Below are positions 1 to 64,000 of a stretch of 64,000 nucleotides of DNA, piece by piece; the stretch's first letter is position 1, and every line of letters begins with the position of its first letter. The translations under genes were made by a program, and so were the position numbers. This stretch comes from an uncultured Oscillospiraceae bacterium (lineage in GTDB: Bacteria; Bacillota; Clostridia; Peptostreptococcales; Anaerovoracaceae), in NCBI GenBank assembly GCA_964370075.1, contig CAYJHC010000001.1, positions 170 to 64,169 on the forward strand. The letters run 5' to 3'. The notes beneath the pieces were generated by a model. That model made no database searches. It was given only the letters and a program-made list of their open reading frames with translations, and was not told the DNA's origin.

Positions 1-1
1 A

Positions 2-706
2 CACTTTGGACACCAAACAAGAAGATGGAACCCTAAGATGGCTCCTTACATTTTCACAGAAAGAAATGGTATTTACATCATTGACCTACAAAAATCAGTA
101 GAAAAAATCAATGAAGCATATACTTTTATGAAAAATGCTGCTGAAACTGGAAAGCCAATCTTATTTGTAGGGACTAAGAAGCAAGCCCAATCAGCAATCG
201 TTGATGAAGCTAACAGATGTGGAATGTATTATGTTAACCACAGATGGTTAGGCGGAATGCTTACAAACTATAAGACTATATCAGCTAGAATCAAAAGATT
301 AGAAGAGATAAAAGTTATGTCAGAGGACGGCACTTTTGAGAAATTAGCTAAAAAAGAAGTACTTTCTTTAGTAAGAGAAATGGAAAAATTAGAGAAATTC
401 TTAGGTGGAATTAAGACTATGCCAGGAATGCCTGCTGCTATATTTGTAGTAGACCCTAAGAAAGAGAAAATTGCAGTTAAAGAGGCAAGAGTTTTAGGAA
501 TTCCAGTTATAGGTATAGTAGATACAAACTGTGACCCAGATGATGTTGACTATGTAATACCAGCAAATGATGATGCTATCAGAGCTGTAAAACTAATTGC
601 TAGTGTAATGGCAGATGCGGTAATTGAAGCGAAGCAAGGGGAAAGCTTTGATGAAACTGAAGTTGCTGAAGAAGTAGTTGATGAAGTAGAAACAACTGAA
701 GCGTAA
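2..706 (+). CDS. rpsB: 30S ribosomal protein S2, 5' end cut by window edge
   Basis: The frame is open from nt 2 ([13 protein letters not shown]...) and continues into track ORF 38..706. Canonical S2 sequence is present ([32 protein letters not shown]). It is followed by tsf. Confidence 0.96.
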
Positions 707-756
707 ATTATTAAAATTAATCTAGTTTAAATATAGAAACAAGAAAGGTGGAACAA

Positions 757-1719
757 ATGGCAGTAACAGCTCAAATGGTTAAAGAATTAAGAGAGAGAAC
801 TGGTGCAGGAATGATGGATTGCAAGAAAGTTCTTGTTGAAACAGATGGTGATATGGATAAAGCAATTGAAGTTCTTAGAGAAAAAGGACTTGCAAAAGCA
901 GCTAAGAAAGCTGGAAGAGTAGCGGCAGAGGGTATCGTTAGAAGTGCTTACAGCGAAGATGGTAAGATTGCAGCTCTAATTGAAGTGAACTCTGAAACTG
1001 ACTTCGTAGCTAAGAATGAAGAATTTGTTCAGTTTGTTGAAAAGTTAGCTGAAAAAGTATTGGCTGAAAATCCAGCTGATGTTGATGCTTTATTAGTATT
1101 AGACTTTGAAAATGAAGGAACAGTACAAGATGCTTTAAATAATAAAATTGCAACTATCGGTGAGAATCTAAGCATCAGAAGATTTGCAAGATATGATGAT
1201 CCTGAAGTAGTATATACAGGCTACATCCACGGAAATGATAAGGTTGGAGTAATTGTAGGAATCAAAACTGATGGAACTAAAGAAGATATTGCAGTCGTAG
1301 GTAAAGATGTAGCTATGCAAGTAGCAGCAATGAATCCTAAATTTGTAAATGAAAATGGTGTTGATCCAGCATATATTGAAGAAGAGAGAAAAATAACAGA
1401 GCAGCAAATCATTAACGAAGAAGCTGAAAAAGTTGAAGAAGCTAAGGCAAAAGGCAAAGAAGTTAAAGCAAAGAATGCTGAGTTAATTGCAAAAATGGTT
1501 AGTGGAAAAATCAACAAGTTGCTTAAAGAAGTTTGCCTGGTTGAACAAAAATTTGTTAAAGATGGAGAAAAAACAGTTAAGCAATATGTAAAAGAAGTAG
1601 CTGCGGCAGCTAACAAAGAGATGGAAGTTATTCACATGAGAAGATTTGAAGTAGGCGAAGGAATTGAAAAGAAAGAAGAAAACTTTGCTGAAGAAGTTGC
1701 TAAGCAATTAGGAAAATAA
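757..1719 (+). CDS. tsf: Elongation factor Ts
   Basis: ATG 757 gives the standard EF-Ts N-terminus MAVTAQMVKELRERTGAGMMDCKK, preceded by GAAAGGTGG SD. The track ORF starts 9 nt earlier at GTG 748. Confidence 0.95.
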   Translation: MAVTAQMVKELRERTGAGMMDCKKVLVETDGDMDKAIEVLREKGLAKAAKKAGRVAAEGIVRSAYSEDGKIAALIEVNSETDFVAKNEEFVQFVEKLAEKVLAENPADVDALLVLDFENEGTVQDALNNKIATIGENLSIRRFARYDDPEVVYTGYIHGNDKVGVIVGIKTDGTKEDIAVVGKDVAMQVAAMNPKFVNENGVDPAYIEEERKITEQQIINEEAEKVEEAKAKGKEVKAKNAELIAKMVSGKINKLLKEVCLVEQKFVKDGEKTVKQYVKEVAAAANKEMEVIHMRRFEVGEGIEKKEENFAEEVAKQLGK

Positions 1720-1779
1720 TTTAGAAAAGCAAGTTTGAAATTAGTTTTGAAATGACTAAGCTTTTATTAATTGAAAAGT

Positions 1780-1817
1780 ACTGGATATGCAAATAATAAT
1801 GCATATCCAGTTTTTTA
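1780..1817 (+). terminator. Rho-independent terminator after tsf
   Basis: Perfect 12-bp stem ACTGGATATGCA / TGCATATCCAGT with an 8-nt loop, followed by a T6 run. Confidence 0.85.
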
Positions 1818-1819
1818 TG

Positions 1820-1849
1820 TTGAGCAGACTAATGAAATTGTGGTATAAT
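1820..1849 (+). promoter_or_regulatory. Putative sigmaA promoter for pyrH-frr-uppS... operon
   Basis: TTGAGC (1820-1825), 18-nt spacer, extended -10 TGgTATAAT (1841-1849), about 30 nt upstream of the pyrH SD. Confidence 0.55.
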
Positions 1850-1881
1850 ATTCAGTGTATATTTTATGAAAAGGAGTCCAT

Positions 1882-2586
1882 ATGAAACCAGAATATAAAA
1901 GAGTTCTGCTAAAAATAAGCGGAGAAGCTTTAGCAGGGGAAGACAAATTTGGGATTAACGAAAAGGTGATAGAAAATGTAGCTGCTCAAGTAGAAGAAGT
2001 TTACAAATTGGGAGTGCAGATGGCTATTGTAGTTGGTGGAGGAAACTTCTGGAGAGGAAGAACCAGTAAAACTATGGATAAGGCAACAGCAGATTACATG
2101 GGGATGTTAGCTACAGCAATTAATGCATTAGCCTTACAAGATGCCTTAGAGGCTAAAGGAATGGATACAAGAGTTCAAACAGCTATTGAAATGAGAGAAG
2201 TAGCAGAACCTTATATTAGAAGAAAGGCTATGAATCATTTAGAAAAAAATAAAATTGTAATCTTTGGTGCGGGAACAGGAAATCCTTTCTTTTCAACAGA
2301 TACAACAGCAGCATTAAGGGCAGCAGAGATAGAATCAGAGGTGATTTTACTAGCAAAAACAATTGATGCTGTATATTCGGCTGATCCAAACATTGATAAA
2401 TCAGCAGTAAGATATGACAGTTTAACTCATTGGGAAGTTTTAGAAAAAGATTTAAAAGTTATGGATTCTACAGCAGCATCTCTTTGTAGAGATAATGAGA
2501 TAAAAATACACGTTTTTTCTCTTGCAGAAGAAGGGAATATACTTAAAGCTGTTTGTGGAGAAAAAATTGGAACGATTATTACTTAG
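1882..2586 (+). CDS. pyrH: UMP kinase
   Basis: [22 protein letters not shown] and [14 protein letters not shown] motifs, in the tsf-pyrH-frr synteny. Confidence 0.95.
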
Positions 2587-2592
2587 GAGGAT

Positions 2593-3153
2593 ATGATGAA
2601 CAAGGATATTAAAGAAAATTTAAAAGAGAAAATTGAAAAAAGCTTAAATGTACTAAAAGAAGAATTAACTACAGTTAGGGCAGGAAGAGCAAATCCAGGA
2701 ATTTTAGATAAAATTCAAGTTGAATATTATGGGGTTCCAACGCCACTAAAGAGCGTTGCAAATATTTCTGTACCAGATCCAAGAACGCTTATGATTACTC
2801 CTTTTGATGCTAAGTCAATTCAGGAAATAGAAAAAGCAATTAATATTGCTAATATAGGAATTACTCCGAGTAATGACGGAAAGGCAATTAGACTTGGAAT
2901 TCCTGAGGTTACAGAAGAAAGAAGGAAAGAACTGACAAAGACTGTTAAAAAGCTTGGAGAAGATGATAAGGTGGCAATTAGAAATCTTAGAAGAGATGCT
3001 AATGATCATTTGAAAAAATTACAAAAAGCTGGAGACTTAACTGAAGATGATCTGGCTACAGACGAAAAAGATGTTCAAAAAATCGTTGATGATGCGATCA
3101 AAACTATTGATGAAATGGTGAAGAAAAAAGAAAAAGAAATAATGGAAGTATAA
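2593..3153 (+). CDS. frr: Ribosome recycling factor
   Basis: RRF sequence (TVRAGRANPGILD, ITPSNDG..IRL.IP..TEERRKEL). AGGAGG lies at 2585-2590, so the second ATG at 2596 may be the real start. Confidence 0.94.
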   Translation: MMNKDIKENLKEKIEKSLNVLKEELTTVRAGRANPGILDKIQVEYYGVPTPLKSVANISVPDPRTLMITPFDAKSIQEIEKAINIANIGITPSNDGKAIRLGIPEVTEERRKELTKTVKKLGEDDKVAIRNLRRDANDHLKKLQKAGDLTEDDLATDEKDVQKIVDDAIKTIDEMVKKKEKEIMEV

Positions 3154-3169
3154 TATACTTGGAGAAGAT

Positions 3170-3892
3170 ATGTTAGACAAAAACAACTTGCCCTCTCATA
3201 TTGCATTAATAATGGATGGGAATGGAAGATGGGCAAAGAAAAGATTCTTACCTAGAATAATGGGTCATAGAGGTGGAATTAAGTCAATAAAAAAAGTTGT
3301 CATTAGGGCAAATGAGATTGGAATTAAATTTATTACAGTCTATGCTTTTTCCACTGAAAATTGGAAGAGATCAAATGATGAAGTTAGTGGAATCTTTGAT
3401 TTGCTAGTTGAGTTTACACTAAAAGAACGGGCAGAACTTCATGAAAAAAACGTGAAGGTTATTATGCTTGGGAAATTTGAAGGAATTCCTAAGGCGGCCG
3501 AAAAAGCTATTCGTGATACTATGGAGCTGACTAAGAATAACAGTGGATTAGTATTAAATTTGGCTGTAAACTATGGCAGTCGGGATGAATTAACAATGGC
3601 GGCGAGGGTTATTGCAAGACAGGTTAAGGATAACCTTATTTCTCTAGAGGATATTAACGAAGAGACAATATCTAGAAACCTATATACGGGTGTTTATAAT
3701 ATCCCGGATCCTGATTTGATAGTAAGGACAAGTGGAGAACAAAGGCTATCTAACTATTTATTGTGGCAGATTGCTTATTCTGAATTTGTGTTTACAGATG
3801 TGCTTTGGCCAGATTACGATGGAGATGAACTAGAGAAGTCAATTGAAGAATATCAAAAAAGAAATCGAAGATTTGGCGAAAGGAAAGAATAA
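3170..3892 (+). CDS. uppS: Undecaprenyl diphosphate synthase (cis-prenyltransferase)
   Basis: HIALIMDGNGRWA, YAFSTENWKR and IRTSGEQRLSNYLLWQ motifs. Confidence 0.94.
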   Translation: MLDKNNLPSHIALIMDGNGRWAKKRFLPRIMGHRGGIKSIKKVVIRANEIGIKFITVYAFSTENWKRSNDEVSGIFDLLVEFTLKERAELHEKNVKVIMLGKFEGIPKAAEKAIRDTMELTKNNSGLVLNLAVNYGSRDELTMAARVIARQVKDNLISLEDINEETISRNLYTGVYNIPDPDLIVRTSGEQRLSNYLLWQIAYSEFVFTDVLWPDYDGDELEKSIEEYQKRNRRFGERKE

Positions 3893-4681
3893 ATGAAAAC
3901 GAGAGTTATTTCAGGGTTAATAATGGTGCCTTTTCTAGGAATTTTACTTTTAGGAGACTATGTGCTGCTTGCTACCACTTTTTTGATTGGGATAGCAGCA
4001 GTATATGAGTTTTATAAAGGATTTCATTCCTTACATATAAAACCTTGTTACCCGATAGCTGTTTGTGTGGCTTTGTTACTATATGGGATTAACATTTTTC
4101 AGCTACCTCAAATTTATTATTTCATGGTGATCATGGTGGCTTTTTTTGCTTCAGTCCTGTACCTATTTAACATTGAAAATCGAAAAATTGAAGACGGAAT
4201 GGTTACTCTTTTTGGAATTATCTACATAATTGGTTGCTCTTTTCAGGTGGCGTTAGTAGAGCAGCAGATACATAACTTTGTTTGGCTAATTATTTGGACG
4301 GCCTTTGGCACTGATGTATTTGCATATTTCTCAGGCTTTCTTTTTGGCAAACATAAGTTATGTCCGAAGATAAGCCCTAAAAAAACAATAGAAGGTTCAA
4401 TAGGAGGAACATTAGGAAGCATTTTTCTTTGTGGAATATTTGGATATTTTGTAATGCCAGAATACTTAATACACTGCTTAATTATTGGTGCTCTTGGGGG
4501 AATAACTTCTCAACTAGGAGACCTTACCGCATCTATATTTAAAAGAAAAATGGGTATTAAAGATTATGGACATTTAATTCCAGGACATGGTGGGATTTTA
4601 GATAGGTTTGATAGCGTACTATTTACTGCACCTTTAGTGTTTGCTTATATAGTTGTTGTAATAAATGGAGGCTCGATTTAA
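3893..4681 (+). CDS. cdsA: Phosphatidate cytidylyltransferase
   Basis: Polytopic membrane protein with the CTP-transferase signature SxxKRxxGxKDxGxLIPGHGGILDRxDS. Confidence 0.92.
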   Translation: MKTRVISGLIMVPFLGILLLGDYVLLATTFLIGIAAVYEFYKGFHSLHIKPCYPIAVCVALLLYGINIFQLPQIYYFMVIMVAFFASVLYLFNIENRKIEDGMVTLFGIIYIIGCSFQVALVEQQIHNFVWLIIWTAFGTDVFAYFSGFLFGKHKLCPKISPKKTIEGSIGGTLGSIFLCGIFGYFVMPEYLIHCLIIGALGGITSQLGDLTASIFKRKMGIKDYGHLIPGHGGILDRFDSVLFTAPLVFAYIVVVINGGSI

Positions 4682-4685
4682 TAAT

Positions 4686-5837
4686 ATGAAGGAATTTGTC
4701 ATACTGGGAAGTACTGGCTCAATAGGAACACAATGTTTAGAAATTATAGAAAAGAACCAAGCTGATTATAGGGCTTCGGTTCTTTCTTGCGATAAGAGAA
4801 TAGATGATTTGATTTTACAGATTAAAAAATTCTCACCAGATGCGGTAGTAGTGTCAAGGGAAGAAGATGGAAAAAATCTTCAATCTATGTTTAGAGATCT
4901 TAAAGTTTTAGTTGGTGATGAAGGGTTGATTGAGGTTTCCAAGAAGTCCTGCCATATGGTCATTAATGCCTTAGTTGGGATTAGAGGACTACGTCCAACA
5001 TGGGCAGCAATAAATGCAGGAAATCACATTGGCCTAGCTAACAAAGAGACACTAGTTGCAGGTGGGGCCTTGATTATGGACAAAGCAAAGGAGATGAATG
5101 TAAATATTCTTCCTATTGATAGTGAACATAGCGCTATTTTTCAATGCTTAAATGGCGAAAACAAGAGGAAAATTGAGAAAATAATACTAACTGCATCAGG
5201 AGGTCCTTTTAGGGGGAAAAATAAAAAAATTCTCGAATCTGTAACTTTAGAGGATGCGTTAAAACACCCAAAATGGGAAATGGGGGCTAAGATTACTATT
5301 GATTCTTCAACCCTTATGAATAAAGGTCTTGAGGTTATAGAAGCTAGATGGCTTTTTGATGTTCCTATGGATAAAATATCAGTAGTTGTTCATCCACAAA
5401 GCATTATTCACTCTATGGTGGAGTTTGTAGATGGATCCGTAATGGCCCAACTTGGTAATCCAGACATGAAAATTCCAATTTCATATGTGATGGAATATCC
5501 AGAAAGATTACCTATGAAGGGAAATAGACTTTCTCTTACTGATGAAAGAACATTAACCTTTGAAGAACCTGATATGGATACCTTTTCTTGCCTTGAACTG
5601 GCATTTACTGCTGGAAAAAAAGGCGGGGCATACCCTATAATTCTTAACGGAGCAAATGAAGCCTTGGTTGACCTTTTTCTTAACAAAAAAATTGAATACT
5701 TAGAAATTCAAGAAACTTTAGAAAAAGTAATGGCTGAATGTGAATACAAAAGTCCATCATCTATAGAGGAGATAATAGAATTAGATAAGATAATTAAGAA
5801 AAAAATATATACTCAATTTGAGGATAGGAGAAATTAA
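4686..5837 (+). CDS. dxr: 1-deoxy-D-xylulose 5-phosphate reductoisomerase
   Basis: ATG 4686 gives MKEFVILGSTGSIGTQ (NADPH-binding GSTGSIG). LANKE, DSEHSA and NKGLE motifs are present. The track ORF start at 4665 overlaps cdsA and is less likely. Confidence 0.94.
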   Translation: MKEFVILGSTGSIGTQCLEIIEKNQADYRASVLSCDKRIDDLILQIKKFSPDAVVVSREEDGKNLQSMFRDLKVLVGDEGLIEVSKKSCHMVINALVGIRGLRPTWAAINAGNHIGLANKETLVAGGALIMDKAKEMNVNILPIDSEHSAIFQCLNGENKRKIEKIILTASGGPFRGKNKKILESVTLEDALKHPKWEMGAKITIDSSTLMNKGLEVIEARWLFDVPMDKISVVVHPQSIIHSMVEFVDGSVMAQLGNPDMKIPISYVMEYPERLPMKGNRLSLTDERTLTFEEPDMDTFSCLELAFTAGKKGGAYPIILNGANEALVDLFLNKKIEYLEIQETLEKVMAECEYKSPSSIEEIIELDKIIKKKIYTQFEDRRN

Positions 5838-6841
5838 TGACAACAATTATAGTATTAATACTTATGTTTAGTGTTCTAATAGGAATACATGAATTTGGAC
5901 ATTTAATAGCAGCAAAAAAATCAGGCGTTAAGGTTAACGAATTTGCTTTAGGAATGGGTCCTAAAATCTTTTCAAAGCAAAAAGGAGAAACCCTTTACTC
6001 TTTAAGAGCTTTTCCAATAGGAGGATTTTGCGCTATGGAAGGAGAGGATGATGAGTCTGATCACGAAAGAAGTTTTGGTAAGGCTAGTTACCCAAGAAAA
6101 ATAATAATAATAATTGCTGGTTCTATATGTAATTTTTTGTTAGCCATTATTATTATGATCGGTGTAGTCTTATATATAGGGACTCCTTCCACGGAGGTAG
6201 AGTCAGTAGTAGAAGATGGACCGGCAGCCGTTGCGGGAATAAAAGCAGGGGACATTATTCTTCAGGTTGATAACACAAATATAGAAGAATGGGAAGACTT
6301 AGGAGCTGCGATAGATGCGAATAATTCAGGAACTGTAGAAATAGTTTTAGATAGAGATGGAAAAGAAGTAACATACGAGACGAAAATTGTTGAAGAAGAT
6401 GGACGGAGTATTATAGGTGTTACCAGCAAATTAGAAAAAAACATATTAGCTGCAATTCCTGCAGGAATAGAAAGCACTTGGAATTTAGCGGTAAATATGG
6501 TAGACGTTTTGAAACAATTATTTACTGGGCAAGTAGGTATAGATCAATTGACAGGTCCTATTGGAATAGGGTTCGTAGTAAATGAGACATTGAATATTGG
6601 CCTGGTAAACTTTTTCTACTTAATGGCTATGATAAGTTTGAATCTTGGGATAATAAATTTGCTACCACTTCCAGCTCTTGATGGAGGTAGACTATTGTTT
6701 ATAATTATTAATATGATTACTGGAAAGGCAGTTTCAGATAAGGTGGAAGGAACTATTCACTTAATAGGCATGAGCTTATTATTGTTACTAGCCTTATACA
6801 TAGCTGGTCAAGACATTATCAGATTCGTATTACCAAGCTAA
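5837..6841 (+). CDS. rseP: RIP site-2 metalloprotease (M50) with PDZ domain
   Basis: HEFGH zinc motif in TM1, a central PDZ-like segment, and C-terminal NLLPLPALDGG. Confidence 0.9.
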   Translation: MTTIIVLILMFSVLIGIHEFGHLIAAKKSGVKVNEFALGMGPKIFSKQKGETLYSLRAFPIGGFCAMEGEDDESDHERSFGKASYPRKIIIIIAGSICNFLLAIIIMIGVVLYIGTPSTEVESVVEDGPAAVAGIKAGDIILQVDNTNIEEWEDLGAAIDANNSGTVEIVLDRDGKEVTYETKIVEEDGRSIIGVTSKLEKNILAAIPAGIESTWNLAVNMVDVLKQLFTGQVGIDQLTGPIGIGFVVNETLNIGLVNFFYLMAMISLNLGIINLLPLPALDGGRLLFIIINMITGKAVSDKVEGTIHLIGMSLLLLLALYIAGQDIIRFVLPS

Positions 6842-6879
6842 GTAAATAAGTAAAGGGGTTAGGAGTCGAAAGAAATATT

Positions 6880-7941
6880 ATGACAAAAGAAATTCTATGC
6901 AGAGATATAAAAATAGGTAATGGGAACCCAATTTCTATTCAATCAATGACCAACACAAAGACATCTAATGTCAAAGATACTTTGGAACAAATTAATCAAC
7001 TTAAGGAAGAGGGTTGCCAAATAATTAGAATGGCGATTAATACTATGGAAGCTGCTGAGGCTATTACAGAAATAAGAAAGAAAGTAGACTTACCATTAGT
7101 AGGGGATGTGCATTTTGACTATAAGTTAGCTTTGGCTGCGATAAAAAACGGAGTTGATAAAATTAGAATTAACCCTGGAAACATTGGAAGTGAAGAGAGG
7201 CTTATGGCAGTAGTGGAAGCTGCAAAGGAAAGAAATATTCCAATTAGAGTAGGGATAAATGGCGGCTCTTTAGAAAAAGATATTTTGGCTAAATATGGCC
7301 AGGTTTCTCCTGAAGCTTTAACTGAAAGTGCCCTTAGAAACATTGCGCTAATCGAAAAATATAATTATGACCAAATTGTAGTTTCGGTAAAATCTTCAAA
7401 TGTGACTACAAATTTTGAAGCCTATAAGTTGTTGTCGAATAGTACCGAGTACCCTCTACATATAGGGTTAACAGAGGCGGGGTATTCCACCTCAGGCATT
7501 ATTAAGTCTTCAGTAGCTTTAGGTGGTTTAATACTTGACGGAATAGGAGATACAATGAGAGTTTCCTTAACTGGAAATCCTGTTGAGGAAATAAAAATAG
7601 CCAAAGAAATTCTTTACGCAACAGGACAAAGAAAACCTTTAATTGAAGTGATTTCCTGCCCTACCTGTGGAAGAACCCATGGAGATTTAGAAAAATATGT
7701 AAAGTTAATGGACAAAGTGATTAAAGATAATACCTTGGAGAAGTTCGTAAAAGAGCCTATCAATATAGCCATAATGGGGTGTGAGGTTAATGGTCCAGGT
7801 GAAGCAAAGGAAGCTACGTATGGAGTGGCTTATGGTAAAGGGGTGGCTCTTATTTTTCGAAAAGGAAGATCTATTGCAAAAGTCGATGAGGAAGAAGGGA
7901 TTTTTACTTTAATTGACATAATAAAAAATTCGACACAATAG
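6880..7941 (+). CDS. ispG: 4-hydroxy-3-methylbut-2-enyl diphosphate synthase
   Basis: IQSMTNT, RINPGNIG and CPTCGR...GCxVNGPGE [4Fe-4S] motifs. Confidence 0.94.
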   Translation: MTKEILCRDIKIGNGNPISIQSMTNTKTSNVKDTLEQINQLKEEGCQIIRMAINTMEAAEAITEIRKKVDLPLVGDVHFDYKLALAAIKNGVDKIRINPGNIGSEERLMAVVEAAKERNIPIRVGINGGSLEKDILAKYGQVSPEALTESALRNIALIEKYNYDQIVVSVKSSNVTTNFEAYKLLSNSTEYPLHIGLTEAGYSTSGIIKSSVALGGLILDGIGDTMRVSLTGNPVEEIKIAKEILYATGQRKPLIEVISCPTCGRTHGDLEKYVKLMDKVIKDNTLEKFVKEPINIAIMGCEVNGPGEAKEATYGVAYGKGVALIFRKGRSIAKVDEEEGIFTLIDIIKNSTQ

Positions 7942-7966
7942 CGAGTAAAAGGAGTAAGTAATAATA

Positions 7967-10900
7967 ATGAATGAAATATTCAATCAATACTTAAAGGATG
8001 GATATAAATATAAAATTGACAGGGCAGTAATCTCTAAAGACAGAAAAAGTCTTACTATAGAGATTACTCTTAATTTTATTCTAACTGAAAAAGAATTAAA
8101 CGAAATAAAGGGGAAAATAATAGAAAAATCTGGAGTAGAAAAAGTAATATTATCTTTAAATTGCGAAGACGTTGAAATGTGTTCCAAAGATATAGTAAGC
8201 AAAATGTTTCCTACTGTAATAACAAAATTACCCTTACATATTGAGGGTATGTTAAAGTCAGTAAAAAAAGAAGATTTGGTTATAGATGAAAACAAAGTAG
8301 TCGTTCATGTAATGGGAGAAAGTGTTGCAAACATGCTAAATTCTCAGGCAAAACATGAACTTAAAAAAGAATATAAAGACATAATTCAAATTGACCTTGA
8401 CTTTGATTTTGTACATCATGAGGAGAAGTTTGGAAATTTAAAAAGTTTAATTGATGAGAAAAACCCAGACCCGATTAGACAAAGTCAAAGTAAACCTGTT
8501 GCAAATAAGCCTGTAACAAAAGAAAAAAGTGAAAAAAAAGAAGGGTATGGAAGGAAAAGAAAGGCAAAAAGTTTTTTTACTGAAATTAGTTCTGCTAAAG
8601 CTGTCTTGCCAATTAAAGAAATTCACGAGCCACAAAAGGAGATCGTTATTGAAGGGACTCTTTTTAAGAAAAGCAGCTTTTTGACTAAAATAGGTTCACA
8701 TCTTCTTAGTCTATATATTACAGATGGGAACTCTTCTATAATGGCAAAGGCATTTTTGAAGGAAGAATTTTTTGATGAATTTAAAGAAAAAGTCAAAGAA
8801 GGAGATTCCCTTAAGTTAACAGGTGACATAGAGTGGGATAACTGGGATAGAACATATGTAATTATGGCTAAGGGTATTATGAAGACGGAAGGGAAATCTA
8901 GAGAAGATAATGCTTCGGTAAAAAGGGTTGAACTTCATGCTCACACTAAAATGAGTAGTCTGGATGGTTTAAATGATGTAGATACTTTAATAAGTACTGC
9001 CAAAAAATGGGGTCATGAGGCTATTGCAATCACAGATCATGGAGTGGTTCAAGCCTTTCCTGACGCATATCACTGTGCCAAAGGAATAAAGGTGATTTAT
9101 GGTTTAGAGGGATATCTTCTTGATGATAAAGATAGAATAATGGAAGATGGAACTATAGACTATAAAAAGCACCCAACTAACCATATTATAATTTTAGCAA
9201 AAAATGAAATTGGGATTAAAAATATATATAAACTAGTTTCGACTTCACATATAGATTATTTTTACAAAAAACCAAGAATACCTAAAAGTATTTTAACGAA
9301 ATATAGAGAAGGACTTATATTAGGAACTGCCTGTGAGGCAGGTGAACTTTATCAAGCTATTTTGAATAAAAAATCTGAAGAAGAAATAAAAGAAATTGCG
9401 GATTACTATGATTATTTAGAAATTCAACCTCTTACAAATAATTACTTTATGATTAGGAAAAACATTGTAGAATCTGAAGAAGAGTTAATTAGAATAAATA
9501 AAAAAATAGTTAGACTAGGTGAAGAGTTAGGGAAACCTGTAGTTGCCACATGTGACACCCATTATACTAATAAAGAAGATGGAAAATATAGGGATGTAAT
9601 TATGGCAGGTCAAGGTTATAAAGATGTTGAAGATAGTAGCGACTTATATTTAAGAACTACAGAAGAAATGCTAGAAGAATTTTCATATCTTGGAGAAGAC
9701 AAGGCATATGAAGTTGTTGTTACAAATACCAATTTTATTTCTCAGATGATAGAAAACGTTAGCCCTCTAAAAAAGGGTAAATTCCCTCCTAAAATAGAGG
9801 GGGATAAGGAAGAGCTTAGAGAGACTTGTGAGAGAACTGCTAAAGAGATTTATGGAGAGCCACTACCTGAGCTAATAAGTGAGAGATTAGAGAGAGAGCT
9901 TAACTCAATAATAAGTAACGGCTATGCAGTAATGTATATTTCGGCAAAGAAATTAGTAGACAAATCAATGGAAGATGGTTATCTAGTAGGGTCGAGAGGC
10001 TCAGTGGGCTCTTCTTTTGCAGCAACTATGTCTGGAATTACTGAAGTTAACCCTTTGCCACCACATTACATTTGCCCACAATGTAAATATTTAGAGTGGG
10101 GAGATGAGGAAAAATATGAGTGTGGTGTAGATCTTCCTCAAAAAAACTGTCCAGAATGTGGTGCTTTGCTAAAGCAAGATGGGTTTTCCATTAGGTTTGA
10201 AACCTTTTTAGGGTTTGAAGGAGATAAAGAACCAGATATTGACCTTAATTTTGCAGGAGAGTATCAGGCAAAAGCTCATAAATATGTTGAAGAAATTTTT
10301 GGCCCAGAGAATGTATATAAGGCAGGAACAATAGGGACAATAGCAGAAAAGACCGCTTTTGGTTTTGCCAAAAAATATTTTGAAGAAAGAGGAATCCAAG
10401 AAAATAAAGTAGAGCTTGAAAGGTTAACTTTAGGATGTCTAAAGGTAAAGAGGACTACAGGGCAACATCCAGGAGGTATAATTATTGTACCAAGAGGTAG
10501 AGAAATTTATGAGTTTTGCCCAATAAATTATCCTGCAAACAAATCAGAAGATAATATTATTACTACGCATTTTGATTATCACTCTATAGATAGTAACCTA
10601 CTAAAGCTTGATATACTAGGGCATGATGCGCCTTCTATGATCCGTTGGCTTGAACTTCTTACAGGAGTAGCCCCAGATCAGGTTCCTCTTTCTGATGAAA
10701 AAGTCGCTAGCCTTTTTCTAGGAACAGAAGGTTTAGATATTAAAATTAATAACTATAAATTTACTCATGGTAGTTATGGGATACCTGAATTCGGTACTAA
10801 ATTTGTAAGACAGATGTTAGATGATACTAAGCCCAAAAATCTTGGAGATTTAATTAGGATTTCAGGACTGTCTCATGGTACAGATGTATGGATAAATAAT

Positions 10901-11668
10901 GCGCAAGAATTTATAAAAGACGGGAAGGCTACAATTGATACTATTATTTCTACTAGAGATGATATTATGAATTATTTGATAATAAAGGGGTTGCCAAATA
11001 AACAGGCCTTTGATATTATGGAAAATGTTAGAAAAGGTAAAGGCTTAAAAGATCATGAGGAAGAATTAATGGTTGCTCATAATGTTCCTGATTGGTACAT
11101 AGAGTCGTGTAAGAGAATAAAGTATATGTTCCCGAGGGCCCATGCAGCAGCATATGTAGTAATGGCTTATAGAATTGCATATTTTAAAGTGTACTATCCT
11201 GCAGCTTTTTATGCTGTTTATTTAACTACTAAACTTGCAGACTTTAACTGGGAAGTGATTAAAAAGGGCATTAATGAAATTGAAGATAGAATAAATAATC
11301 TTTTAGTTAAGGGTAAGGGTATGACAAAAAAAGAGGAAGATGAGATTACTGTACTTGAAATTTGCTATGAAATGTATGCGAGAGGCTATGAATTCATGTA
11401 TCCTTCATTTCAGAATTCTTATGCGGAAAAGTTTGATGTGAGAGAGGGAAAAGTAGTTGTACCTCTTTGTGCCCTAGAGGGAATCGGTGAAAATGCAGGA
11501 AAAATTCTATTTGAAGAGAATAAAACAAAGCCATTTAGAACTGTAGATGATGTTAAAACAAGAGGCAAGGCGAATAAAGTTGCTATCGAGGCTATGAGGG
11601 AAAATGAAATGCTTAAAGGTTTGCCTGAAGCGGATCAGATTTCGTTTTTTGAATTAATGGGAGTATAA
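7967..11668 (+). CDS. polC: DNA polymerase III alpha subunit, PolC type, lacking the inserted DEDDh 3'-5' exonuclease domain (1233 aa)
   Basis: PolC N-domain and OB fold. PHP motifs VELHAHT, ITDHG, IYGLE, NHIIILAKN, GTACEAG, ATCDTHY. Zn module CPQC..CPEC. Palm motifs GSRGSVGSSF and PDIDLNF. The position after rseP-ispG is typical. Only 24 codons lie where the ~200-aa exonuclease normally sits. Confidence 0.9.
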   Translation: MNEIFNQYLKDGYKYKIDRAVISKDRKSLTIEITLNFILTEKELNEIKGKIIEKSGVEKVILSLNCEDVEMCSKDIVSKMFPTVITKLPLHIEGMLKSVKKEDLVIDENKVVVHVMGESVANMLNSQAKHELKKEYKDIIQIDLDFDFVHHEEKFGNLKSLIDEKNPDPIRQSQSKPVANKPVTKEKSEKKEGYGRKRKAKSFFTEISSAKAVLPIKEIHEPQKEIVIEGTLFKKSSFLTKIGSHLLSLYITDGNSSIMAKAFLKEEFFDEFKEKVKEGDSLKLTGDIEWDNWDRTYVIMAKGIMKTEGKSREDNASVKRVELHAHTKMSSLDGLNDVDTLISTAKKWGHEAIAITDHGVVQAFPDAYHCAKGIKVIYGLEGYLLDDKDRIMEDGTIDYKKHPTNHIIILAKNEIGIKNIYKLVSTSHIDYFYKKPRIPKSILTKYREGLILGTACEAGELYQAILNKKSEEEIKEIADYYDYLEIQPLTNNYFMIRKNIVESEEELIRINKKIVRLGEELGKPVVATCDTHYTNKEDGKYRDVIMAGQGYKDVEDSSDLYLRTTEEMLEEFSYLGEDKAYEVVVTNTNFISQMIENVSPLKKGKFPPKIEGDKEELRETCERTAKEIYGEPLPELISERLERELNSIISNGYAVMYISAKKLVDKSMEDGYLVGSRGSVGSSFAATMSGITEVNPLPPHYICPQCKYLEWGDEEKYECGVDLPQKNCPECGALLKQDGFSIRFETFLGFEGDKEPDIDLNFAGEYQAKAHKYVEEIFGPENVYKAGTIGTIAEKTAFGFAKKYFEERGIQENKVELERLTLGCLKVKRTTGQHPGGIIIVPRGREIYEFCPINYPANKSEDNIITTHFDYHSIDSNLLKLDILGHDAPSMIRWLELLTGVAPDQVPLSDEKVASLFLGTEGLDIKINNYKFTHGSYGIPEFGTKFVRQMLDDTKPKNLGDLIRISGLSHGTDVWINNAQEFIKDGKATIDTIISTRDDIMNYLIIKGLPNKQAFDIMENVRKGKGLKDHEEELMVAHNVPDWYIESCKRIKYMFPRAHAAAYVVMAYRIAYFKVYYPAAFYAVYLTTKLADFNWEVIKKGINEIEDRINNLLVKGKGMTKKEEDEITVLEICYEMYARGYEFMYPSFQNSYAEKFDVREGKVVVPLCALEGIGENAGKILFEENKTKPFRTVDDVKTRGKANKVAIEAMRENEMLKGLPEADQISFFELMGV

Positions 11669-11701
11669 CAGAAAGAATGTGTTGTAAGTAAGGAGGAAAA
11701 A

Positions 11702-12175
11702 ATGTTTAGAGAAGTAAGAAGAAGTGAAAGAGAACTTTCAAGAAAAGAATCAGAAGGAATATTAGAAAATGCGTCTTTTGGAACCCTAGCAGTAAATGGA
11801 GATGATGGATATCCTTATGCGATTCCAATAAGTTATGTATTTGTTGATGATAAAATATATTTTCACGGAGCAAACGCAGGCTATAAATATGAGGCATTAA
11901 AGAAGAATAACAAGGTAAGTTTTACTGCAGTAACTAAGGACAGTGTGGATCCTGCTGCATTTACTACAAAGTATGCAAGTGTAGTACTGTTTGGCAAAGT
12001 AAATATTTTAGAGGGCGGTGAAGAGTTTATTGAGGCAGGGATGAAGATTGCAAGAAAGTATTCTCCGGATCACTTAGAAGGTGCTATGAAATACATAAAC
12101 GCTTCTTCTGGTGGATTTGCGGTTTATGAAATTGAAATTGACCATATGTCAGGTAAGAGTAATGAAAAGAGATAA
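11702..12175 (+). CDS. Pyridoxamine 5'-phosphate oxidase-fold flavoprotein (NimA-like / Pyridox_ox_2 family)
   Basis: N-terminal MxRxxRRxERE..., GTLAV...GYPYxIPISYV and IYFHGA pattern typical of the nitroimidazole-reductase-like split-barrel family. Confidence 0.7.
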   Translation: MFREVRRSERELSRKESEGILENASFGTLAVNGDDGYPYAIPISYVFVDDKIYFHGANAGYKYEALKKNNKVSFTAVTKDSVDPAAFTTKYASVVLFGKVNILEGGEEFIEAGMKIARKYSPDHLEGAMKYINASSGGFAVYEIEIDHMSGKSNEKR

Positions 12176-12195
12176 AATATAACTGAAATTGATTT

Positions 12196-12232
12196 AAATA
12201 GCCAAGTTATCGATACGATTACTTGGCTATTT
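12196..12232. terminator. Bidirectional hairpin between convergent genes
   Basis: 12-bp perfect stem AAATAGCCAAGT / ACTTGGCTATTT with a 13-nt loop, flanked by T/A runs on both strands. Confidence 0.7.
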
Positions 12233-12281
12233 GTTTAAGATTAAAAGTTATAGGGCGAGTTTTTGCTAAAGCAATAAGGAA

Positions 12282-13583
12282 TTACTTATTAGTTAAGGAA
12301 GCTTTTAGTTTGTTTTTGTTCTTATACATTTCCTTGTCAACTTTTGAGAAAAAAGTTTCGAATTCTTGTTTAGTGATTCCTTCAAATCGACCATAACTCC
12401 ATGCAATTGAGAATTCGTATACGGCTCTTTCATTAAAATTCTTGATTTCTTCAGCCAATGTAGCTAGGTTAGAACTGATAAGTTCGTCTGTACAAGAAAC
12501 AGTATCTGTAAGAAGAGAAACAAATTCATCGCCACCTACTCTGTAGGTTTTACCATATGGTGAAAATAATTCGTTAATTCGTGCATAGGCAGTCTTTATT
12601 GCAAAATCTCCTTCGATATGTCCGTATTTATCATTAATCGTTTTTAGGTTGTTCATATCAAAAATAATGCACCAAAATGATTGGTTCTTATTCTTTTCAC
12701 TGTCACTAAAAAATTCATAAATGTCTTCGTGGTATGCATTTGAATTATAGCCACCCGTTAAGGTATCTTTAAAAGTATATTCAAGTAGGGTAGACTTCAT
12801 TTGATCAACTACTACTGCAATGTGTCCAACTTCATCTTTAGTAAAAAGATGCTCTGGAATTGGGCTTTTAAGGTTGCCTTTAGAAATGGAATTAACAGCA
12901 GCCTCAAGTTCTACTAGGTTTTTACTCATGCTTTTGGCAAATGAATTTAGGAAGGCCAGTAAAAATAGTCCTGCTACAATTATAGAAATTATTACTAGAG
13001 CTAATACCATATAAACAATTTCCTCGTTACGATACAATACTTCTTCCATTAAAGCTTTTTCTGCATTCAAAAATTTATCAATACTATCAAAGAATTGGTT
13101 GGCTATAGGGGTTACTCGAGTAAGAGCTTCTAAGGCTACATCAAAATCTCCGCCTTCAAGGTGTACATCAGCAGACTCTATCATACTTGCTTTATATTTG
13201 TCTTTTTCTATAATTATGCTACTAAACTCCGTAGCCTTCGCACCATCTAGTCTAACAAGAAAATTGTCCATTTGGGAATCCAAAGATTCGAATTCGGCAA
13301 GATAATCATCATATAATTCTCTACTTTTGTCTAAATCAGCCTCTAATAAAATATCTCTACCAAGAACCCTACAGGCATACATTGTCGTTACTATATTATT
13401 TAATAGTTCTGTATTTTTTACGTTTTCTGTAAAAACTTGCTGAGAAAGATTATTTACACTGCTTACTGATATTACAGAAATTAAACCTATGATAAGAATC
13501 ATAAATGTTGCAAAGATTCTTGTGGGGAAAAATTTCTTTTTAATTGGTGCATTTTCTAGCCAAGTCCTATATTTTGAGTTCAT
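12282..13583 (-). CDS. Membrane-bound diguanylate cyclase (periplasmic helical sensor + HAMP + GGDEF)
   Basis: Two TM segments flank a ~150-aa helical extracytoplasmic domain. A HAMP-like linker follows, then a C-terminal GGDEF domain with intact RVGGDEF. No RxxD I-site is seen just upstream of GGDEF. Confidence 0.85.
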   Translation of the reverse strand: MNSKYRTWLENAPIKKKFFPTRIFATFMILIIGLISVISVSSVNNLSQQVFTENVKNTELLNNIVTTMYACRVLGRDILLEADLDKSRELYDDYLAEFESLDSQMDNFLVRLDGAKATEFSSIIIEKDKYKASMIESADVHLEGGDFDVALEALTRVTPIANQFFDSIDKFLNAEKALMEEVLYRNEEIVYMVLALVIISIIVAGLFLLAFLNSFAKSMSKNLVELEAAVNSISKGNLKSPIPEHLFTKDEVGHIAVVVDQMKSTLLEYTFKDTLTGGYNSNAYHEDIYEFFSDSEKNKNQSFWCIIFDMNNLKTINDKYGHIEGDFAIKTAYARINELFSPYGKTYRVGGDEFVSLLTDTVSCTDELISSNLATLAEEIKNFNERAVYEFSIAWSYGRFEGITKQEFETFFSKVDKEMYKNKNKLKASLTNK

Positions 13584-13675
13584 TTTAATTCCTTTTTATA
13601 CTCTATAATTTCCTGAATAAGATTACTCTTTAGTATAACATAAAAGTATGAAAATAAGTAATTTTTATTGAATGA

Positions 13676-14785
13676 TTATTTCAAATTATCAGGATTTAGT
13701 GATAATAGTTGATCCACTACAAATATCCCATCTTTCCTTATTAAAACATCGTCAAACCAAATTTCACCACCGCCATACTCAGGTCTTTGAATCATTACTA
13801 AATCCCAGTGTATAGCAGATTTGTTTCCGTTAAAAGCGTCCTCGTATGAAGAACCAGGAGTTAGATGGAAACTTCCAGCGATTTTTTCGTCAAATAAGGT
13901 GTCTTTCATAGGGTTTAGAATAAATGGATTTACGCCAATAGCAAACTCACCAAAGTATCTAGCACTTTCATCAGTATCTAATAATTCGTTGATTCTAGCA
14001 GTATTGTTGGCTGTAGCATCAACAATCTTTCCATCTTTGATTTCAAACACTATATTTTCAAAAGTAAAACCTTGTTCCTCAGAAGGTGTGTTGTAAGAAA
14101 TAGTTCCATTCATTGAATTTCTTACAGGAGCAGTGTAGACTTCTCCGTCAGGGATGTTTCTTTCACCATCGCATTTGCGAGCAGGAATATCTTTTATTGA
14201 AAATGTTAAATCTGTCCCTGGTCCTTTTATCCTAACCTTATCTGTTTTATTCATTAGATCTACTAGAGAGTCCATTGCCAGACTCATTTTTTTATAGTCT
14301 AAGGTGCAAACATTAAAATAAAAATCTTCAAAGGCTTCTTGGCTAGTCCCTGCCATTTGAGCCATAGAAGGAGATGGGTATCTAAGTACTACCCACTTTG
14401 TTTTGTTGACCCTATAATCTAAGACAGGCCTAAGGCCTTTGCTATATAAATTTAGTTTCTCACTAGGAACATCTGCAAGCTCTGAAGAATTGGCGCCGCC
14501 CCTGATTGCAATATATGCATCCATTCCTTCCATTTGATTAAGCTGCCACTGATTCATTGAACTGATTTGATTTTCATCACAACCAAGGAGGAGTTCTCTA
14601 GTTATTTGAGAATCTCTTATTTCTACAAAAGGAACGCAGCCTAAGGCATAGACGTCTTTGATTAACTGTCTGATTAGAGGCTTGGTTTCATTTCCTTCGT
14701 AGCTAATTAGTACTTTTTCACCTTTTTTTAAAGCAACGGAATATTCCGTTAAAAGTTTAGATAATTTTAATATTCTGTTTTCCAT
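13676..14785 (-). CDS. ampS: Aminopeptidase, M29 (AmpS/PepS/aminopeptidase T) family
   Basis: The length (369 aa) and sequence pattern (LxKLxxLLxxYSVxxKKGEKVLI, EFAIGxNP, HxDLV) match thermophilic-metalloprotease M29 enzymes. Confidence 0.8.
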   Translation of the reverse strand: MENRILKLSKLLTEYSVALKKGEKVLISYEGNETKPLIRQLIKDVYALGCVPFVEIRDSQITRELLLGCDENQISSMNQWQLNQMEGMDAYIAIRGGANSSELADVPSEKLNLYSKGLRPVLDYRVNKTKWVVLRYPSPSMAQMAGTSQEAFEDFYFNVCTLDYKKMSLAMDSLVDLMNKTDKVRIKGPGTDLTFSIKDIPARKCDGERNIPDGEVYTAPVRNSMNGTISYNTPSEEQGFTFENIVFEIKDGKIVDATANNTARINELLDTDESARYFGEFAIGVNPFILNPMKDTLFDEKIAGSFHLTPGSSYEDAFNGNKSAIHWDLVMIQRPEYGGGEIWFDDVLIRKDGIFVVDQLLSLNPDNLK

Positions 14786-14824
14786 ATTTTTTTTTTTGAT
14801 TTAAATTAAAAATCAAAATCTTCC
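14786..14824 (-). promoter_or_regulatory. Unusual ampS translation-initiation region (A11 tract, hairpin between SD-like AAGGAAG and ATG)
   Basis: The minus strand reads AAGGAAGA-[TTTTGATTT-TTAATTT-AAATCAAAA]-AAAAAAAT-ATG. No SD lies within 30 nt of the ATG unless the 9-bp hairpin forms. Confidence 0.3.
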
Positions 14825-15228
14825 TTTCTTATATTATTTGATAAATTAGCAATTCTAACTTGTTAATTATACATTTTATAGGTGATAAAATAAAGGCGGT
14901 TGAATGAAATTTGCGAAAAATTTGTGAGAATAAAGAAATAATCGGATGTGATTTTGTAAATAAATAAAGGTGCGTAGAAATTCTGTATTCTAATTTTATT
15001 GAGAAGCAACTTAATAAATGGTAAAATATAGTTATACAATAAGAATAGAGATAAACTTAAAGAAAGTATTAAACTTAGAAGAAGTAAATAGTAGAGTATG
15101 ATTACTTAAGAAAAATCTGTAAAACAGGTCATGGACATAGAATTATATAAATGATTAGATGGAAAAGGAGAATTTAATAATACATAAATATTTAGTAATT
15201 TGAGGGTATAAGACAGGAGGGGAGATTT

Positions 15229-15891
15229 ATAAAAATTAATAATACCAGTTGGAAGCAACTTTTAGAAGTAGAAATAAAAAAACCGTATTTTTTAGAATTA
15301 AGTATATTTCTAGAGAAGGAGTATAAGAATAACAATGTGTTTCCTCCAATTGACCAGGTATTCAATGCGTTTGAAATGACTAGCTATGATAAGATAAATG
15401 TTGTTATTTTGGGACAAGATCCCTATCATAAGTTTGGACAAGCAAATGGATTAAGCTTTTCAGTTAACCCTGGGGTTAAAGTGCCTCCATCTCTTAATAA
15501 TATATATAAAGAAATGTGCCAGGACCTGAAGGTAAGTAAGCCTAAAAGTGGATGTCTTGATAAATGGGCAAGAAATGGAGTGTTTCTATTAAATGGAATT
15601 TTAACTGTGAGAGAAGGTGAGCCAAATTCCCATAAGGGCATAGGGTGGGAAAGGTTCACAGACAAAGTAATAGAGATGCTTAATGAAAGGGAAGCTCCAA
15701 TGGTATTTATTTTGTGGGGAGCTAAGGCAAAGGAGAAAGAGAAGCTTATTACAAATAAAAACCATTTAGTATTAAAGGGCGCGCACCCAAGTCCTTTATC
15801 TGCCAATAGTGGGTTTTTTGGAGGGAATTATTTTACAAATGCAAAAGTCTTTTTAGAGCAAAAGGGTAGAACAATAAATTGGGATTTGTAA
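15229..15891 (+). CDS. ung: Uracil-DNA glycosylase (family 1), apparently with a non-canonical AUA (or AUU 15235) start
   Basis: GQDPYH and HPSPLSA catalytic motifs. The conserved UNG N-terminus (SWKQLLEVEIKKPYFLEL..EY) is encoded upstream of the first canonical start (GTG 15337). AGGAGG at 15215-15220 lies 8 nt before ATA 15229. Confidence 0.85.
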   Translation: MKINNTSWKQLLEVEIKKPYFLELSIFLEKEYKNNNVFPPIDQVFNAFEMTSYDKINVVILGQDPYHKFGQANGLSFSVNPGVKVPPSLNNIYKEMCQDLKVSKPKSGCLDKWARNGVFLLNGILTVREGEPNSHKGIGWERFTDKVIEMLNEREAPMVFILWGAKAKEKEKLITNKNHLVLKGAHPSPLSANSGFFGGNYFTNAKVFLEQKGRTINWDL

Positions 15892-16031
15892 ATGTAAGTT
15901 AGAATATTTGGAATATTAAAATAGAGTACAATCAGCAAGAAGAACATGAATTTAGTGCAGTGGCTGATTATATAAGGCTATTACAATAATAAGAACAAAT
16001 TTGTTTGATTAGTAAAATTAGGAGGTTAATT

Positions 16032-16208
16032 ATGGGGAAGTCGCTTATTGGTAAAATGATTGCATATTGGATTTTTTTGCTTGGGGGAGTATTTGTAGTG
16101 AGAGTTATATTGCAAATTACTGCACCGGCTACATATATTGTATTTTTCGTGCTAATGACTATTATTTACTGGGCTTTCGCTTTATTTAATGATAAAAGAA
16201 GAGGTTAA
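16032..16208 (+). CDS. Small two-TM membrane protein, unknown function (58 aa)
   Basis: GGAGG at 16021-16025 lies 6 nt before ATG 16032. Two hydrophobic helices are present. The gene abuts the next ORF. Confidence 0.5.
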   Translation: MGKSLIGKMIAYWIFLLGGVFVVRVILQITAPATYIVFFVLMTIIYWAFALFNDKRRG

Positions 16209-16209
16209 A

Positions 16210-16524
16210 ATGAAAGAGAAAGATTTAAATGAAAAAGAACTAATTGAAACAAAATTAGAAGATAATTCTGAGCACCATAAGTTTTTTAGCAATGTAAAGT
16301 GTAAGTGGTTTCCTTGTCATAATGTGAAATGGAAAGATGACTTTAATTGTTTATTCTGTTTTTGTCCTCTTTATGCACTGGGGGAAGGCTGTGGAGGCAA
16401 TCCTAAGTTTTTAGATAATGGGGTTAAAGATTGTAGTCAATGCTTATTACCGCATAAAAGAAGTGGGTATGATTTTATTATGAATAAGTTTGACGAGATT
16501 TCAGAACTTGCAAAGAAAAAATAA
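16210..16524 (+). CDS. Cysteine-rich small domain protein (putative metal-binding, uncharacterised)
   Basis: CKWFPCH...CLFCFCPLY...GCGG...CSQCLLPH pattern. ATG 16210 follows an AAGAGG SD. The track ORF starts 21 nt earlier. Confidence 0.6.
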   Translation: MKEKDLNEKELIETKLEDNSEHHKFFSNVKCKWFPCHNVKWKDDFNCLFCFCPLYALGEGCGGNPKFLDNGVKDCSQCLLPHKRSGYDFIMNKFDEISELAKKK

Positions 16525-16614
16525 AAAGCAACAATTTTAAAATAAGCATAACAAAAGTTTAAAGAAAGGAGAGTATTGATATATTTCGTGATAAATATAT
16601 CGTACAAGGAATAT

Positions 16615-19600
16615 ATGGCGTTTACTCACCTACATCTTCATTCAGAATATAGTTTGCTAGATGGAGCTGCAAGGATAAAAGATGTAGTTTCAAGAGCAAA
16701 AGAACTAGGAATGACAGCTATTGGAATTACCGATCATGGAAATATGTTTGGGGTAATAAATTTTTATCAGGAGTGCAGAACCCAAAAAATCAAACCGATT
16801 TTAGGCTGTGAAGTATATACCGCAAGACGGGATAGGTTTTCAAAGGACGCTGCAAGAGATGGCACTCAGGGCCATTTAGTTTTGCTTGCCTATAACAATA
16901 TAGGCTATAAAAATCTAATGAAAATAGTTTCCGCTGGATTCTTAGAAGGGTTTTACTATAAACCTAGGGTTGACAAAGAACTTTTGAGAGAAAATAGTGA
17001 AGGAATAATAGCACTTTCAGCCTGCCTTGCTGGAGATATTACCTCTAAATTGCTTTATGGGGACTATGCAGGAGCAAAAAAAGAAGCAATAGAGTTGATT
17101 GAAATTTTTGGAAAAGAAAACTTTTTTATTGAGATTCAAGATCATGGATTAGAGGAACAGGCCCTTACAAATCCAGAGCTAATAAAGCTTAGTAAAGAAT
17201 TAGGCGTAGGATTAGTTGCTACTAATGATGTGCATTATGTAAAAAAAGAAGATGCAGAGGCACAAGATCTTTTATTATGCATTCAAACTGCAAAGACTAT
17301 AGATGATGCGGATCGGATGAGATTTCCAAATGATGAGTTTTATCTCAAGTCTGAAGATGAAATGAGAAAATTGTTTATAAATATTCCAGAAGCTTGTGAT
17401 AACACAGCTTTAATTGCGGACAGGTGCAATGTGGAAATTGATTTTAAATCTCTCCACCTACCAGACTTTCAAAGCCCTGAAGGTTATAGTAATAATGAAT
17501 ATTTAAGAAAACTTTGTGGCCAAGGACTAAGTGAAAGATACTTTTTAAATCAGCAGGTTTCTGATGAAAGAAAAGACTTTTTAGAAGAAAGACTAGAAAT
17601 GGAACTTTCTGTAATTGAAAAGATGGGATATGTAGAGTACTTTCTAGTTGTATGGGATTTTATAGATTATGCAAAGAAAAATGGAATAATGGTAGGAACT
17701 GGCAGAGGCTCAGCTGCGGGGAGTATTGTATCTTATGTGCTGAAAATTACCGATATTGACCCTATAGAGTATAACCTGATATTTGAAAGATTTTTAAATC
17801 CTGAAAGAGTAAGCATGCCAGATATAGATATAGATTTTTGTATCGAAAGAAGGCAAGAGGTAATCGATTATGTAAAAGGCAAATATGGCGAGGATAAGGT
17901 CGCTTTGATAATTACTTTTGGTACACTAGCTGCAAGAGCTGGAATTAGGGATGTTGGTCGCGCATTAAATATTAGCTATGCTGAAGTTGATGCTGTAGCG
18001 AAGGCAGTTCCAGAGGCTCCTGGTATGACAATAGGTAAAGCTCTGGCAATGAGCCCTGACCTTAAGAAAAAATATGATTATGAAGAGAATGCTAGAAAGA
18101 TGATTGATCTTGCACTAGCCCTTGAAGGGATCCCCAAAAACTCTTCAACACATGCAGCTGGAGTAGTAATTTCCAAAGAGCCAATAAGTGAATATGTTCC
18201 TCTCTATAATGGTGGAAAGGGCACAGCAACACAATTTACTATGAGTACAATTGAAGAGTTAGGCCTTCTTAAAATGGACTTTTTAGGCCTTAGAAACCTA
18301 ACTATAATTAGAAATACAATTGAGTTAGTTGAAAAATCACAAGGAAAAAAAATTGACTTAGAGAATCTTGAACTAAATGATTCAGAAACATATAAGACTA
18401 TTTCTGATGGAAACACACAAGGGATATTCCAACTAGAAAGTCAGGGGATGACTCAATTTATGAAAAATCTAAAGCCTAATTGTATTGAAGATATAATAGC
18501 AGGGATTTCTCTTTATCGGCCCGGTCCTATGGACTATATTCCTTCCTACATTGAGAATAAAAAAAATCCAGAAGGAATAAGATACTTGCACGAAAGCCTT
18601 AAACCTATTTTAGAGGTTACCTATGGATGTATAGTTTACCAGGAACAGGTTATGCAGATAGTTCGAGAGCTAGCTGGATACTCTTATGGGCGCTCTGATT
18701 TAATGAGAAGAGCCATGGGAAAGAAAAAAATGGATGTAATGCTCAAAGAAAAAGAAAACTTTATTTTTGGACTTCCAGAAGAAGGAGTAGATGGTTGTGT
18801 TAAGCGAGGCGTTCCAAAGCATATAGCAGAAGAAATATTTAACAATATGGTTTCATTTGCTGAATACGCTTTTAATAAATCTCATGCTGCGGCATATGCA
18901 GTAATTGGGTACCAAACTGCATATTTAAAAACTCATTATCCGTGTGAATTTATGGCTGCATTAATGACTAGTGTAATGGGGAGACCTGAAAAAGTTGCTA
19001 TGTATATTAGAAATGCTAAAGAAATGGGGATTGAAGTTTTGCCTCCTGATGTAAATGAAAGTGAACTCGGATTTTCAGCAAAAAATGGAAAAATTCGATT
19101 TGGTCTTAAAGGTATAAAAGGCGTTGGAGAAAACAGTATTATCTCTATAATTGAAAAAAGGAATAAAGATGGTAGATCTAAGGACTTAGCTCAATTTATT
19201 AGTAATTTAGACACTAAGACTACTAATAAAAAAAGCCTTGAAAGCTTAATAAAAGCAGGAGCTTTAGATTCATTAAACCCAAATAGAGCTCAAAGTCTTG
19301 TAGTATACGAAAAATTATTAGAGTCTGCACAAAATGTAAATAAAAAGAATGTTGAAGGCCAGATTTCCATGTTTCAGTTAAACAGCGATGTTATGGAAGA
19401 TGTTTCAGCAAGCGTAAATATGCCCGATATTTCACCATTTACAGACCAGATTTTAGGGCTGATGGAAAAAGAAATGACAGGAATTTATATTACAGCACAT
19501 CCTTTAGACAAATATAAAGAAGAGATGAATAACTTGGCTACATTATATGCAGAAGATATAATGGATAACCTAGATGATGAAGAGACAGTAGAGAATGAGA

Positions 19601-20265
19601 TTTCTATAATTAACAATTCTTCTGAAGGAAAGCATAGGGATGGAGATAAAGCTGTAATTCTAGGAATAATTAATAAAGTGAAAACTATAATAACAAAGAA
19701 TAATAGAACTATGGCCTTTCTTGAAGTAGAGGATCTTACGGGAATTATGGAAGTAATTGTTTTTTATAGAACTTATGAACAATATCAAAGTCAAATTAAG
19801 GAAGACAGTGTGGTTATTATTACGGGAACGGTCAGCATGAAAGGTGATGAAGCTCCCAAAGTTCTTGCAAATGAAATTGGAGGTCTTGACGAGATAAGTC
19901 AAAGAAATTTAATAAAAGAAAACAAAGGTAAAGAGTACAACATTAAGGCAGATAAAAATGTAGGAAGGCATGACGAAAAATTCACTTCTAGAAAAAATAT
20001 TGAAAGATCTATTAATTTGGAAGGTGCGGTTGAACAGCAAGAGCCAATGCCTCTAGTTAAAATTAAAATAGATGATGAGAGAAACTTTGAAACTGTAAGG
20101 AATATTTTGCAGGAAAATAAAGGTGATGTACAGGTAATACTTTATTTACCTAATAAAAAAACTTTAATGGCTAACAAGGAAATGAATGTAAACCCAACAG
20201 AAGAATTTTTGCATAAATTGAGTAAGTTGCTAGGCCGAGAAAACATAAAAGTGGAAAATCTCTAA
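16615..20265 (+). CDS. dnaE: DNA polymerase III alpha subunit, DnaE type
   Basis: ATG 16615 gives MAFTHLHLHSEYSLLDGA. PHP motifs, palm motif PDIDIDF, fingers, HhH, OB and a C-terminal extension are present. The track ORF start at 16576 is probably too early. Confidence 0.94.
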   Translation: MAFTHLHLHSEYSLLDGAARIKDVVSRAKELGMTAIGITDHGNMFGVINFYQECRTQKIKPILGCEVYTARRDRFSKDAARDGTQGHLVLLAYNNIGYKNLMKIVSAGFLEGFYYKPRVDKELLRENSEGIIALSACLAGDITSKLLYGDYAGAKKEAIELIEIFGKENFFIEIQDHGLEEQALTNPELIKLSKELGVGLVATNDVHYVKKEDAEAQDLLLCIQTAKTIDDADRMRFPNDEFYLKSEDEMRKLFINIPEACDNTALIADRCNVEIDFKSLHLPDFQSPEGYSNNEYLRKLCGQGLSERYFLNQQVSDERKDFLEERLEMELSVIEKMGYVEYFLVVWDFIDYAKKNGIMVGTGRGSAAGSIVSYVLKITDIDPIEYNLIFERFLNPERVSMPDIDIDFCIERRQEVIDYVKGKYGEDKVALIITFGTLAARAGIRDVGRALNISYAEVDAVAKAVPEAPGMTIGKALAMSPDLKKKYDYEENARKMIDLALALEGIPKNSSTHAAGVVISKEPISEYVPLYNGGKGTATQFTMSTIEELGLLKMDFLGLRNLTIIRNTIELVEKSQGKKIDLENLELNDSETYKTISDGNTQGIFQLESQGMTQFMKNLKPNCIEDIIAGISLYRPGPMDYIPSYIENKKNPEGIRYLHESLKPILEVTYGCIVYQEQVMQIVRELAGYSYGRSDLMRRAMGKKKMDVMLKEKENFIFGLPEEGVDGCVKRGVPKHIAEEIFNNMVSFAEYAFNKSHAAAYAVIGYQTAYLKTHYPCEFMAALMTSVMGRPEKVAMYIRNAKEMGIEVLPPDVNESELGFSAKNGKIRFGLKGIKGVGENSIISIIEKRNKDGRSKDLAQFISNLDTKTTNKKSLESLIKAGALDSLNPNRAQSLVVYEKLLESAQNVNKKNVEGQISMFQLNSDVMEDVSASVNMPDISPFTDQILGLMEKEMTGIYITAHPLDKYKEEMNNLATLYAEDIMDNLDDEETVENEISIINNSSEGKHRDGDKAVILGIINKVKTIITKNNRTMAFLEVEDLTGIMEVIVFYRTYEQYQSQIKEDSVVIITGTVSMKGDEAPKVLANEIGGLDEISQRNLIKENKGKEYNIKADKNVGRHDEKFTSRKNIERSINLEGAVEQQEPMPLVKIKIDDERNFETVRNILQENKGDVQVILYLPNKKTLMANKEMNVNPTEEFLHKLSKLLGRENIKVENL

Positions 20266-20395
20266 ATAAGAGCGTCTTGCAAAAAAATGATTATAGAGAA
20301 TAGTAAAATGAAAAGGTTAACTCTAGGAAGAGTAAAGACAGAAACATTAAACTAAGTTAAGATGTGCAGAAGAGATTTGCAGAAAGGCGGTATAT

Positions 20396-21358
20396 ATGAA
20401 AAGAGTAGGGATTTTAACAAGTGGGGGAGATTCTCCGGGAATGAATGCTACGATTAGGGCCTTAGTGCGTGCAGGCGATTTTGAGGGCTTTGAGATGATT
20501 GGAATCAATCGAGGTTATGAAGGGTTAATTGATACTGACTTTGTTAAAATGGATCTAAGAGCAGTAGGAGGAATTCTCCATAGGGGAGGCACTATTTTAA
20601 AAACTTCAAGAAGTGATAGGTTCAGAACCGAAGAAGGCCAGAAACAAGCTGTTGAAAATTTGCATAACTATCAAATAGATGCTCTAGTAGTAATTGGTGG
20701 AGAGGGTTCAATGAAAGGTGCTTTAGAACTTTGCAAAAAAGGCATTACCTGCATTGTATTACCAGGGACGATTGATAATGATATGGGATACACAGATTAT
20801 ACAATAGGGTTTGATACTGCAGTTAACACTGTTTTGTCTGGGATTTCAAATATTAGAGATACTGCATCTTCCCATGGAAGAGCAACATTGGTAGAAGTTA
20901 TGGGCAGAAGGTGTGGTGACTTAGCCCTCTATGCAGGGCTTGCTGGTGGTGCTGACGCAATTTTAATTCCTGAAATACCAGTAGACCTAGATAGTATGTG
21001 TGAAAAGCTAAAAGAAGGGAAGGATAGGGGGAAAACTCATAGTTTTATAATTAAGGCAGAGGGTGTTACTGTTTCTAACGAAGAAATTGAAAAAGCCATA
21101 CTTGAAAAAGTGGGACAGAAGACTAATACTATTGTCCTTTCTTATTTGCAAAGAGGAGGTTCTCCAACAGCAGAAGACAGATTGAGAGGGAGTTTGATGG
21201 CGGTTAAAGCAATTAAGCTAATTGAAAAGGAACAGGGATCTTTGGCTGTGGGGATTTCTGGGAATCAAGTTATTTCTATGGATTTAGAAGAAGCTTCAAC
21301 GATTACAAAAGAAGCAGATTTAGAAAAGTTAGCAATAATGGATATGCTGTCAAAATAG
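20396..21358 (+). CDS. pfkA: ATP-dependent 6-phosphofructokinase
   Basis: GILTSGGDSPGMNA, IGGEGS, PGTIDND and MGR motifs. dnaE-pfkA adjacency is common in Firmicutes. Confidence 0.94.
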   Translation: MKRVGILTSGGDSPGMNATIRALVRAGDFEGFEMIGINRGYEGLIDTDFVKMDLRAVGGILHRGGTILKTSRSDRFRTEEGQKQAVENLHNYQIDALVVIGGEGSMKGALELCKKGITCIVLPGTIDNDMGYTDYTIGFDTAVNTVLSGISNIRDTASSHGRATLVEVMGRRCGDLALYAGLAGGADAILIPEIPVDLDSMCEKLKEGKDRGKTHSFIIKAEGVTVSNEEIEKAILEKVGQKTNTIVLSYLQRGGSPTAEDRLRGSLMAVKAIKLIEKEQGSLAVGISGNQVISMDLEEASTITKEADLEKLAIMDMLSK

Positions 21359-21381
21359 GAAATGTTAAAATCAGCGTACCC

Positions 21382-21406
21382 TTTGAAATATAGAATCTAT
21401 TTCAAA
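21382..21406. terminator. Weak AT-rich hairpin between convergent pfkA and dinB
   Basis: 9-bp stem TTTGAAATA / TATTTCAAA with a 7-nt loop. It has only one G-C pair, so strength is doubtful. Confidence 0.35.
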
Positions 21407-21416
21407 ACTTTAGGCT

Positions 21417-22742
21417 TTAATCTTCGTCAATGTGGTGTTTACCAGAAATTCCAATGTCATTATTAATTAAACTGCCAAAGGTAAGGGAAGTATCTCCAAA
21501 CTTTGTCCTGATTGAATCTAAAGTTTTATTTACAGATTCTTTTTTCTCTTTTTTTTCATTGTCCTCATCCCAGAAACTTAATTGTTCATTAGTATTTTCA
21601 TCTATAAGGTTTATTGCTGTAAGAGTTATAAGCCTTATAGGTTTTTTAATATCCCAGTTGTCCAGAATTAATTGTAAGGCTGCTAGATAAATATCTTCTT
21701 GAGAATTAGAACTACTTGTCAACTGTTTTTGCCTGGCAATAGTAATGAAGCTTGGATCTTTAATGTCAACCTTTACCCCTAAAGCTTTTAACTGATGCTT
21801 CCTAAGCCTTGCACAGACTTGGTCTGCAAGTCCTAGTAAAGCTATTTTAATATCAGCTTCGCCTTTAAGATTTCTAGTAAATGTCATACCATTTCCTATG
21901 GTCCCAATTTTTTTCTTTTCAGATAAGTGTGAAACAGGATCTTTATCTAAACCATTTGCATACTCGAACAACTGAACCCCTGACTTTCCAAAATTTTTAT
22001 ACAAGAAAGAAGGCTCTAGTACAGCTAAATCTCCGATGGTGGTAACTCCTATCTTGTTTAGGTTTTCGGCTGTTTTTTTTCCAACGAAAAATAATTCTTT
22101 TACAGGTAATGGCCAAAGAATTGTTTTGAAATTACGTGGTGAAATTAAAGTGGTTGCGTTAGGTTTTTTATACTCGCTACCCATTTTAGCAAACACCTTG
22201 CTAAAGGACACTCCTATAGAAAGGGTAAGGCCTAATTCGGAGCGGACAGTTTTTCTAATATGGTCTCCAATAGCAGATCCTACAATTAACTTTTTTTCAA
22301 AAGAAATGGAGCTTTTTGTATTTATTCTTTGTAATAAATCAAACTCTTTGTAAGCGAAAAGTATTTCTTTTATATCTTTATCTTGAGAGAAAAAAGAGAT
22401 ACTATTTGTTACATCTAGCCAAGATTCATCAATACTGAATGGTTCTACAAAATCTGTGTATCTTTCAAATATTTTGTTAATAGATTTAGACATTTCTTTG
22501 TACTTATACATATGTGGTTTTAGAGTTTTCAAGTTTGGACATTTTTTTTTAGCTTGCCAAAGAGTTTCACCTGTAGTGATTTTGTATTTCTTTGCAATTT
22601 CGTTTTTTGCTAATATTATTCCGTGCCTGTTCTTTGGGTTACCACATACGGCAACTGGCTCTTGGATTAAATCTGGGTGTTCCAAAAGCTCAACAGAGGC
22701 ATAAAATGAATTCATATCGCAGTGTAAAATTATTTTTTCCAT
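21417..22742 (-). CDS. dinB: Y-family translesion DNA polymerase (DinB/YqjW-like)
   Basis: ILHCDMNSFYASVE, SIDESWLDVT, SIGVS..K.FAK..S..KKPN motifs and a little-finger domain. A ~30-aa insertion follows the DVT motif. Confidence 0.88.
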   Translation of the reverse strand: MEKIILHCDMNSFYASVELLEHPDLIQEPVAVCGNPKNRHGIILAKNEIAKKYKITTGETLWQAKKKCPNLKTLKPHMYKYKEMSKSINKIFERYTDFVEPFSIDESWLDVTNSISFFSQDKDIKEILFAYKEFDLLQRINTKSSISFEKKLIVGSAIGDHIRKTVRSELGLTLSIGVSFSKVFAKMGSEYKKPNATTLISPRNFKTILWPLPVKELFFVGKKTAENLNKIGVTTIGDLAVLEPSFLYKNFGKSGVQLFEYANGLDKDPVSHLSEKKKIGTIGNGMTFTRNLKGEADIKIALLGLADQVCARLRKHQLKALGVKVDIKDPSFITIARQKQLTSSSNSQEDIYLAALQLILDNWDIKKPIRLITLTAINLIDENTNEQLSFWDEDNEKKEKKESVNKTLDSIRTKFGDTSLTFGSLINNDIGISGKHHIDED

Positions 22743-22856
22743 GTTTTTATTATATCATAGGGGAACTGTTCCTTAAACTGAGAAGTGATTTTTTACTAGA
22801 AAAATTAGGAAAAATAAGTTATAATTAATATGTTAGAGAACTAAGGAGGAAGATCA

Positions 22857-23255
22857 ATGAATGTAATGGTCTGTGTTACACAACAAAAATCATGCGAAAG
22901 ATTAATACTAGAGGGACAAAGAAAATTAGAAATCGGCAAATCAGAATTATATATAATCCATGTTGCGTCAAAGAAAAATAGGTTTTTGAATAGCGATGTG
23001 GAGGTAGAAGCTTTAGACTACTTATATGACAAGGCACAGGAAATTGGAGCGAATCTAACTGTTATAAGGGCAAATAATGTTCTAGAAACTTTATTAAATT
23101 TAGTTCATAAAAATAGGATTAAACATATTATTATGGGGACTTCAGGAAAAGTAGAGAAAGAAGTAGGTCTTGTTGAAGCGTTTCAGCAAAGAGTTGATAG
23201 CATTGCCGAAATTACTTTTGTTCCGCCAGAGGAAGTTAAGGAGGAAGTAAGTTAA
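22857..23255 (+). CDS. Universal stress protein-like domain protein (KdpD-USP-like)
   Basis: VMVCVTQQKSCERLI...IIHV...IIMGTSGK pattern of the USP/adenine-nucleotide alpha-hydrolase fold. Confidence 0.65.
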   Translation: MNVMVCVTQQKSCERLILEGQRKLEIGKSELYIIHVASKKNRFLNSDVEVEALDYLYDKAQEIGANLTVIRANNVLETLLNLVHKNRIKHIIMGTSGKVEKEVGLVEAFQQRVDSIAEITFVPPEEVKEEVS

Positions 23256-23863
23256 TGGGAATTATTACTCTGTTTACAGGGTTGCTAGTTATTTTAGCAG
23301 GAATTTTTACTATAGCTAACACAGGAAGTACGGTAGCATCAATTGCTTTTATTCTTGGAATTACCGTAATTCTGTTAGGTATAGTTATGCTTATAGGATA
23401 TTTCATAGGATCAAGGTACAGAACGAGGATCAAACATAACTGGGTTTTGGTAGATAGTATTGTAGCAATTATTATTGGAGTTGTACTTCTAGGAAATCTA
23501 GTTACAGCAGAAATAGTAGTGCCATATTTACTAGCCATGTGGGTTATTTATTCGGGCATACAAAGAGTTGTAGCTGCTACGCATATAGATTTAAGTGAAA
23601 AGAAAACAAATTTTATAGCTGCTTTGGGAATCGGTTTATTACTAACAGTCGTTGGATGTTTATCATTCTTTAACCCACTGCTAAGTCTAGCATCTCAGAC
23701 AGAACTTATTGGGATGTTTTTAATCGTACAAGGTATTGCTGCAGTAGAGTTGGGGATTAATAGCCCACATAGCAAAAAGAAGGTTTCTGACGAAATTTCA
23801 AATGAAACGACCGATGAAAACTCAAATGGCATTGATGACGAAAAGGTCTTGGAAAAGGAGTAA
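23255..23863 (+). CDS. HdeD/DUF308-family membrane protein
   Basis: Six predicted TM helices with the repeated G..L...GI pattern and an acidic C-tail. The start overlaps the upstream stop (TAATG). Confidence 0.65.
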   Translation: MGIITLFTGLLVILAGIFTIANTGSTVASIAFILGITVILLGIVMLIGYFIGSRYRTRIKHNWVLVDSIVAIIIGVVLLGNLVTAEIVVPYLLAMWVIYSGIQRVVAATHIDLSEKKTNFIAALGIGLLLTVVGCLSFFNPLLSLASQTELIGMFLIVQGIAAVELGINSPHSKKKVSDEISNETTDENSNGIDDEKVLEKE

Positions 23864-23866
23864 TGA

Positions 23867-25039
23867 ATGTTTGATGTGGTTATAGTTGGAGGCGGAGCTT
23901 CAGGACTAGTTACTGCAATTTCAATTTCTAACAATAATAGTAATGCAAGTATTGCTATTATTGAAAAAAATGAAATACTTGGGAAGAAGATATATGCAAC
24001 TGGCAACGGTAGATGCAACTTAACAAACAGTAATTGTGAAGGGGCTAAGGAAACTGTTGCTTTCTTTAATTCCATTGGGATATTAACAATGGAAGAAGAA
24101 GAGGGGAGAATATACCCAAATTCAGAAAACGCAAAGGATGTAGTTGAAGCTCTTGAAAACCAAATAAAGTTTAGAAATATTAAAGTATTTAAAGGGAGTT
24201 TTGTAGAAAAAATTGAAAAGATGGATGAAAGTTTTCATGTTTTTTCAACTGATACAAAGGCGAGGAAAAAAGAAATAACAAGAGGAAAATGTTTGGTTAT
24301 TGCTATGGGAGGAAAGGCGGCTCCTGCTCATGGAACAGTTGGCGATGGATATAGGCTTGCAAGAAATTTGGGGCACCAGATTACTCCTATTGTTCCAGCC
24401 TTAACTCCTATAGAGTGTGAGGGAGATTTTGCGGAATTAAAAGGCCTTCGCCTAAATTGCAAGTTAAGTATATTGGATGATAAATTAATGTTTTTTTCTG
24501 AAAAAGGGCAGGTTCAATTTATTAAAGACGGAATTTCAGGAATAGTTGCCTTTAATGGAAGCCATCACATAAAAAAGGATATGTCAAAGCTTATTGTTCA
24601 TATTGACCCATTGCCAAACTTAAGCTATGAAGAAGTTGTTAAGTTGCTAGAAGAAAGGAAAAATATAAAATTTTTTAGAGTAGAAAACTTACTTCTTTCT
24701 ATTGTTGATAATAAGTTAGGGCGGTTAATATTAAAGAATAGTGAGCTTATAGCGGAGGATCTAGCAACTACATTAAAAATAGAGGATCTTAAAAACTTGG
24801 CTAAATTAATAAAGAATGTCGAATTTCCAATTAAAGGTCTAAAAGGTTGGAAGGAAGCACAGGTTACACGCGGAGGTATAGATATAAAGGAAGTTGATTT
24901 AAGCACCATGGAATCAAAGATAGTAAGCAATCTCTACTTTGTAGGGGAAATATTAGATTTACAAGGTTACTGTGGAGGCTACAACCTGCAAATTGCATGG
25001 GAAACAGGATTAAGAGTAGGTAAGAATTTTGGAAAATAA
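23867..25039 (+). CDS. HI0933/YhiN-like FAD-dependent oxidoreductase (aminoacetone oxidase/BaiN family)
   Basis: DVVIVGGGASGL dinucleotide fold, GNGRCNLTN signature and C-terminal FVGEILD..G.CGGYNLQ.A. Confidence 0.85.
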   Translation: MFDVVIVGGGASGLVTAISISNNNSNASIAIIEKNEILGKKIYATGNGRCNLTNSNCEGAKETVAFFNSIGILTMEEEEGRIYPNSENAKDVVEALENQIKFRNIKVFKGSFVEKIEKMDESFHVFSTDTKARKKEITRGKCLVIAMGGKAAPAHGTVGDGYRLARNLGHQITPIVPALTPIECEGDFAELKGLRLNCKLSILDDKLMFFSEKGQVQFIKDGISGIVAFNGSHHIKKDMSKLIVHIDPLPNLSYEEVVKLLEERKNIKFFRVENLLLSIVDNKLGRLILKNSELIAEDLATTLKIEDLKNLAKLIKNVEFPIKGLKGWKEAQVTRGGIDIKEVDLSTMESKIVSNLYFVGEILDLQGYCGGYNLQIAWETGLRVGKNFGK

Positions 25040-26558
25040 TAGATATAGAATTAGTGAAATAAAGCTTAGCTTAAATGAAAGCGTGGATGAAATTCCAAAT
25101 AAAATAAAAGAAAAAAAAGGCAAGTGGATTGACATATTAAATTGGGAAATTGTAAAAGAGTCTATAGATGCGCGAAAGAAATCTGATATTAGGCTGATTT
25201 ATACTGTCGACTTTGAAACTAGCTGTCAGTTAAAATTACCATTAGCAAAAAAAGAAGAAATTATTTATAGCAACAATAAGGTAAAGTCAATTAATGAGGA
25301 AGAAAGGCCAGTTATTATTGGATTTGGTCCAGCTGGAATGTTTGCAGCGTTGGCTTTAGCAGAAATGGGATTAAAACCTATTATATTGGAACGGGGGAAG
25401 ATGGCAGAAGAACGGGCTAAAGATGTTAAGCTTTTTTTTGAAGAGGGAATTTTAAACACAGAATCAAATGTTCAATTTGGAGAAGGTGGAGCAGGAACAT
25501 TTTCAGATGGAAAGCTTACTACTGGCATAAAAGATAAAAGAATACAAGTTGTGCTAAATCAACTTTATCAAGCAGGTGCAAGTAAGGAAATACTTTATAA
25601 GCAAAAGCCCCATGTAGGTACTGATGTTTTAATTAAGGTTGTTAAGAATATTAGAGAAAATATTCTTAAATTAGGTGGAGACATTAGATTTAACTCAAAA
25701 GCAACGAAAATACTTGTTGAAGAAGATAGCGTTTCTGGAGTTGAATATGTAAATGAGGGGAAATCCTTCATATTAAAAACTAATCACCTAATTATGGCCA
25801 CAGGCCAAAGTGCAGTTGACTCTTATAAAATGATGGAAAAAATTGGAATGGAACTGGGGCAAAAACCATTTTCTATGGGCGTTAGGGTTGTTCACCCTCA
25901 AAAAATGATAGATAAAGCTCAATATGGAAATGAAAAACTCGCAATAAAACTAGGTGCCGCTGAATATAAACTTTCTCATAAAGGAAAGAATGGTAGAGGA
26001 GTTTATACTTTTTGTATGTGCCCTGGAGGAGAAGTAATTATGGCATCGAGTGGGGAAGGGGAAGTGGTTACTAATGGAATGAGTAATAGCAGGAGAAATA
26101 GCCCTTATGCAAATAGTGCGGTTTTAGTTGATGTACGAGTTGATGACTTTGGAAGTCCTGATCCATTAGCAGGGCTGGCATACAGAAATAAATTTGAAAA
26201 GAAAGCCTATGAAATTTCTGGCAAAGCCTATAAACCTTTAAGGTCTACCTGGGGGGAATTTAAGAAAAAAGAAAATATATTTGCAGAAGCCCTACCTACC
26301 TTTGTAATTGAAGGCATACAGGAAGCTATACCTGAATTTGGAAAAAAAATAGCTGACTTTGATAGTGAAGATATTATTTTTCTAGGAATTGAAAGTAGAA
26401 GTTCTTCACCTGTAAGAGTCTTTAGGGATGAAAATAAAGAATCTAATATTAAAGGTATTTACCCAGCGGGGGAAGGTGCTGGAGCCGCAGGGGGAATTAC
26501 ATCAGCAGCGGTTGATGGGTTAAAAATAGCCGAGAATATTAGGAAAAGTTTTGAATAA
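25029..26558 (+). CDS. FAD-dependent protein (COG2509-like NAD(FAD)-utilising dehydrogenase)
   Basis: VIIGFGPAGMFAAL Rossmann motif, FCMCPGG and YPAGEGAGAAGGI signatures. The TTG start overlaps the upstream gene by 11 nt. Confidence 0.8.
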   Translation: MENNRYRISEIKLSLNESVDEIPNKIKEKKGKWIDILNWEIVKESIDARKKSDIRLIYTVDFETSCQLKLPLAKKEEIIYSNNKVKSINEEERPVIIGFGPAGMFAALALAEMGLKPIILERGKMAEERAKDVKLFFEEGILNTESNVQFGEGGAGTFSDGKLTTGIKDKRIQVVLNQLYQAGASKEILYKQKPHVGTDVLIKVVKNIRENILKLGGDIRFNSKATKILVEEDSVSGVEYVNEGKSFILKTNHLIMATGQSAVDSYKMMEKIGMELGQKPFSMGVRVVHPQKMIDKAQYGNEKLAIKLGAAEYKLSHKGKNGRGVYTFCMCPGGEVIMASSGEGEVVTNGMSNSRRNSPYANSAVLVDVRVDDFGSPDPLAGLAYRNKFEKKAYEISGKAYKPLRSTWGEFKKKENIFAEALPTFVIEGIQEAIPEFGKKIADFDSEDIIFLGIESRSSSPVRVFRDENKESNIKGIYPAGEGAGAAGGITSAAVDGLKIAENIRKSFE

Positions 26559-26716
26559 AAATCAAATGGCATGCTTGGAATCATGCACATTTCATGATTC
26601 TAAAACACGTCTCTCGTGGATTTTGCTGTAATTACAAAATTCCAACTCAACTTCAAAGAGTTTTAATGTGCTTTGAAATAAAGACAAACAAGCTACCTTT
26701 TTTGTTAATCTTAAAC

Positions 26717-26743
26717 TGACGCTTTACGGCGTCATTTTATTTT
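26717..26743 (+). terminator. Orphan terminator-like hairpin 160 nt downstream of the nearest stop codon
   Basis: TGACGC-TTTACG-GCGTCA followed by TTTTATTTT. Confidence 0.45.
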
Positions 26744-26854
26744 GAAAAAATTATAAATATATACATGATAAATTGCAATTGTATATTTTTCTTTATTGGT
26801 GACTCCCATAGAGGGATAGTAATCTAACATTTTTAATTAAAATAAAAAAACATA

Positions 26855-26883
26855 TTGACAAGAAAGAAAGAATAGGGTATATT
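26855..26883 (+). promoter_or_regulatory. Strong sigmaA-type promoter of the DUF2325-DUF3793-flavodoxin unit
   Basis: TTGACA (26855-26860), 17-nt spacer, TATATT (26878-26883), with an upstream A/T-rich UP-like tract. Confidence 0.65.
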
Positions 26884-26911
26884 TAAGTTAGTTAGCGACA
26901 ACTAACTTAAA
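26882..26911. promoter_or_regulatory. Operator-like perfect inverted repeat overlapping the -10/TSS
   Basis: TTTAAGTTAGTT-agcgac-AACTAACTTAAA: 12-bp perfect arms with a 6-nt spacer, starting inside the -10 hexamer. Confidence 0.5.
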
Positions 26912-26970
26912 GTGATGAAAGAATCACAATTAAACTAAATGCAATGAGACATTAAAAAATGCATGTTACG

Positions 26971-26984
26971 TTAGTTTAAACTAA
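26971..26984. promoter_or_regulatory. Second palindrome with the same TTAGTT/AACTAA half-sites in the 5' UTR
   Basis: TTAGTTTAAACTAA is a perfect 14-nt palindrome 32 nt upstream of ATG 27016. Confidence 0.35.
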
Positions 26985-27015
26985 GAAAATATTTAGTAGA
27001 AAGAAGGGGAAAATT

Positions 27016-27291
27016 ATGAGTGTTGCAATAATTGGTGGAAATGAACGTATGGCTCGTCAATATGAAGAAATTTGTAAGGAACATAACTGGGAAGCTTCTA
27101 TTTTTACAAAACCAAAAGGAATGAAAAGCAAAAAAGGTAAACCAGATATGGTAATACTATTTACAAATACTGTTTCCCATAAAATGATTGAGATGGCAAA
27201 GGCTTCATTTATGGCCCATAACCCTGTAGTTGTAAGATCACATTCAAGCTCAGCTTCTTCGTTGAAGAAAATATTGACCGCGTATGCTTAA
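27016..27291 (+). CDS. DUF2325-like small protein (91 aa), unknown function
   Basis: Pattern VAIIGG...Y..I....G......D.VILFT..VSHKM matches my recollection of the DUF2325 family. Good SD (GAAGGGGA). Confidence 0.6.
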   Translation: MSVAIIGGNERMARQYEEICKEHNWEASIFTKPKGMKSKKGKPDMVILFTNTVSHKMIEMAKASFMAHNPVVVRSHSSSASSLKKILTAYA

Positions 27292-27308
27292 GTTGGGAGG
27301 GGATTCTA

Positions 27309-27857
27309 ATTTCAGTTAAAAATATAGTAGCACATTGTGCACCAACCTTGGCTGGACATAAAATAGGGAATTTGTTTTCTTGCCGTTTTTCTTCTGAAAA
27401 AGAGTTAAACCGAAAAATAATTGAAAATAATAACCTTTTGAATGAGAAAGGTGTTAGAATTCAAGTCCTAAAAATATCTGGGGACTGGGCATTAATATAT
27501 GTATACAGAGAAAAAGGGCTAAAGAAGACTTTAGGAACACCGAAAGTTCAAGATTTTCTTAGAAGCTGTGGATATGAATCGATGGAGTTAAGTGATTGTA
27601 TTGAAGTGCTTAAATCTCACCTAAGAGAAGAGGAGTTTCCTCATGAGATTGGAGCTTTCTTAAATTATCCGATTGAAGACATAGTAGCTTTTATTCAGAA
27701 TCAAGGCAAAAACTACAAATGTGTTGGTGATTGGAAGGTATATGAAAATGAAGAAGAGGCAAAGAGAACCTTTGACCTTTATGATAAGTGCAAAAAAATC
27801 TATTGTCAAAAATTGTTGGAGGGTTTGGATATTACTCGCCTAACAGTAGGAGGATAA
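27309..27857 (+). CDS. DUF3793-like protein, apparently with an AUU start
   Basis: The conserved N-terminal HCAPTLAG motif lies upstream of the first canonical start (TTG 27348, no SD). GGGAGG at 27295-27300 lies 8 nt before ATT 27309. Confidence 0.6.
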   Translation: MSVKNIVAHCAPTLAGHKIGNLFSCRFSSEKELNRKIIENNNLLNEKGVRIQVLKISGDWALIYVYREKGLKKTLGTPKVQDFLRSCGYESMELSDCIEVLKSHLREEEFPHEIGAFLNYPIEDIVAFIQNQGKNYKCVGDWKVYENEEEAKRTFDLYDKCKKIYCQKLLEGLDITRLTVGG

Positions 27858-27988
27858 AAAGGTTAGTAAACTGAACCTAGGTTTAGAAAATACTGATTTA
27901 GAGAAAACCAAATAGCTAGAGGAAAATTTTGGTTTAGACTATGGTTTAAATAACAATTTTGTTTATTATATTAAAAAAGGAGAAAAAA

Positions 27989-28399
27989 ATGAGTAAAGTA
28001 GCAGTTGTATACTGGAGCGGAACAGGTAATACCGAGGCAATGGCCAATATCATTGCAGATGCAGCTAAAGGTAAGGGGGCGGAAGTTGATGTTTTTACTT
28101 CGGCAGAATTTAATAATGACAAAGTAGCGGAATATAGCGCTATTGCACTTGGTTGCCCGTCTATGGGTGCAGAAGTGCTAGAAGAAGAAGAATTCCAACC
28201 AATGTGGGATGCGATTAAGGATAGTTTAAGAGGAAAGAATGTTGTACTATTCGGTTCTTACGACTGGGGCGATGGAGAGTGGATGAGAGACTGGGAAGCA
28301 GAGGCTCCTTGTGATGTTTCAAGCGCATTTATTTGCCATCAGTATCCAGATGATGATGCAAAAGATGAATTGACTAGGATAGGCGAAAGTCTAGCTTAA
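27989..28399 (+). CDS. Short-chain flavodoxin
   Basis: ATG 27989 follows AAGGAG. VAVVYWSGTGNTEAMA FMN-phosphate loop, GCPSMG and FGSYDWGDGEWM motifs. Confidence 0.9.
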   Translation: MSKVAVVYWSGTGNTEAMANIIADAAKGKGAEVDVFTSAEFNNDKVAEYSAIALGCPSMGAEVLEEEEFQPMWDAIKDSLRGKNVVLFGSYDWGDGEWMRDWEAEAPCDVSSAFICHQYPDDDAKDELTRIGESLA

Positions 28400-28425
28400 G
28401 GCAAATTACAAAAAATAGAACAGGT

Positions 28426-28468
28426 AAAAACAACTTTTTAATTAATAAAGAGTTGTTTTTTCCTTTTG
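28426..28468 (+). terminator. Terminator after flavodoxin
   Basis: 10-bp stem AAAAACAACT / AGTTGTTTTT with a 15-nt loop and a T-rich tail. Confidence 0.6.
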
Positions 28469-28491
28469 GTAATATTACTTTACATACATTA

Positions 28492-28519
28492 TTGAAAATA
28501 TAGAAATGTGGTGTAATAT
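28492..28519 (+). promoter_or_regulatory. Putative promoter of the small-protein/ATPase pair
   Basis: TTGAAA (28492-28497), 16-nt spacer, TAATAT (28514-28519) preceded by TG. Confidence 0.4.
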
Positions 28520-28579
28520 ACACTAACATGTAAAGAATGTTAAAAAAGATATAGAATAAGTAATATGAGGAGGAAATTT

Positions 28580-28828
28580 ATGAAAGATTATATGAAAAAA
28601 GAATGTGGAATAGTATTTTTAGTTGGAGCAGTAGCAGGAATAATTATTCCAAAGTTAGCAAAGTCGCAAAAAACTAGAGAGCTAGCAGTAAAAGGAGTAG
28701 CACAATCATTTGTAATAAAAGACTCTGTAAAAGAAAAAATCATAAACATTAAAGAAGAAGCAGATGATATCTATAATGAAGCAAAAAATAGTGTTCAAGA
28801 AGAAGCAACAGAAGAAGAAAACCAATAA
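28580..28828 (+). CDS. Small membrane-anchored coiled-coil protein (82 aa), unknown function
   Basis: GAGGAGG SD lies 5 nt before ATG 28580. One N-terminal TM helix, then a charged helical and acidic tail. It sits immediately upstream of the ATPase. Confidence 0.55.
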   Translation: MKDYMKKECGIVFLVGAVAGIIIPKLAKSQKTRELAVKGVAQSFVIKDSVKEKIINIKEEADDIYNEAKNSVQEEATEEENQ

Positions 28829-28838
28829 GAAAGACTAG

Positions 28839-30977
28839 GTGAAAATAGTGAAGTACCAAATTGTATATGATAAACCAGGAAGACTTAGAGTTAGATTTGG
28901 TAAATATATGTTTACAGAAACCCAAGGATATGGTCTTCGGGAGATGTTGGGAAAAATTGAAGGGGTCAATCATATTATAGCTAACCATATTAATGGTTCT
29001 ATATTGGCTGTGTATGAAACTGAGGAAGCAAGGGAAGGTGTTTTAAAAAACCTGTCAGCTTTTAAAAGAGAGGCTCTCTTTGATGGAGAGCCTACTGAAG
29101 AAGAAAAAGCAAAAAAAATAGAAGCAAAATTCAGAAAGAAATTCGTTATTCACTGCACTAAATATTATGGGTCAAAGTTAATTTTTCCTATGCCTGTTAG
29201 GAATGTATTTACATGTTTCAAGGCGCTTTTTTATCTAAAATTGGGGGTAGAGTCTATTAGCCAAGCTAAATTAAATGTTGAACTTTTAGATGCTACTGCA
29301 ATAGGTGCAGCTGTTCTTTCTAGGCATTTTACTACTGCGTCTTCTACAATGTTTTTGCTAAAGCTTTCTGATATTTTATTAGAATATTCCAACAAGCGAG
29401 CAAAACATGCCTTGGCTCAAAGCTTGGCAATTAATATTGAAAAGGTGTGGGTTGTTAATGCTGGCCAGGAAATAGAAACATTAATGAAAGACTTGGCGGT
29501 TGGAGATATAGTTAGAATAAGAAAAGGCTCTATGATACCAATAGATGGAACTATTGTAAGTGGAGATGCTTTAATAAATGAAAGTTCGATGACAGGGGAA
29601 CCAATACCTATACACAAAACTGTTAAAGGAACAGTTTTTGCAGGAACAATTTTGGAAGATGGTGAAATTGATGTAGCTGTACTTAATTTGAAAAATGAAT
29701 CTAGAATTGCAAAGATTATTGAAATGATAGATACGGGAGAAAATGAAAAGGCAAATGTACAAGGTAAGGCAGAAAGAATGGCAGATGATATTGTGCCCGT
29801 TAGCTTTGGTCTTTTTCTGCTAACATTACTGCTAACTAGAAATGTACCAAGAGCCCTATCCGTGCTAATGGTTGATTTTTCTTGTGCAATAAAGTTGACT
29901 ACTCCAATTACTGTAATTTCAGCCCTTAGGGAGAGTGTGAATAAAGATATTTTGGTTAAAGGTGGGAAATATTTAGAAGTTCTTTCTAATGTAGATACAG
30001 TTGTTTTTGACAAAACTGGAACTTTAACAAATGCAGTCCCAAAGGTCTCTAATATTATTGTGATGGATAACACGTATACGGAAGACAAGGTGCTAAAAAT
30101 CGCTGCTTGCTTAGAAGAACATTTTCCTCATAGTGTGGCAGCTTCAATTGTTGCGGAAGCAAAGAAAAAGGATTTAGTTCACCCAGAAGATCATGGCAAG
30201 GTTGAATATTTGGTTGCTCATGGTATAGCAAGCAGTCATGAGGGAAGTCGTACAATTATAGGAAGCAAGCATTTTGTGTTTGAAGATGAGCATGTACCAT
30301 ACCCTCAAGAACAGGGAGACTGGTTAAATGAAAAAATTGGTTCGGATAGTGCAGTATATTTGGCAGTAGATCAGAAGCTAGTAGGAGTTATTTGTGTAAA
30401 TGACCCTCCAAGAGATGATGCGGAACTAACAGTGGAGCTATTAAGAAAAGAAGGCATTAAGAACATTATTATGATAACAGGAGATAGCGAAGGAAGTGCT
30501 AAATATATAAGTAATAAGTTAGGACTAGATGGTTATTATGCATCTATACTGCCAGATGGCAAAGCTCATATTATTGAAGAATTAAAATCAGAAGGAAAAA
30601 CAGTGTTGATGGTAGGAGATGGAATAAATGATACTCCAGCACTTAGCTGTGCAGATGTTTCCCTTACATTAAACGGATCTTCAGATATTGCAAGGGAAGT
30701 TGCGGATATTTCTATTTTGTCAGATGATTTAACCAAAATTATTGTGGCAAGAAAGCTAGCTATTGGTTTAATGAAGAAGATTCATAATCAATATAGTTTT
30801 ATTGTTGCTTTTAACACCATGTTAATTGGACTTGGAACATTCGGAATAATTTCAGTAGATAGGTCAGCCTTGTATCATAACTTATCTACAATAGCAATTG
30901 CAGGCGGATCTGCAAAGCACATTTTGAAAGAAGAATCTTTGTTGGCAGAAGGGAAGAAAGAAAATGAAACAACATAA
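28839..30977 (+). CDS. P1B-type (heavy-metal) P-type ATPase with atypical S-C-A transmembrane motif and no CxxC N-domain
   Basis: TGEP, DKTGTLT (D at 30009), MITGD and GDGINDTPAL motifs. TM motif FSCAIKLTTP (SCA at 29880-29888) replaces CPC. The start is GTG 28839 or GTG 28848. Confidence 0.88.
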   Translation: MKIVKYQIVYDKPGRLRVRFGKYMFTETQGYGLREMLGKIEGVNHIIANHINGSILAVYETEEAREGVLKNLSAFKREALFDGEPTEEEKAKKIEAKFRKKFVIHCTKYYGSKLIFPMPVRNVFTCFKALFYLKLGVESISQAKLNVELLDATAIGAAVLSRHFTTASSTMFLLKLSDILLEYSNKRAKHALAQSLAINIEKVWVVNAGQEIETLMKDLAVGDIVRIRKGSMIPIDGTIVSGDALINESSMTGEPIPIHKTVKGTVFAGTILEDGEIDVAVLNLKNESRIAKIIEMIDTGENEKANVQGKAERMADDIVPVSFGLFLLTLLLTRNVPRALSVLMVDFSCAIKLTTPITVISALRESVNKDILVKGGKYLEVLSNVDTVVFDKTGTLTNAVPKVSNIIVMDNTYTEDKVLKIAACLEEHFPHSVAASIVAEAKKKDLVHPEDHGKVEYLVAHGIASSHEGSRTIIGSKHFVFEDEHVPYPQEQGDWLNEKIGSDSAVYLAVDQKLVGVICVNDPPRDDAELTVELLRKEGIKNIIMITGDSEGSAKYISNKLGLDGYYASILPDGKAHIIEELKSEGKTVLMVGDGINDTPALSCADVSLTLNGSSDIAREVADISILSDDLTKIIVARKLAIGLMKKIHNQYSFIVAFNTMLIGLGTFGIISVDRSALYHNLSTIAIAGGSAKHILKEESLLAEGKKENETT

Positions 30978-31070
30978 AATTTGGTCTTACTTAGCTCTGT
31001 TTTGTATGCTAATGTGCATGATTACAGGGGCAAAAAAGAAATAGAAATAGAATTAACTAAAGAAACCCAA

Positions 31071-31106
31071 AAGAGGTGCAACACAATTAATGCATCTCTT
31101 TTTTAT
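31071..31106 (+). terminator. Terminator after the ATPase
   Basis: AAGAGGTGCA / TGCATCTCTT stem (one G-U pair) with a 10-nt loop and a T6 run. Confidence 0.75.
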
Positions 31107-31212
31107 GTTTATTTTGAAGATTTCTTGTGCTATTCAGCATTACCGTAACGTAAAAGGAAATATTGATATGGATATGTTTTTTTATTTTTTTTAGATTTGT
31201 TATATTTTTTGA

Positions 31213-31242
31213 TTGACTAGAAGCTTGCGTTAATAGTATAAT
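31213..31242 (+). promoter_or_regulatory. Promoter of tRNA-Leu (and possibly yajC)
   Basis: TTGACT (31213-31218), 18-nt spacer, TATAAT (31237-31242), 13 nt before the tRNA 5' end. Confidence 0.6.
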
Positions 31243-31255
31243 AACACTTGTACAC

Positions 31256-31342
31256 GCCGGCATGATGGAATTGGCAGACGTGCGGGATTCAAAATCCCGT
31301 GGTGGAAACACCGTGTGGGTTCGACCCCCACTGCCGGCACCA
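31256..31342 (+). tRNA. tRNA-Leu (anticodon CAA), class II with long variable arm, CCA encoded
   Basis: Acceptor GCCGGCA/TGCCGGC. Anticodon stem CGGGA/TCCCG with loop TTCAAAA. Variable arm GGTGGAAACACC. T arm GTGGG-TTCGACC-CCCAC. Discriminator A followed by CCA. Confidence 0.93.
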
Positions 31343-31379
31343 GTTTGCAAAATGGTTTTTTATTAAAGGAGGAATACAA

Positions 31380-31808
31380 ATGCAACAGTTAATTACTTTC
31401 GTACCTCTAATTTTGATTTTCTTGGTTATGTATCTATTACTAATCAGACCACAAAAAAAGAGAGAAAAACAAGTTAATGCTATGAGAAGTGCCCTATCAG
31501 TAGGCGATGAGATCGTTACAATAGGTGGTATTTGTGGGAAAATCGTAAAGACTAAGGACGAATCAGTAATCGTTCAAGTTGGAGCTGATAAGGTTAAATT
31601 TGAAATGATGAGATGGTCAATTTCTAAGGTGGTTTCATCTTCAAGTAAGCCACAGGTAACTGAGGTTGAAGTAGAGGAAGACGCTGAGGATAAGCCAAAG
31701 TCAAAACCAAAGAGACTGAAGAAAGCAGAGCCGCAAGGAGATGTAGCAGAAGCTGCAGAAGTAGATGAGGCAAAAAATACAGAAGCACCAGAAAAAACGG
31801 AAGAATAA
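31380..31808 (+). CDS. yajC: Preprotein translocase subunit YajC with long charged C-terminal extension
   Basis: ATG 31380 follows AGGAGG. The sequence LIRPQKKREKQ...L..GD.IVT.GGI.G.I is canonical YajC. The part of the track ORF upstream of 31380 is read through the tRNA. Confidence 0.9.
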   Translation: MQQLITFVPLILIFLVMYLLLIRPQKKREKQVNAMRSALSVGDEIVTIGGICGKIVKTKDESVIVQVGADKVKFEMMRWSISKVVSSSSKPQVTEVEVEEDAEDKPKSKPKRLKKAEPQGDVAEAAEVDEAKNTEAPEKTEE

Positions 31809-31903
31809 TCTGGCTCTTGAGAACTTCGGAAAGATTGAAGATTCATAATGTGTGAATGACACTGTGAAAGAAACAGAAATCTGTAGAAGTAAATAAGCTT
31901 ATT

Positions 31904-31934
31904 AAGCTGGTTCATAAATGAGCCAGCTTTTTTC
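31904..31934 (+). terminator. Terminator after yajC
   Basis: AAGCTGGTTCA / TGAGCCAGCTT stem (one G-U pair) followed by T6. Confidence 0.75.
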
Positions 31935-31959
31935 TGTTTATGAATCGTAAGGGTAAGCG

Positions 31960-32000
31960 TTTTTATATTGAATAATTAATTAAATTATTCAATATAAAAA
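31960..32000. repeat. 41-nt perfect AT-rich palindrome (18-bp arms, 5-nt centre)
   Basis: TTTTTATATTGAATAATT-AATTA-AATTATTCAATATAAAAA, in the 469-nt yajC-secDF spacer. Confidence 0.9.
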
Positions 32001-32277
32001 CAGGTGCATATGAATGTGGTGGATATTTCATTACATTATTAATCATATTAAACTGTAAAGCATTGATGATAAAAAAACAATATATAAAAGAGTCGCTAAA
32101 TTGAGAGCTGATATGACACTAGGGGAATATGAATAAGGAGTTAGGGCTATCGGTTTATGTAGTCTAATCATTGGAATAATACTATTTATAGTAATTTTAT
32201 CTTGTTTATTTCTTTGAAAAATAGTACAATAAAAGGTGGTATATTAATTTGATTTATAATTTGAAAAGGATAAGAAT

Positions 32278-34497
32278 ATGAATGGTAAGAAAAATACTGT
32301 TTTAGCAGTTTTATTAATACCTATAATAATTATAGGTTGGTATGTTGCCTTGTTTGGAATTGGTGATGTTAAGCCAATCAAGGATGACATTAAACTTGGA
32401 TTAGATATAGAGGGTGGTGTATATGTTGTTTTAGAGGCACAGACAGACTTAGAGGGGGAAGAACTCTCTGATCTAATGGATAGAACTAAGACTGTTATGG
32501 AGAATCGTGTAGACCAAATGGGTCTTGCTAATCCAGTTGTGACAGTAGAGGCAGGTAATAGAATAAGAGTGGAATTACCTGGTGTTGAAGATGCAGAAGA
32601 AGCTATATCAACCATAGGACAGACTGCACAGTTGCAATTTGCACTTCCTGACGGAACAATAATATTGGATGGAAGCCAGGTTGAAAATGCAACTACCTCT
32701 CAAGATGCTAATGGTACTGGTTATGCTGTAGATATTGAGTTTGACGCTGAAGGGGCAGCAGCTTTTGAAGAAGCTACAGAACTTGCTTTCGCTGGAACAT
32801 TGACTCCAGTTATAGACGGAGTAAGTTCTAGAGCAATAGTAATACTTTTAGATGGTGCAATTATATCTGCCCCAGAAGTTAATGAGGTAATTACTGGTGG
32901 AAACTGCCAGATAACAGGCAGCTTTGACTCCGAAGAGGCTACTAACCTTGCAGCTTTAATTAGAGGAGGCTCATTACCCGTTGAGCTAGTTGAAGTAGAA
33001 TCATCTATTCAAACTGCAAAGATAGGGTTTGATGCCTTTGAAAAAAGTGTGTTTGCAGGAATTATTGGCTTAGCACTAATTGCGGTAATTATGCTAGTTG
33101 GTTATAGGCTAATGGGAGTTGCAGCATGTATTGCATTAGCTTTATATGTATTATTAATTATGTATGCTATGGCATTAATGGGAAGTGTACTAACTCTTCC
33201 AGGAATAGCAGGTATTATACTTTCTATAGGAATGGCCGTAGACGCTAATATAATTATCTTTGCAAGGATTAGAGAAGAAATTGAAAATGGAAGAAGTATT
33301 AGGGTGGCCACTGAAGCAGGATTTAAGAGGGCTATGAGAACAGTACTGGATGCTCAGATTACTACTTTAATTGCTGCTGTAATCCTATATCAAGTAGGGA
33401 CTAGTAGTGTGAAAGGTTTTGCTTGGACTTTGATGATAGGTATCTTTGCAAGTATTATTACCGCTGCAATCATAACCCAAATTTTCTTAAATGTATTTGC
33501 AAATAGTAGAGGCTTATCGAAAAAAAGCTTTTATGGAATAAAGGCAGATGGAACTGCAATGTTCAATTTCAAGAAAACCATTGATTTTGTTAAGCATAGA
33601 AAGATTTTTTACATGGTTTCGATAGGAATAATAGTTATAGGAATCGCATTTGTAGGCATCAGGGGATTCAACTATGGAATTGATTTTACTGGTGGCACGA
33701 TGCTGCAGCTAGATATGGGTAAGCATGTTGCTACTGAAGAAATTGAAGATATCTTAGCGAAAGACAATATTGAAGCTGAAATTGTTTATGCTGGGGAAGA
33801 ACAGGAAGAAGTAATCATTAAAACTGTAACCGCCTTAGAAAATGAAGAAAGAACTCAACTCATTGATAAAATTTCAGAAGAGTTTGATCTTGGAGAAGAC
33901 GCACTTCTTAGCTCATCTCTATTTGGACCATCTATTGGAGAAGAGCTTAGAAACAATGCAATAATAGCAATAGCAATAGCTGCATTAGGAATGCTGGTGT
34001 ATATTAGATTTAGATTTAGAGAATGGAAGTTTGGAGCAGCTGCAATTGTTGGTGTTGTACACGACGTAGCATTGGTAGTAGTATTTTATGCTATATTCCA
34101 AGTTACTATAAACAATCCATTTATTGCTGGTATTCTTACTGTTGTAGGCTATTCAATTAATGACACCATAGTTGTATTTGACCGTATTAGAGAAAACCAA
34201 AAGTATATGAAAAACCCTAAGTTAGAAGATTTAGTTAATACTAGTGTTACTCAAACCCTTGGAAGATCTATAATGACATCACTAACTACATTAATAGTAA
34301 TGATTCCATTATATTTTATGACAAGCTCTGCAATTAGAGAATTTACACTACCCTTGATGGTAGGAGTATTGGTAGGCTGTTTATCCTCCATCTTTGTATC
34401 GAGCCCACTTTATTATGAGTTTTCCAAGATTTCAAATAAGACCCACTATGAAAGAGTAGTTTCTCAAGAAAAGAAAAAGGCTAAGAAGAAAAATTAA
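32278..34497 (+). CDS. secDF: Fused protein translocase subunit SecDF
   Basis: 739 aa with 12 TM segments. The SecD periplasmic domain (LGLDIEGG, GGSLP) and the SecF half (GIDFTGG) are in one ORF. Confidence 0.93.
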   Translation: MNGKKNTVLAVLLIPIIIIGWYVALFGIGDVKPIKDDIKLGLDIEGGVYVVLEAQTDLEGEELSDLMDRTKTVMENRVDQMGLANPVVTVEAGNRIRVELPGVEDAEEAISTIGQTAQLQFALPDGTIILDGSQVENATTSQDANGTGYAVDIEFDAEGAAAFEEATELAFAGTLTPVIDGVSSRAIVILLDGAIISAPEVNEVITGGNCQITGSFDSEEATNLAALIRGGSLPVELVEVESSIQTAKIGFDAFEKSVFAGIIGLALIAVIMLVGYRLMGVAACIALALYVLLIMYAMALMGSVLTLPGIAGIILSIGMAVDANIIIFARIREEIENGRSIRVATEAGFKRAMRTVLDAQITTLIAAVILYQVGTSSVKGFAWTLMIGIFASIITAAIITQIFLNVFANSRGLSKKSFYGIKADGTAMFNFKKTIDFVKHRKIFYMVSIGIIVIGIAFVGIRGFNYGIDFTGGTMLQLDMGKHVATEEIEDILAKDNIEAEIVYAGEEQEEVIIKTVTALENEERTQLIDKISEEFDLGEDALLSSSLFGPSIGEELRNNAIIAIAIAALGMLVYIRFRFREWKFGAAAIVGVVHDVALVVVFYAIFQVTINNPFIAGILTVVGYSINDTIVVFDRIRENQKYMKNPKLEDLVNTSVTQTLGRSIMTSLTTLIVMIPLYFMTSSAIREFTLPLMVGVLVGCLSSIFVSSPLYYEFSKISNKTHYERVVSQEKKKAKKKN

Positions 34498-34601
34498 GAG
34501 GCAAGCGGGGAATTATGTTCTTTACTGTAGGAACATAGGCTATTAAATAAAGTAATAGAGAGTGGAATTAGTTATTGTGTTAAAATAAGTTAGGGGTAAG
34601 T

Positions 34602-36800
34602 ATGGAAAAACTGTCTAGTATGAAGGAAAAATTTCTAAAGCGAATTGAAGAAATTAATCCCAATTACGATTTAGAATTAATAGGAAAGGCATTTGAAATT
34701 GCATATACTAGTCACGTAGGGCAGCTTAGAAGGTCGGGAGACCCTTATATAATTCATCCTTTGGAAGTTGCAGTTATTTTGGCTGATCTTGGTATGGATG
34801 AGGAAACAATAGTAGCAGGAATTATGCACGATGTAGTTGAAGATACAGAATATTCTGAGGAAGACTTAGAAAGAGATTTTGGACCTAACATTACCCATCT
34901 CGTAAATGGAGTAACAAAATTAGGTAGCTTAGTATTTGATACAAAAGAAGAGCGGCAGGCAGAGAACATGAGACGAATGTTCCTTGCTATGTCAAAAGAT
35001 ATTAGAGTATTAATTATAAAGTTGGCTGATAGGCTTCATAATTTAAGGACTATTAACTATTTAAATGCTGAAAAAATCAAAGAAAAGTGTAAGGAAACTC
35101 TAGATATTTATGCACCTTTGGCTAGTAGACTTGGTATGTATAGCCTTAAGTTTGAGTTAGAGGATATTGCACTTAAACAACTTGAGCCTGAGATTTATGC
35201 AGAAATTTCAAAAGAAATCGAAGCGAAAAGAAACGAAAGGCAAGAAAACTTAGATGCTATAGTTTCTGAAATGAAAGAAGCTTTAGAGCATTATGAGATT
35301 CAATATGAAATGTCAGGAAGATCAAAGCATTTCTATAGTATCTACAAAAAGAAAAAATTTCAAGGTAAGAACATAGATGAGATATTTGACTTATTGGGGG
35401 TAAGGGTAATTGTAGATTCTATTAAGGATTGCTATTCTGTTCTTGGAATAGTACATACAAAATGGACGCCAATTCCAGGAAGATTTAAAGATTATATTGC
35501 TATGCCTAAGCAAAATATGTATCAATCTTTACATACTACAGTTATAGGTACTAATGGGAAGCCTTTTGAAATACAGATTAGAACATATGAGATGAATCGT
35601 ATTGCAGAATACGGAATTGCGGCACATTGGAAATACAAGGAGGGTGTTTCCTTAGACAAAGAAGAGGCTAAGTTTGCTTGGTTGAGACAAAGTTTAGAAT
35701 GGCAAAAAGAAATGGATGACCCAAATGAGTTTATGGAAGCCTTAAAGGTGGATCTTTTTGAGAACCAAGTATTTGTATTTACCCCAAAAGGTCATGTTAT
35801 GGAACTTCCAGCAGGGGCTACTCCTTTAGACTTTGCATTTAAAGTTCATACTGATGTTGGGGTTAAGTGTGTTGGTGCTAAGATTAATGGAAAGATGGTG
35901 CCTATAGATCACACTTTGAAAAATGGTGATATAATAGAGATAGTAACTAATTCGAATTCAGGTGGACCAAGCATAGACTGGTTAAAAATAGCAAAGAGTA
36001 GCGGTGCAAGGAGTAAGATTAGGCAGTATCTGAAAAAAGAAAACAAGACAGATAATATTGCACGAGGAAAGGATGCCATTGATAAATTTATTAGAAAGAA
36101 AGGCTTAGACCCTAAGGAGATACTTAAGGGGAATTATCTGCATAAGGTAATAAAAGAGCAGGGATTTTCAAGTACTGATGAGCTATACTTAAACTTAGGA
36201 GCGACGAAGCCTTTTGTAAGCAAAATCGGAAATAGTTTAATTAAGATTTATTTGGAAGACCAAAAAATAATAGATGAAAAAGAAGACAATATTATATCGT
36301 CTCAAGTTGAAGAAAAGAGTCACAGCAGCAATAAACCTTGGAAGAATGATCATGGCGTCATAGTACCAGGAATGGAAAATTTACTCATTAGAGTATCGAA
36401 ATGTTGTAGCCCTGTTCCTGGTGATGAGATTATAGGTTTCATTACAAAGGGAAGAGGAATAGCTGTTCACCGGGTAGACTGTGAAAATCTGAAGAGCCTC
36501 CCAATGGAAGAAAAAAAGAGAATGATTGAAGTTGAATGGGAAAAGAATGAAGGAAGCTCTTATAATGTGAACATTAATATTGTAGGGGATGATAGAAAAG
36601 GGCTATTTGGGGAAATTTCTAAGGCATGTGAATCTTCTGATATTAGTATTGAAGGTGTAGTTGCCAAAAAGAACAAAAAGAATGCCACTGTAAATATTAC
36701 ATTAACATTGGCAATTGAAAATATAGAAGAGGTAGGGAAAATTTCTAGAATAATCAAAGGAATTCCAGGGATCTTAGAGGTATATAGAGCAAAGTCATAG
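34602..36800 (+). CDS. relA: Bifunctional (p)ppGpp synthetase/hydrolase (RSH)
   Basis: HD hydrolase domain (HPLEVA, HDVVEDT), synthetase domain (RxKHxYSIYxK, YQSLHT), and TGS and ACT C-terminal domains. Confidence 0.94.
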   Translation: MEKLSSMKEKFLKRIEEINPNYDLELIGKAFEIAYTSHVGQLRRSGDPYIIHPLEVAVILADLGMDEETIVAGIMHDVVEDTEYSEEDLERDFGPNITHLVNGVTKLGSLVFDTKEERQAENMRRMFLAMSKDIRVLIIKLADRLHNLRTINYLNAEKIKEKCKETLDIYAPLASRLGMYSLKFELEDIALKQLEPEIYAEISKEIEAKRNERQENLDAIVSEMKEALEHYEIQYEMSGRSKHFYSIYKKKKFQGKNIDEIFDLLGVRVIVDSIKDCYSVLGIVHTKWTPIPGRFKDYIAMPKQNMYQSLHTTVIGTNGKPFEIQIRTYEMNRIAEYGIAAHWKYKEGVSLDKEEAKFAWLRQSLEWQKEMDDPNEFMEALKVDLFENQVFVFTPKGHVMELPAGATPLDFAFKVHTDVGVKCVGAKINGKMVPIDHTLKNGDIIEIVTNSNSGGPSIDWLKIAKSSGARSKIRQYLKKENKTDNIARGKDAIDKFIRKKGLDPKEILKGNYLHKVIKEQGFSSTDELYLNLGATKPFVSKIGNSLIKIYLEDQKIIDEKEDNIISSQVEEKSHSSNKPWKNDHGVIVPGMENLLIRVSKCCSPVPGDEIIGFITKGRGIAVHRVDCENLKSLPMEEKKRMIEVEWEKNEGSSYNVNINIVGDDRKGLFGEISKACESSDISIEGVVAKKNKKNATVNITLTLAIENIEEVGKISRIIKGIPGILEVYRAKS

Positions 36801-36812
36801 AAAGGAAATGAA

Positions 36813-37439
36813 ATGATAGTTACATTAATTCCAACAGGAAGTTTTCAAGTTAATACTTATGTAGGTTATGATGAAGAAAATAAAAAAGGGTTTATAGTGG
36901 ATCCAGGTGGTTATTCTGATAATATTACAGAGATGTTGAAGAAAAAGGAGATAGACCTGGAATATATATTGTTAACTCATGGCCATGGGGACCACATAGG
37001 AGGGATTCCTCAATTTAGAGAAGAGTTTCCAAATGCAAAGCTAGTTGCTTCGGAAGATGAAAAAAAACTTTTGCACGACCCAGACTTAAATATGTCTAAA
37101 ATGGTTACAGGAAAAAACGCTAGTCTAGAAGCTGATATTTGGATGACAGATGGTCAAACTTTAATTTGTGGAGATGCAGAATTAAAGTTTTACAAAACAC
37201 CTGGCCATACAGAGGGAGGAATGGTAATTCTTTTTGAAGACATGTTATTTGCAGGAGACACAATTTTTGCAAATTCAATTGGTAGGACTGACTTTCCAGG
37301 AGGATCTTTTGAAGTTTTAGAGAAGAGCATTAAAGAAAAAATATATATTTTGCCAGAAGAAACTAAAATTCTGCCGGGACATATGGGATCAACTACAGTG
37401 GGCCATGAAAAAAAATATAATCCTTTTGTAAAAGGCTAA
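36813..37439 (+). CDS. MBL-fold metallo-hydrolase
   Basis: THGHGDH motif and downstream TPGHT and GD..F motifs; 208 aa. Confidence 0.85.
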   Translation: MIVTLIPTGSFQVNTYVGYDEENKKGFIVDPGGYSDNITEMLKKKEIDLEYILLTHGHGDHIGGIPQFREEFPNAKLVASEDEKKLLHDPDLNMSKMVTGKNASLEADIWMTDGQTLICGDAELKFYKTPGHTEGGMVILFEDMLFAGDTIFANSIGRTDFPGGSFEVLEKSIKEKIYILPEETKILPGHMGSTTVGHEKKYNPFVKG

Positions 37440-37500
37440 GTATTTATTTGGGATTTTAAACTTAGTTTGTATTAAGTTTAATTTTCATAGCTATGGAAAA

Positions 37501-38934
37501 ATGGAGAACATGAATAAAGAAAAAAAAGGCAAATACTTAATAAATGAAAACAAAGTTATATATAAAAAAACACTTTACGGAGCAAGTTCTATCAATGAGT
37601 TTGAGGAACTTGCAAAGGTTTTTTTAGAAAAAGAAGAGTTTCAATTGAGGCTACCTAGTGAGGATGAATTAGATGAAAGCACAGATATTTATCGAGATGA
37701 AAAAGGTGCTTTTGATAAAATAAAGCTAAAGAGAGAAATCTATAATGATTTGTCTAGCATTACAGGTCTACGACCTCCTTGGGGAACTACCACCGGAATT
37801 AGACCTATAAAAATGGCTGGAGAAACAATCCTCAGGTTAGGAGAAGAAACAAAGGAGTTTTTAATGTCACATCTTCTTATTTCAGAAGAAAAGGTGGACA
37901 TGTCAATTGATATATATAAATATCAAAAAGAAATGATAAAAGAGCCTAAAGAAAATAGTGTATCGGTCTATATAGGAATTCCCTTTTGTCCGACGAGATG
38001 CTACTACTGCTCTTTCACATCGAATGAACCAAAAGTTGATTTAGTAAACGAGTACTTAGAAGCCTTAGAAAAAGAGATTAAATACGTTGGAAATAAAATG
38101 GACGAGACAGGAGTAAAAGCTGAATCCATTTATATTGGAGGGGGAACACCTACAACCTTAGATGGAGCTCAATTGGAAAAAGTTTTAAGTTTAGTTAAAG
38201 AACATATAATTAGAGGCTTTGAAGAGGAACTTGTGGAGTTTACTGTTGAAGCAGGAAGAGCAGATACTATTACTGAAGAAAAACTAAAGGTTCTTAGGAA
38301 GTATCAAATTAATAGGATTAGCATAAACCCTCAAAGTATACATCAAGATACTTTGAACAAAATTGGAAGAGCTGGAACCTTTGAGGATGTAAAAAAAGCT
38401 TTTCAAATGGCAAGAAAAATAGGTGCATTTGATATCAATATGGATATTATAGCAGGTCTTGAAGGAGAGGATAATGATGCATTCCAAGAAACATTAAAGG
38501 CAGTGTTAACTCTAAAGCCAGATAATATAACTGTCCATTCATTAGCTATAAAGAGAAGCTCTAATTTAGCAAAGGTAGATAGCAAGGCGAATTATACAAG
38601 AAGAGATGTAGTTACATTAATGTTATTTGAAGGTGAAAATGCTTTAAAAGCAGAGGAATACAGGCCTTACTATCTTTATAGGCAGAAACATATGGCAGGA
38701 AGCTTGGAAAATGTAGGATATAGTAGGGATAATAAGCTTTGTTTATATAATGTAAGAATAATGGAAGAAAATCAAACCAACATTGCTATTGGAGCTGGCG
38801 GAATTTCAAAATTATATTTTAAAGAAGAGAATCGGTTAGAGCGAGTTGCAAATGTTGTAGATGTGAGAGTATATAATCAACGAATAGATGATATGATTAG
38901 AAGGAAGGAAGAAAATTTTTTCCCGAATTTATAA
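37501..38934 (+). CDS. hemZ: Radical SAM coproporphyrinogen-dehydrogenase-like protein (HemZ-like)
   Basis: CPTRCYYCSF radical-SAM cluster motif after a ~160-aa N-terminal extension, with a HemN-like core. Confidence 0.75.
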   Translation: MENMNKEKKGKYLINENKVIYKKTLYGASSINEFEELAKVFLEKEEFQLRLPSEDELDESTDIYRDEKGAFDKIKLKREIYNDLSSITGLRPPWGTTTGIRPIKMAGETILRLGEETKEFLMSHLLISEEKVDMSIDIYKYQKEMIKEPKENSVSVYIGIPFCPTRCYYCSFTSNEPKVDLVNEYLEALEKEIKYVGNKMDETGVKAESIYIGGGTPTTLDGAQLEKVLSLVKEHIIRGFEEELVEFTVEAGRADTITEEKLKVLRKYQINRISINPQSIHQDTLNKIGRAGTFEDVKKAFQMARKIGAFDINMDIIAGLEGEDNDAFQETLKAVLTLKPDNITVHSLAIKRSSNLAKVDSKANYTRRDVVTLMLFEGENALKAEEYRPYYLYRQKHMAGSLENVGYSRDNKLCLYNVRIMEENQTNIAIGAGGISKLYFKEENRLERVANVVDVRVYNQRIDDMIRRKEENFFPNL

Positions 38935-38953
38935 TTAGAAGTTAGGAGGAAAA

Positions 38954-40210
38954 ATGGGATATAGTGCCCCTAAAGGAACAAAAGATATAATGCCAAAAGA
39001 AGTGTATAAATGGCAGTATATAGAAGAAAAATTTGCTAACATATGTCGAAGATTTGGATTCAAAGAAATTAGAACCCCTGTATTTGAACATACGGAGGTA
39101 TTTGCTAGAGGCGTTGGAGACACTACAGACATAGTTCAGAAGGAGATGTATTCTTTTATGGATTATGGCAAAAGAAGTATTACCTTAAGGCCGGAAGGGA
39201 CTTCTGGAATTGTAAGAGCCTTCGTTGAGCATAAGCAATTTGCAGAAACCCAACCTACAAAACTGTGGTATGAAATGTCATGCTTTAGATATGAAAAACC
39301 ACAGTCTGGAAGGCAACGAGCTTTTCACCAATTTGGAATTGAAATATTTGGCTCAAACAATATGATCGCAGATAGTGAAGTTATTTCTCTTGCAAATGAC
39401 TTCTTAGAGGAATTAGGTATTACAAATGTAGAGCTTAGAATTAATAGTATTGGATGTCCAACATGTAGACCAGTTCATAGAGAGGCTCTAAAGAAGTTCC
39501 TTGAACCCAAATATGAAGAGCTTTGCAATACTTGCAAAGAAAGATATGAAAGAAATCCACTACGAATTTTAGATTGTAAGTCACCTAATTGCCAAGAATT
39601 GGTAAAGGACGCACCAGTAATGATGGATTATCTATGTGATGATTGCGAAATCGCGTTTAAAAGCCTTAAATCTAATTTGACAAGCCTAGGCATAGAGTTT
39701 TATATTGACCCTCGAATTGTAAGGGGATTAGATTATTATACAAAAACAGCATTTGAATTTGTCACAAATGAAATTGGTGCTCAGGGAACTGTTTGCGGCG
39801 GCGGAAGATATGATAACTTGATTAATCAATTGGGAGGACCAGAAATGCCAGGGGTAGGCTTTGGCATGGGAATAGAAAGATTGCTGCTTACAATGGAAGC
39901 TTGCGGTTGTGAAATCCCAGAGCCAGAAGGCCCAGACGTGTTTATTGTTACAATTGGGGAAGATGCAAAAAATCATGCCCTTAGTCTACTCCGAAAATTG
40001 AGAAAAGAGGGGTTAAAGGCCGAAATTGATAGCAATGAGAGAAATGTTAAGGGTCAGTTTAAGTATGCAGACAAAACCAAGGCAAAATACTCAATAGTTT
40101 TAGGAGAAAATGAAATTAGAGATAATAAGGTTACCCTTAAGAATATGGAAAATGGGGAACAGGCAGAGATAAGAATGGAAGATATAGTTGAAGAACTAAA
40201 CAAAAATTAG
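38954..40210 (+). CDS. hisS: Histidine--tRNA ligase
   Basis: PKGTKD, LRPEGT and class II motifs (FRYE.PQ.GR.R.F.Q, GGGRYD), plus an anticodon-binding C-domain. Confidence 0.95.
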   Translation: MGYSAPKGTKDIMPKEVYKWQYIEEKFANICRRFGFKEIRTPVFEHTEVFARGVGDTTDIVQKEMYSFMDYGKRSITLRPEGTSGIVRAFVEHKQFAETQPTKLWYEMSCFRYEKPQSGRQRAFHQFGIEIFGSNNMIADSEVISLANDFLEELGITNVELRINSIGCPTCRPVHREALKKFLEPKYEELCNTCKERYERNPLRILDCKSPNCQELVKDAPVMMDYLCDDCEIAFKSLKSNLTSLGIEFYIDPRIVRGLDYYTKTAFEFVTNEIGAQGTVCGGGRYDNLINQLGGPEMPGVGFGMGIERLLLTMEACGCEIPEPEGPDVFIVTIGEDAKNHALSLLRKLRKEGLKAEIDSNERNVKGQFKYADKTKAKYSIVLGENEIRDNKVTLKNMENGEQAEIRMEDIVEELNKN

Positions 40211-40219
40211 GAGGATCAA

Positions 40220-41977
40220 ATGCTTATCAAAAGAACGAATATGTGTGGTCAGTTTGGAAAAGAGAACATCGGAGAGAAAGTTAATATCAATGGATGGATT
40301 CAAAAAAGAAGAAATTTAGGAAAGGTTATTTTTTGCGATGTTAGAGATAGAACAGGAATTGTTCAAGTAGTTTTTAATGATGATATTTCAGAAGAACTTT
40401 TTGAAAAAGCAGATAGCCTTAGAGGAGAATATGTTGTTGGGATTACAGGGCTAGTAAAGGAAAGAGAATCAATTAATCCGGACCTACCTACAGGAGAAAT
40501 TGAGATTATTGCTGAAGATTTAGTTATTTATTCAGAAGCTCAAACCCCTCCAATTTACATTAAAGATGATGACAAGGTTGACGATAATCTTAGATTAAAA
40601 TATAGATATTTAGATCTTAGAAAGCAAAAAATGCAGAGAAACTTGAGCTTTAGACATAAGGTTTGTCAGGTAGCTAGAGATTATTATACAGATAATGGAT
40701 TCACTGAAGTTGAAACGCCAATGTTAATTAAACCTACACCAGAAGGAGCTCGAGACTATTTGGTTCCAAGCAGGGTTAATAAAGGACAGTTCTATGCTCT
40801 TCCACAGTCACCACAGATGTTTAAACAGCTTCTTATGGTAGGTGGGACAGATAGATATTTCCAGATAGTAAAATGCTTTAGAGATGAGGACCTTAGAGCA
40901 GATAGACAGCCTGAATTTACTCAAATAGATTTAGAAATGTCTTTTGTAGATAAAGATGATGTGATTTCAATCCAAGAAGGATTTCTAAAAAAGGTCTTTA
41001 ATGATGTAATGGGTATTGAAATTCAAACACCTTTCCCTAGAATCACATATGATGAAGCTATGGAAAGGTATGGAAGTGATAAACCAGATACAAGGTTTGG
41101 ATACGAGTTGAAAAAATTAAATGATAAGGTAGAAGGCTGTGGATTTAAAGTCTTTGAAGATGCTTTATCAGCAGGCGGAGATGTTAGAGGTATTAACATC
41201 AATGATGGTGCTGACAAATTCAGTCGAAAAGATATAGATAAACTGCAGGAAGCTGCAAAAAGCTATGGATGCAAAGGTTTAGTTTGGATTAAATATGGAG
41301 ATGAGATTACATCTTCAGTAAATAAATTTTTTGATCAAGATCAGTTAAAAGCTTTAGGAGAAGTTTTTGATGCGAAAAAGGGAGACTTAGTGCTACTGGT
41401 AGCAGATAAATCGTCAGTTGTATTTGATTCTTTAGGATTCTTGAGAAAGCATATCGCCGAAAAAATGGATGTGGTTGATGAAAATAGATATGACTTATTA
41501 TGGGTTGTTGAATTCCCACTTTATGAGTATGATGAAGAAGAGAATAGTTTTGTTGCAAAGCATCATCCTTTTACTTCACCTAGAAAAGAAGACTTAGATA
41601 AATTAGAATCGGATCCACATTCAGTAAAAGCAGAGGCTTATGATATAGTGTTGAATGGAGTTGAGCTTGGAGGAGGAAGTATTAGAATCCACGATGCAGA
41701 ACTTCAAACAAGAATGTTCAAAGTGCTTGGTTTATCTGAAGAAGAAATTGAACTGAAGTTTGGTTTTTTAGTAGAAGCATTTAAATATGGAGTACCACCT
41801 CATGGAGGATTAGCATACGGATTAGATAGATTGATAATGCTTCTTTCAGGAGAAAAGAGTATTAGAGAAGTAATAGCTTTCCCCAAAAATCAAGCTGCTC
41901 ACTGTATGGTTAGCGAAGCTCCAGCTGTTGCGGAAGAAAAACAGTTAGAAGAGTTAGGTATCAAGTTAAATGACTAA
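40220..41977 (+). CDS. aspS: Aspartate--tRNA ligase
   Basis: OB N-domain, QSPQ.FKQLLM, FRDEDLRADRQPEFTQ.D.E, a GAD insertion and GGGSIRIH motifs. Confidence 0.95.
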   Translation: MLIKRTNMCGQFGKENIGEKVNINGWIQKRRNLGKVIFCDVRDRTGIVQVVFNDDISEELFEKADSLRGEYVVGITGLVKERESINPDLPTGEIEIIAEDLVIYSEAQTPPIYIKDDDKVDDNLRLKYRYLDLRKQKMQRNLSFRHKVCQVARDYYTDNGFTEVETPMLIKPTPEGARDYLVPSRVNKGQFYALPQSPQMFKQLLMVGGTDRYFQIVKCFRDEDLRADRQPEFTQIDLEMSFVDKDDVISIQEGFLKKVFNDVMGIEIQTPFPRITYDEAMERYGSDKPDTRFGYELKKLNDKVEGCGFKVFEDALSAGGDVRGININDGADKFSRKDIDKLQEAAKSYGCKGLVWIKYGDEITSSVNKFFDQDQLKALGEVFDAKKGDLVLLVADKSSVVFDSLGFLRKHIAEKMDVVDENRYDLLWVVEFPLYEYDEEENSFVAKHHPFTSPRKEDLDKLESDPHSVKAEAYDIVLNGVELGGGSIRIHDAELQTRMFKVLGLSEEEIELKFGFLVEAFKYGVPPHGGLAYGLDRLIMLLSGEKSIREVIAFPKNQAAHCMVSEAPAVAEEKQLEELGIKLND

Positions 41978-42566
41978 GAAAATAGGAATTTTTGGTGGGA
42001 CATTTGACCCTATACATACGGGACATACATCCTTAGCTACAGATGCACTGGAACAAATGGAGTTAGATCGGGTTATTTTTGTCCCCTCTAAACTCCAACC
42101 ATTTAAATTAAATAAAGAAGTTACTGACAGTAAAAAGCGTATTGATATGATGGAAATAGCAATTGATAATCCTAAGTTTTCAATTTCTACTTTTGAAATG
42201 GAGCAAGAAACAGTTTCTTATACATATATTACTATGGATTATTTTAGGAAAACCTTTGGAAAAAGTGCTGATTTGTTTTTTATTTGCGGAACTGATAGTC
42301 TTCTTAAAATGAAATTCTGGAAGGAAAGCGAAAAGTTTATTAGTGAAAACAAGTTCATAGTTGGATCAAGACCAGGCTATAAAGAACTAGAGCTTGAAGC
42401 AGAAATTAATGAATTGGAAAATAGGTATAACACTCGAGTTTTCAAGGTTAATAATAAGCGGTTTGATGTGTCATCTACAGAAATAAGAGATAATATTAAC
42501 ATTTACAAAGACCTGGTAAATGTTAAAGTTGTGGAGTATATAAAAGAAAATGAATTATATATATAA
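41970..42566 (+). CDS. nadD: Nicotinate-nucleotide adenylyltransferase
   Basis: GIFGGTFDPIHTGH and SSTEIR motifs. Confidence 0.92.
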   Translation: MTKKIGIFGGTFDPIHTGHTSLATDALEQMELDRVIFVPSKLQPFKLNKEVTDSKKRIDMMEIAIDNPKFSISTFEMEQETVSYTYITMDYFRKTFGKSADLFFICGTDSLLKMKFWKESEKFISENKFIVGSRPGYKELELEAEINELENRYNTRVFKVNNKRFDVSSTEIRDNINIYKDLVNVKVVEYIKENELYI

Positions 42567-43164
42567 TTATCTTGAAAGTACAAGTCACAGCCAAAGATTA
42601 AAAAAACATACATTAGAAACTATCAAAACAGGAAAAGAATTAGCTAAAATTTACGGAGAAGATATAAGAAAGGTTGAAATAGCTTGTCTTTATCACGATT
42701 GGGCAAAAGAATGGCCTATAGAAAAGCTTAATCATTATATTTTAAAGTTTATGAAAGTCAATAAGGTTTACTTGGATAAAACTTCGTCAGAGTTTCTTTT
42801 AGATAATAAAAATATTAGCCATGGTAAGATTGCTGCTCATTACTTAAAAGAAAATTGGACCAAAGAATTAGCAGGAATTAACTTTACTCAAGATGTGATT
42901 GATGGCATTTCATATCACACAACAGGAAGAAAAAACATGAGCAGGCTAGAACAGATAGTTTACTTGGCAGATGCAATTGAGCCCAATAGAAACTATGATA
43001 GAGTGAATGAAATTAGAGAAATTTCAAAATTAGATTTGGAAAAAGCTTGCTTAATTACCTTAGAAAATACCTATGAGCATTTGATAGAAAAAGGGTTAGA
43101 TGAAAAAAGAATCCATAAAGATACCATAGAAGCTATAAATTATTATAGAGAAAAATTAATGTAG
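42550..43164 (+). CDS. yqeK: HD-domain bis(5'-nucleosyl)-tetraphosphatase YqeK
   Basis: H..HD metal motif (YHDWAKE) and the nadD-yqeK-rsfS synteny typical of Firmicutes. Confidence 0.85.
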   Translation: MNYIYNYLESTSHSQRLKKHTLETIKTGKELAKIYGEDIRKVEIACLYHDWAKEWPIEKLNHYILKFMKVNKVYLDKTSSEFLLDNKNISHGKIAAHYLKENWTKELAGINFTQDVIDGISYHTTGRKNMSRLEQIVYLADAIEPNRNYDRVNEIREISKLDLEKACLITLENTYEHLIEKGLDEKRIHKDTIEAINYYREKLM

Positions 43165-43210
43165 TATGAATAAACGAATTGCAAAGTTTTAAATAATAAA
43201 GGAGAATTTG

Positions 43211-43564
43211 ATGGAACTTAAAAAAATGGCTATGGAAATAGGGCAGTTATTGGAAGAAAAGAAAGCTTCGGAAATTAGCATTATTGATATTGGAGAAAAA
43301 TCAGGATTTGCTGATTATATGATTATTGCTTCAGGTGGATCAGAAAGACAGGTTGCTACGCTTAAAGAAGAAGTAGAAAAGCTAGTTGAACAATCTGGTG
43401 GAGAAGTGAAGAGGGTTGAAGGCAAGAAAGAGTCGGGTTGGATTTTGCTTGATTGTGGCGATATAATAGTTAATCTATTTACTGTGGATATGAGAGAGAA
43501 GTATACAGTAGAAAAAGTATGGGGAGATTGTGAAACAATATTATTGGAGGAAAGAAATGTCTAA
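43211..43564 (+). CDS. rsfS: Ribosome silencing factor
   Basis: [13 protein letters not shown] and WILLD.GD.IVN.F motifs. ATG 43211 lies 6 nt after AAGGAG. Confidence 0.9.
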
Positions 43565-46034
43565 TAAATACGACTTTAAAAAAATTGAAGAAAAATGGCA
43601 AAAACGTTGGGAAGAAAAAGGAACTTTCAAAGTGTCTGAAGACATGGAGAAAGAAAAGTATTATGTACTTGAAATGTTTCCCTACCCTTCAGGAAAACTT
43701 CATATGGGGCATGTTAGAAACTACTCAATAGGGGATGTAATTGCCAGATTTAAAACTATGAAAGGGTTTAATGTTCTTCACCCGATGGGGTGGGATTCAT
43801 TTGGACTTCCTGCAGAAAATGCGGCTATTAAAAATGGAATTCATCCAAACAAATGGACTTGGGAAAATATTGAAGATATGAGAGCGCAACTTAGTGAATT
43901 AGGTCTTGCATATGACTGGGAAAGAGAGGTTGCAACCTGTCACCCAGATTACTATAAATGGATGCAGTGGATTTTTATTCAATTCTTTAATAATGGATTG
44001 GCCTATAAAAAAGAAAACCCAGTAAACTTTTGCCCAGATTGTCAGACCGTTCTAGCAAATGAACAGGTAGTAGATGGGGCTTGTGAAAGATGTGGAAGCT
44101 TGGTCGGCAAAAAAGAACTTTCACAGTGGTACTTTAAGATTACAGACTATGCTGATAGGCTGCTTAAGAATATAGATACACTAGATGGCTGGCCTAATAA
44201 GGTTAAAACTATGCAGAAAAACTGGATAGGGAAAAGTCAAGGCGCTCAAGTTACCTTTGAAATAGAAGGTTTTGATAAAGGGCTCGATGTTTTTACAACT
44301 AGACCTGATACTTTGTATGGAGTAACATATATGGTTTTAGCTCCTGAGCATAGCTTTGTGGGAGATCTTGTAATAGGCACAGAAAAAGAGAAAGAAGTTA
44401 GTGACTATGTAGAAAGAGTCCAACATTTAAGTGACATTGAAAGAACAGCTACAAATAACGAAAAAACAGGAGTTTTTATAGGAAAATACGCAATTAATCC
44501 TTTAAATGGAAAAAAAGTGCCTATATTTATTTCAGATTATGTTTTGATGGGATATGGAACAGGCGCTATAATGGCAGTTCCTGCTCATGATCAAAGAGAC
44601 TTTGAGTTTGCTAAGGCATTTGACCTAGAAATTATTCCAGTAGTAAGTTCAGATAATCCGGAAATTGATGTGAACAACTTGACAGAAGCCTTTGCAGCGG
44701 AGGGCACAATGATAAACTCGGATGAGTTTACAGGTATAAACAATAAAGAAGCAATAGAAAAAATAACTTCTTATCTAGAAGAAAAGAATATTGGGAAGGC
44801 AACTGTTAATTATAGGTTAAGAGACTGGTTAGTTTCACGACAAAGATATTGGGGAGCTCCTATACCAATGATAAACTGCCCTAAATGCGGCTGGGTTCCA
44901 GAGAAGGAAGAGAATCTTCCAGTAATGTTACCTACGGATGTAGAATTTTCTGGAAAGGGAGCGTCTCCTCTTACAACAAGCAAAGAATTTGGAACTACGA
45001 GCTGCCCTATTTGTGGGGAGGAATCTCAAAGAGAATTAGATACAATGGACACGTTCTTAGATTCGTCTTGGTACTTCCTACGCTATTGTGATCCGAAAAA
45101 TAGTGAAAAAATATTTGATAAAGAAAAGGTTAAATACTGGATGAATGTGGATCAGTATATTGGAGGCGTAGAGCATGCGATACTTCATTTACTGTACTCA
45201 AGATTTTTCCAAATGGCACTGTATGATCTTGATATTGTAACTACAGAGGAACCTTTCACTAACCTACTTACTCAAGGTATGGTAATTAAAGATGGAAAAA
45301 AAATGTCGAAATCTATTGGGAATGTCGTTTCGCCTAAAGAAATTATTGAAAAATATGGTGCTGATACAGCAAGATTATTTATCCTATTTGCCTCTCCACC
45401 AGAAAAAGAGCTGGATTGGTCAGATACTGGAGTAGAAGGTAGTTATAGATTCTTAAATAGGGTATATAGACTAATAGTAGAATACATCGAAAAATTTGAA
45501 ACGGTTGATAATGATGGAGAAGTTAAGCCAATTACAAAGGAAGATAAAGAGCTCCTATTTGTCCTAAATACAACTTTGAAAAAAGTTACAGAGGATGTAG
45601 GAGATAGATTTAATTTCAATACTGCAATTAGTTCTATAATGGAACTAGTTAATGAAATGTATAAATATAAGGAGGGAGATAATATAAATCTTCCTGTTCT
45701 AAGAAAAGCAACAAATGATCTTATTTTAATGCTTTCACCATTTGCACCACACTTAGCAGAAGAGATGTGGGAGATGATGGGTAAAGAAGGTAACTTGTAT
45801 GTGGAAAAGTGGCCTGAATACGATGAGCGAGCACTGGTAAAAGATGAAGTAGAGATTGTTATGCAAATTAACGGAAAGGTGAAGGAAAAAGTTCAAGTTC
45901 CTACTAATATAACAAAAGAAGAAATGGAAAAAATTGTTTTCGAAATGGACAAAACAAAAGAACTTATAGAAGGAAAAACTATAGTTAAAGTAATAGCGGT
46001 TCCGGGTAAGCTTGTTAACATAGTAGTTAAATAA
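43557..46034 (+). CDS. leuS: Leucine--tRNA ligase
   Basis: ATG 43557 gives [22 protein letters not shown] (HIGH) and KMSKS motifs, a CP1 editing domain and a Zn module are present. It overlaps rsfS by 8 nt. Confidence 0.95.
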
Positions 46035-46054
46035 GAACTTGAAAAAAGAAAAAT

Positions 46055-48184
46055 ATGAGAGAAAAAATTAAACAAAAGTCAAATATTGACAACGAAGGAG
46101 GACGGAAGGCTGTAGAGAGAACAAGTAAAGTCAACCATAAACCAAAAGAAAAAGCTCAGAGGGAACCTTTAGGCAAAGAAAATAAAGTGAAGACTCAAAA
46201 CGACTCTTTAGGGAGAGGTCAAAGAGAAAAGGTTACTAAGGGGTCTTCAATGAAGGGAAAGACTGAAAAGTTTCAAAAAGATTTTTTGGGAAAAGCTAAA
46301 AAAGAATCAATAAATAATGGTAAACATGAAAAGCTTCAGAAAGTGAATTTAGAAAAAGAGAAAATTGAAAATCTGAATCAAGAAAGCTTAAAAAAAGATA
46401 AGAAAGAAAAAATAAACAGAGAACCCTTGCTAAAAATGAGAAAGAATAGACCTGATAATAAATCAGAAGAAAGAACAATTGAAAAGCCAACTAAGAGTAA
46501 AAAAACAAATATGAATAGCAAAAAAGATGACGGAAAAGCTTTGAAAATAATACCTCTAGGTGGGCTAAAAGAAATTGGAAAGAACATGACTGCGTTTGAA
46601 TATGGCGATGAAATCATAGTTGTGGACTGTGGACTTTCTTTTCCAGAAGATGAAATGTTAGGTATTGATATCGTCATTCCAGATTTTGATTATCTCATCC
46701 AAAATGCAAAAAAAGTCAAAGGGGTAATAATCACTCATGGGCATGAAGACCATATTGGAGGGACACCATATTTATTAAAAGAATTAAAGGTGCCTATTTA
46801 CGGAACTAGGTTACCAATAGCTTTAATTGAAGGGAAATTAGAAGAACATAAAATTAAAGGTAAAACTAAAGTGATAAATGCCGGAGATGTTTTTCAGTTG
46901 GGCCCATTTAAGGTTACAGCAATTAGAACCACTCATTCAATTGCAGACTCATTAGCCTTTGCCATAGAAACTCCAGTAGGAACTATTCTTCATACGGGAG
47001 ACTTTAAAATAGACTATACACCAGTAGATGGGGAACCAATAGATCTTAGAACCTTTGCTAGGATAGGTGAAAAGGGTGTTCTTTTGATGTTGGCGGATAG
47101 TACAAATGCTGCAAGACCAGGATATACATCTTCTGAAAAAGTTGTAGGAAAAGCTTTAGGAGATATATTTAGAGATACAAATTCCAGGATTCTGGTAGCT
47201 ACATTCTCTTCAAATGTTCATAGAATACAGAAAATTATTGACAATGCTGTGAAGTGTGGAAGAAAAGTAGCTTTTTCAGGAAGAAGCATGGTTAAAGTGG
47301 CAACTGTTGCTACAGAATTGGGTTATTTAGAGTTTCCACCAGGCACATTAGTAGATATGAATAGGGTAAATAATTATCCTGATAATGAACTAGTTATTGT
47401 AACAACTGGGAGTCAGGGGGAACCTATGGCAGCTCTTTCAAGGATGGCTAGTAGAACCCATAGAGATGTGCAGATTAAAAAGGGAGACATAGTAGTACTT
47501 TCTTCAACACCTGTCCCGGGAAATGAAAAAACTGTATATAATGTAGTAAATAATCTAATAGAAAATGGTGCAAAGGTAATATACTCAGACATTGCAGAAA
47601 CTCATGTTTCAGGACACGCTTGTGCCGAAGAGTTGAAAGTAATTCACACTCTAGTAAAGCCAAAGTATTTTATGCCAGTTCACGGAGAAGGACTTCACTT
47701 GAAGAAACATCAAGAGCTTGCAATTGACTTGGGAATGAAAGAAGAAAACACATTTATATTAGATAATGGTGATATGCTGTCTATAACAAAGAAATCAGCT
47801 ACAATTAATAAGAATGCAGCTAGAAGTGAAACTATAATGGTAGATGGCTTGGGAGTTGGTGATATAGGATCTGTTGTTTTAAAAGACAGAAAACTATTAT
47901 CGGAATCAGGGCTAATAGTTGTAACGATTTCCTTAGATGGCTCAACTGGAGAAGTGGTAGCAGGGCCTGAAATTATTTCAAGAGGCTTTGTATATGTAAA
48001 AGAAAACGAGCATCTAATTGAAGAGGCTAAAGAGATTGCAAATCTTACATTAGATAAATGTAAAGCAGAAAAAGTTAAAGATTGGGCTACAATGAAAACT
48101 AGAATTAGAGAAGATATGAGAAGATTTATCTATGATAGAACAAAGAGGAACCCAGTTATATTATCAATTTTTATGGAGGTTTAA
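46055..48184 (+). CDS. rnj: Ribonuclease J with ~150-aa Lys-rich N-terminal extension
   Basis: The core starts at LKIIPLGGLKEIGKN. Beta-lactamase HGHEDHIG, beta-CASP and C-terminal domains are present. The alternative start ATG 46511 would give a standard-length protein. Confidence 0.88.
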   Translation: MREKIKQKSNIDNEGGRKAVERTSKVNHKPKEKAQREPLGKENKVKTQNDSLGRGQREKVTKGSSMKGKTEKFQKDFLGKAKKESINNGKHEKLQKVNLEKEKIENLNQESLKKDKKEKINREPLLKMRKNRPDNKSEERTIEKPTKSKKTNMNSKKDDGKALKIIPLGGLKEIGKNMTAFEYGDEIIVVDCGLSFPEDEMLGIDIVIPDFDYLIQNAKKVKGVIITHGHEDHIGGTPYLLKELKVPIYGTRLPIALIEGKLEEHKIKGKTKVINAGDVFQLGPFKVTAIRTTHSIADSLAFAIETPVGTILHTGDFKIDYTPVDGEPIDLRTFARIGEKGVLLMLADSTNAARPGYTSSEKVVGKALGDIFRDTNSRILVATFSSNVHRIQKIIDNAVKCGRKVAFSGRSMVKVATVATELGYLEFPPGTLVDMNRVNNYPDNELVIVTTGSQGEPMAALSRMASRTHRDVQIKKGDIVVLSSTPVPGNEKTVYNVVNNLIENGAKVIYSDIAETHVSGHACAEELKVIHTLVKPKYFMPVHGEGLHLKKHQELAIDLGMKEENTFILDNGDMLSITKKSATINKNAARSETIMVDGLGVGDIGSVVLKDRKLLSESGLIVVTISLDGSTGEVVAGPEIISRGFVYVKENEHLIEEAKEIANLTLDKCKAEKVKDWATMKTRIREDMRRFIYDRTKRNPVILSIFMEV

Positions 48185-48185
48185 A

Positions 48186-48515
48186 ATGAACGTATATGAT
48201 CAATTACATGGACTAGAAAAGGCAATTAAAGAGTCAGAAGAGTACAAGCAGTTTAACGCTGTAAAAGAAAAAATAGCAGCAAATTCAGAGTTAGACGCTA
48301 TGATTAAAGATTACCAGGCAAAGCAGATGGAGCTACAAATGAAACAAGCTATGGGAGAATCAGTTGAGGCAGAGGCAATGAAATTAATTCAACCCTTATA
48401 TGAGGTAATGATGAAAGACCCTACAGCGGCAGAGTATTTGCAATGTGAAATGCGATTTGGGATGATGATGAATGACGTATACAAAACATTAGCTGATTTG
48501 GTAGCAGGTAATTAA
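48186..48515 (+). CDS. YlbF/YmcA-family regulatory protein
   Basis: ATG 48186 follows GGAGG. MNVYDQLHGLEKAIKESEEYKQF... has the helical pattern typical of YlbF. Confidence 0.7.
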   Translation: MNVYDQLHGLEKAIKESEEYKQFNAVKEKIAANSELDAMIKDYQAKQMELQMKQAMGESVEAEAMKLIQPLYEVMMKDPTAAEYLQCEMRFGMMMNDVYKTLADLVAGN

Positions 48516-49207
48516 TGGGTATGATAAAGACTGGTGAAGAGCTTCTTAATATTTCAAAAGCTGCAGCTATAGGGGATATTACTTTTGAACATATCCTAGG
48601 ATATATGAAAGAGGGTATGACAGAGATAAAAATAGCCCTAGAAATTGAGAAAACTCTTAGAAAGCTAGGTGCAGAGAGCTTAGCATTTCCAACTATTGTG
48701 GTTTCAGGAAATAGAACTTGTTTGCCTCATGGGGAACCAACTGAAAAAGTATTGGAAAAGGGAGACTTAGTCACTTTAGACTTCGGTGGTGTTTATAGAG
48801 GCCAATGTGGTGATATGACTAGAACTGTTGGAGTTGGAACCCTAAATGAGAAGCAAATAGAAATCTACAATATTGTAAAGGAAGCTCAAGAAGCTGCGCT
48901 TAAAAAATGTATTTCAGGAGCTATGTCAAAAGATATTGATACGGCTGCAAGAGATGTAATTACTAAAGCTGGTTATGGGGAGTTTTTTGTACATGGCACT
49001 GGGCATGGTGTTGGTATAGAAGTTCATGAAGAGCCTTACTTAAACACAAGAACCAATACAGAGTTAAAAGAAAATATGGCTGTAACAGTAGAACCGGGAA
49101 TATATGTACCAGATGAAATGGGAGTAAGGATTGAAGACCTTGCAATAATAACGGATTTTGGTATAATTAATCTAGTGAGTTCGACAAAAAATTTGATTTT
49201 GTTGTAA
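48515..49207 (+). CDS. M24 metallopeptidase catalytic domain only (Xaa-Pro peptidase-like, no N-terminal domain)
   Basis: Pita-bread fold ligands D (LDFGG), D (GDMTRT), H (HGTGHGVG), E (VEPG) and E (RIED). It is 230 aa and sits directly upstream of efp. Confidence 0.85.
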   Translation: MGMIKTGEELLNISKAAAIGDITFEHILGYMKEGMTEIKIALEIEKTLRKLGAESLAFPTIVVSGNRTCLPHGEPTEKVLEKGDLVTLDFGGVYRGQCGDMTRTVGVGTLNEKQIEIYNIVKEAQEAALKKCISGAMSKDIDTAARDVITKAGYGEFFVHGTGHGVGIEVHEEPYLNTRTNTELKENMAVTVEPGIYVPDEMGVRIEDLAIITDFGIINLVSSTKNLILL

Positions 49208-49255
49208 ATGAAAATATAATAATGTTAATAAATTGATTTGAAATGGAGGCAGGCA

Positions 49256-49816
49256 ATGATATATGCAGGAGATTTTAGAAAAGGTATGACTTTTGAGATT
49301 AATGGTGAACCATGTGTGGTAGTAGACTTTCAACATGTAAAGCCAGGAAAAGGAGCAGCCTTTGTTAGAACAAAATATAAGAATGTTTTAAATGGTGCAA
49401 TTAGAGAGGAAGCATTTAACCCTAATGATAAGTTCCCAAAAGCGCATATAGAAACTAAAGAGATGCAGTATTTGTATTCTGATGGGGAATTATATTATTT
49501 TATGGATCAGGAAACCTATGATCAGGTTCCACTAATGCAAGAACAAGTTGAAGAAGCAATGAAATTCTTGAGAGAAAATGATATGGCCACTATTAAATTC
49601 TATAAAAACAGTGCGTTTTTAGTTGAAGCACCAAATTTTGTAAACTTAAGAGTACTTGAAACTGAACCAGGCATAAAAGGAGACACAGCAACAAATGTAA
49701 CTAAGGCTGCTACAGTAGAAACAGGAGCAGTTGTACAGGTTCCAATATTTATTGAGACTGATGAAGTAATACAAATTGACACAAGAACTGGTGAATACTT
49801 AAGCAGAGCCAAATAA
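49256..49816 (+). CDS. efp: Elongation factor P
   Basis: ATG 49256 gives [14 protein letters not shown]. The [13 protein letters not shown] loop carries the modifiable Lys. Confidence 0.95.
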
Positions 49817-49830
49817 TAACAAAAGTAATT

Positions 49831-49852
49831 AGGGCGTAGAAATACGCCCTTT
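49831..49852 (+). terminator. Hairpin after efp
   Basis: AGGGCGTA-GAAA-TACGCCCT perfect GC-rich stem, with only a short T tail. Confidence 0.6.
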
Positions 49853-49871
49853 AAACATTGAGGACTAAAGG

Positions 49872-51005
49872 ATGATTGACAATAGGAATTTAAAAAACAA
49901 AGAAAATGAATTTGAAAATAGCAGTACTGAAGCAGAGGGTACTTTAAATAAAAAAAAGAAAGCTAAAAGTAATAGTAAAAAAAGGCTGTTAATTGTAGTA
50001 GCAGTCTTCTTATTGATGTTATTAGCAGGAGTAGGAACTTTGACAGTACTAGGGCAGGCAAAGGATCATGATTCAAAGAAAACCATAGAAGTTAATATAC
50101 CACAAGGCTCAGGATCAAGTTATATTGCTGAAATTTTGCTTGAAGCAGGAGTTATTGAATCTACCACTGGCTTTAAGATTTACTCAAAACTTAAAGGAGC
50201 AGATAATAGTATGCAGGCGGGGTATTACAACCTTTCTCCTTCTATGTCAATTGGAGTGATAATTGATAATCTGATTGATGGAAACACAGGAACAGCTGAA
50301 CTTTTTACTATTCCTGAAGGATATACAATAAGCCAAGTTGCAGAGTTAATTGAAGCAGAAGGATTAGCTACAGAAGAGGAATTTTTAGATGCAGCTGAGA
50401 ATGGAGAATATGATTATAAGTTTATGGAATATCTTCCGGAAACTGGGGCTAGTAGATTAGAAGGATTTCTTTTTCCTGAAACATATAGTTTTCCTAAAGG
50501 AATAACCGCTGAAGAAATTATAAATACGATGTTAGGTCAATTTGATAAAACCCTATCGGAAGAAGATTATAAGGCAATAGAACAATCAGGATATGATCTT
50601 TATGAAATAATTACAATTGCTTCAATTGTAGAAAAGGAAACACCACTAAAAGAGGAGGCTCCTTTAGTTTCTAGTGTTTTCTTTAATAGGCTAGATATTG
50701 GGATGAGCTTAGGAAGCTGCGCTACGGTAAACTACGCTACAGGAAAGGTAGGGGAAGGAGTTGAACCAACCGCAGCTGATCTTGCAATTGATTCGCCTTA
50801 TAATACAAGGAAATATGCTGGGCTTACTCCAGGGCCAATTTGTTCTCCTAGCGCCATGGCTATAGAGGCAACTATTTATCCTGAAGAAACAGATTATCTT
50901 TATTTTGTAGTAGAAACTGCAGGTTCAAAAAACAGTGTTTTTACTACTAACTTAGCAGATCATGAAGCCGCTGCAGATGAGTATTATAAATCTTTTGATG
51001 AATAG
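49872..51005 (+). CDS. mltG: Endolytic murein transglycosylase MltG (YceG-like)
   Basis: N-terminal TM anchor, LysM-like segment, YceG motifs (FLFPETY, ASIVEKE) and catalytic Glu context. Confidence 0.9.
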   Translation: MIDNRNLKNKENEFENSSTEAEGTLNKKKKAKSNSKKRLLIVVAVFLLMLLAGVGTLTVLGQAKDHDSKKTIEVNIPQGSGSSYIAEILLEAGVIESTTGFKIYSKLKGADNSMQAGYYNLSPSMSIGVIIDNLIDGNTGTAELFTIPEGYTISQVAELIEAEGLATEEEFLDAAENGEYDYKFMEYLPETGASRLEGFLFPETYSFPKGITAEEIINTMLGQFDKTLSEEDYKAIEQSGYDLYEIITIASIVEKETPLKEEAPLVSSVFFNRLDIGMSLGSCATVNYATGKVGEGVEPTAADLAIDSPYNTRKYAGLTPGPICSPSAMAIEATIYPEETDYLYFVVETAGSKNSVFTTNLADHEAAADEYYKSFDE

Positions 51006-51013
51006 AGGTAATA

Positions 51014-51703
51014 ATGCTAGGAATTGATAAGGATATATTAAAATACGTAGAAGATTTTCCTACGGCTCCAAGTAAGGAAATAGAGAAGCTTAGGAGAGAA
51101 GGTGAATTGGGAAACATTCCCATTATTTTAAAAGACACTGAGAACTTATTGTCTTGGCTATTGAGAATAAAAAGGCCTAAGAGAATACTTGAAATTGGAA
51201 CGGCTGTAGGATATTCAGCTTGCTTTATGGCTACGTTACTAAGAGACGCAGAGATAGTTACTATAGAGAAAAGTCCTCAAATGATAGAAAGAGCGAAAAA
51301 TAATATAGAACATTTGGGCTTTTCTAAGAGAATTTTTATTGAAGAGGGAGATGCCTATGATTGTCTGGGCTCTTTACAAGGAAGATTTAAATTAGGAGAG
51401 TTTGAGCCATTTGATTTTGTTTTTATTGATGCGGCAAAATCTCATTACAGAGAATTTTGGGACTATGCAATAACTATGACTTCAGATGAGGCTACAATTG
51501 TTTGTGATAATATTCTAATGAGAGGGAAAACAGCATCTAGTAAATTTGATAAGTTTGACAAGTTTAGAACCAGTATGAGAAAAATGAGAGAATTTCTAGA
51601 ATATATTACAAGCTTAGAGAATATGCCCACTACAATAATGACCGTAGGTGATGGTGTTTCAATTAGCACAAAAATAAAAAATGCAGATGCGAAAGGGAAA
51701 TAA
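51014..51703 (+). CDS. trmR: Class I SAM-dependent O-methyltransferase (YrrM/TrmR-like)
   Basis: ILEIGTAVGYS SAM motif and FDFVFIDAAK, with the mltG-yrrM-U32 synteny seen in Bacillus. Confidence 0.75.
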   Translation: MLGIDKDILKYVEDFPTAPSKEIEKLRREGELGNIPIILKDTENLLSWLLRIKRPKRILEIGTAVGYSACFMATLLRDAEIVTIEKSPQMIERAKNNIEHLGFSKRIFIEEGDAYDCLGSLQGRFKLGEFEPFDFVFIDAAKSHYREFWDYAITMTSDEATIVCDNILMRGKTASSKFDKFDKFRTSMRKMREFLEYITSLENMPTTIMTVGDGVSISTKIKNADAKGK

Positions 51704-52930
51704 GTGGCAGAAAAAATAGAACTTCTAGCTCCTGCTGGAGATTTAGAAAAATTAAAAATAGCAATAGACTATGGTGCCGATGCAGTTTATCTTGGGGGGG
51801 AAATGTTCAGCCTAAGAGCTGGTGCTGGAAACTTTACAAAGGATAAATTAGAAGAGGGGCTTATCTATGCGAAAAATAGGGGGAAGAAGGTTTATATGGC
51901 CTTAAATATTTTCCCACATAACCAAGACATAGAGTTAATTGAAAACTACTTAAATGAAATCAAGGAATTAGGTATAGATGCCTTCATTATTTCTGATATG
52001 GGGATGTTTAGTTTAGTAAAAGAGATTATTCCTAGTGCTGAAATTCATATTAGCACCCAAGCAAACATAACTAATTACCAGACAGCCAAGTTTTGGAAAG
52101 AGCTAGGGGCAAAAAGAGTAGTATTAGCTAGAGAGCTTACCCTAAATGATATATCCCAAGTTAAGGAAAGGGCAGATGTTGAAATAGAAACATTTATCCA
52201 AGGAGCTATGTGCATTTCTTATTCTGGAAGATGTCTCCTTAGTAACTTTATGATAGAAAGGGACGCAAACAAAGGAGAGTGCGCTCACCCTTGTAGGTGG
52301 AGATACTCTTTAGTAGAAGAACAAAGGCCAGAAGAAACATATCCAATAATTGAAGATGAGAGAGGGACATATATACTTAACTCTAGGGACTTATGTCTTA
52401 TAGAACATGTTCCAGAATTGATAGAGGCTGGAATAGACTCACTTAAAATTGAGGGAAGAATGAAGAGCGCCTTTTATGTTGGGACAGTAGTTAGGGCTTA
52501 TAGAGAAGCTATTGATAAATACTACGAGGACAAAAAAAACTATGAATACGATCCAAATTGGTTTGAAGAGATTAAAACTGTAAGTCACAGAGAGTTTACA
52601 ACTGGATTTTACTTTAATAAGCCAAATAATAAGGACCAGAATTATTTGACAAGTGCATATACAAGAAATTATTCATTTGTTGGAATGGTTAAAGATTTTG
52701 ATAAAGAAACGATGATTGCTACAGTAGAGCAACGGAATAAGGTATCTCTAGACGAAGAGGTTGAGTTTATTGGACCAAAAGGAAGAATTTTTAAACAAAA
52801 ATTAGAAGTTCTAATGAATGAAGATTTTGAACCTATAGAATCTGCACCACATCCACAGCAGATTCTAAAAATAAAGGTTAATGAAGAGGTGGAGAGAAGT
52901 TTTATGATGAGGAAAAAGCTAAGTAAATAA
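51704..52930 (+). CDS. Peptidase U32 family protein (YrrO/TrhP-like, tRNA U34 hydroxylation)
   Basis: ELLAPAG..E.L..AI..GADAVYLGG and the E.F.QGAMC.SYSGRCL..N U32 signature. GTG start. Confidence 0.85.
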   Translation: MAEKIELLAPAGDLEKLKIAIDYGADAVYLGGEMFSLRAGAGNFTKDKLEEGLIYAKNRGKKVYMALNIFPHNQDIELIENYLNEIKELGIDAFIISDMGMFSLVKEIIPSAEIHISTQANITNYQTAKFWKELGAKRVVLARELTLNDISQVKERADVEIETFIQGAMCISYSGRCLLSNFMIERDANKGECAHPCRWRYSLVEEQRPEETYPIIEDERGTYILNSRDLCLIEHVPELIEAGIDSLKIEGRMKSAFYVGTVVRAYREAIDKYYEDKKNYEYDPNWFEEIKTVSHREFTTGFYFNKPNNKDQNYLTSAYTRNYSFVGMVKDFDKETMIATVEQRNKVSLDEEVEFIGPKGRIFKQKLEVLMNEDFEPIESAPHPQQILKIKVNEEVERSFMMRKKLSK

Positions 52931-52954
52931 CTAGCAAGGAGAAAAGGAGATAAA

Positions 52955-54358
52955 ATGGATACAGTACCCGTCGAGGGAAGTGGGATTTCAACACAAATTA
53001 TTTTAATATTAGTATTAACTTTGGTGAATGCATTTTTTGCAGCCTCAGAGATGGCAATAGTGTCTTCGAGTAAGACGAAAATGAAGATGTTTGCTCAAAA
53101 TGGAAATAAGAGGGCTGAAAAAGTCATTAATGTTCTTGAAGAACCAACTAAGATTCTTTCAACAATTCAAGTTGCAATAACATTTGCAGGCTTTCTTGCA
53201 AGTGCATCGGCAGCAGTAGGAATAGCAGATGACATTAGCATCATGCTAGAGCCTATGGGAATTCCTTACGTAAATGAGATTTCGGTAATTGTTATTACAA
53301 TTGTTCTGTCTTATTTTACATTAGTCTTTGGAGAGCTTTTCCCAAAACGGATTGCCCTCCAACATTCGGAAAAGATTGCAATGTCAGTAATTGGGTTGAT
53401 TATTGGTATGTCAAAAGTTTTAACTCCATTTAATTTTGTTTTGTCTAAGTCTGTAAGCTTCTTACTTTTTGTGACTAGACAGAAAGAAAAAAATCAAAGC
53501 GAAGAGTATTCTGAAGAAGAAGTAAAATCTATGATAGAGGCAAGCCATGATGCGGGAGCTTTAAAAGAAGAAGAGCGAAAGATGATTAATAGCATTTTTG
53601 AATTTGATGACACTTGCGCTTATGAAATAATGACTCCAAGAACAGATGTATTTGCTATTGATATTGATGATTCTCCAGAAGATTACCTTGATGAATTGAT
53701 GAACCTTAAATTTACCCGTGTTCCTGTTTATGAAGAAGATACAGATAACATTATAGGTATTTTGAATGTTAAAGACTTTATCATAAAAGCTAGAGAATTT
53801 GGCTTTGAAAATGTAAATCTTAGGAAGATTTTAAGAAAACCTCTATTTGTACCGGATGGTAAAAAAGTAGATACTTTATTTTATGAATTACAAAGAACTA
53901 AACAGCAAATTTCAATACTAATAGATGAATATGGTGGCTTTGCAGGAATTGTAACCGTGGAAGACATAATTGAAGAAATCGTTGGAGAAATTGATGACGA
54001 GTATGATGATGAAGAGACTGGCGTAGTTAAGCTAAGTGATAATCTGTATACTTTTGAAGGGAACTATGACTTGGATGACTTTAACGAAGCTACAGGGCTT
54101 AATTTGCAATCTGAGAATAGTGAAACAATAGGTGGGTTTATTATAGATATATTAGAAGAAATTCCTGATGAGAATAATAAAGATAAATGGGAAATAGTAT
54201 ATGAAAATTTAATATTTAAAATTGAGTCAGTGAAAGACAGAAGAATTGAAAAAGGTTCTCTTAGAATAATACCTATTGAAACTGAATTGGAGAATCAAGA
54301 GGCACCAACGCTAAAGAAGAAAAGAGAAAAGAAGGACAAGAAAGCAGAAGATGAGTAA
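52955..54358 (+). CDS. CNNM/TlyC-family protein (DUF21 + CBS pair + CorC_HlyC)
   Basis: N-terminal four-TM DUF21 (FFAASEMA), a CBS pair, and C-terminal DEYGG..G.VT.EDI.EEIVGEI.DE. Confidence 0.88.
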   Translation: MDTVPVEGSGISTQIILILVLTLVNAFFAASEMAIVSSSKTKMKMFAQNGNKRAEKVINVLEEPTKILSTIQVAITFAGFLASASAAVGIADDISIMLEPMGIPYVNEISVIVITIVLSYFTLVFGELFPKRIALQHSEKIAMSVIGLIIGMSKVLTPFNFVLSKSVSFLLFVTRQKEKNQSEEYSEEEVKSMIEASHDAGALKEEERKMINSIFEFDDTCAYEIMTPRTDVFAIDIDDSPEDYLDELMNLKFTRVPVYEEDTDNIIGILNVKDFIIKAREFGFENVNLRKILRKPLFVPDGKKVDTLFYELQRTKQQISILIDEYGGFAGIVTVEDIIEEIVGEIDDEYDDEETGVVKLSDNLYTFEGNYDLDDFNEATGLNLQSENSETIGGFIIDILEEIPDENNKDKWEIVYENLIFKIESVKDRRIEKGSLRIIPIETELENQEAPTLKKKREKKDKKAEDE

Positions 54359-55745
54359 ACCGTTAAATATTGCCTTTGAAACTTTAGGTTGCAAGGTTAA
54401 TCAATATGAAACAGAAGCAATAATGGAAAAATTTTCAGACCTTAAATATGAAATTGTAAATAGTAACAGCGTTGAAATAGATGCTGTTATTATTAATACT
54501 TGCACAGTAACTAATATGGCAGATAGAAAGTCAAGGCAGATTATTAGAAGGGCTAAAAAAAGAAATCCTAATTGTATAGTAGCTGTAATTGGATGCTATG
54601 CAGAAATAAAGCCAGAAGAGGTTTCCTCGATAGAAGAAGTGGATATAGTTTTGGGAAATACTCAAAAATATAATATTGTAGAAGTGGTTGAGGCCTACAT
54701 ATACAAAGAGGATCCTTTAAAGGATTCAAGTAAGGCTGTAGGGTTTAATACAGAAGAGATAAACCTAAAACCTCAGGAAGACAAGATAACCAAACAAACT
54801 AAGTTCCAAGAAATTTCACTGTCAAAAGCATTAGAGTCTAGAAGCAGAGCCTATGTGAAAATTCAAGATGGATGTAATAGATTCTGTTCGTATTGTATCA
54901 TTCCCCATGTGAGAGGCCCAATAAGAAGCAGAAGCTTGAAAAATATTGTTGCTGAAGTTAAAGGATTACTTGATAATGGATATAAGGAAATAGTATTAAC
55001 AGGAATTAACACAGCCTTGTATGGCATGGAAAAATATGATATAACAGAAGTTAGCCAAATCGAAAAACTACCTTTGGAAGACATATTATGCGAGTTAGAA
55101 AAACTTCCGGAATATTTTAGAATTAGATTTAGTTCTTTGGAACCTACTGTTGTGAGCCATAAACAGGTAATTAGATTATTAAAATACAAAAAGCTATGCA
55201 ATCATTTTCATTTATCACTTCAAAGTGGAAGTGATAGAATATTAAAGAAAATGAATAGGAACTATAGTAGGGAAGAATATTTATCGATAGTTAAAACCCT
55301 TAGAGAGATAGACCCGAAATTTGGAATATCAGCAGATGTAATAGTTGGTTTTCCAGAAGAAAAAGATAAGGATTTTCAAGACTCTGTTGACCTAGTTAAA
55401 GAGAGCAAGCTAGTAAAAACTCATGTGTTTAAATACTCAAAGAGAGATGGTACACCAGCTGCAAAAATGAAAGATCAAATAAAGGGAAGCATTATGGGGG
55501 AAAGAAGCGATAAACTAATTGAATTATCAGAAAAAGTAGCAAAAGACTTTAACGAAGGCCTAATTGGAACAAGAGCAGAAGTTTTGATAGAAAAGTATAA
55601 TGAAAATGATAACTGTTATGAGGGATATACTAGAAACTATGTGAAAGCGTATATTACAAGTAATGATTTACCTATAGGTCAGCTTGTAAATATTAAAGTA
55701 ATTGACATTTATAACGATGGAGTGAAAGGAGAGATATATGAGTGA
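54351..55745 (+). CDS. mtaB: tRNA methylthiotransferase (MtaB-like radical SAM MTTase)
   Basis: UPF0004 N-domain (TLGCKVNQYE), radical SAM CNRFCSYCIIP and a TRAM C-domain. Confidence 0.85.
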   Translation: MSKPLNIAFETLGCKVNQYETEAIMEKFSDLKYEIVNSNSVEIDAVIINTCTVTNMADRKSRQIIRRAKKRNPNCIVAVIGCYAEIKPEEVSSIEEVDIVLGNTQKYNIVEVVEAYIYKEDPLKDSSKAVGFNTEEINLKPQEDKITKQTKFQEISLSKALESRSRAYVKIQDGCNRFCSYCIIPHVRGPIRSRSLKNIVAEVKGLLDNGYKEIVLTGINTALYGMEKYDITEVSQIEKLPLEDILCELEKLPEYFRIRFSSLEPTVVSHKQVIRLLKYKKLCNHFHLSLQSGSDRILKKMNRNYSREEYLSIVKTLREIDPKFGISADVIVGFPEEKDKDFQDSVDLVKESKLVKTHVFKYSKRDGTPAAKMKDQIKGSIMGERSDKLIELSEKVAKDFNEGLIGTRAEVLIEKYNENDNCYEGYTRNYVKAYITSNDLPIGQLVNIKVIDIYNDGVKGEIYE

Positions 55746-56079
55746 TTGTATATTTTGCAAAATTGTAAAAGGTGAGATACCAGCAAATAAAGTTTATGAA
55801 GATGATAAGATTATAGCTTTTCATGACTTAGAACCACAGGCGCCTGTCCATGTGCTTGTTATTCCTAAAACCCATATAAAGTCGTTAGACCACATAGAAG
55901 AGGATCATAAAGGAGATTTGGGACACTTAATGGTAAAAATCAAAGATGTTGCTAAGGCTTTAGAATTAGAAAATGGGTATAGGGCAGTAATTAATTGTGG
56001 TGAAGATGGTAATCAAACAGTAGGGCATATACACATGCACATCTTAGGTAAGCGAAAAATGACTTGGCCGCCAGGCTAA
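55738..56079 (+). CDS. HIT-family nucleotide hydrolase
   Basis: CIFCKI...P.H.LVIPK and the histidine triad HIHMHIL. Confidence 0.92.
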   Translation: MSDCIFCKIVKGEIPANKVYEDDKIIAFHDLEPQAPVHVLVIPKTHIKSLDHIEEDHKGDLGHLMVKIKDVAKALELENGYRAVINCGEDGNQTVGHIHMHILGKRKMTWPPG

Positions 56080-56139
56080 AGCAGAGTGCATAATACTAAT
56101 AAAAAAGCAAATTACATTTTATTAAAGAGGTAACATAAT

Positions 56140-57024
56140 ATGAATCGTATTAAACTAATAGGGACGCTTTGCGTGTTTGGTACAACTATAGCATATGGAA
56201 TAATGCCTTCTATTTCATTCTTATCTTTTGGGGTAGGTGTAGAAACTGAAACTTTACTTTTTAGTAAATTCTTTTATTCTGCACTGCTTTTATGGATCTT
56301 TATTTTTATAAAAAAACTTCCATGGAAGCTAGAAAAAGAGGCCATAAAACCAATGTTCGTTATATCAATTGCATATATTGGGATTGCAACTACATTATAT
56401 ATTTCATTTGATTATATTTCAGGTTCGCTTGCAACCATAGTATCATTTACTTTTCCAGCAATAATCGTAGCTGTTGAAATGATTAGAAGAATAGAACCAG
56501 TTCGAATATCAAAGATAACTGCCGTAGTTATTTCCATGATAGGAATGATATTAGTAATCTGGGGGCCAGATATGTCTGGAAACATTATTGGTATTGCATT
56601 TGCTTTTGGAACAGCCATTTGCTATGTGTTTTATATATTTGGACTTTCAGCAGAGCCGATTAGAAAAATGAACGCATTCGTAGTTTCTGGGTATATACTT
56701 GGAACTTCAACACTATTTAATATGGTTAGATGCTTAATAAGTGGACAACCTTTAATGGTAGAGAATATGACTCAGCTAGGATACATGTTATTTTTAGCAA
56801 TTTTCTGCGCATTTCTAGCAATACTATTAAATGCAAAGGGTGTTAAAATGATTGGCCCTGGAAATGCAGCAATAATTAATACAGTTGAACCGCTGTTTGC
56901 ATGTGTATTTGGATATTTACTAATTGGAGATGTATTAACTTCAAATATAATAATGGGAGGGGCCTTAATAATGGGGGCAGTATTAATTTCCAATTGGCCG
57001 AACAAGAAAACTGAAAAAATTTAA
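56140..57024 (+). CDS. EamA/DMT-family transporter
   Basis: Ten predicted TM helices in two EamA-like halves. Confidence 0.8.
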   Translation: MNRIKLIGTLCVFGTTIAYGIMPSISFLSFGVGVETETLLFSKFFYSALLLWIFIFIKKLPWKLEKEAIKPMFVISIAYIGIATTLYISFDYISGSLATIVSFTFPAIIVAVEMIRRIEPVRISKITAVVISMIGMILVIWGPDMSGNIIGIAFAFGTAICYVFYIFGLSAEPIRKMNAFVVSGYILGTSTLFNMVRCLISGQPLMVENMTQLGYMLFLAIFCAFLAILLNAKGVKMIGPGNAAIINTVEPLFACVFGYLLIGDVLTSNIIMGGALIMGAVLISNWPNKKTEKI

Positions 57025-57202
57025 TAAATAAAATGCTCTATAGGCTTTGTGTTTGTAGAGTTTTTTCTTTAGAAAACAATAGAGTGATGGTATTAACTAA
57101 AGTCTTAAATAATAAAAAGAAATTGATGAAAAATAAGGGGAAACTAGGTTATGCAAAACATAACAAAAAATTATATATGTATTGAAATATTATGTTAATA
57201 TG

Positions 57203-57244
57203 TTAAACTAAATCTATTATGTTTGCCAAGATTAATTAGTTTAA
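57203..57244. repeat. Inverted repeat TTAAACTAA ... TTAGTTTAA in the leader of the NuoE-like operon
   Basis: 9-bp perfect arms separated by 24 nt. The same 9-mer forms the palindrome at 26971-26984. Confidence 0.6.
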
Positions 57245-57263
57245 TAAGAAAGGAAGAGGAAGT

Positions 57264-57773
57264 ATGAATGAAGAAAAAATGTTGACTCTCGGTGATGCAG
57301 AACAGATAAAAAAACTAGAAATGGTTTTAGAAAAGTATGCAAAATCATCAGGAAGTTTAATTACAATACTTCAAAAAGCTCAGGATATATTTGGATATCT
57401 ATCACCAGAAGTAATTGTTGAAATTGCAGAAGCAACCGGGGTTACTCCTGCAAAGATTTATGGGGTTGCTACTTTCTATGCTCAGTTTAGAATGGAGCCT
57501 ATAGGGAAACATTTAATCATGTTATGTAAAGGAACCGCATGTCATGTAAATGGTGCTGACATTATTGAAGAAGCGATTACTGAGCATTTAAGTATTGGAG
57601 ATGGAGAAACTACAGAAGATGGATTATTTACATTAAACAATGTAGCATGTCTTGGTTGCTGTTCTTTGGCGCCTGTACTAATGGTTAAAACAGGGGAAGA
57701 TGATGAAACTTATGGGAACTTGACTAAGGATTCTGTAAAAGATGTTTTAGACCAAATTAGAGCTAATGGTTAA
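57264..57773 (+). CDS. NuoE/HydC-like [2Fe-2S] subunit (StnA-like)
   Basis: CKGTACHVNG ... CLGCCSLAPV thioredoxin-like [2Fe-2S] motif. Confidence 0.88.
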   Translation: MNEEKMLTLGDAEQIKKLEMVLEKYAKSSGSLITILQKAQDIFGYLSPEVIVEIAEATGVTPAKIYGVATFYAQFRMEPIGKHLIMLCKGTACHVNGADIIEEAITEHLSIGDGETTEDGLFTLNNVACLGCCSLAPVLMVKTGEDDETYGNLTKDSVKDVLDQIRANG

Positions 57774-57785
57774 GGAGGAGAGAGA

Positions 57786-59534
57786 ATGAGAGTAATCGTA
57801 GGATCTGGGAGTTGCGGAATAGCGACAGGAGCAAGAAAAGCTCGGCTTGAGTTTGAAAAACAAATAGCAGAAAAAAATATAGATGTTGAAGTGGACATTA
57901 CAGGGTGTGTAGGTACTTGTTACCTAGAACCAATAGTAGATGTTTATGAAGATAATGGGGATTTAACTAGATATGTTGGAGTACAAGTTGAAAATGTCTC
58001 TAAAATAGTTGACGAACATTTAGTAGGAGGAACTCCAGTAAAAGAAATGACAATTTCAGAAGACGATATAGCTTTTCTTGAAAAGCAAGAAAGAGTTGTT
58101 CTTAGAAATTGTGGGATTATTAATCCTGAAAAAATTGATGAATACATAAGCAATGATGGGTACAAGGCAGCAGAAAAAGTTATTACTTCAATGTCTCAAG
58201 AAGAAGTAATTGATGAGGTTAAGGTATCTGGACTAAGAGGAAGAGGTGGAGCAGGGTTTCCAACTTGGTTTAAATGGAATGCAGCTAGAGTAAATAATGG
58301 AAAAGATAAGTACATGGTATGTAATGCTGATGAAGGAGACCCAGGAGCCTTCATGGATAGATCAGTATTAGAAGGAGACCCACACTCACTAATTGAAGGA
58401 ATGATAATTGGTGGATTTGCAATGGGAGCTACTGAAGGAGTTATTTATGTTAGAGCTGAATATCCTTTAGCAATTAGCAGACTTGAAATTGCAATGGATC
58501 AAGCAAGAGAAAGAGGGTTCCTAGGAAAGAATTTGTTTGGAACTGACTATAATTTTGATTTAAGAATAAAAGCGGGTGCAGGAGCATTTGTATGTGGTGA
58601 AGAAACTGCCCTTATAGCATCACTAGAAGGTGAAAGAGGTATGCCTAGACTTAAACCTCCTTTCCCGGCACAAAAAGGCTTCTGGCAAATGCCAACTAAT
58701 ATTAACAACGTAGAAACTTTTGCAAATGTTCCTTGGATTTTGTTAAATGGAGGAGCTGCTTTTGGCGCTATGGGAACTGAGTTGAGTAATGGCACTAAAG
58801 TTTTCGCACTGGCTGGAAAAATTAAAAAAGGTGGATTAATTGAGGTCCCAATGGGATTGCCTCTTAAATCAGCAATATTTGAAATTGGTGGTGGAATAAA
58901 AGAAGATAAAGAATTCAAAGCGGTTCAAATGGGTGGTCCTTCTGGAGGATGTATTCCGGCTGAACTTATTGATACACCTGTAGACTATGAGAATATTAAT
59001 AAGACTGGAGCTATTGTTGGATCTGGTGGAATGATAGTTATGGATGAAACAACATGTATGGTAGATATGGCTAGATACTTCTTAGACTTTACTAAAAAAG
59101 AATCTTGCGGCAAGTGTAACTATTGTAGAATAGGTACAAAGAGAATGCTTGAAATCTTAGAAAGAATTACAGCTGGTGAAGGTAAAGATGGAGATATTGA
59201 GTTACTAGAAGAACTTTCATACAAAATCAAGGATGGATCTATGTGTGGACTTGGACAAACTGCTCCTAATCCAGTATTAACTACAATTAAATATTTTAGA
59301 AATGAGTATGAAGACCATATTTATAATAAAAAATGTACTGCAAAATCATGTAAGCCATTAATAACTTTTACTATTAATAGTGGCTGTAAAGGATGTACAT
59401 TATGTGCAAAGAAATGTCCAGTAAATGCTATTGAAGGAGAAATAAAGAAGCTTCACGTAGTAGATCAAGAACTATGTATTAAATGTGGAAGATGTAGTGA
59501 AGTATGTCGTTTCAATGCAGTAGATATAGATTAG
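57786..59534 (+). CDS. NuoF/HydB-like FMN- and NADH-binding subunit (StnB-like)
   Basis: N-terminal thioredoxin-like Cys cluster, GRGGAGFPT (FMN), NADEGDPGAF (NADH), ESCGKCNYCR (N3 cluster), and two C-terminal CxxCxxCxxxCP ferredoxin motifs. Confidence 0.9.
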   Translation: MRVIVGSGSCGIATGARKARLEFEKQIAEKNIDVEVDITGCVGTCYLEPIVDVYEDNGDLTRYVGVQVENVSKIVDEHLVGGTPVKEMTISEDDIAFLEKQERVVLRNCGIINPEKIDEYISNDGYKAAEKVITSMSQEEVIDEVKVSGLRGRGGAGFPTWFKWNAARVNNGKDKYMVCNADEGDPGAFMDRSVLEGDPHSLIEGMIIGGFAMGATEGVIYVRAEYPLAISRLEIAMDQARERGFLGKNLFGTDYNFDLRIKAGAGAFVCGEETALIASLEGERGMPRLKPPFPAQKGFWQMPTNINNVETFANVPWILLNGGAAFGAMGTELSNGTKVFALAGKIKKGGLIEVPMGLPLKSAIFEIGGGIKEDKEFKAVQMGGPSGGCIPAELIDTPVDYENINKTGAIVGSGGMIVMDETTCMVDMARYFLDFTKKESCGKCNYCRIGTKRMLEILERITAGEGKDGDIELLEELSYKIKDGSMCGLGQTAPNPVLTTIKYFRNEYEDHIYNKKCTAKSCKPLITFTINSGCKGCTLCAKKCPVNAIEGEIKKLHVVDQELCIKCGRCSEVCRFNAVDID

Positions 59535-59547
59535 TGGGAGGAATAAA

Positions 59548-62500
59548 ATGAACAAGTTTAGATTAAATATTAATGGAAAAGAAGTTCTTGCGACTCCAGG
59601 ACAAACAATTTTGGAAGTGGCAACGGAAAACGGTATTCACATTCCTACACTTTGTTTTGATGAAAGAACTGAAATATATGGATCATGTGGAATCTGCGTA
59701 TGTGAAGTAGAAGGCAACCCAAAGATGGTAAAAGCCTGTGCAACTTATATAGCAGATGGCATGGTTATAAAAACAAATACTGAAAGAGTTAGAGAGTCGA
59801 GAAAAACTAACTTAGAGCTTTTACTTTCAAATCACGTTGGAGATTGTAGGCCACCATGTGTATTAGAATGTCCAGCTCAAACAGACTGCCAAGGTTATGT
59901 AGGTCTTATTGCTAATGGTGAATATGAAGAAGCTATAGCTCTTGCCTTTGAAAAAATTCCACTACCAGCATCTTTAGGGAGAGTATGTCCACACCCTTGC
60001 GAAGACGCTTGTAGAAGAAAATATATTGAAGAGCCTGTATCCATTCAAATTTTAAAGAGATTTATTGCGGATGAGAATCTAGGCCAAGAAGAACCTTATC
60101 TTCCAGAAATTGATGAGGAGACAGGTAAAAGAATTGCAATTATTGGTGGAGGTCCAATGGGATTGTCTGCAGCCTTTTTCTTGAGACAAAGAGGCCATGG
60201 AGTAACAGTATTTGAAAGCATGCCTAAAGCAGGTGGAATGCTTCGATATGGTATACCAGAATACAGACTTCCAAATGAGGTTTTAGATGATGAGATTTCA
60301 TTAATAGAAGAAATGGGAGTAGAAATAATAACAAATACTAAAATAGGAGCAGACATTCCATTTGAAGTACTTCAAGATGATTTTGATGCAATTATTCTAG
60401 GTATTGGAGCTTGGGTGTCAACAGGAGTAGGATGCAAAGGTGAAGATGCTGAGGGAGTAATTGGAGGTATTGATTTCTTAAGAAAAGTAGTTAGAAATGA
60501 ATATGTTAACCTAGGTAAAAATGTTGCAATTGTAGGTGGTGGTAATACGGCTATGGATGCTGTTCGAACTTCAATAAGATTAGGTGCAGAGAAAGTATAT
60601 AATGTTTATAGAAGAACAAAAGACGAAATGCCTGCAGATACTATAGAGATAATAGAAGCAGATGAAGAAGGAGCAATTTTTAAAAACCTAACTAATCCAT
60701 TGGAGATTATTAAAGACGAGAATGGAAGAGTTAAGCAAATGGTTCTACAAGTAATGGAATTAGGAGAGCCAGATGAGTCAGGTAGAAGAGCGCCAAAACC
60801 AATAGAAGGCAAAACTGAAACTATTGATCTTGATACAGTAATATTAGCGATAGGACAAGCAGTTGACTCTTCTATGTTTGACACTGTAGATAAGACAAAA
60901 AGAGGAGCCATTGCATACGACCCAGAAACATTTAGAACTAGCATGCCAGGGGTGTTTGCAGGTGGTGATTGTGGTAACGATAAAATTTCAATCGCAGTTG
61001 AAGCTATAGCAGATGCTAAAAAGGTAGCAGATAGTGTAGATGCATACCTAGATGGGGAATTAGTTAAGTATGAGAAACCTTATGTAGTTACAAGAGATGA
61101 TATTTCAGAAAAAACATTTGAAGATAGAGAAAGAGAATGTAGGCCTGAAATGACAATACTTGAAGCTGAAGAACGTAGAAATAACTTTGCAGAAGTAATT
61201 CCATATGGATATACCGAAGAAGATGCTGTAGTTGAAGCAAACAGATGCCTTGAGTGTGGATGTAAAGATTATTTTGAGTGTAAATTAATTGATTTTGCCA
61301 ATGAATATGGAGTGAAGCCAGATAGATTTGCTGGTGACATTAATGTTACTGAGTTTGAAGATGATCATCCATTCATTGTTAGAGATCCAAATAAATGCAT
61401 ACTTTGTGGACTTTGTGTACGCGCTTGCGACGAAGTTATGGGAATTGGAGCTTTAGGCCTTGTTGAGAGGGGTTTTGATACTGTAGTAAAACCAGCATTA
61501 GAGAGAAACCTAGAAGAATCAGGATGCGTTTCTTGTGGACAATGTGTAAATGTTTGCCCAGTTGGAGCACTTCAAGAAAGACAATCTGTTGCAAAAGAAG
61601 TTCCAGTAGATACAGTAATAACTGATACGACTTGTTCTTATTGTTCGGTAGGTTGTAGTTTAGAGTTAGAATCAATTGGAGACATGCTGATTAAGGCAAA
61701 CCCTTCAAAAGAAGGGGAGGTAAATAAAGGTGTTTCTTGCGGAATGGGTAAGTTTGGATTTGATGCGGCTGTTTTAGATGGAAAGCTAACAGCACCATTA
61801 ATGAAGAAAGAAGGGCAATTTGAAGAAGTAGACTACCATGAGGCAATAATTGATGTGGCTAAACAAGCTGAAGCTGTAAAATATAGAAACGGAGCTGACT
61901 CAGTTGCAGTTGCTATATCAGATAGATATACTAACGAAGAAGCATATGCTATCTTGAAAATGGCAGGAGTAATGGGAGCAAAAGCACTTTCATTCAATTA
62001 TAGAGAAAGTGGCTTGAAAAAGGTAATAGGCCTTGACTCGTCACCAAATACTATAGATGAATTACTTTCTACTGATGTAATACTTGCTGTAGGCTTCAAT
62101 GTTGCTACTAGCCCAGTAATTAGACTGAAAATGAGAGAAGCAGCAAAGAATGGTGCTAAGGTAATCTTGGTTAACCCTGTTGGATACGAACAAAATATGG
62201 ACTTTGCTACTTGCATATACACGGCAAATGATATGTCTTTCCTTAAAGAAATAGCAAAAGAGTTAATAGAAGTTGGAAATAAAGCAGATGCTCCAAACTT
62301 TGATTGTTTTGTAGATTCACTAAAAGAGGTGAAAGTTTCTGAAGATGCAAAAATAGTTGCAGAGACTTATGGAAAAGCTAAGAAAGCTATGATTGTCTTT
62401 AGTCAAAACTTTGCTTCTGTTGATACAGCAACAATGATAGGAAATATTGCTCTATTATCTGGACATATTGGATCACCAAGGGACGGTATTCTTATGGTTA

Positions 62501-63054
62501 AGGCAAAAAATAATTCTCAAGGATTAGTTGATATGGGAATTAATTTAGGAGCAGAAGCTATGGAGGGTATAAAAGGATTATTGGTGTTTGGAGAGGACAT
62601 TGATCCAAAATATTTAGAGAACCTTGAGTTTTTGATGGTCTCAGATGTTTACATGACAGATGCAGCCATGGCAGCTGATGTTGTAATTCCTGGAACTGGA
62701 TTTGCTAGTGCAGAAGGAACATTTACTAATACTGAAAGAAGACTTCAAAGTGTTGAAGCAGCAGTAGATGAGGATGTTGACCTTTATAACTGGGAAATTG
62801 CTGCAGAGATAGCTCATGCATATGAAGTAGACTTCCCATTTGTAGATGAAGAAGATATCTCTTTAGAGATGGATGATGTTCTAGTGAGGTATAAATACGC
62901 AGAAATTGGAGAGGTGTTAGGAGGAGTATTAACTCCAGAAGAACCAAGTTTTGCGGTTGTTACGGGTAATACGTTTGTAGAGCCTCTAATGACTACAGAT
63001 GGACTAGCAAAGCTTATGAAGGAAAGAATTCCAGCACCACAAAAAATAAGTTAA
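59548..63054 (+). CDS. Fusion protein: [2Fe-2S] NuoG N-terminus + inserted GltD/NfnB-like NADPH-FAD module + 2x[4Fe-4S] + non-catalytic molybdopterin-oxidoreductase-like domain (StnC-like)
   Basis: N-terminal Fer2 cysteines. GltD signature (CRPPC..ECP, IAIIGGGPMGLSAA, VAIVGGGNTAMD, GGDC). CILCGLCVRAC and CVSCGQCVNVCP motifs. MopB N-terminal cluster CSYCSVGC. No Cys/Sec active-site motif is seen and the C-terminal cap domain looks absent. Confidence 0.8.
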   Translation: MNKFRLNINGKEVLATPGQTILEVATENGIHIPTLCFDERTEIYGSCGICVCEVEGNPKMVKACATYIADGMVIKTNTERVRESRKTNLELLLSNHVGDCRPPCVLECPAQTDCQGYVGLIANGEYEEAIALAFEKIPLPASLGRVCPHPCEDACRRKYIEEPVSIQILKRFIADENLGQEEPYLPEIDEETGKRIAIIGGGPMGLSAAFFLRQRGHGVTVFESMPKAGGMLRYGIPEYRLPNEVLDDEISLIEEMGVEIITNTKIGADIPFEVLQDDFDAIILGIGAWVSTGVGCKGEDAEGVIGGIDFLRKVVRNEYVNLGKNVAIVGGGNTAMDAVRTSIRLGAEKVYNVYRRTKDEMPADTIEIIEADEEGAIFKNLTNPLEIIKDENGRVKQMVLQVMELGEPDESGRRAPKPIEGKTETIDLDTVILAIGQAVDSSMFDTVDKTKRGAIAYDPETFRTSMPGVFAGGDCGNDKISIAVEAIADAKKVADSVDAYLDGELVKYEKPYVVTRDDISEKTFEDRERECRPEMTILEAEERRNNFAEVIPYGYTEEDAVVEANRCLECGCKDYFECKLIDFANEYGVKPDRFAGDINVTEFEDDHPFIVRDPNKCILCGLCVRACDEVMGIGALGLVERGFDTVVKPALERNLEESGCVSCGQCVNVCPVGALQERQSVAKEVPVDTVITDTTCSYCSVGCSLELESIGDMLIKANPSKEGEVNKGVSCGMGKFGFDAAVLDGKLTAPLMKKEGQFEEVDYHEAIIDVAKQAEAVKYRNGADSVAVAISDRYTNEEAYAILKMAGVMGAKALSFNYRESGLKKVIGLDSSPNTIDELLSTDVILAVGFNVATSPVIRLKMREAAKNGAKVILVNPVGYEQNMDFATCIYTANDMSFLKEIAKELIEVGNKADAPNFDCFVDSLKEVKVSEDAKIVAETYGKAKKAMIVFSQNFASVDTATMIGNIALLSGHIGSPRDGILMVKAKNNSQGLVDMGINLGAEAMEGIKGLLVFGEDIDPKYLENLEFLMVSDVYMTDAAMAADVVIPGTGFASAEGTFTNTERRLQSVEAAVDEDVDLYNWEIAAEIAHAYEVDFPFVDEEDISLEMDDVLVRYKYAEIGEVLGGVLTPEEPSFAVVTGNTFVEPLMTTDGLAKLMKERIPAPQKIS

Positions 63055-63100
63055 CCTAAGATTATTAGTTTGGTTAAGCAAAACTGAATACCTATAACAT

Positions 63101-63164
63101 AAAACGACATCAAAATAAATGGATTATTCGTATAATACATTTTGAAGTTGGTGTCGTTTTTTTA
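63101..63164 (+). terminator. Long interrupted hairpin terminator after the fusion gene
   Basis: AAAACGACATCAAAAT pairs with ATTTTGA(agttg)GTGTCGTTTT and is followed by a T7 run. Confidence 0.6.
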
Positions 63165-63487
63165 TGGAAATGAGAATTTTTAGTAAAGAGAATACCTATG
63201 CTACTAAATGGAAACCAGCTACTAATATAAATTTGCTACCTGCCATTGTGAAGCAAAGCTAAACAATACTGGCCGAGCATATAACTCTATAAATAATCAA
63301 TCTCATTTATCTTATTGAAGGAAATTAAGGGAATAATATGTAGGGAAATGTAATGGGTAGAAAAGGTGTTTTTTTTGTGTGAATTTAAAAAAGTAGTAAA
63401 AATACAGTTAAGAATATGGTAAAATAAATTACAAAATGAGATTTGATTTTATAATTGTCACATGAAATAATAAGGAGAATAACCGTT

Positions 63488-64000
63488 TTGAATTTAAAGT
63501 TTGAAGAATTTATTGAACTTATTGATGAACTACATGATGAAATAAATATTTGGGGAAAAGATTTAACTCTCCTATATATTAATAGGGCTTGCGAAAGGCA
63601 TTATGGCCTCTCAAAAGAAGAAATGATAGGGAAAAACTATTATGACTTAATGGGGAAGCAGTATTGGTACCCAGCGTTGCTCCCTTATGTTGCTGAAGCA
63701 AAGGTTCCGTTAATGAAGAATCAGCAAACACAAATGGGAGGAGAAATAATTAGTATCACTGTTCCAATTTTAAATGATGACGGGGAGTTGGAGTATGTAA
63801 TTTCTAGCGTAAGAGATAAAGACTCTACAGCTAGCCTAGCAAAATTCCTTGAAACAGAAGGGGAAAGCAATAAAGAAGAAGAGGAACAATTTATAGTTGC
63901 ATCTAAAATAGTATATAAAAGCCAAATAATGCAAGAAACAATTGACTTGGCAATAAAGCTTTCTGATGTAGATGCTCCTGTGATAATACTGGGAGAATCA
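63488..64000 (+). CDS. PAS-domain sigma-54-dependent transcriptional activator, 3' end beyond the window
   Basis: TTG 63488 lies 10 nt after AAGGAG. The frame stays open to the window end. A PAS-like segment (INRACERHYGLSKEEMIGKN) is followed by the start of an AAA+ domain (S..M....D.A.K.S..DAPVIILGES). Confidence 0.7.
   Translation, partial: MNLKFEEFIELIDELHDEINIWGKDLTLLYINRACERHYGLSKEEMIGKNYYDLMGKQYWYPALLPYVAEAKVPLMKNQQTQMGGEIISITVPILNDDGELEYVISSVRDKDSTASLAKFLETEGESNKEEEEQFIVASKIVYKSQIMQETIDLAIKLSDVDAPVIILGES

Follow-up and report, generated by a model that had tools for sequence, protein, structure and literature searches.

The PolC-type DNA polymerase III has been validated as a target for antibiotics, and textbooks name its DEDDh exonuclease domain as the proofreader of the Firmicutes. 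The locus described here, part of a 64-kb stretch of DNA analysed as a whole (hereafter the window; GC content of the host DNA, 34%), encodes a PolC from which this domain is missing, and raises the question of where the fidelity of such an enzyme resides. The architecture as such has been known since the surveys of 2014, in which it was already catalogued, so that the window brings no new category; a preliminary description of this DNA was unaware of any survey containing an exonuclease-less (Exo-less) PolC, a variant reported in that year (PMC3919608). What is added here is (i) the invariance of the PHP metal ligands, (ii) the occurrence of at least five independent losses, and (iii) the absence of a DnaQ-like gene in the vicinity of the Exo-less polC genes analysed. 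Since natural Exo-less PolCs exist, a large group of anaerobes must owe the fidelity of its replication to something else, the likeliest source being the "ancestral" exonuclease of the PHP domain.

The polC gene and its product

The polC reading frame (Table 1) gives an uninterrupted translation of 1233 aa, as the preliminary description had reported, and its recognition there as a PolC is borne out by two equivalog models, NCBIfam NF001688 (1481.9 bits against a cut-off of 873) and TIGR01405 (1347 bits against 1043), and by the order of its domains. The Pfam matches comprise OB (residues 227-304), PHP (322-481, a single unbroken match) and DNA_pol3_alpha (PF07733; 616-885), followed by the finger (891-1031) and HHH_6 (1144-1217). 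The resulting layout of N-terminal region, OB, contiguous PHP, Pol3 core and HhH, with the OB domain N-terminal to PHP, is the order of PolC and not that of DnaE. The PHP domain, which had been called split, is contiguous here because the Exo insert is absent. The best match of a PDB search, 3f2b, is colinear with residues 215-1228, and an AF2 model built for residues 215-1233 compares with it at a TM score of 0.84/0.85.

The CPQC/CPEC, GSRGSVGSSF and PDIDLNF motifs claimed beforehand were each found in the translation. All four cysteines of the zinc module (C703, C706, C728 and C731) and the PDIDLNF aspartates D757 and D759 are invariant in alignment A1, while a C-terminal Q-x-[SDTE]-[LFMI]-F motif occurs in 91 of 120 homologues. 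The polymerase active site, the zinc module, the OB domain and the clamp-binding motif are all intact; the mean column identity among homologues is 62% and, judging from these sequence comparisons, the protein is under strong purifying selection. The nearest database protein shares 66% identity with it and others 53-57%, the best value for species-representative genome loci, among the matches listed, being 60%. The position of polC after rseP and ispG, also noted previously, agrees with the Pfam assignment of the neighbouring genes, and the order dxr-rseP-ispG is found in related loci upstream of exo+ and exo- polC alike.

Table 1. Position of the features discussed in the text, numbered from the first nucleotide of the window
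Feature	Position	Strand	Remarks
dxr, rseP, ispG	4665..7941	+	Conserved upstream neighbours of polC; Pfam
polC	7967..11668	+	PolC-type DNA polymerase III alpha, 1233 aa, natural Exo-less form
PHP domain	8930..9565	+	Complete nine-residue trinuclear metal site; residues located in translation
PHP ligand E381, 24-aa loop, PHP ligand H406	9107..9184	+	Place of the ~210-aa DEDDh exonuclease in other PolCs
Four-cysteine zinc module	10073..10159	+	PolC-specific; C703-P-Q-C706 ... C728-P-E-C731; translation
Polymerase catalytic motif PDIDLNF	10232..10252	+	D757, D759; translation, inside the PF07733 match
C-terminal beta-clamp-binding motif QISFF	11636..11650	+	Residues 1224-1228; QL[SD]LF-like pentapeptide
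dnaE	16615..20265	+	DnaE1-type Pol III alpha, 1216 aa from ATG 16615; NF005298, NF004226, Pfam

Absence and recurrent loss of the DEDDh domain

The codons of the PHP ligands E381 and H406 lie at 9107-9109 and 9182-9184, and the 24 codons between them, GYLLDDKDRIMEDGTIDYKKHPTN, were exactly placed in the preliminary description, which had claimed that the whole DEDDh domain is absent and had called for an RNase_T/DnaQ profile search of the ORF and for a survey of relatives. In a MAFFT alignment of this PolC with 80 PolCs of GTDB species representatives, taken from among the matches listed, the 24 aa between the two ligands correspond to 208-216 aa in the exo-bearing proteins. Likewise, query residue 396 falls on position 606 of the NF001688 profile, so that about 200 profile positions are skipped. 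No Pfam match to RNase_T/DnaQ (PF00929) was obtained in the PolC ORF even at E <= 1. A custom Exo HMM, trained on the complete Exo inserts of 36 exo+ PolCs, recovered 36/36 of these proteins as a positive control and, in a six-frame search of the loci, a 37th exo+ polC split by a frameshift (L056), while across all six frames of the 64-kb window it returned no match (best E = 0.48). On these counts the claim of a missing domain holds, and the DEDDh domain is gone from this PolC without remnant. Among five exo+ relatives checked, the DIETTG, HNAxFD and HRAxxDA motifs were present in four, the fifth (L025) being without the Exo II pattern. With the DEDDh hallmark missing, the protein is filed under the documented Exo-less variant and not under the canonical architecture, and we regard this assignment, for family and architecture together, as close to certain.

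The survey of relatives showed the same architecture in all of the 120 closest database homologues, which come from many independent assemblies and contain no PF00929 match (0/120). The loop measures 24 aa in 100 of them, its residues D387, I397, K400 and T404 are invariant among the homologues, it is modelled by AF2 with a pLDDT of 83-92, and both of its ends are homologous to the stalk that flanks Exo in exo+ relatives. Among the species-representative genome loci (matches listed), 43 of 80 are Exo-less.

On PolC trees, which were built by neighbour joining from corrected p-distances rather than by maximum likelihood and are unrooted save for midpoint rooting, the Exo state requires 5-7 parsimony changes in 100/100 bootstrap replicates. 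The present PolC is placed next to Anaerovoracaceae, Mogibacterium and Lentihominibacter, and the Exo-less clade of the window (99%) is sister to an exo+ PolC (100%). Exo-less proteins span whole families, namely an Anaerovoracaceae-like group, the Negativicutes and part of the Lachnospiraceae. The distances between Exo domains correlate with those between the cores (r = 0.81; Mantel p = 0.001), in support of vertical inheritance of the domain, and at least five independent losses have occurred, in different lineages. Absence as the ancestral state, with repeated gains, is unlikely, since gains would have had to strike the same loop repeatedly and since the Exo distances follow those of the core. 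A splitting-off of the domain as an adjacent gene was likewise rejected: no locus has an Exo-HMM match outside polC, the sole match below 1000 aa being the frameshifted exo+ polC of L056, and no DnaQ-like gene lies within ~10 kb of the 43 Exo-less polC loci among the matches listed, so that the domain did not become a neighbouring gene.

The PHP metal site and the source of proofreading

Thermus Pol III alpha and M. tuberculosis DnaE1 have been shown to proofread through their PHP domains, and Rock et al. reportedly presented PHP in 2015 as the ancestral proofreader. The nine PHP ligands of the present PolC (H324, H326, D333, H358, E381, H406, C456, D530 and H532, or HHDHEHCDH) are invariant in 120/120 closest homologues and in all complete PolCs among the genome-representative matches listed; no Exo-less PolC examined departs from them at any of the nine positions. 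The complete HHDHEH[C/H]DH motif, by which an "active" PHP is recognised (PMC12926913), is present in this PolC with all nine residues expected of an active PHP proofreading exonuclease. In contrast, the eighth ligand, D530 here, is replaced by N in G. kaustophilus PolC in our alignment, and one of the PHP ligands of that enzyme is known to be mutated and its PHP exonuclease activity to be absent (PMC5636811). In C. thermocellum, the PolC substitution C669Y, which affects a PHP metal cysteine, leads to a ~30-fold mutator phenotype in an enzyme that retains its own Exo domain (bioRxiv 10.1101/2021.07.30.454558). From its position in the motif, C669 would be the equivalent of C456; the phenotype could also stem from structural destabilisation and not from lost PHP catalysis. 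The exo+ clostridial PolCs examined are just as complete at these ligands, so the conservation of the site is not specific to the Exo-less proteins, and a structural or pyrophosphatase role may account for it.

We propose that the 3'-5' proofreading of this PolC would be performed by the trinuclear-metal exonuclease of its PHP domain. If PHP edits the products of PolC, the DEDDh module beside it would be redundant, which would have allowed its loss. In M. tuberculosis DnaE1 the corresponding loop lines the substrate groove of PHP, and the conserved 24-aa loop probably does so here. Given the conserved ligands and the analogy with DnaE1, PHP is the most likely proofreader here, a mechanism in which we place moderate confidence; we consider it probable that, with this mechanism, polC is a functional orthologue in its canonical locus whose Exo domain was removed from the loop by a clean deletion. 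The broader proposal, that in PolC+DnaE1 Firmicutes DEDDh is redundant wherever the PHP site is intact and has for that reason been shed at least five times, leaving PHP as the sole proofreader with the loop in its groove, has in our view about an even chance of being correct. If true, these would be the first PolC enzymes known to proofread through PHP, and they would offer a natural experiment on the coexistence of two proofreaders in most clostridial PolCs. A literature search found no published assay of any Exo-less PolC. The three consequences listed in the preliminary description (a DnaQ acting in trans, a PHP exonuclease, or a mutator lineage) were the right alternatives, and the evidence favours PHP among them.

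The dnaE gene 5 kb downstream of polC, overlooked in that description, codes for a DnaE1 whose PHP site is intact. Its product scores 1692 bits with NF005298 (cut-off 1260) and 1385 bits with NF004226, is identical to T. aquaticus DnaE at nine of nine PHP ligands, carries the internal clamp motif QISMF, and has a 1216-aa database record from the same 65,284-bp contig; by these sequence features it classifies as DnaE1-type, the partner polymerase of a PolC+DnaE1 system. The label "essential leading-strand replicase" given to the present protein is an extrapolation from Bacillus, as the division of labour in PolC+DnaE1 systems is not established. Such a complete DnaE1 nearby lends some weight to a reading in which PolC does not proofread at all, either because DnaE1 replicates the bulk of the genome or edits in trans and the role of PolC is reduced, or because a raised mutation rate is tolerated. 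The possibility was raised by Timinskas et al., some Clostridia having DnaE1 only (PMC3919608), and editing in trans is known in B. subtilis, where, according to work cited in PMC12926913, the Exo of PolC complements DnaE3. However, the column identity given above and the invariance of the catalytic, zinc-module, clamp and nine PHP residues point to strong purifying selection, which would be surprising in an enzyme that is decaying or marginal, and the persistence of Exo-less PolCs across whole families argues against a short-lived mutator state; we consider a non-proofreading PolC doubtful.

Proofreading in trans could also come, in the manner of E. coli, from a separate DnaQ/epsilon-like DEDDh exonuclease docking on PolC or on DnaE1, which we judge unlikely. 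No DEDDh-like ORF was detected in any frame of the window, none within the ~10 kb around the 43 Exo-less loci, and to our knowledge there is no epsilon-binding site on PolC. On the other hand, bacterial proteomes average more than three stand-alone DnaQ homologues (PMC12926913), and a conserved putative epsilon-binding patch is kept in clostridial DnaE1s (PMC3919608); a 2026 survey nevertheless names PHP, and not separate DnaQs, beside the PolC-embedded proofreader of clostridia (PMC12926913). In the window, most of the ORFs of >=150 aa were annotated with Pfam; all of those annotated proved to be housekeeping genes, and none was a further candidate for a proofreading nuclease. Rfam and tRNA scans gave nothing bearing on the Exo-less PolC.

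Finally, the draft nature of the assembly from which the contig stems could suggest an artefact or a non-orthologue (loss of ~600 bp through an assembly collapse, a pseudogene, or an accessory paralogue accompanying a canonical polC), but this is highly improbable, as the polC frame is continuous, the conservation of architecture and of the 24-aa loop in assemblies of unrelated origin speaks for the exclusion of both collapse and pseudogene, the dxr-rseP-ispG-polC synteny is canonical, an Exo-less PolC is the sole PolC in the 12 Clostridia/Negativicutes genomes listed in Table S2 of the 2014 survey, and the only extra-copy case known from that survey is in Thermotogae (PMC3919608).

Relation to known polymerases

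In the survey of Timinskas, Balvociute, Timinskas and Venclovas (2014, NAR 42:1393), which describes the architecture NTD-OB-PHP-Pol3-(HhH)2, Exo-less PolCs make up 6% of PolCs, are confined to Clostridia/Negativicutes and always occur together with DnaE1, exactly this polymerase pair being listed in its Table S2 (PMC3919608). The present protein shares with that variant the order of domains, the absence of the Exo insertion, a Clostridia-type clade and a conserved PHP site, and is likewise paired with a typical DnaE1 (PHP-Pol3-HhH2-OB-CTD); it does not differ in kind and is a divergent member. Matches to both equivalog models, an OB domain ahead of PHP, a zinc module, catalytic aspartates and a clamp motif at the C-terminus link it to the canonical PolC of B. 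subtilis, S. aureus and G. kaustophilus (48% identity and a TM score of 0.84 to the G. kaustophilus enzyme), whereas it is devoid of the ~210-aa DEDDh hallmark and its partner is DnaE1 instead of DnaE3.

The best match in both sequence and fold, colinear from end to end, is the engineered delta-Exo G. kaustophilus PolC (3f2b/3f2c/3f2d), which demonstrates that a PolC without Exo still folds and binds DNA and dNTP. The construct contains a short artificial linker of the GSGSG type, in contrast to the natural 24-aa loop with its invariant residues, conserved throughout the clade. The combination of clean and recurrent loss, conserved PHP site and conserved loop makes the natural proteins handy subjects for the study of PHP proofreading in the PolC branch, and they could help to clarify how PolC and DnaE1 share the work in replisomes that contain both.

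As a working analogy, we propose M. tuberculosis DnaE1 and Thermus Pol III alpha, which have the same nine-ligand trinuclear site. The PHP exonuclease is documented in these two but is not known to be active in any PolC, and the DnaE1s that proofread by PHP belong to the other branch of the C family (DnaE as opposed to PolC) and have another order of domains. The loop beside the PHP site is of comparable length in all three, with 24 aa here, 29 aa in M. tuberculosis DnaE1 and 18 aa in the T. aquaticus enzyme.

A PolC without its DEDDh exonuclease domain

The polC reading frame is continuous, as the preliminary description had claimed (1233 aa), and its product scores far above the cut-offs of both NCBIfam PolC equivalogs (1482 bits versus 873 for NF001688). 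The absence from it of the DnaQ-like DEDDh 3'-5' exonuclease (Exo), inserted in the PHP domain of other PolCs, is real and had been correctly interpreted. Pfam gave no RNase_T/DnaQ match in the ORF even at E<=1, and residue 396 pairs with NCBIfam profile position 606, so that ~200 profile positions are skipped and the entire domain is indeed missing. Its site had been placed exactly at 9107-9184, where the codons of two PHP ligands, E381 (9107-9109) and H406 (9182-9184), bound the 24 residues GYLLDDKDRIMEDGTIDYKKHPTN; the PHP domain itself, which had been described as split, is contiguous here (Pfam). The top PDB sequence match is 3f2b, colinear across residues 215-1228; this is the crystal construct of Geobacillus kaustophilus PolC from which Exo was deliberately deleted. 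Residues 215-1233 were modelled with AlphaFold2 (mean pLDDT 79.4; 83-92 in the loop region); the model aligned with 3f2b over 1017 columns (TM 0.84/0.85), and with full-length PolC 9qpc with ~190 additional gap columns.

Features of the window and Pfam domains of its PolC
Feature	Position	Strand	Remarks
polC	7967..11668	+	1233 aa, uninterrupted ORF
OB	polC residues 227-304		Pfam
PHP	polC residues 322-481		Pfam; one contiguous domain
DNA_pol3_alpha	polC residues 616-885		Pfam
finger	polC residues 891-1031		Pfam
HHH_6	polC residues 1144-1217		Pfam
Uracil-DNA-glycosylase-superfamily gene	15337..15891	+	immediately precedes dnaE1
dnaE1	16615..20265	+	DnaE-type Pol III alpha; 5 kb downstream of polC
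pfkA			between dnaE1 and DinB/IMS-type gene
Y-family DinB/IMS-type polymerase	21417..22742	minus	after pfkA
tRNA-Leu(CAA)	31256..31342
Multidomain redox protein	59548..63054		1168 aa

Relatives and repeated loss of the domain

The best 120 homologues among 5.8 billion proteins, drawn from NCBI, JGI, ENA and Logan assemblies, measure 1138-1326 aa, and PF00929 occurs in none of them (0/120). Their E-to-H loop is exactly 24 aa long in 100 cases (range 21-27 aa) and conserved in sequence (GY-l-DD-x-D...DG-x-I-x-YK-x-x-x-TNH), with D387, I397, K400 and T404 invariant. A survey of relatives had also been suggested; our scan of GTDB species representatives yielded at least 80 PolC loci, and among the matches listed (i) 43 of 80 share the Exo-less architecture, with loops of 12-52 aa, and (ii) 37 are exo+, with inserts of 208-216 aa. 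The upstream order dxr-rseP-ispG-polC is common to both locus types, which makes the window's polC, correctly described as lying in the canonical position, the positional orthologue of canonical polC. The Exo-less architecture is not an artefact, and to read this gene as an artefact or accessory paralogue is scarcely credible. The sole interrupted polC among the 80 loci listed is that of Anaerotignum sp. VLC_092 (L056, exo+, 9215..13618), split into ORFs of 607 aa and 860 aa by a sequencing-error frameshift or stop, or as a genuine pseudogene.

In a neighbour-joining tree of 884 shared core columns, the window PolC falls within a 13-member Exo-less clade (99% bootstrap; Anaerovoracaceae, Mogibacterium, Lentihominibacter, Copromorpha and further MAGs) whose sister is an exo+ PolC (100%). 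A Lachnospiraceae clade (100%) mixes both states, and Exo-less L011 pairs with exo+ L039, a Bacillota PolC (100%). Fitch parsimony required 5-7 state changes in 100/100 bootstrap trees. Among exo+ proteins, the distances between Exo domains follow those between cores (r = 0.81, Mantel p = 0.001). Exo was thus passed on vertically, and the state changes represent losses, repeated gains being unlikely on the same grounds. The loop ends GYLxDD... and ...IDYKKxxTNH match the Exo-flanking stalk segments of exo+ relatives, which fits a clean internal deletion. The polC of locus L011 (JBLNBO010000054.1) is of Firmicutes type, with dxr-rseP-ispG synteny; the contig's label, 'Ignavibacteriales bacterium' MAG149, probably reflects mis-binning or a wrong classification.

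The architecture is already known. According to Timinskas et al. (PMC3919608), Exo-less PolCs are all from Clostridia and Negativicutes, except one extra copy in Thermotogae, and are all partnered by DnaE1; the internal exonuclease is absent from 16% of PolC+DnaE1 systems (Table 2), and 9 + 1 + 1 + 1 genomes have a sole NTD-OB-PHP-POL3-HHH2 PolC with a typical DnaE1 (Table S2), exactly the window's pair. To this we add, modestly, at least five independent losses of Exo, strict conservation of the PHP ligands and replacement loop in Exo-less PolCs, and the lack of a DnaQ gene near Exo-less polC (in the window and ~10 kb of the loci listed).

The PHP site and the source of proofreading

The nine PHP ligands (H324, H326, D333, H358, E381, H406, C456, D530 and H532) form a complete HHDHEHCDH set, by which a PHP is judged 'active' in a 2026 survey from the group of Timinskas et al., which mapped PHP and DnaQ proofreaders across >3000 species (PMC12926913). 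They are invariant in 120/120 best homologues and in every complete PolC among the genome-scan matches listed, whereas G. kaustophilus PolC, in which one ligand is mutated and PHP exonuclease activity is lacking (PMC5636811), aligns N with D530, the eighth ligand. The equivalent loop measures 29 aa in Mycobacterium tuberculosis DnaE1, where it lines the groove towards the metal centre, 18 aa in Taq and 9 aa in Escherichia coli (PMC5636811); the 24-aa PolC loop is this same loop, back at DnaE1-like length. Loops are compact (12-24 aa) in other Exo-less PolCs, and low-complexity, acidic or lysine-rich, at 33-52 aa, in L030, L031, L057 and L040 (Lachnospiraceae subgroup, Peptococcaceae), which suggests that separate losses had different deletion boundaries or that some loops lengthened afterwards. 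Judging from motif position, C456 would be the equivalent of the cysteine altered in the Clostridium thermocellum PolC mutator; that mutant, whose enzyme retains Exo, is the only genetic evidence for PHP in the fidelity of a clostridial PolC. In line with the preliminary description, no biochemical study of an Exo-less PolC turned up in full-text searches.

We consider it most likely that the intact PHP trinuclear-metal exonuclease proofreads PolC products, which would have made the DEDDh module redundant and led to its repeated loss. It seems unlikely that PolC works without proofreading while DnaE1 takes on the main or the editing role, or while a higher mutation rate is tolerated. With a DnaE1-type gene 5 kb from polC, the organism has a PolC+DnaE1 replication system; this DnaE passed both NF005298 (clostridial equivalog, 1692 bits) and NF004226 (general, 1385 bits), and has the full PHP-Pol3-HhH-OB architecture, a QISMF internal clamp motif and PHP ligands identical to those of Thermus aquaticus DnaE (9/9).

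About as unlikely is proofreading in trans by a stand-alone DnaQ. A custom HMM made from 36 complete Exo inserts recovered exactly those 36 exo+ proteins in the control set and, in six-frame searches of related loci, also the frameshift-split L056 as a 37th; it found no match in the six frames of the window (best E = 0.48), nor outside polC within ~10 kb around the Exo-less loci listed, which rules out Exo split off as a neighbouring gene. The Exo domain was lost without remnant. Most larger window ORFs (>=150 aa) were annotated with Pfam; they are ordinary housekeeping genes, and none is a further candidate for a proofreading nuclease.

Gene starts and other features of the window

The mechanical dnaE ORF starts at TTG 16576, but similarity to Taq DnaE sets in only at M14 (ATG 16615), from which the 1216-aa product on record for the 65,284-bp contig is counted; 16615 is therefore most likely the real start. 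Within 15 kb (7967..22742) the window carries three genes for DNA polymerases together with one of the UDG family, and in the related locus L048 dnaE-pfk likewise follows closely downstream of polC. The redox protein combines an N-terminal 2Fe-2S module, a GltD-like module of Fer4_20 plus pyridine-nucleotide-disulphide oxidoreductase, 4Fe-4S clusters and a formate-dehydrogenase-like molybdopterin oxidoreductase, an unusual fusion in a single polypeptide. Finally, the mechanical ORF 31299..31808 (GTG start) runs at its 5' end into tRNA-Leu(CAA), with which it overlaps, and its YajC domain starts only at residue 33; the true yajC start therefore lies downstream of the tRNA.
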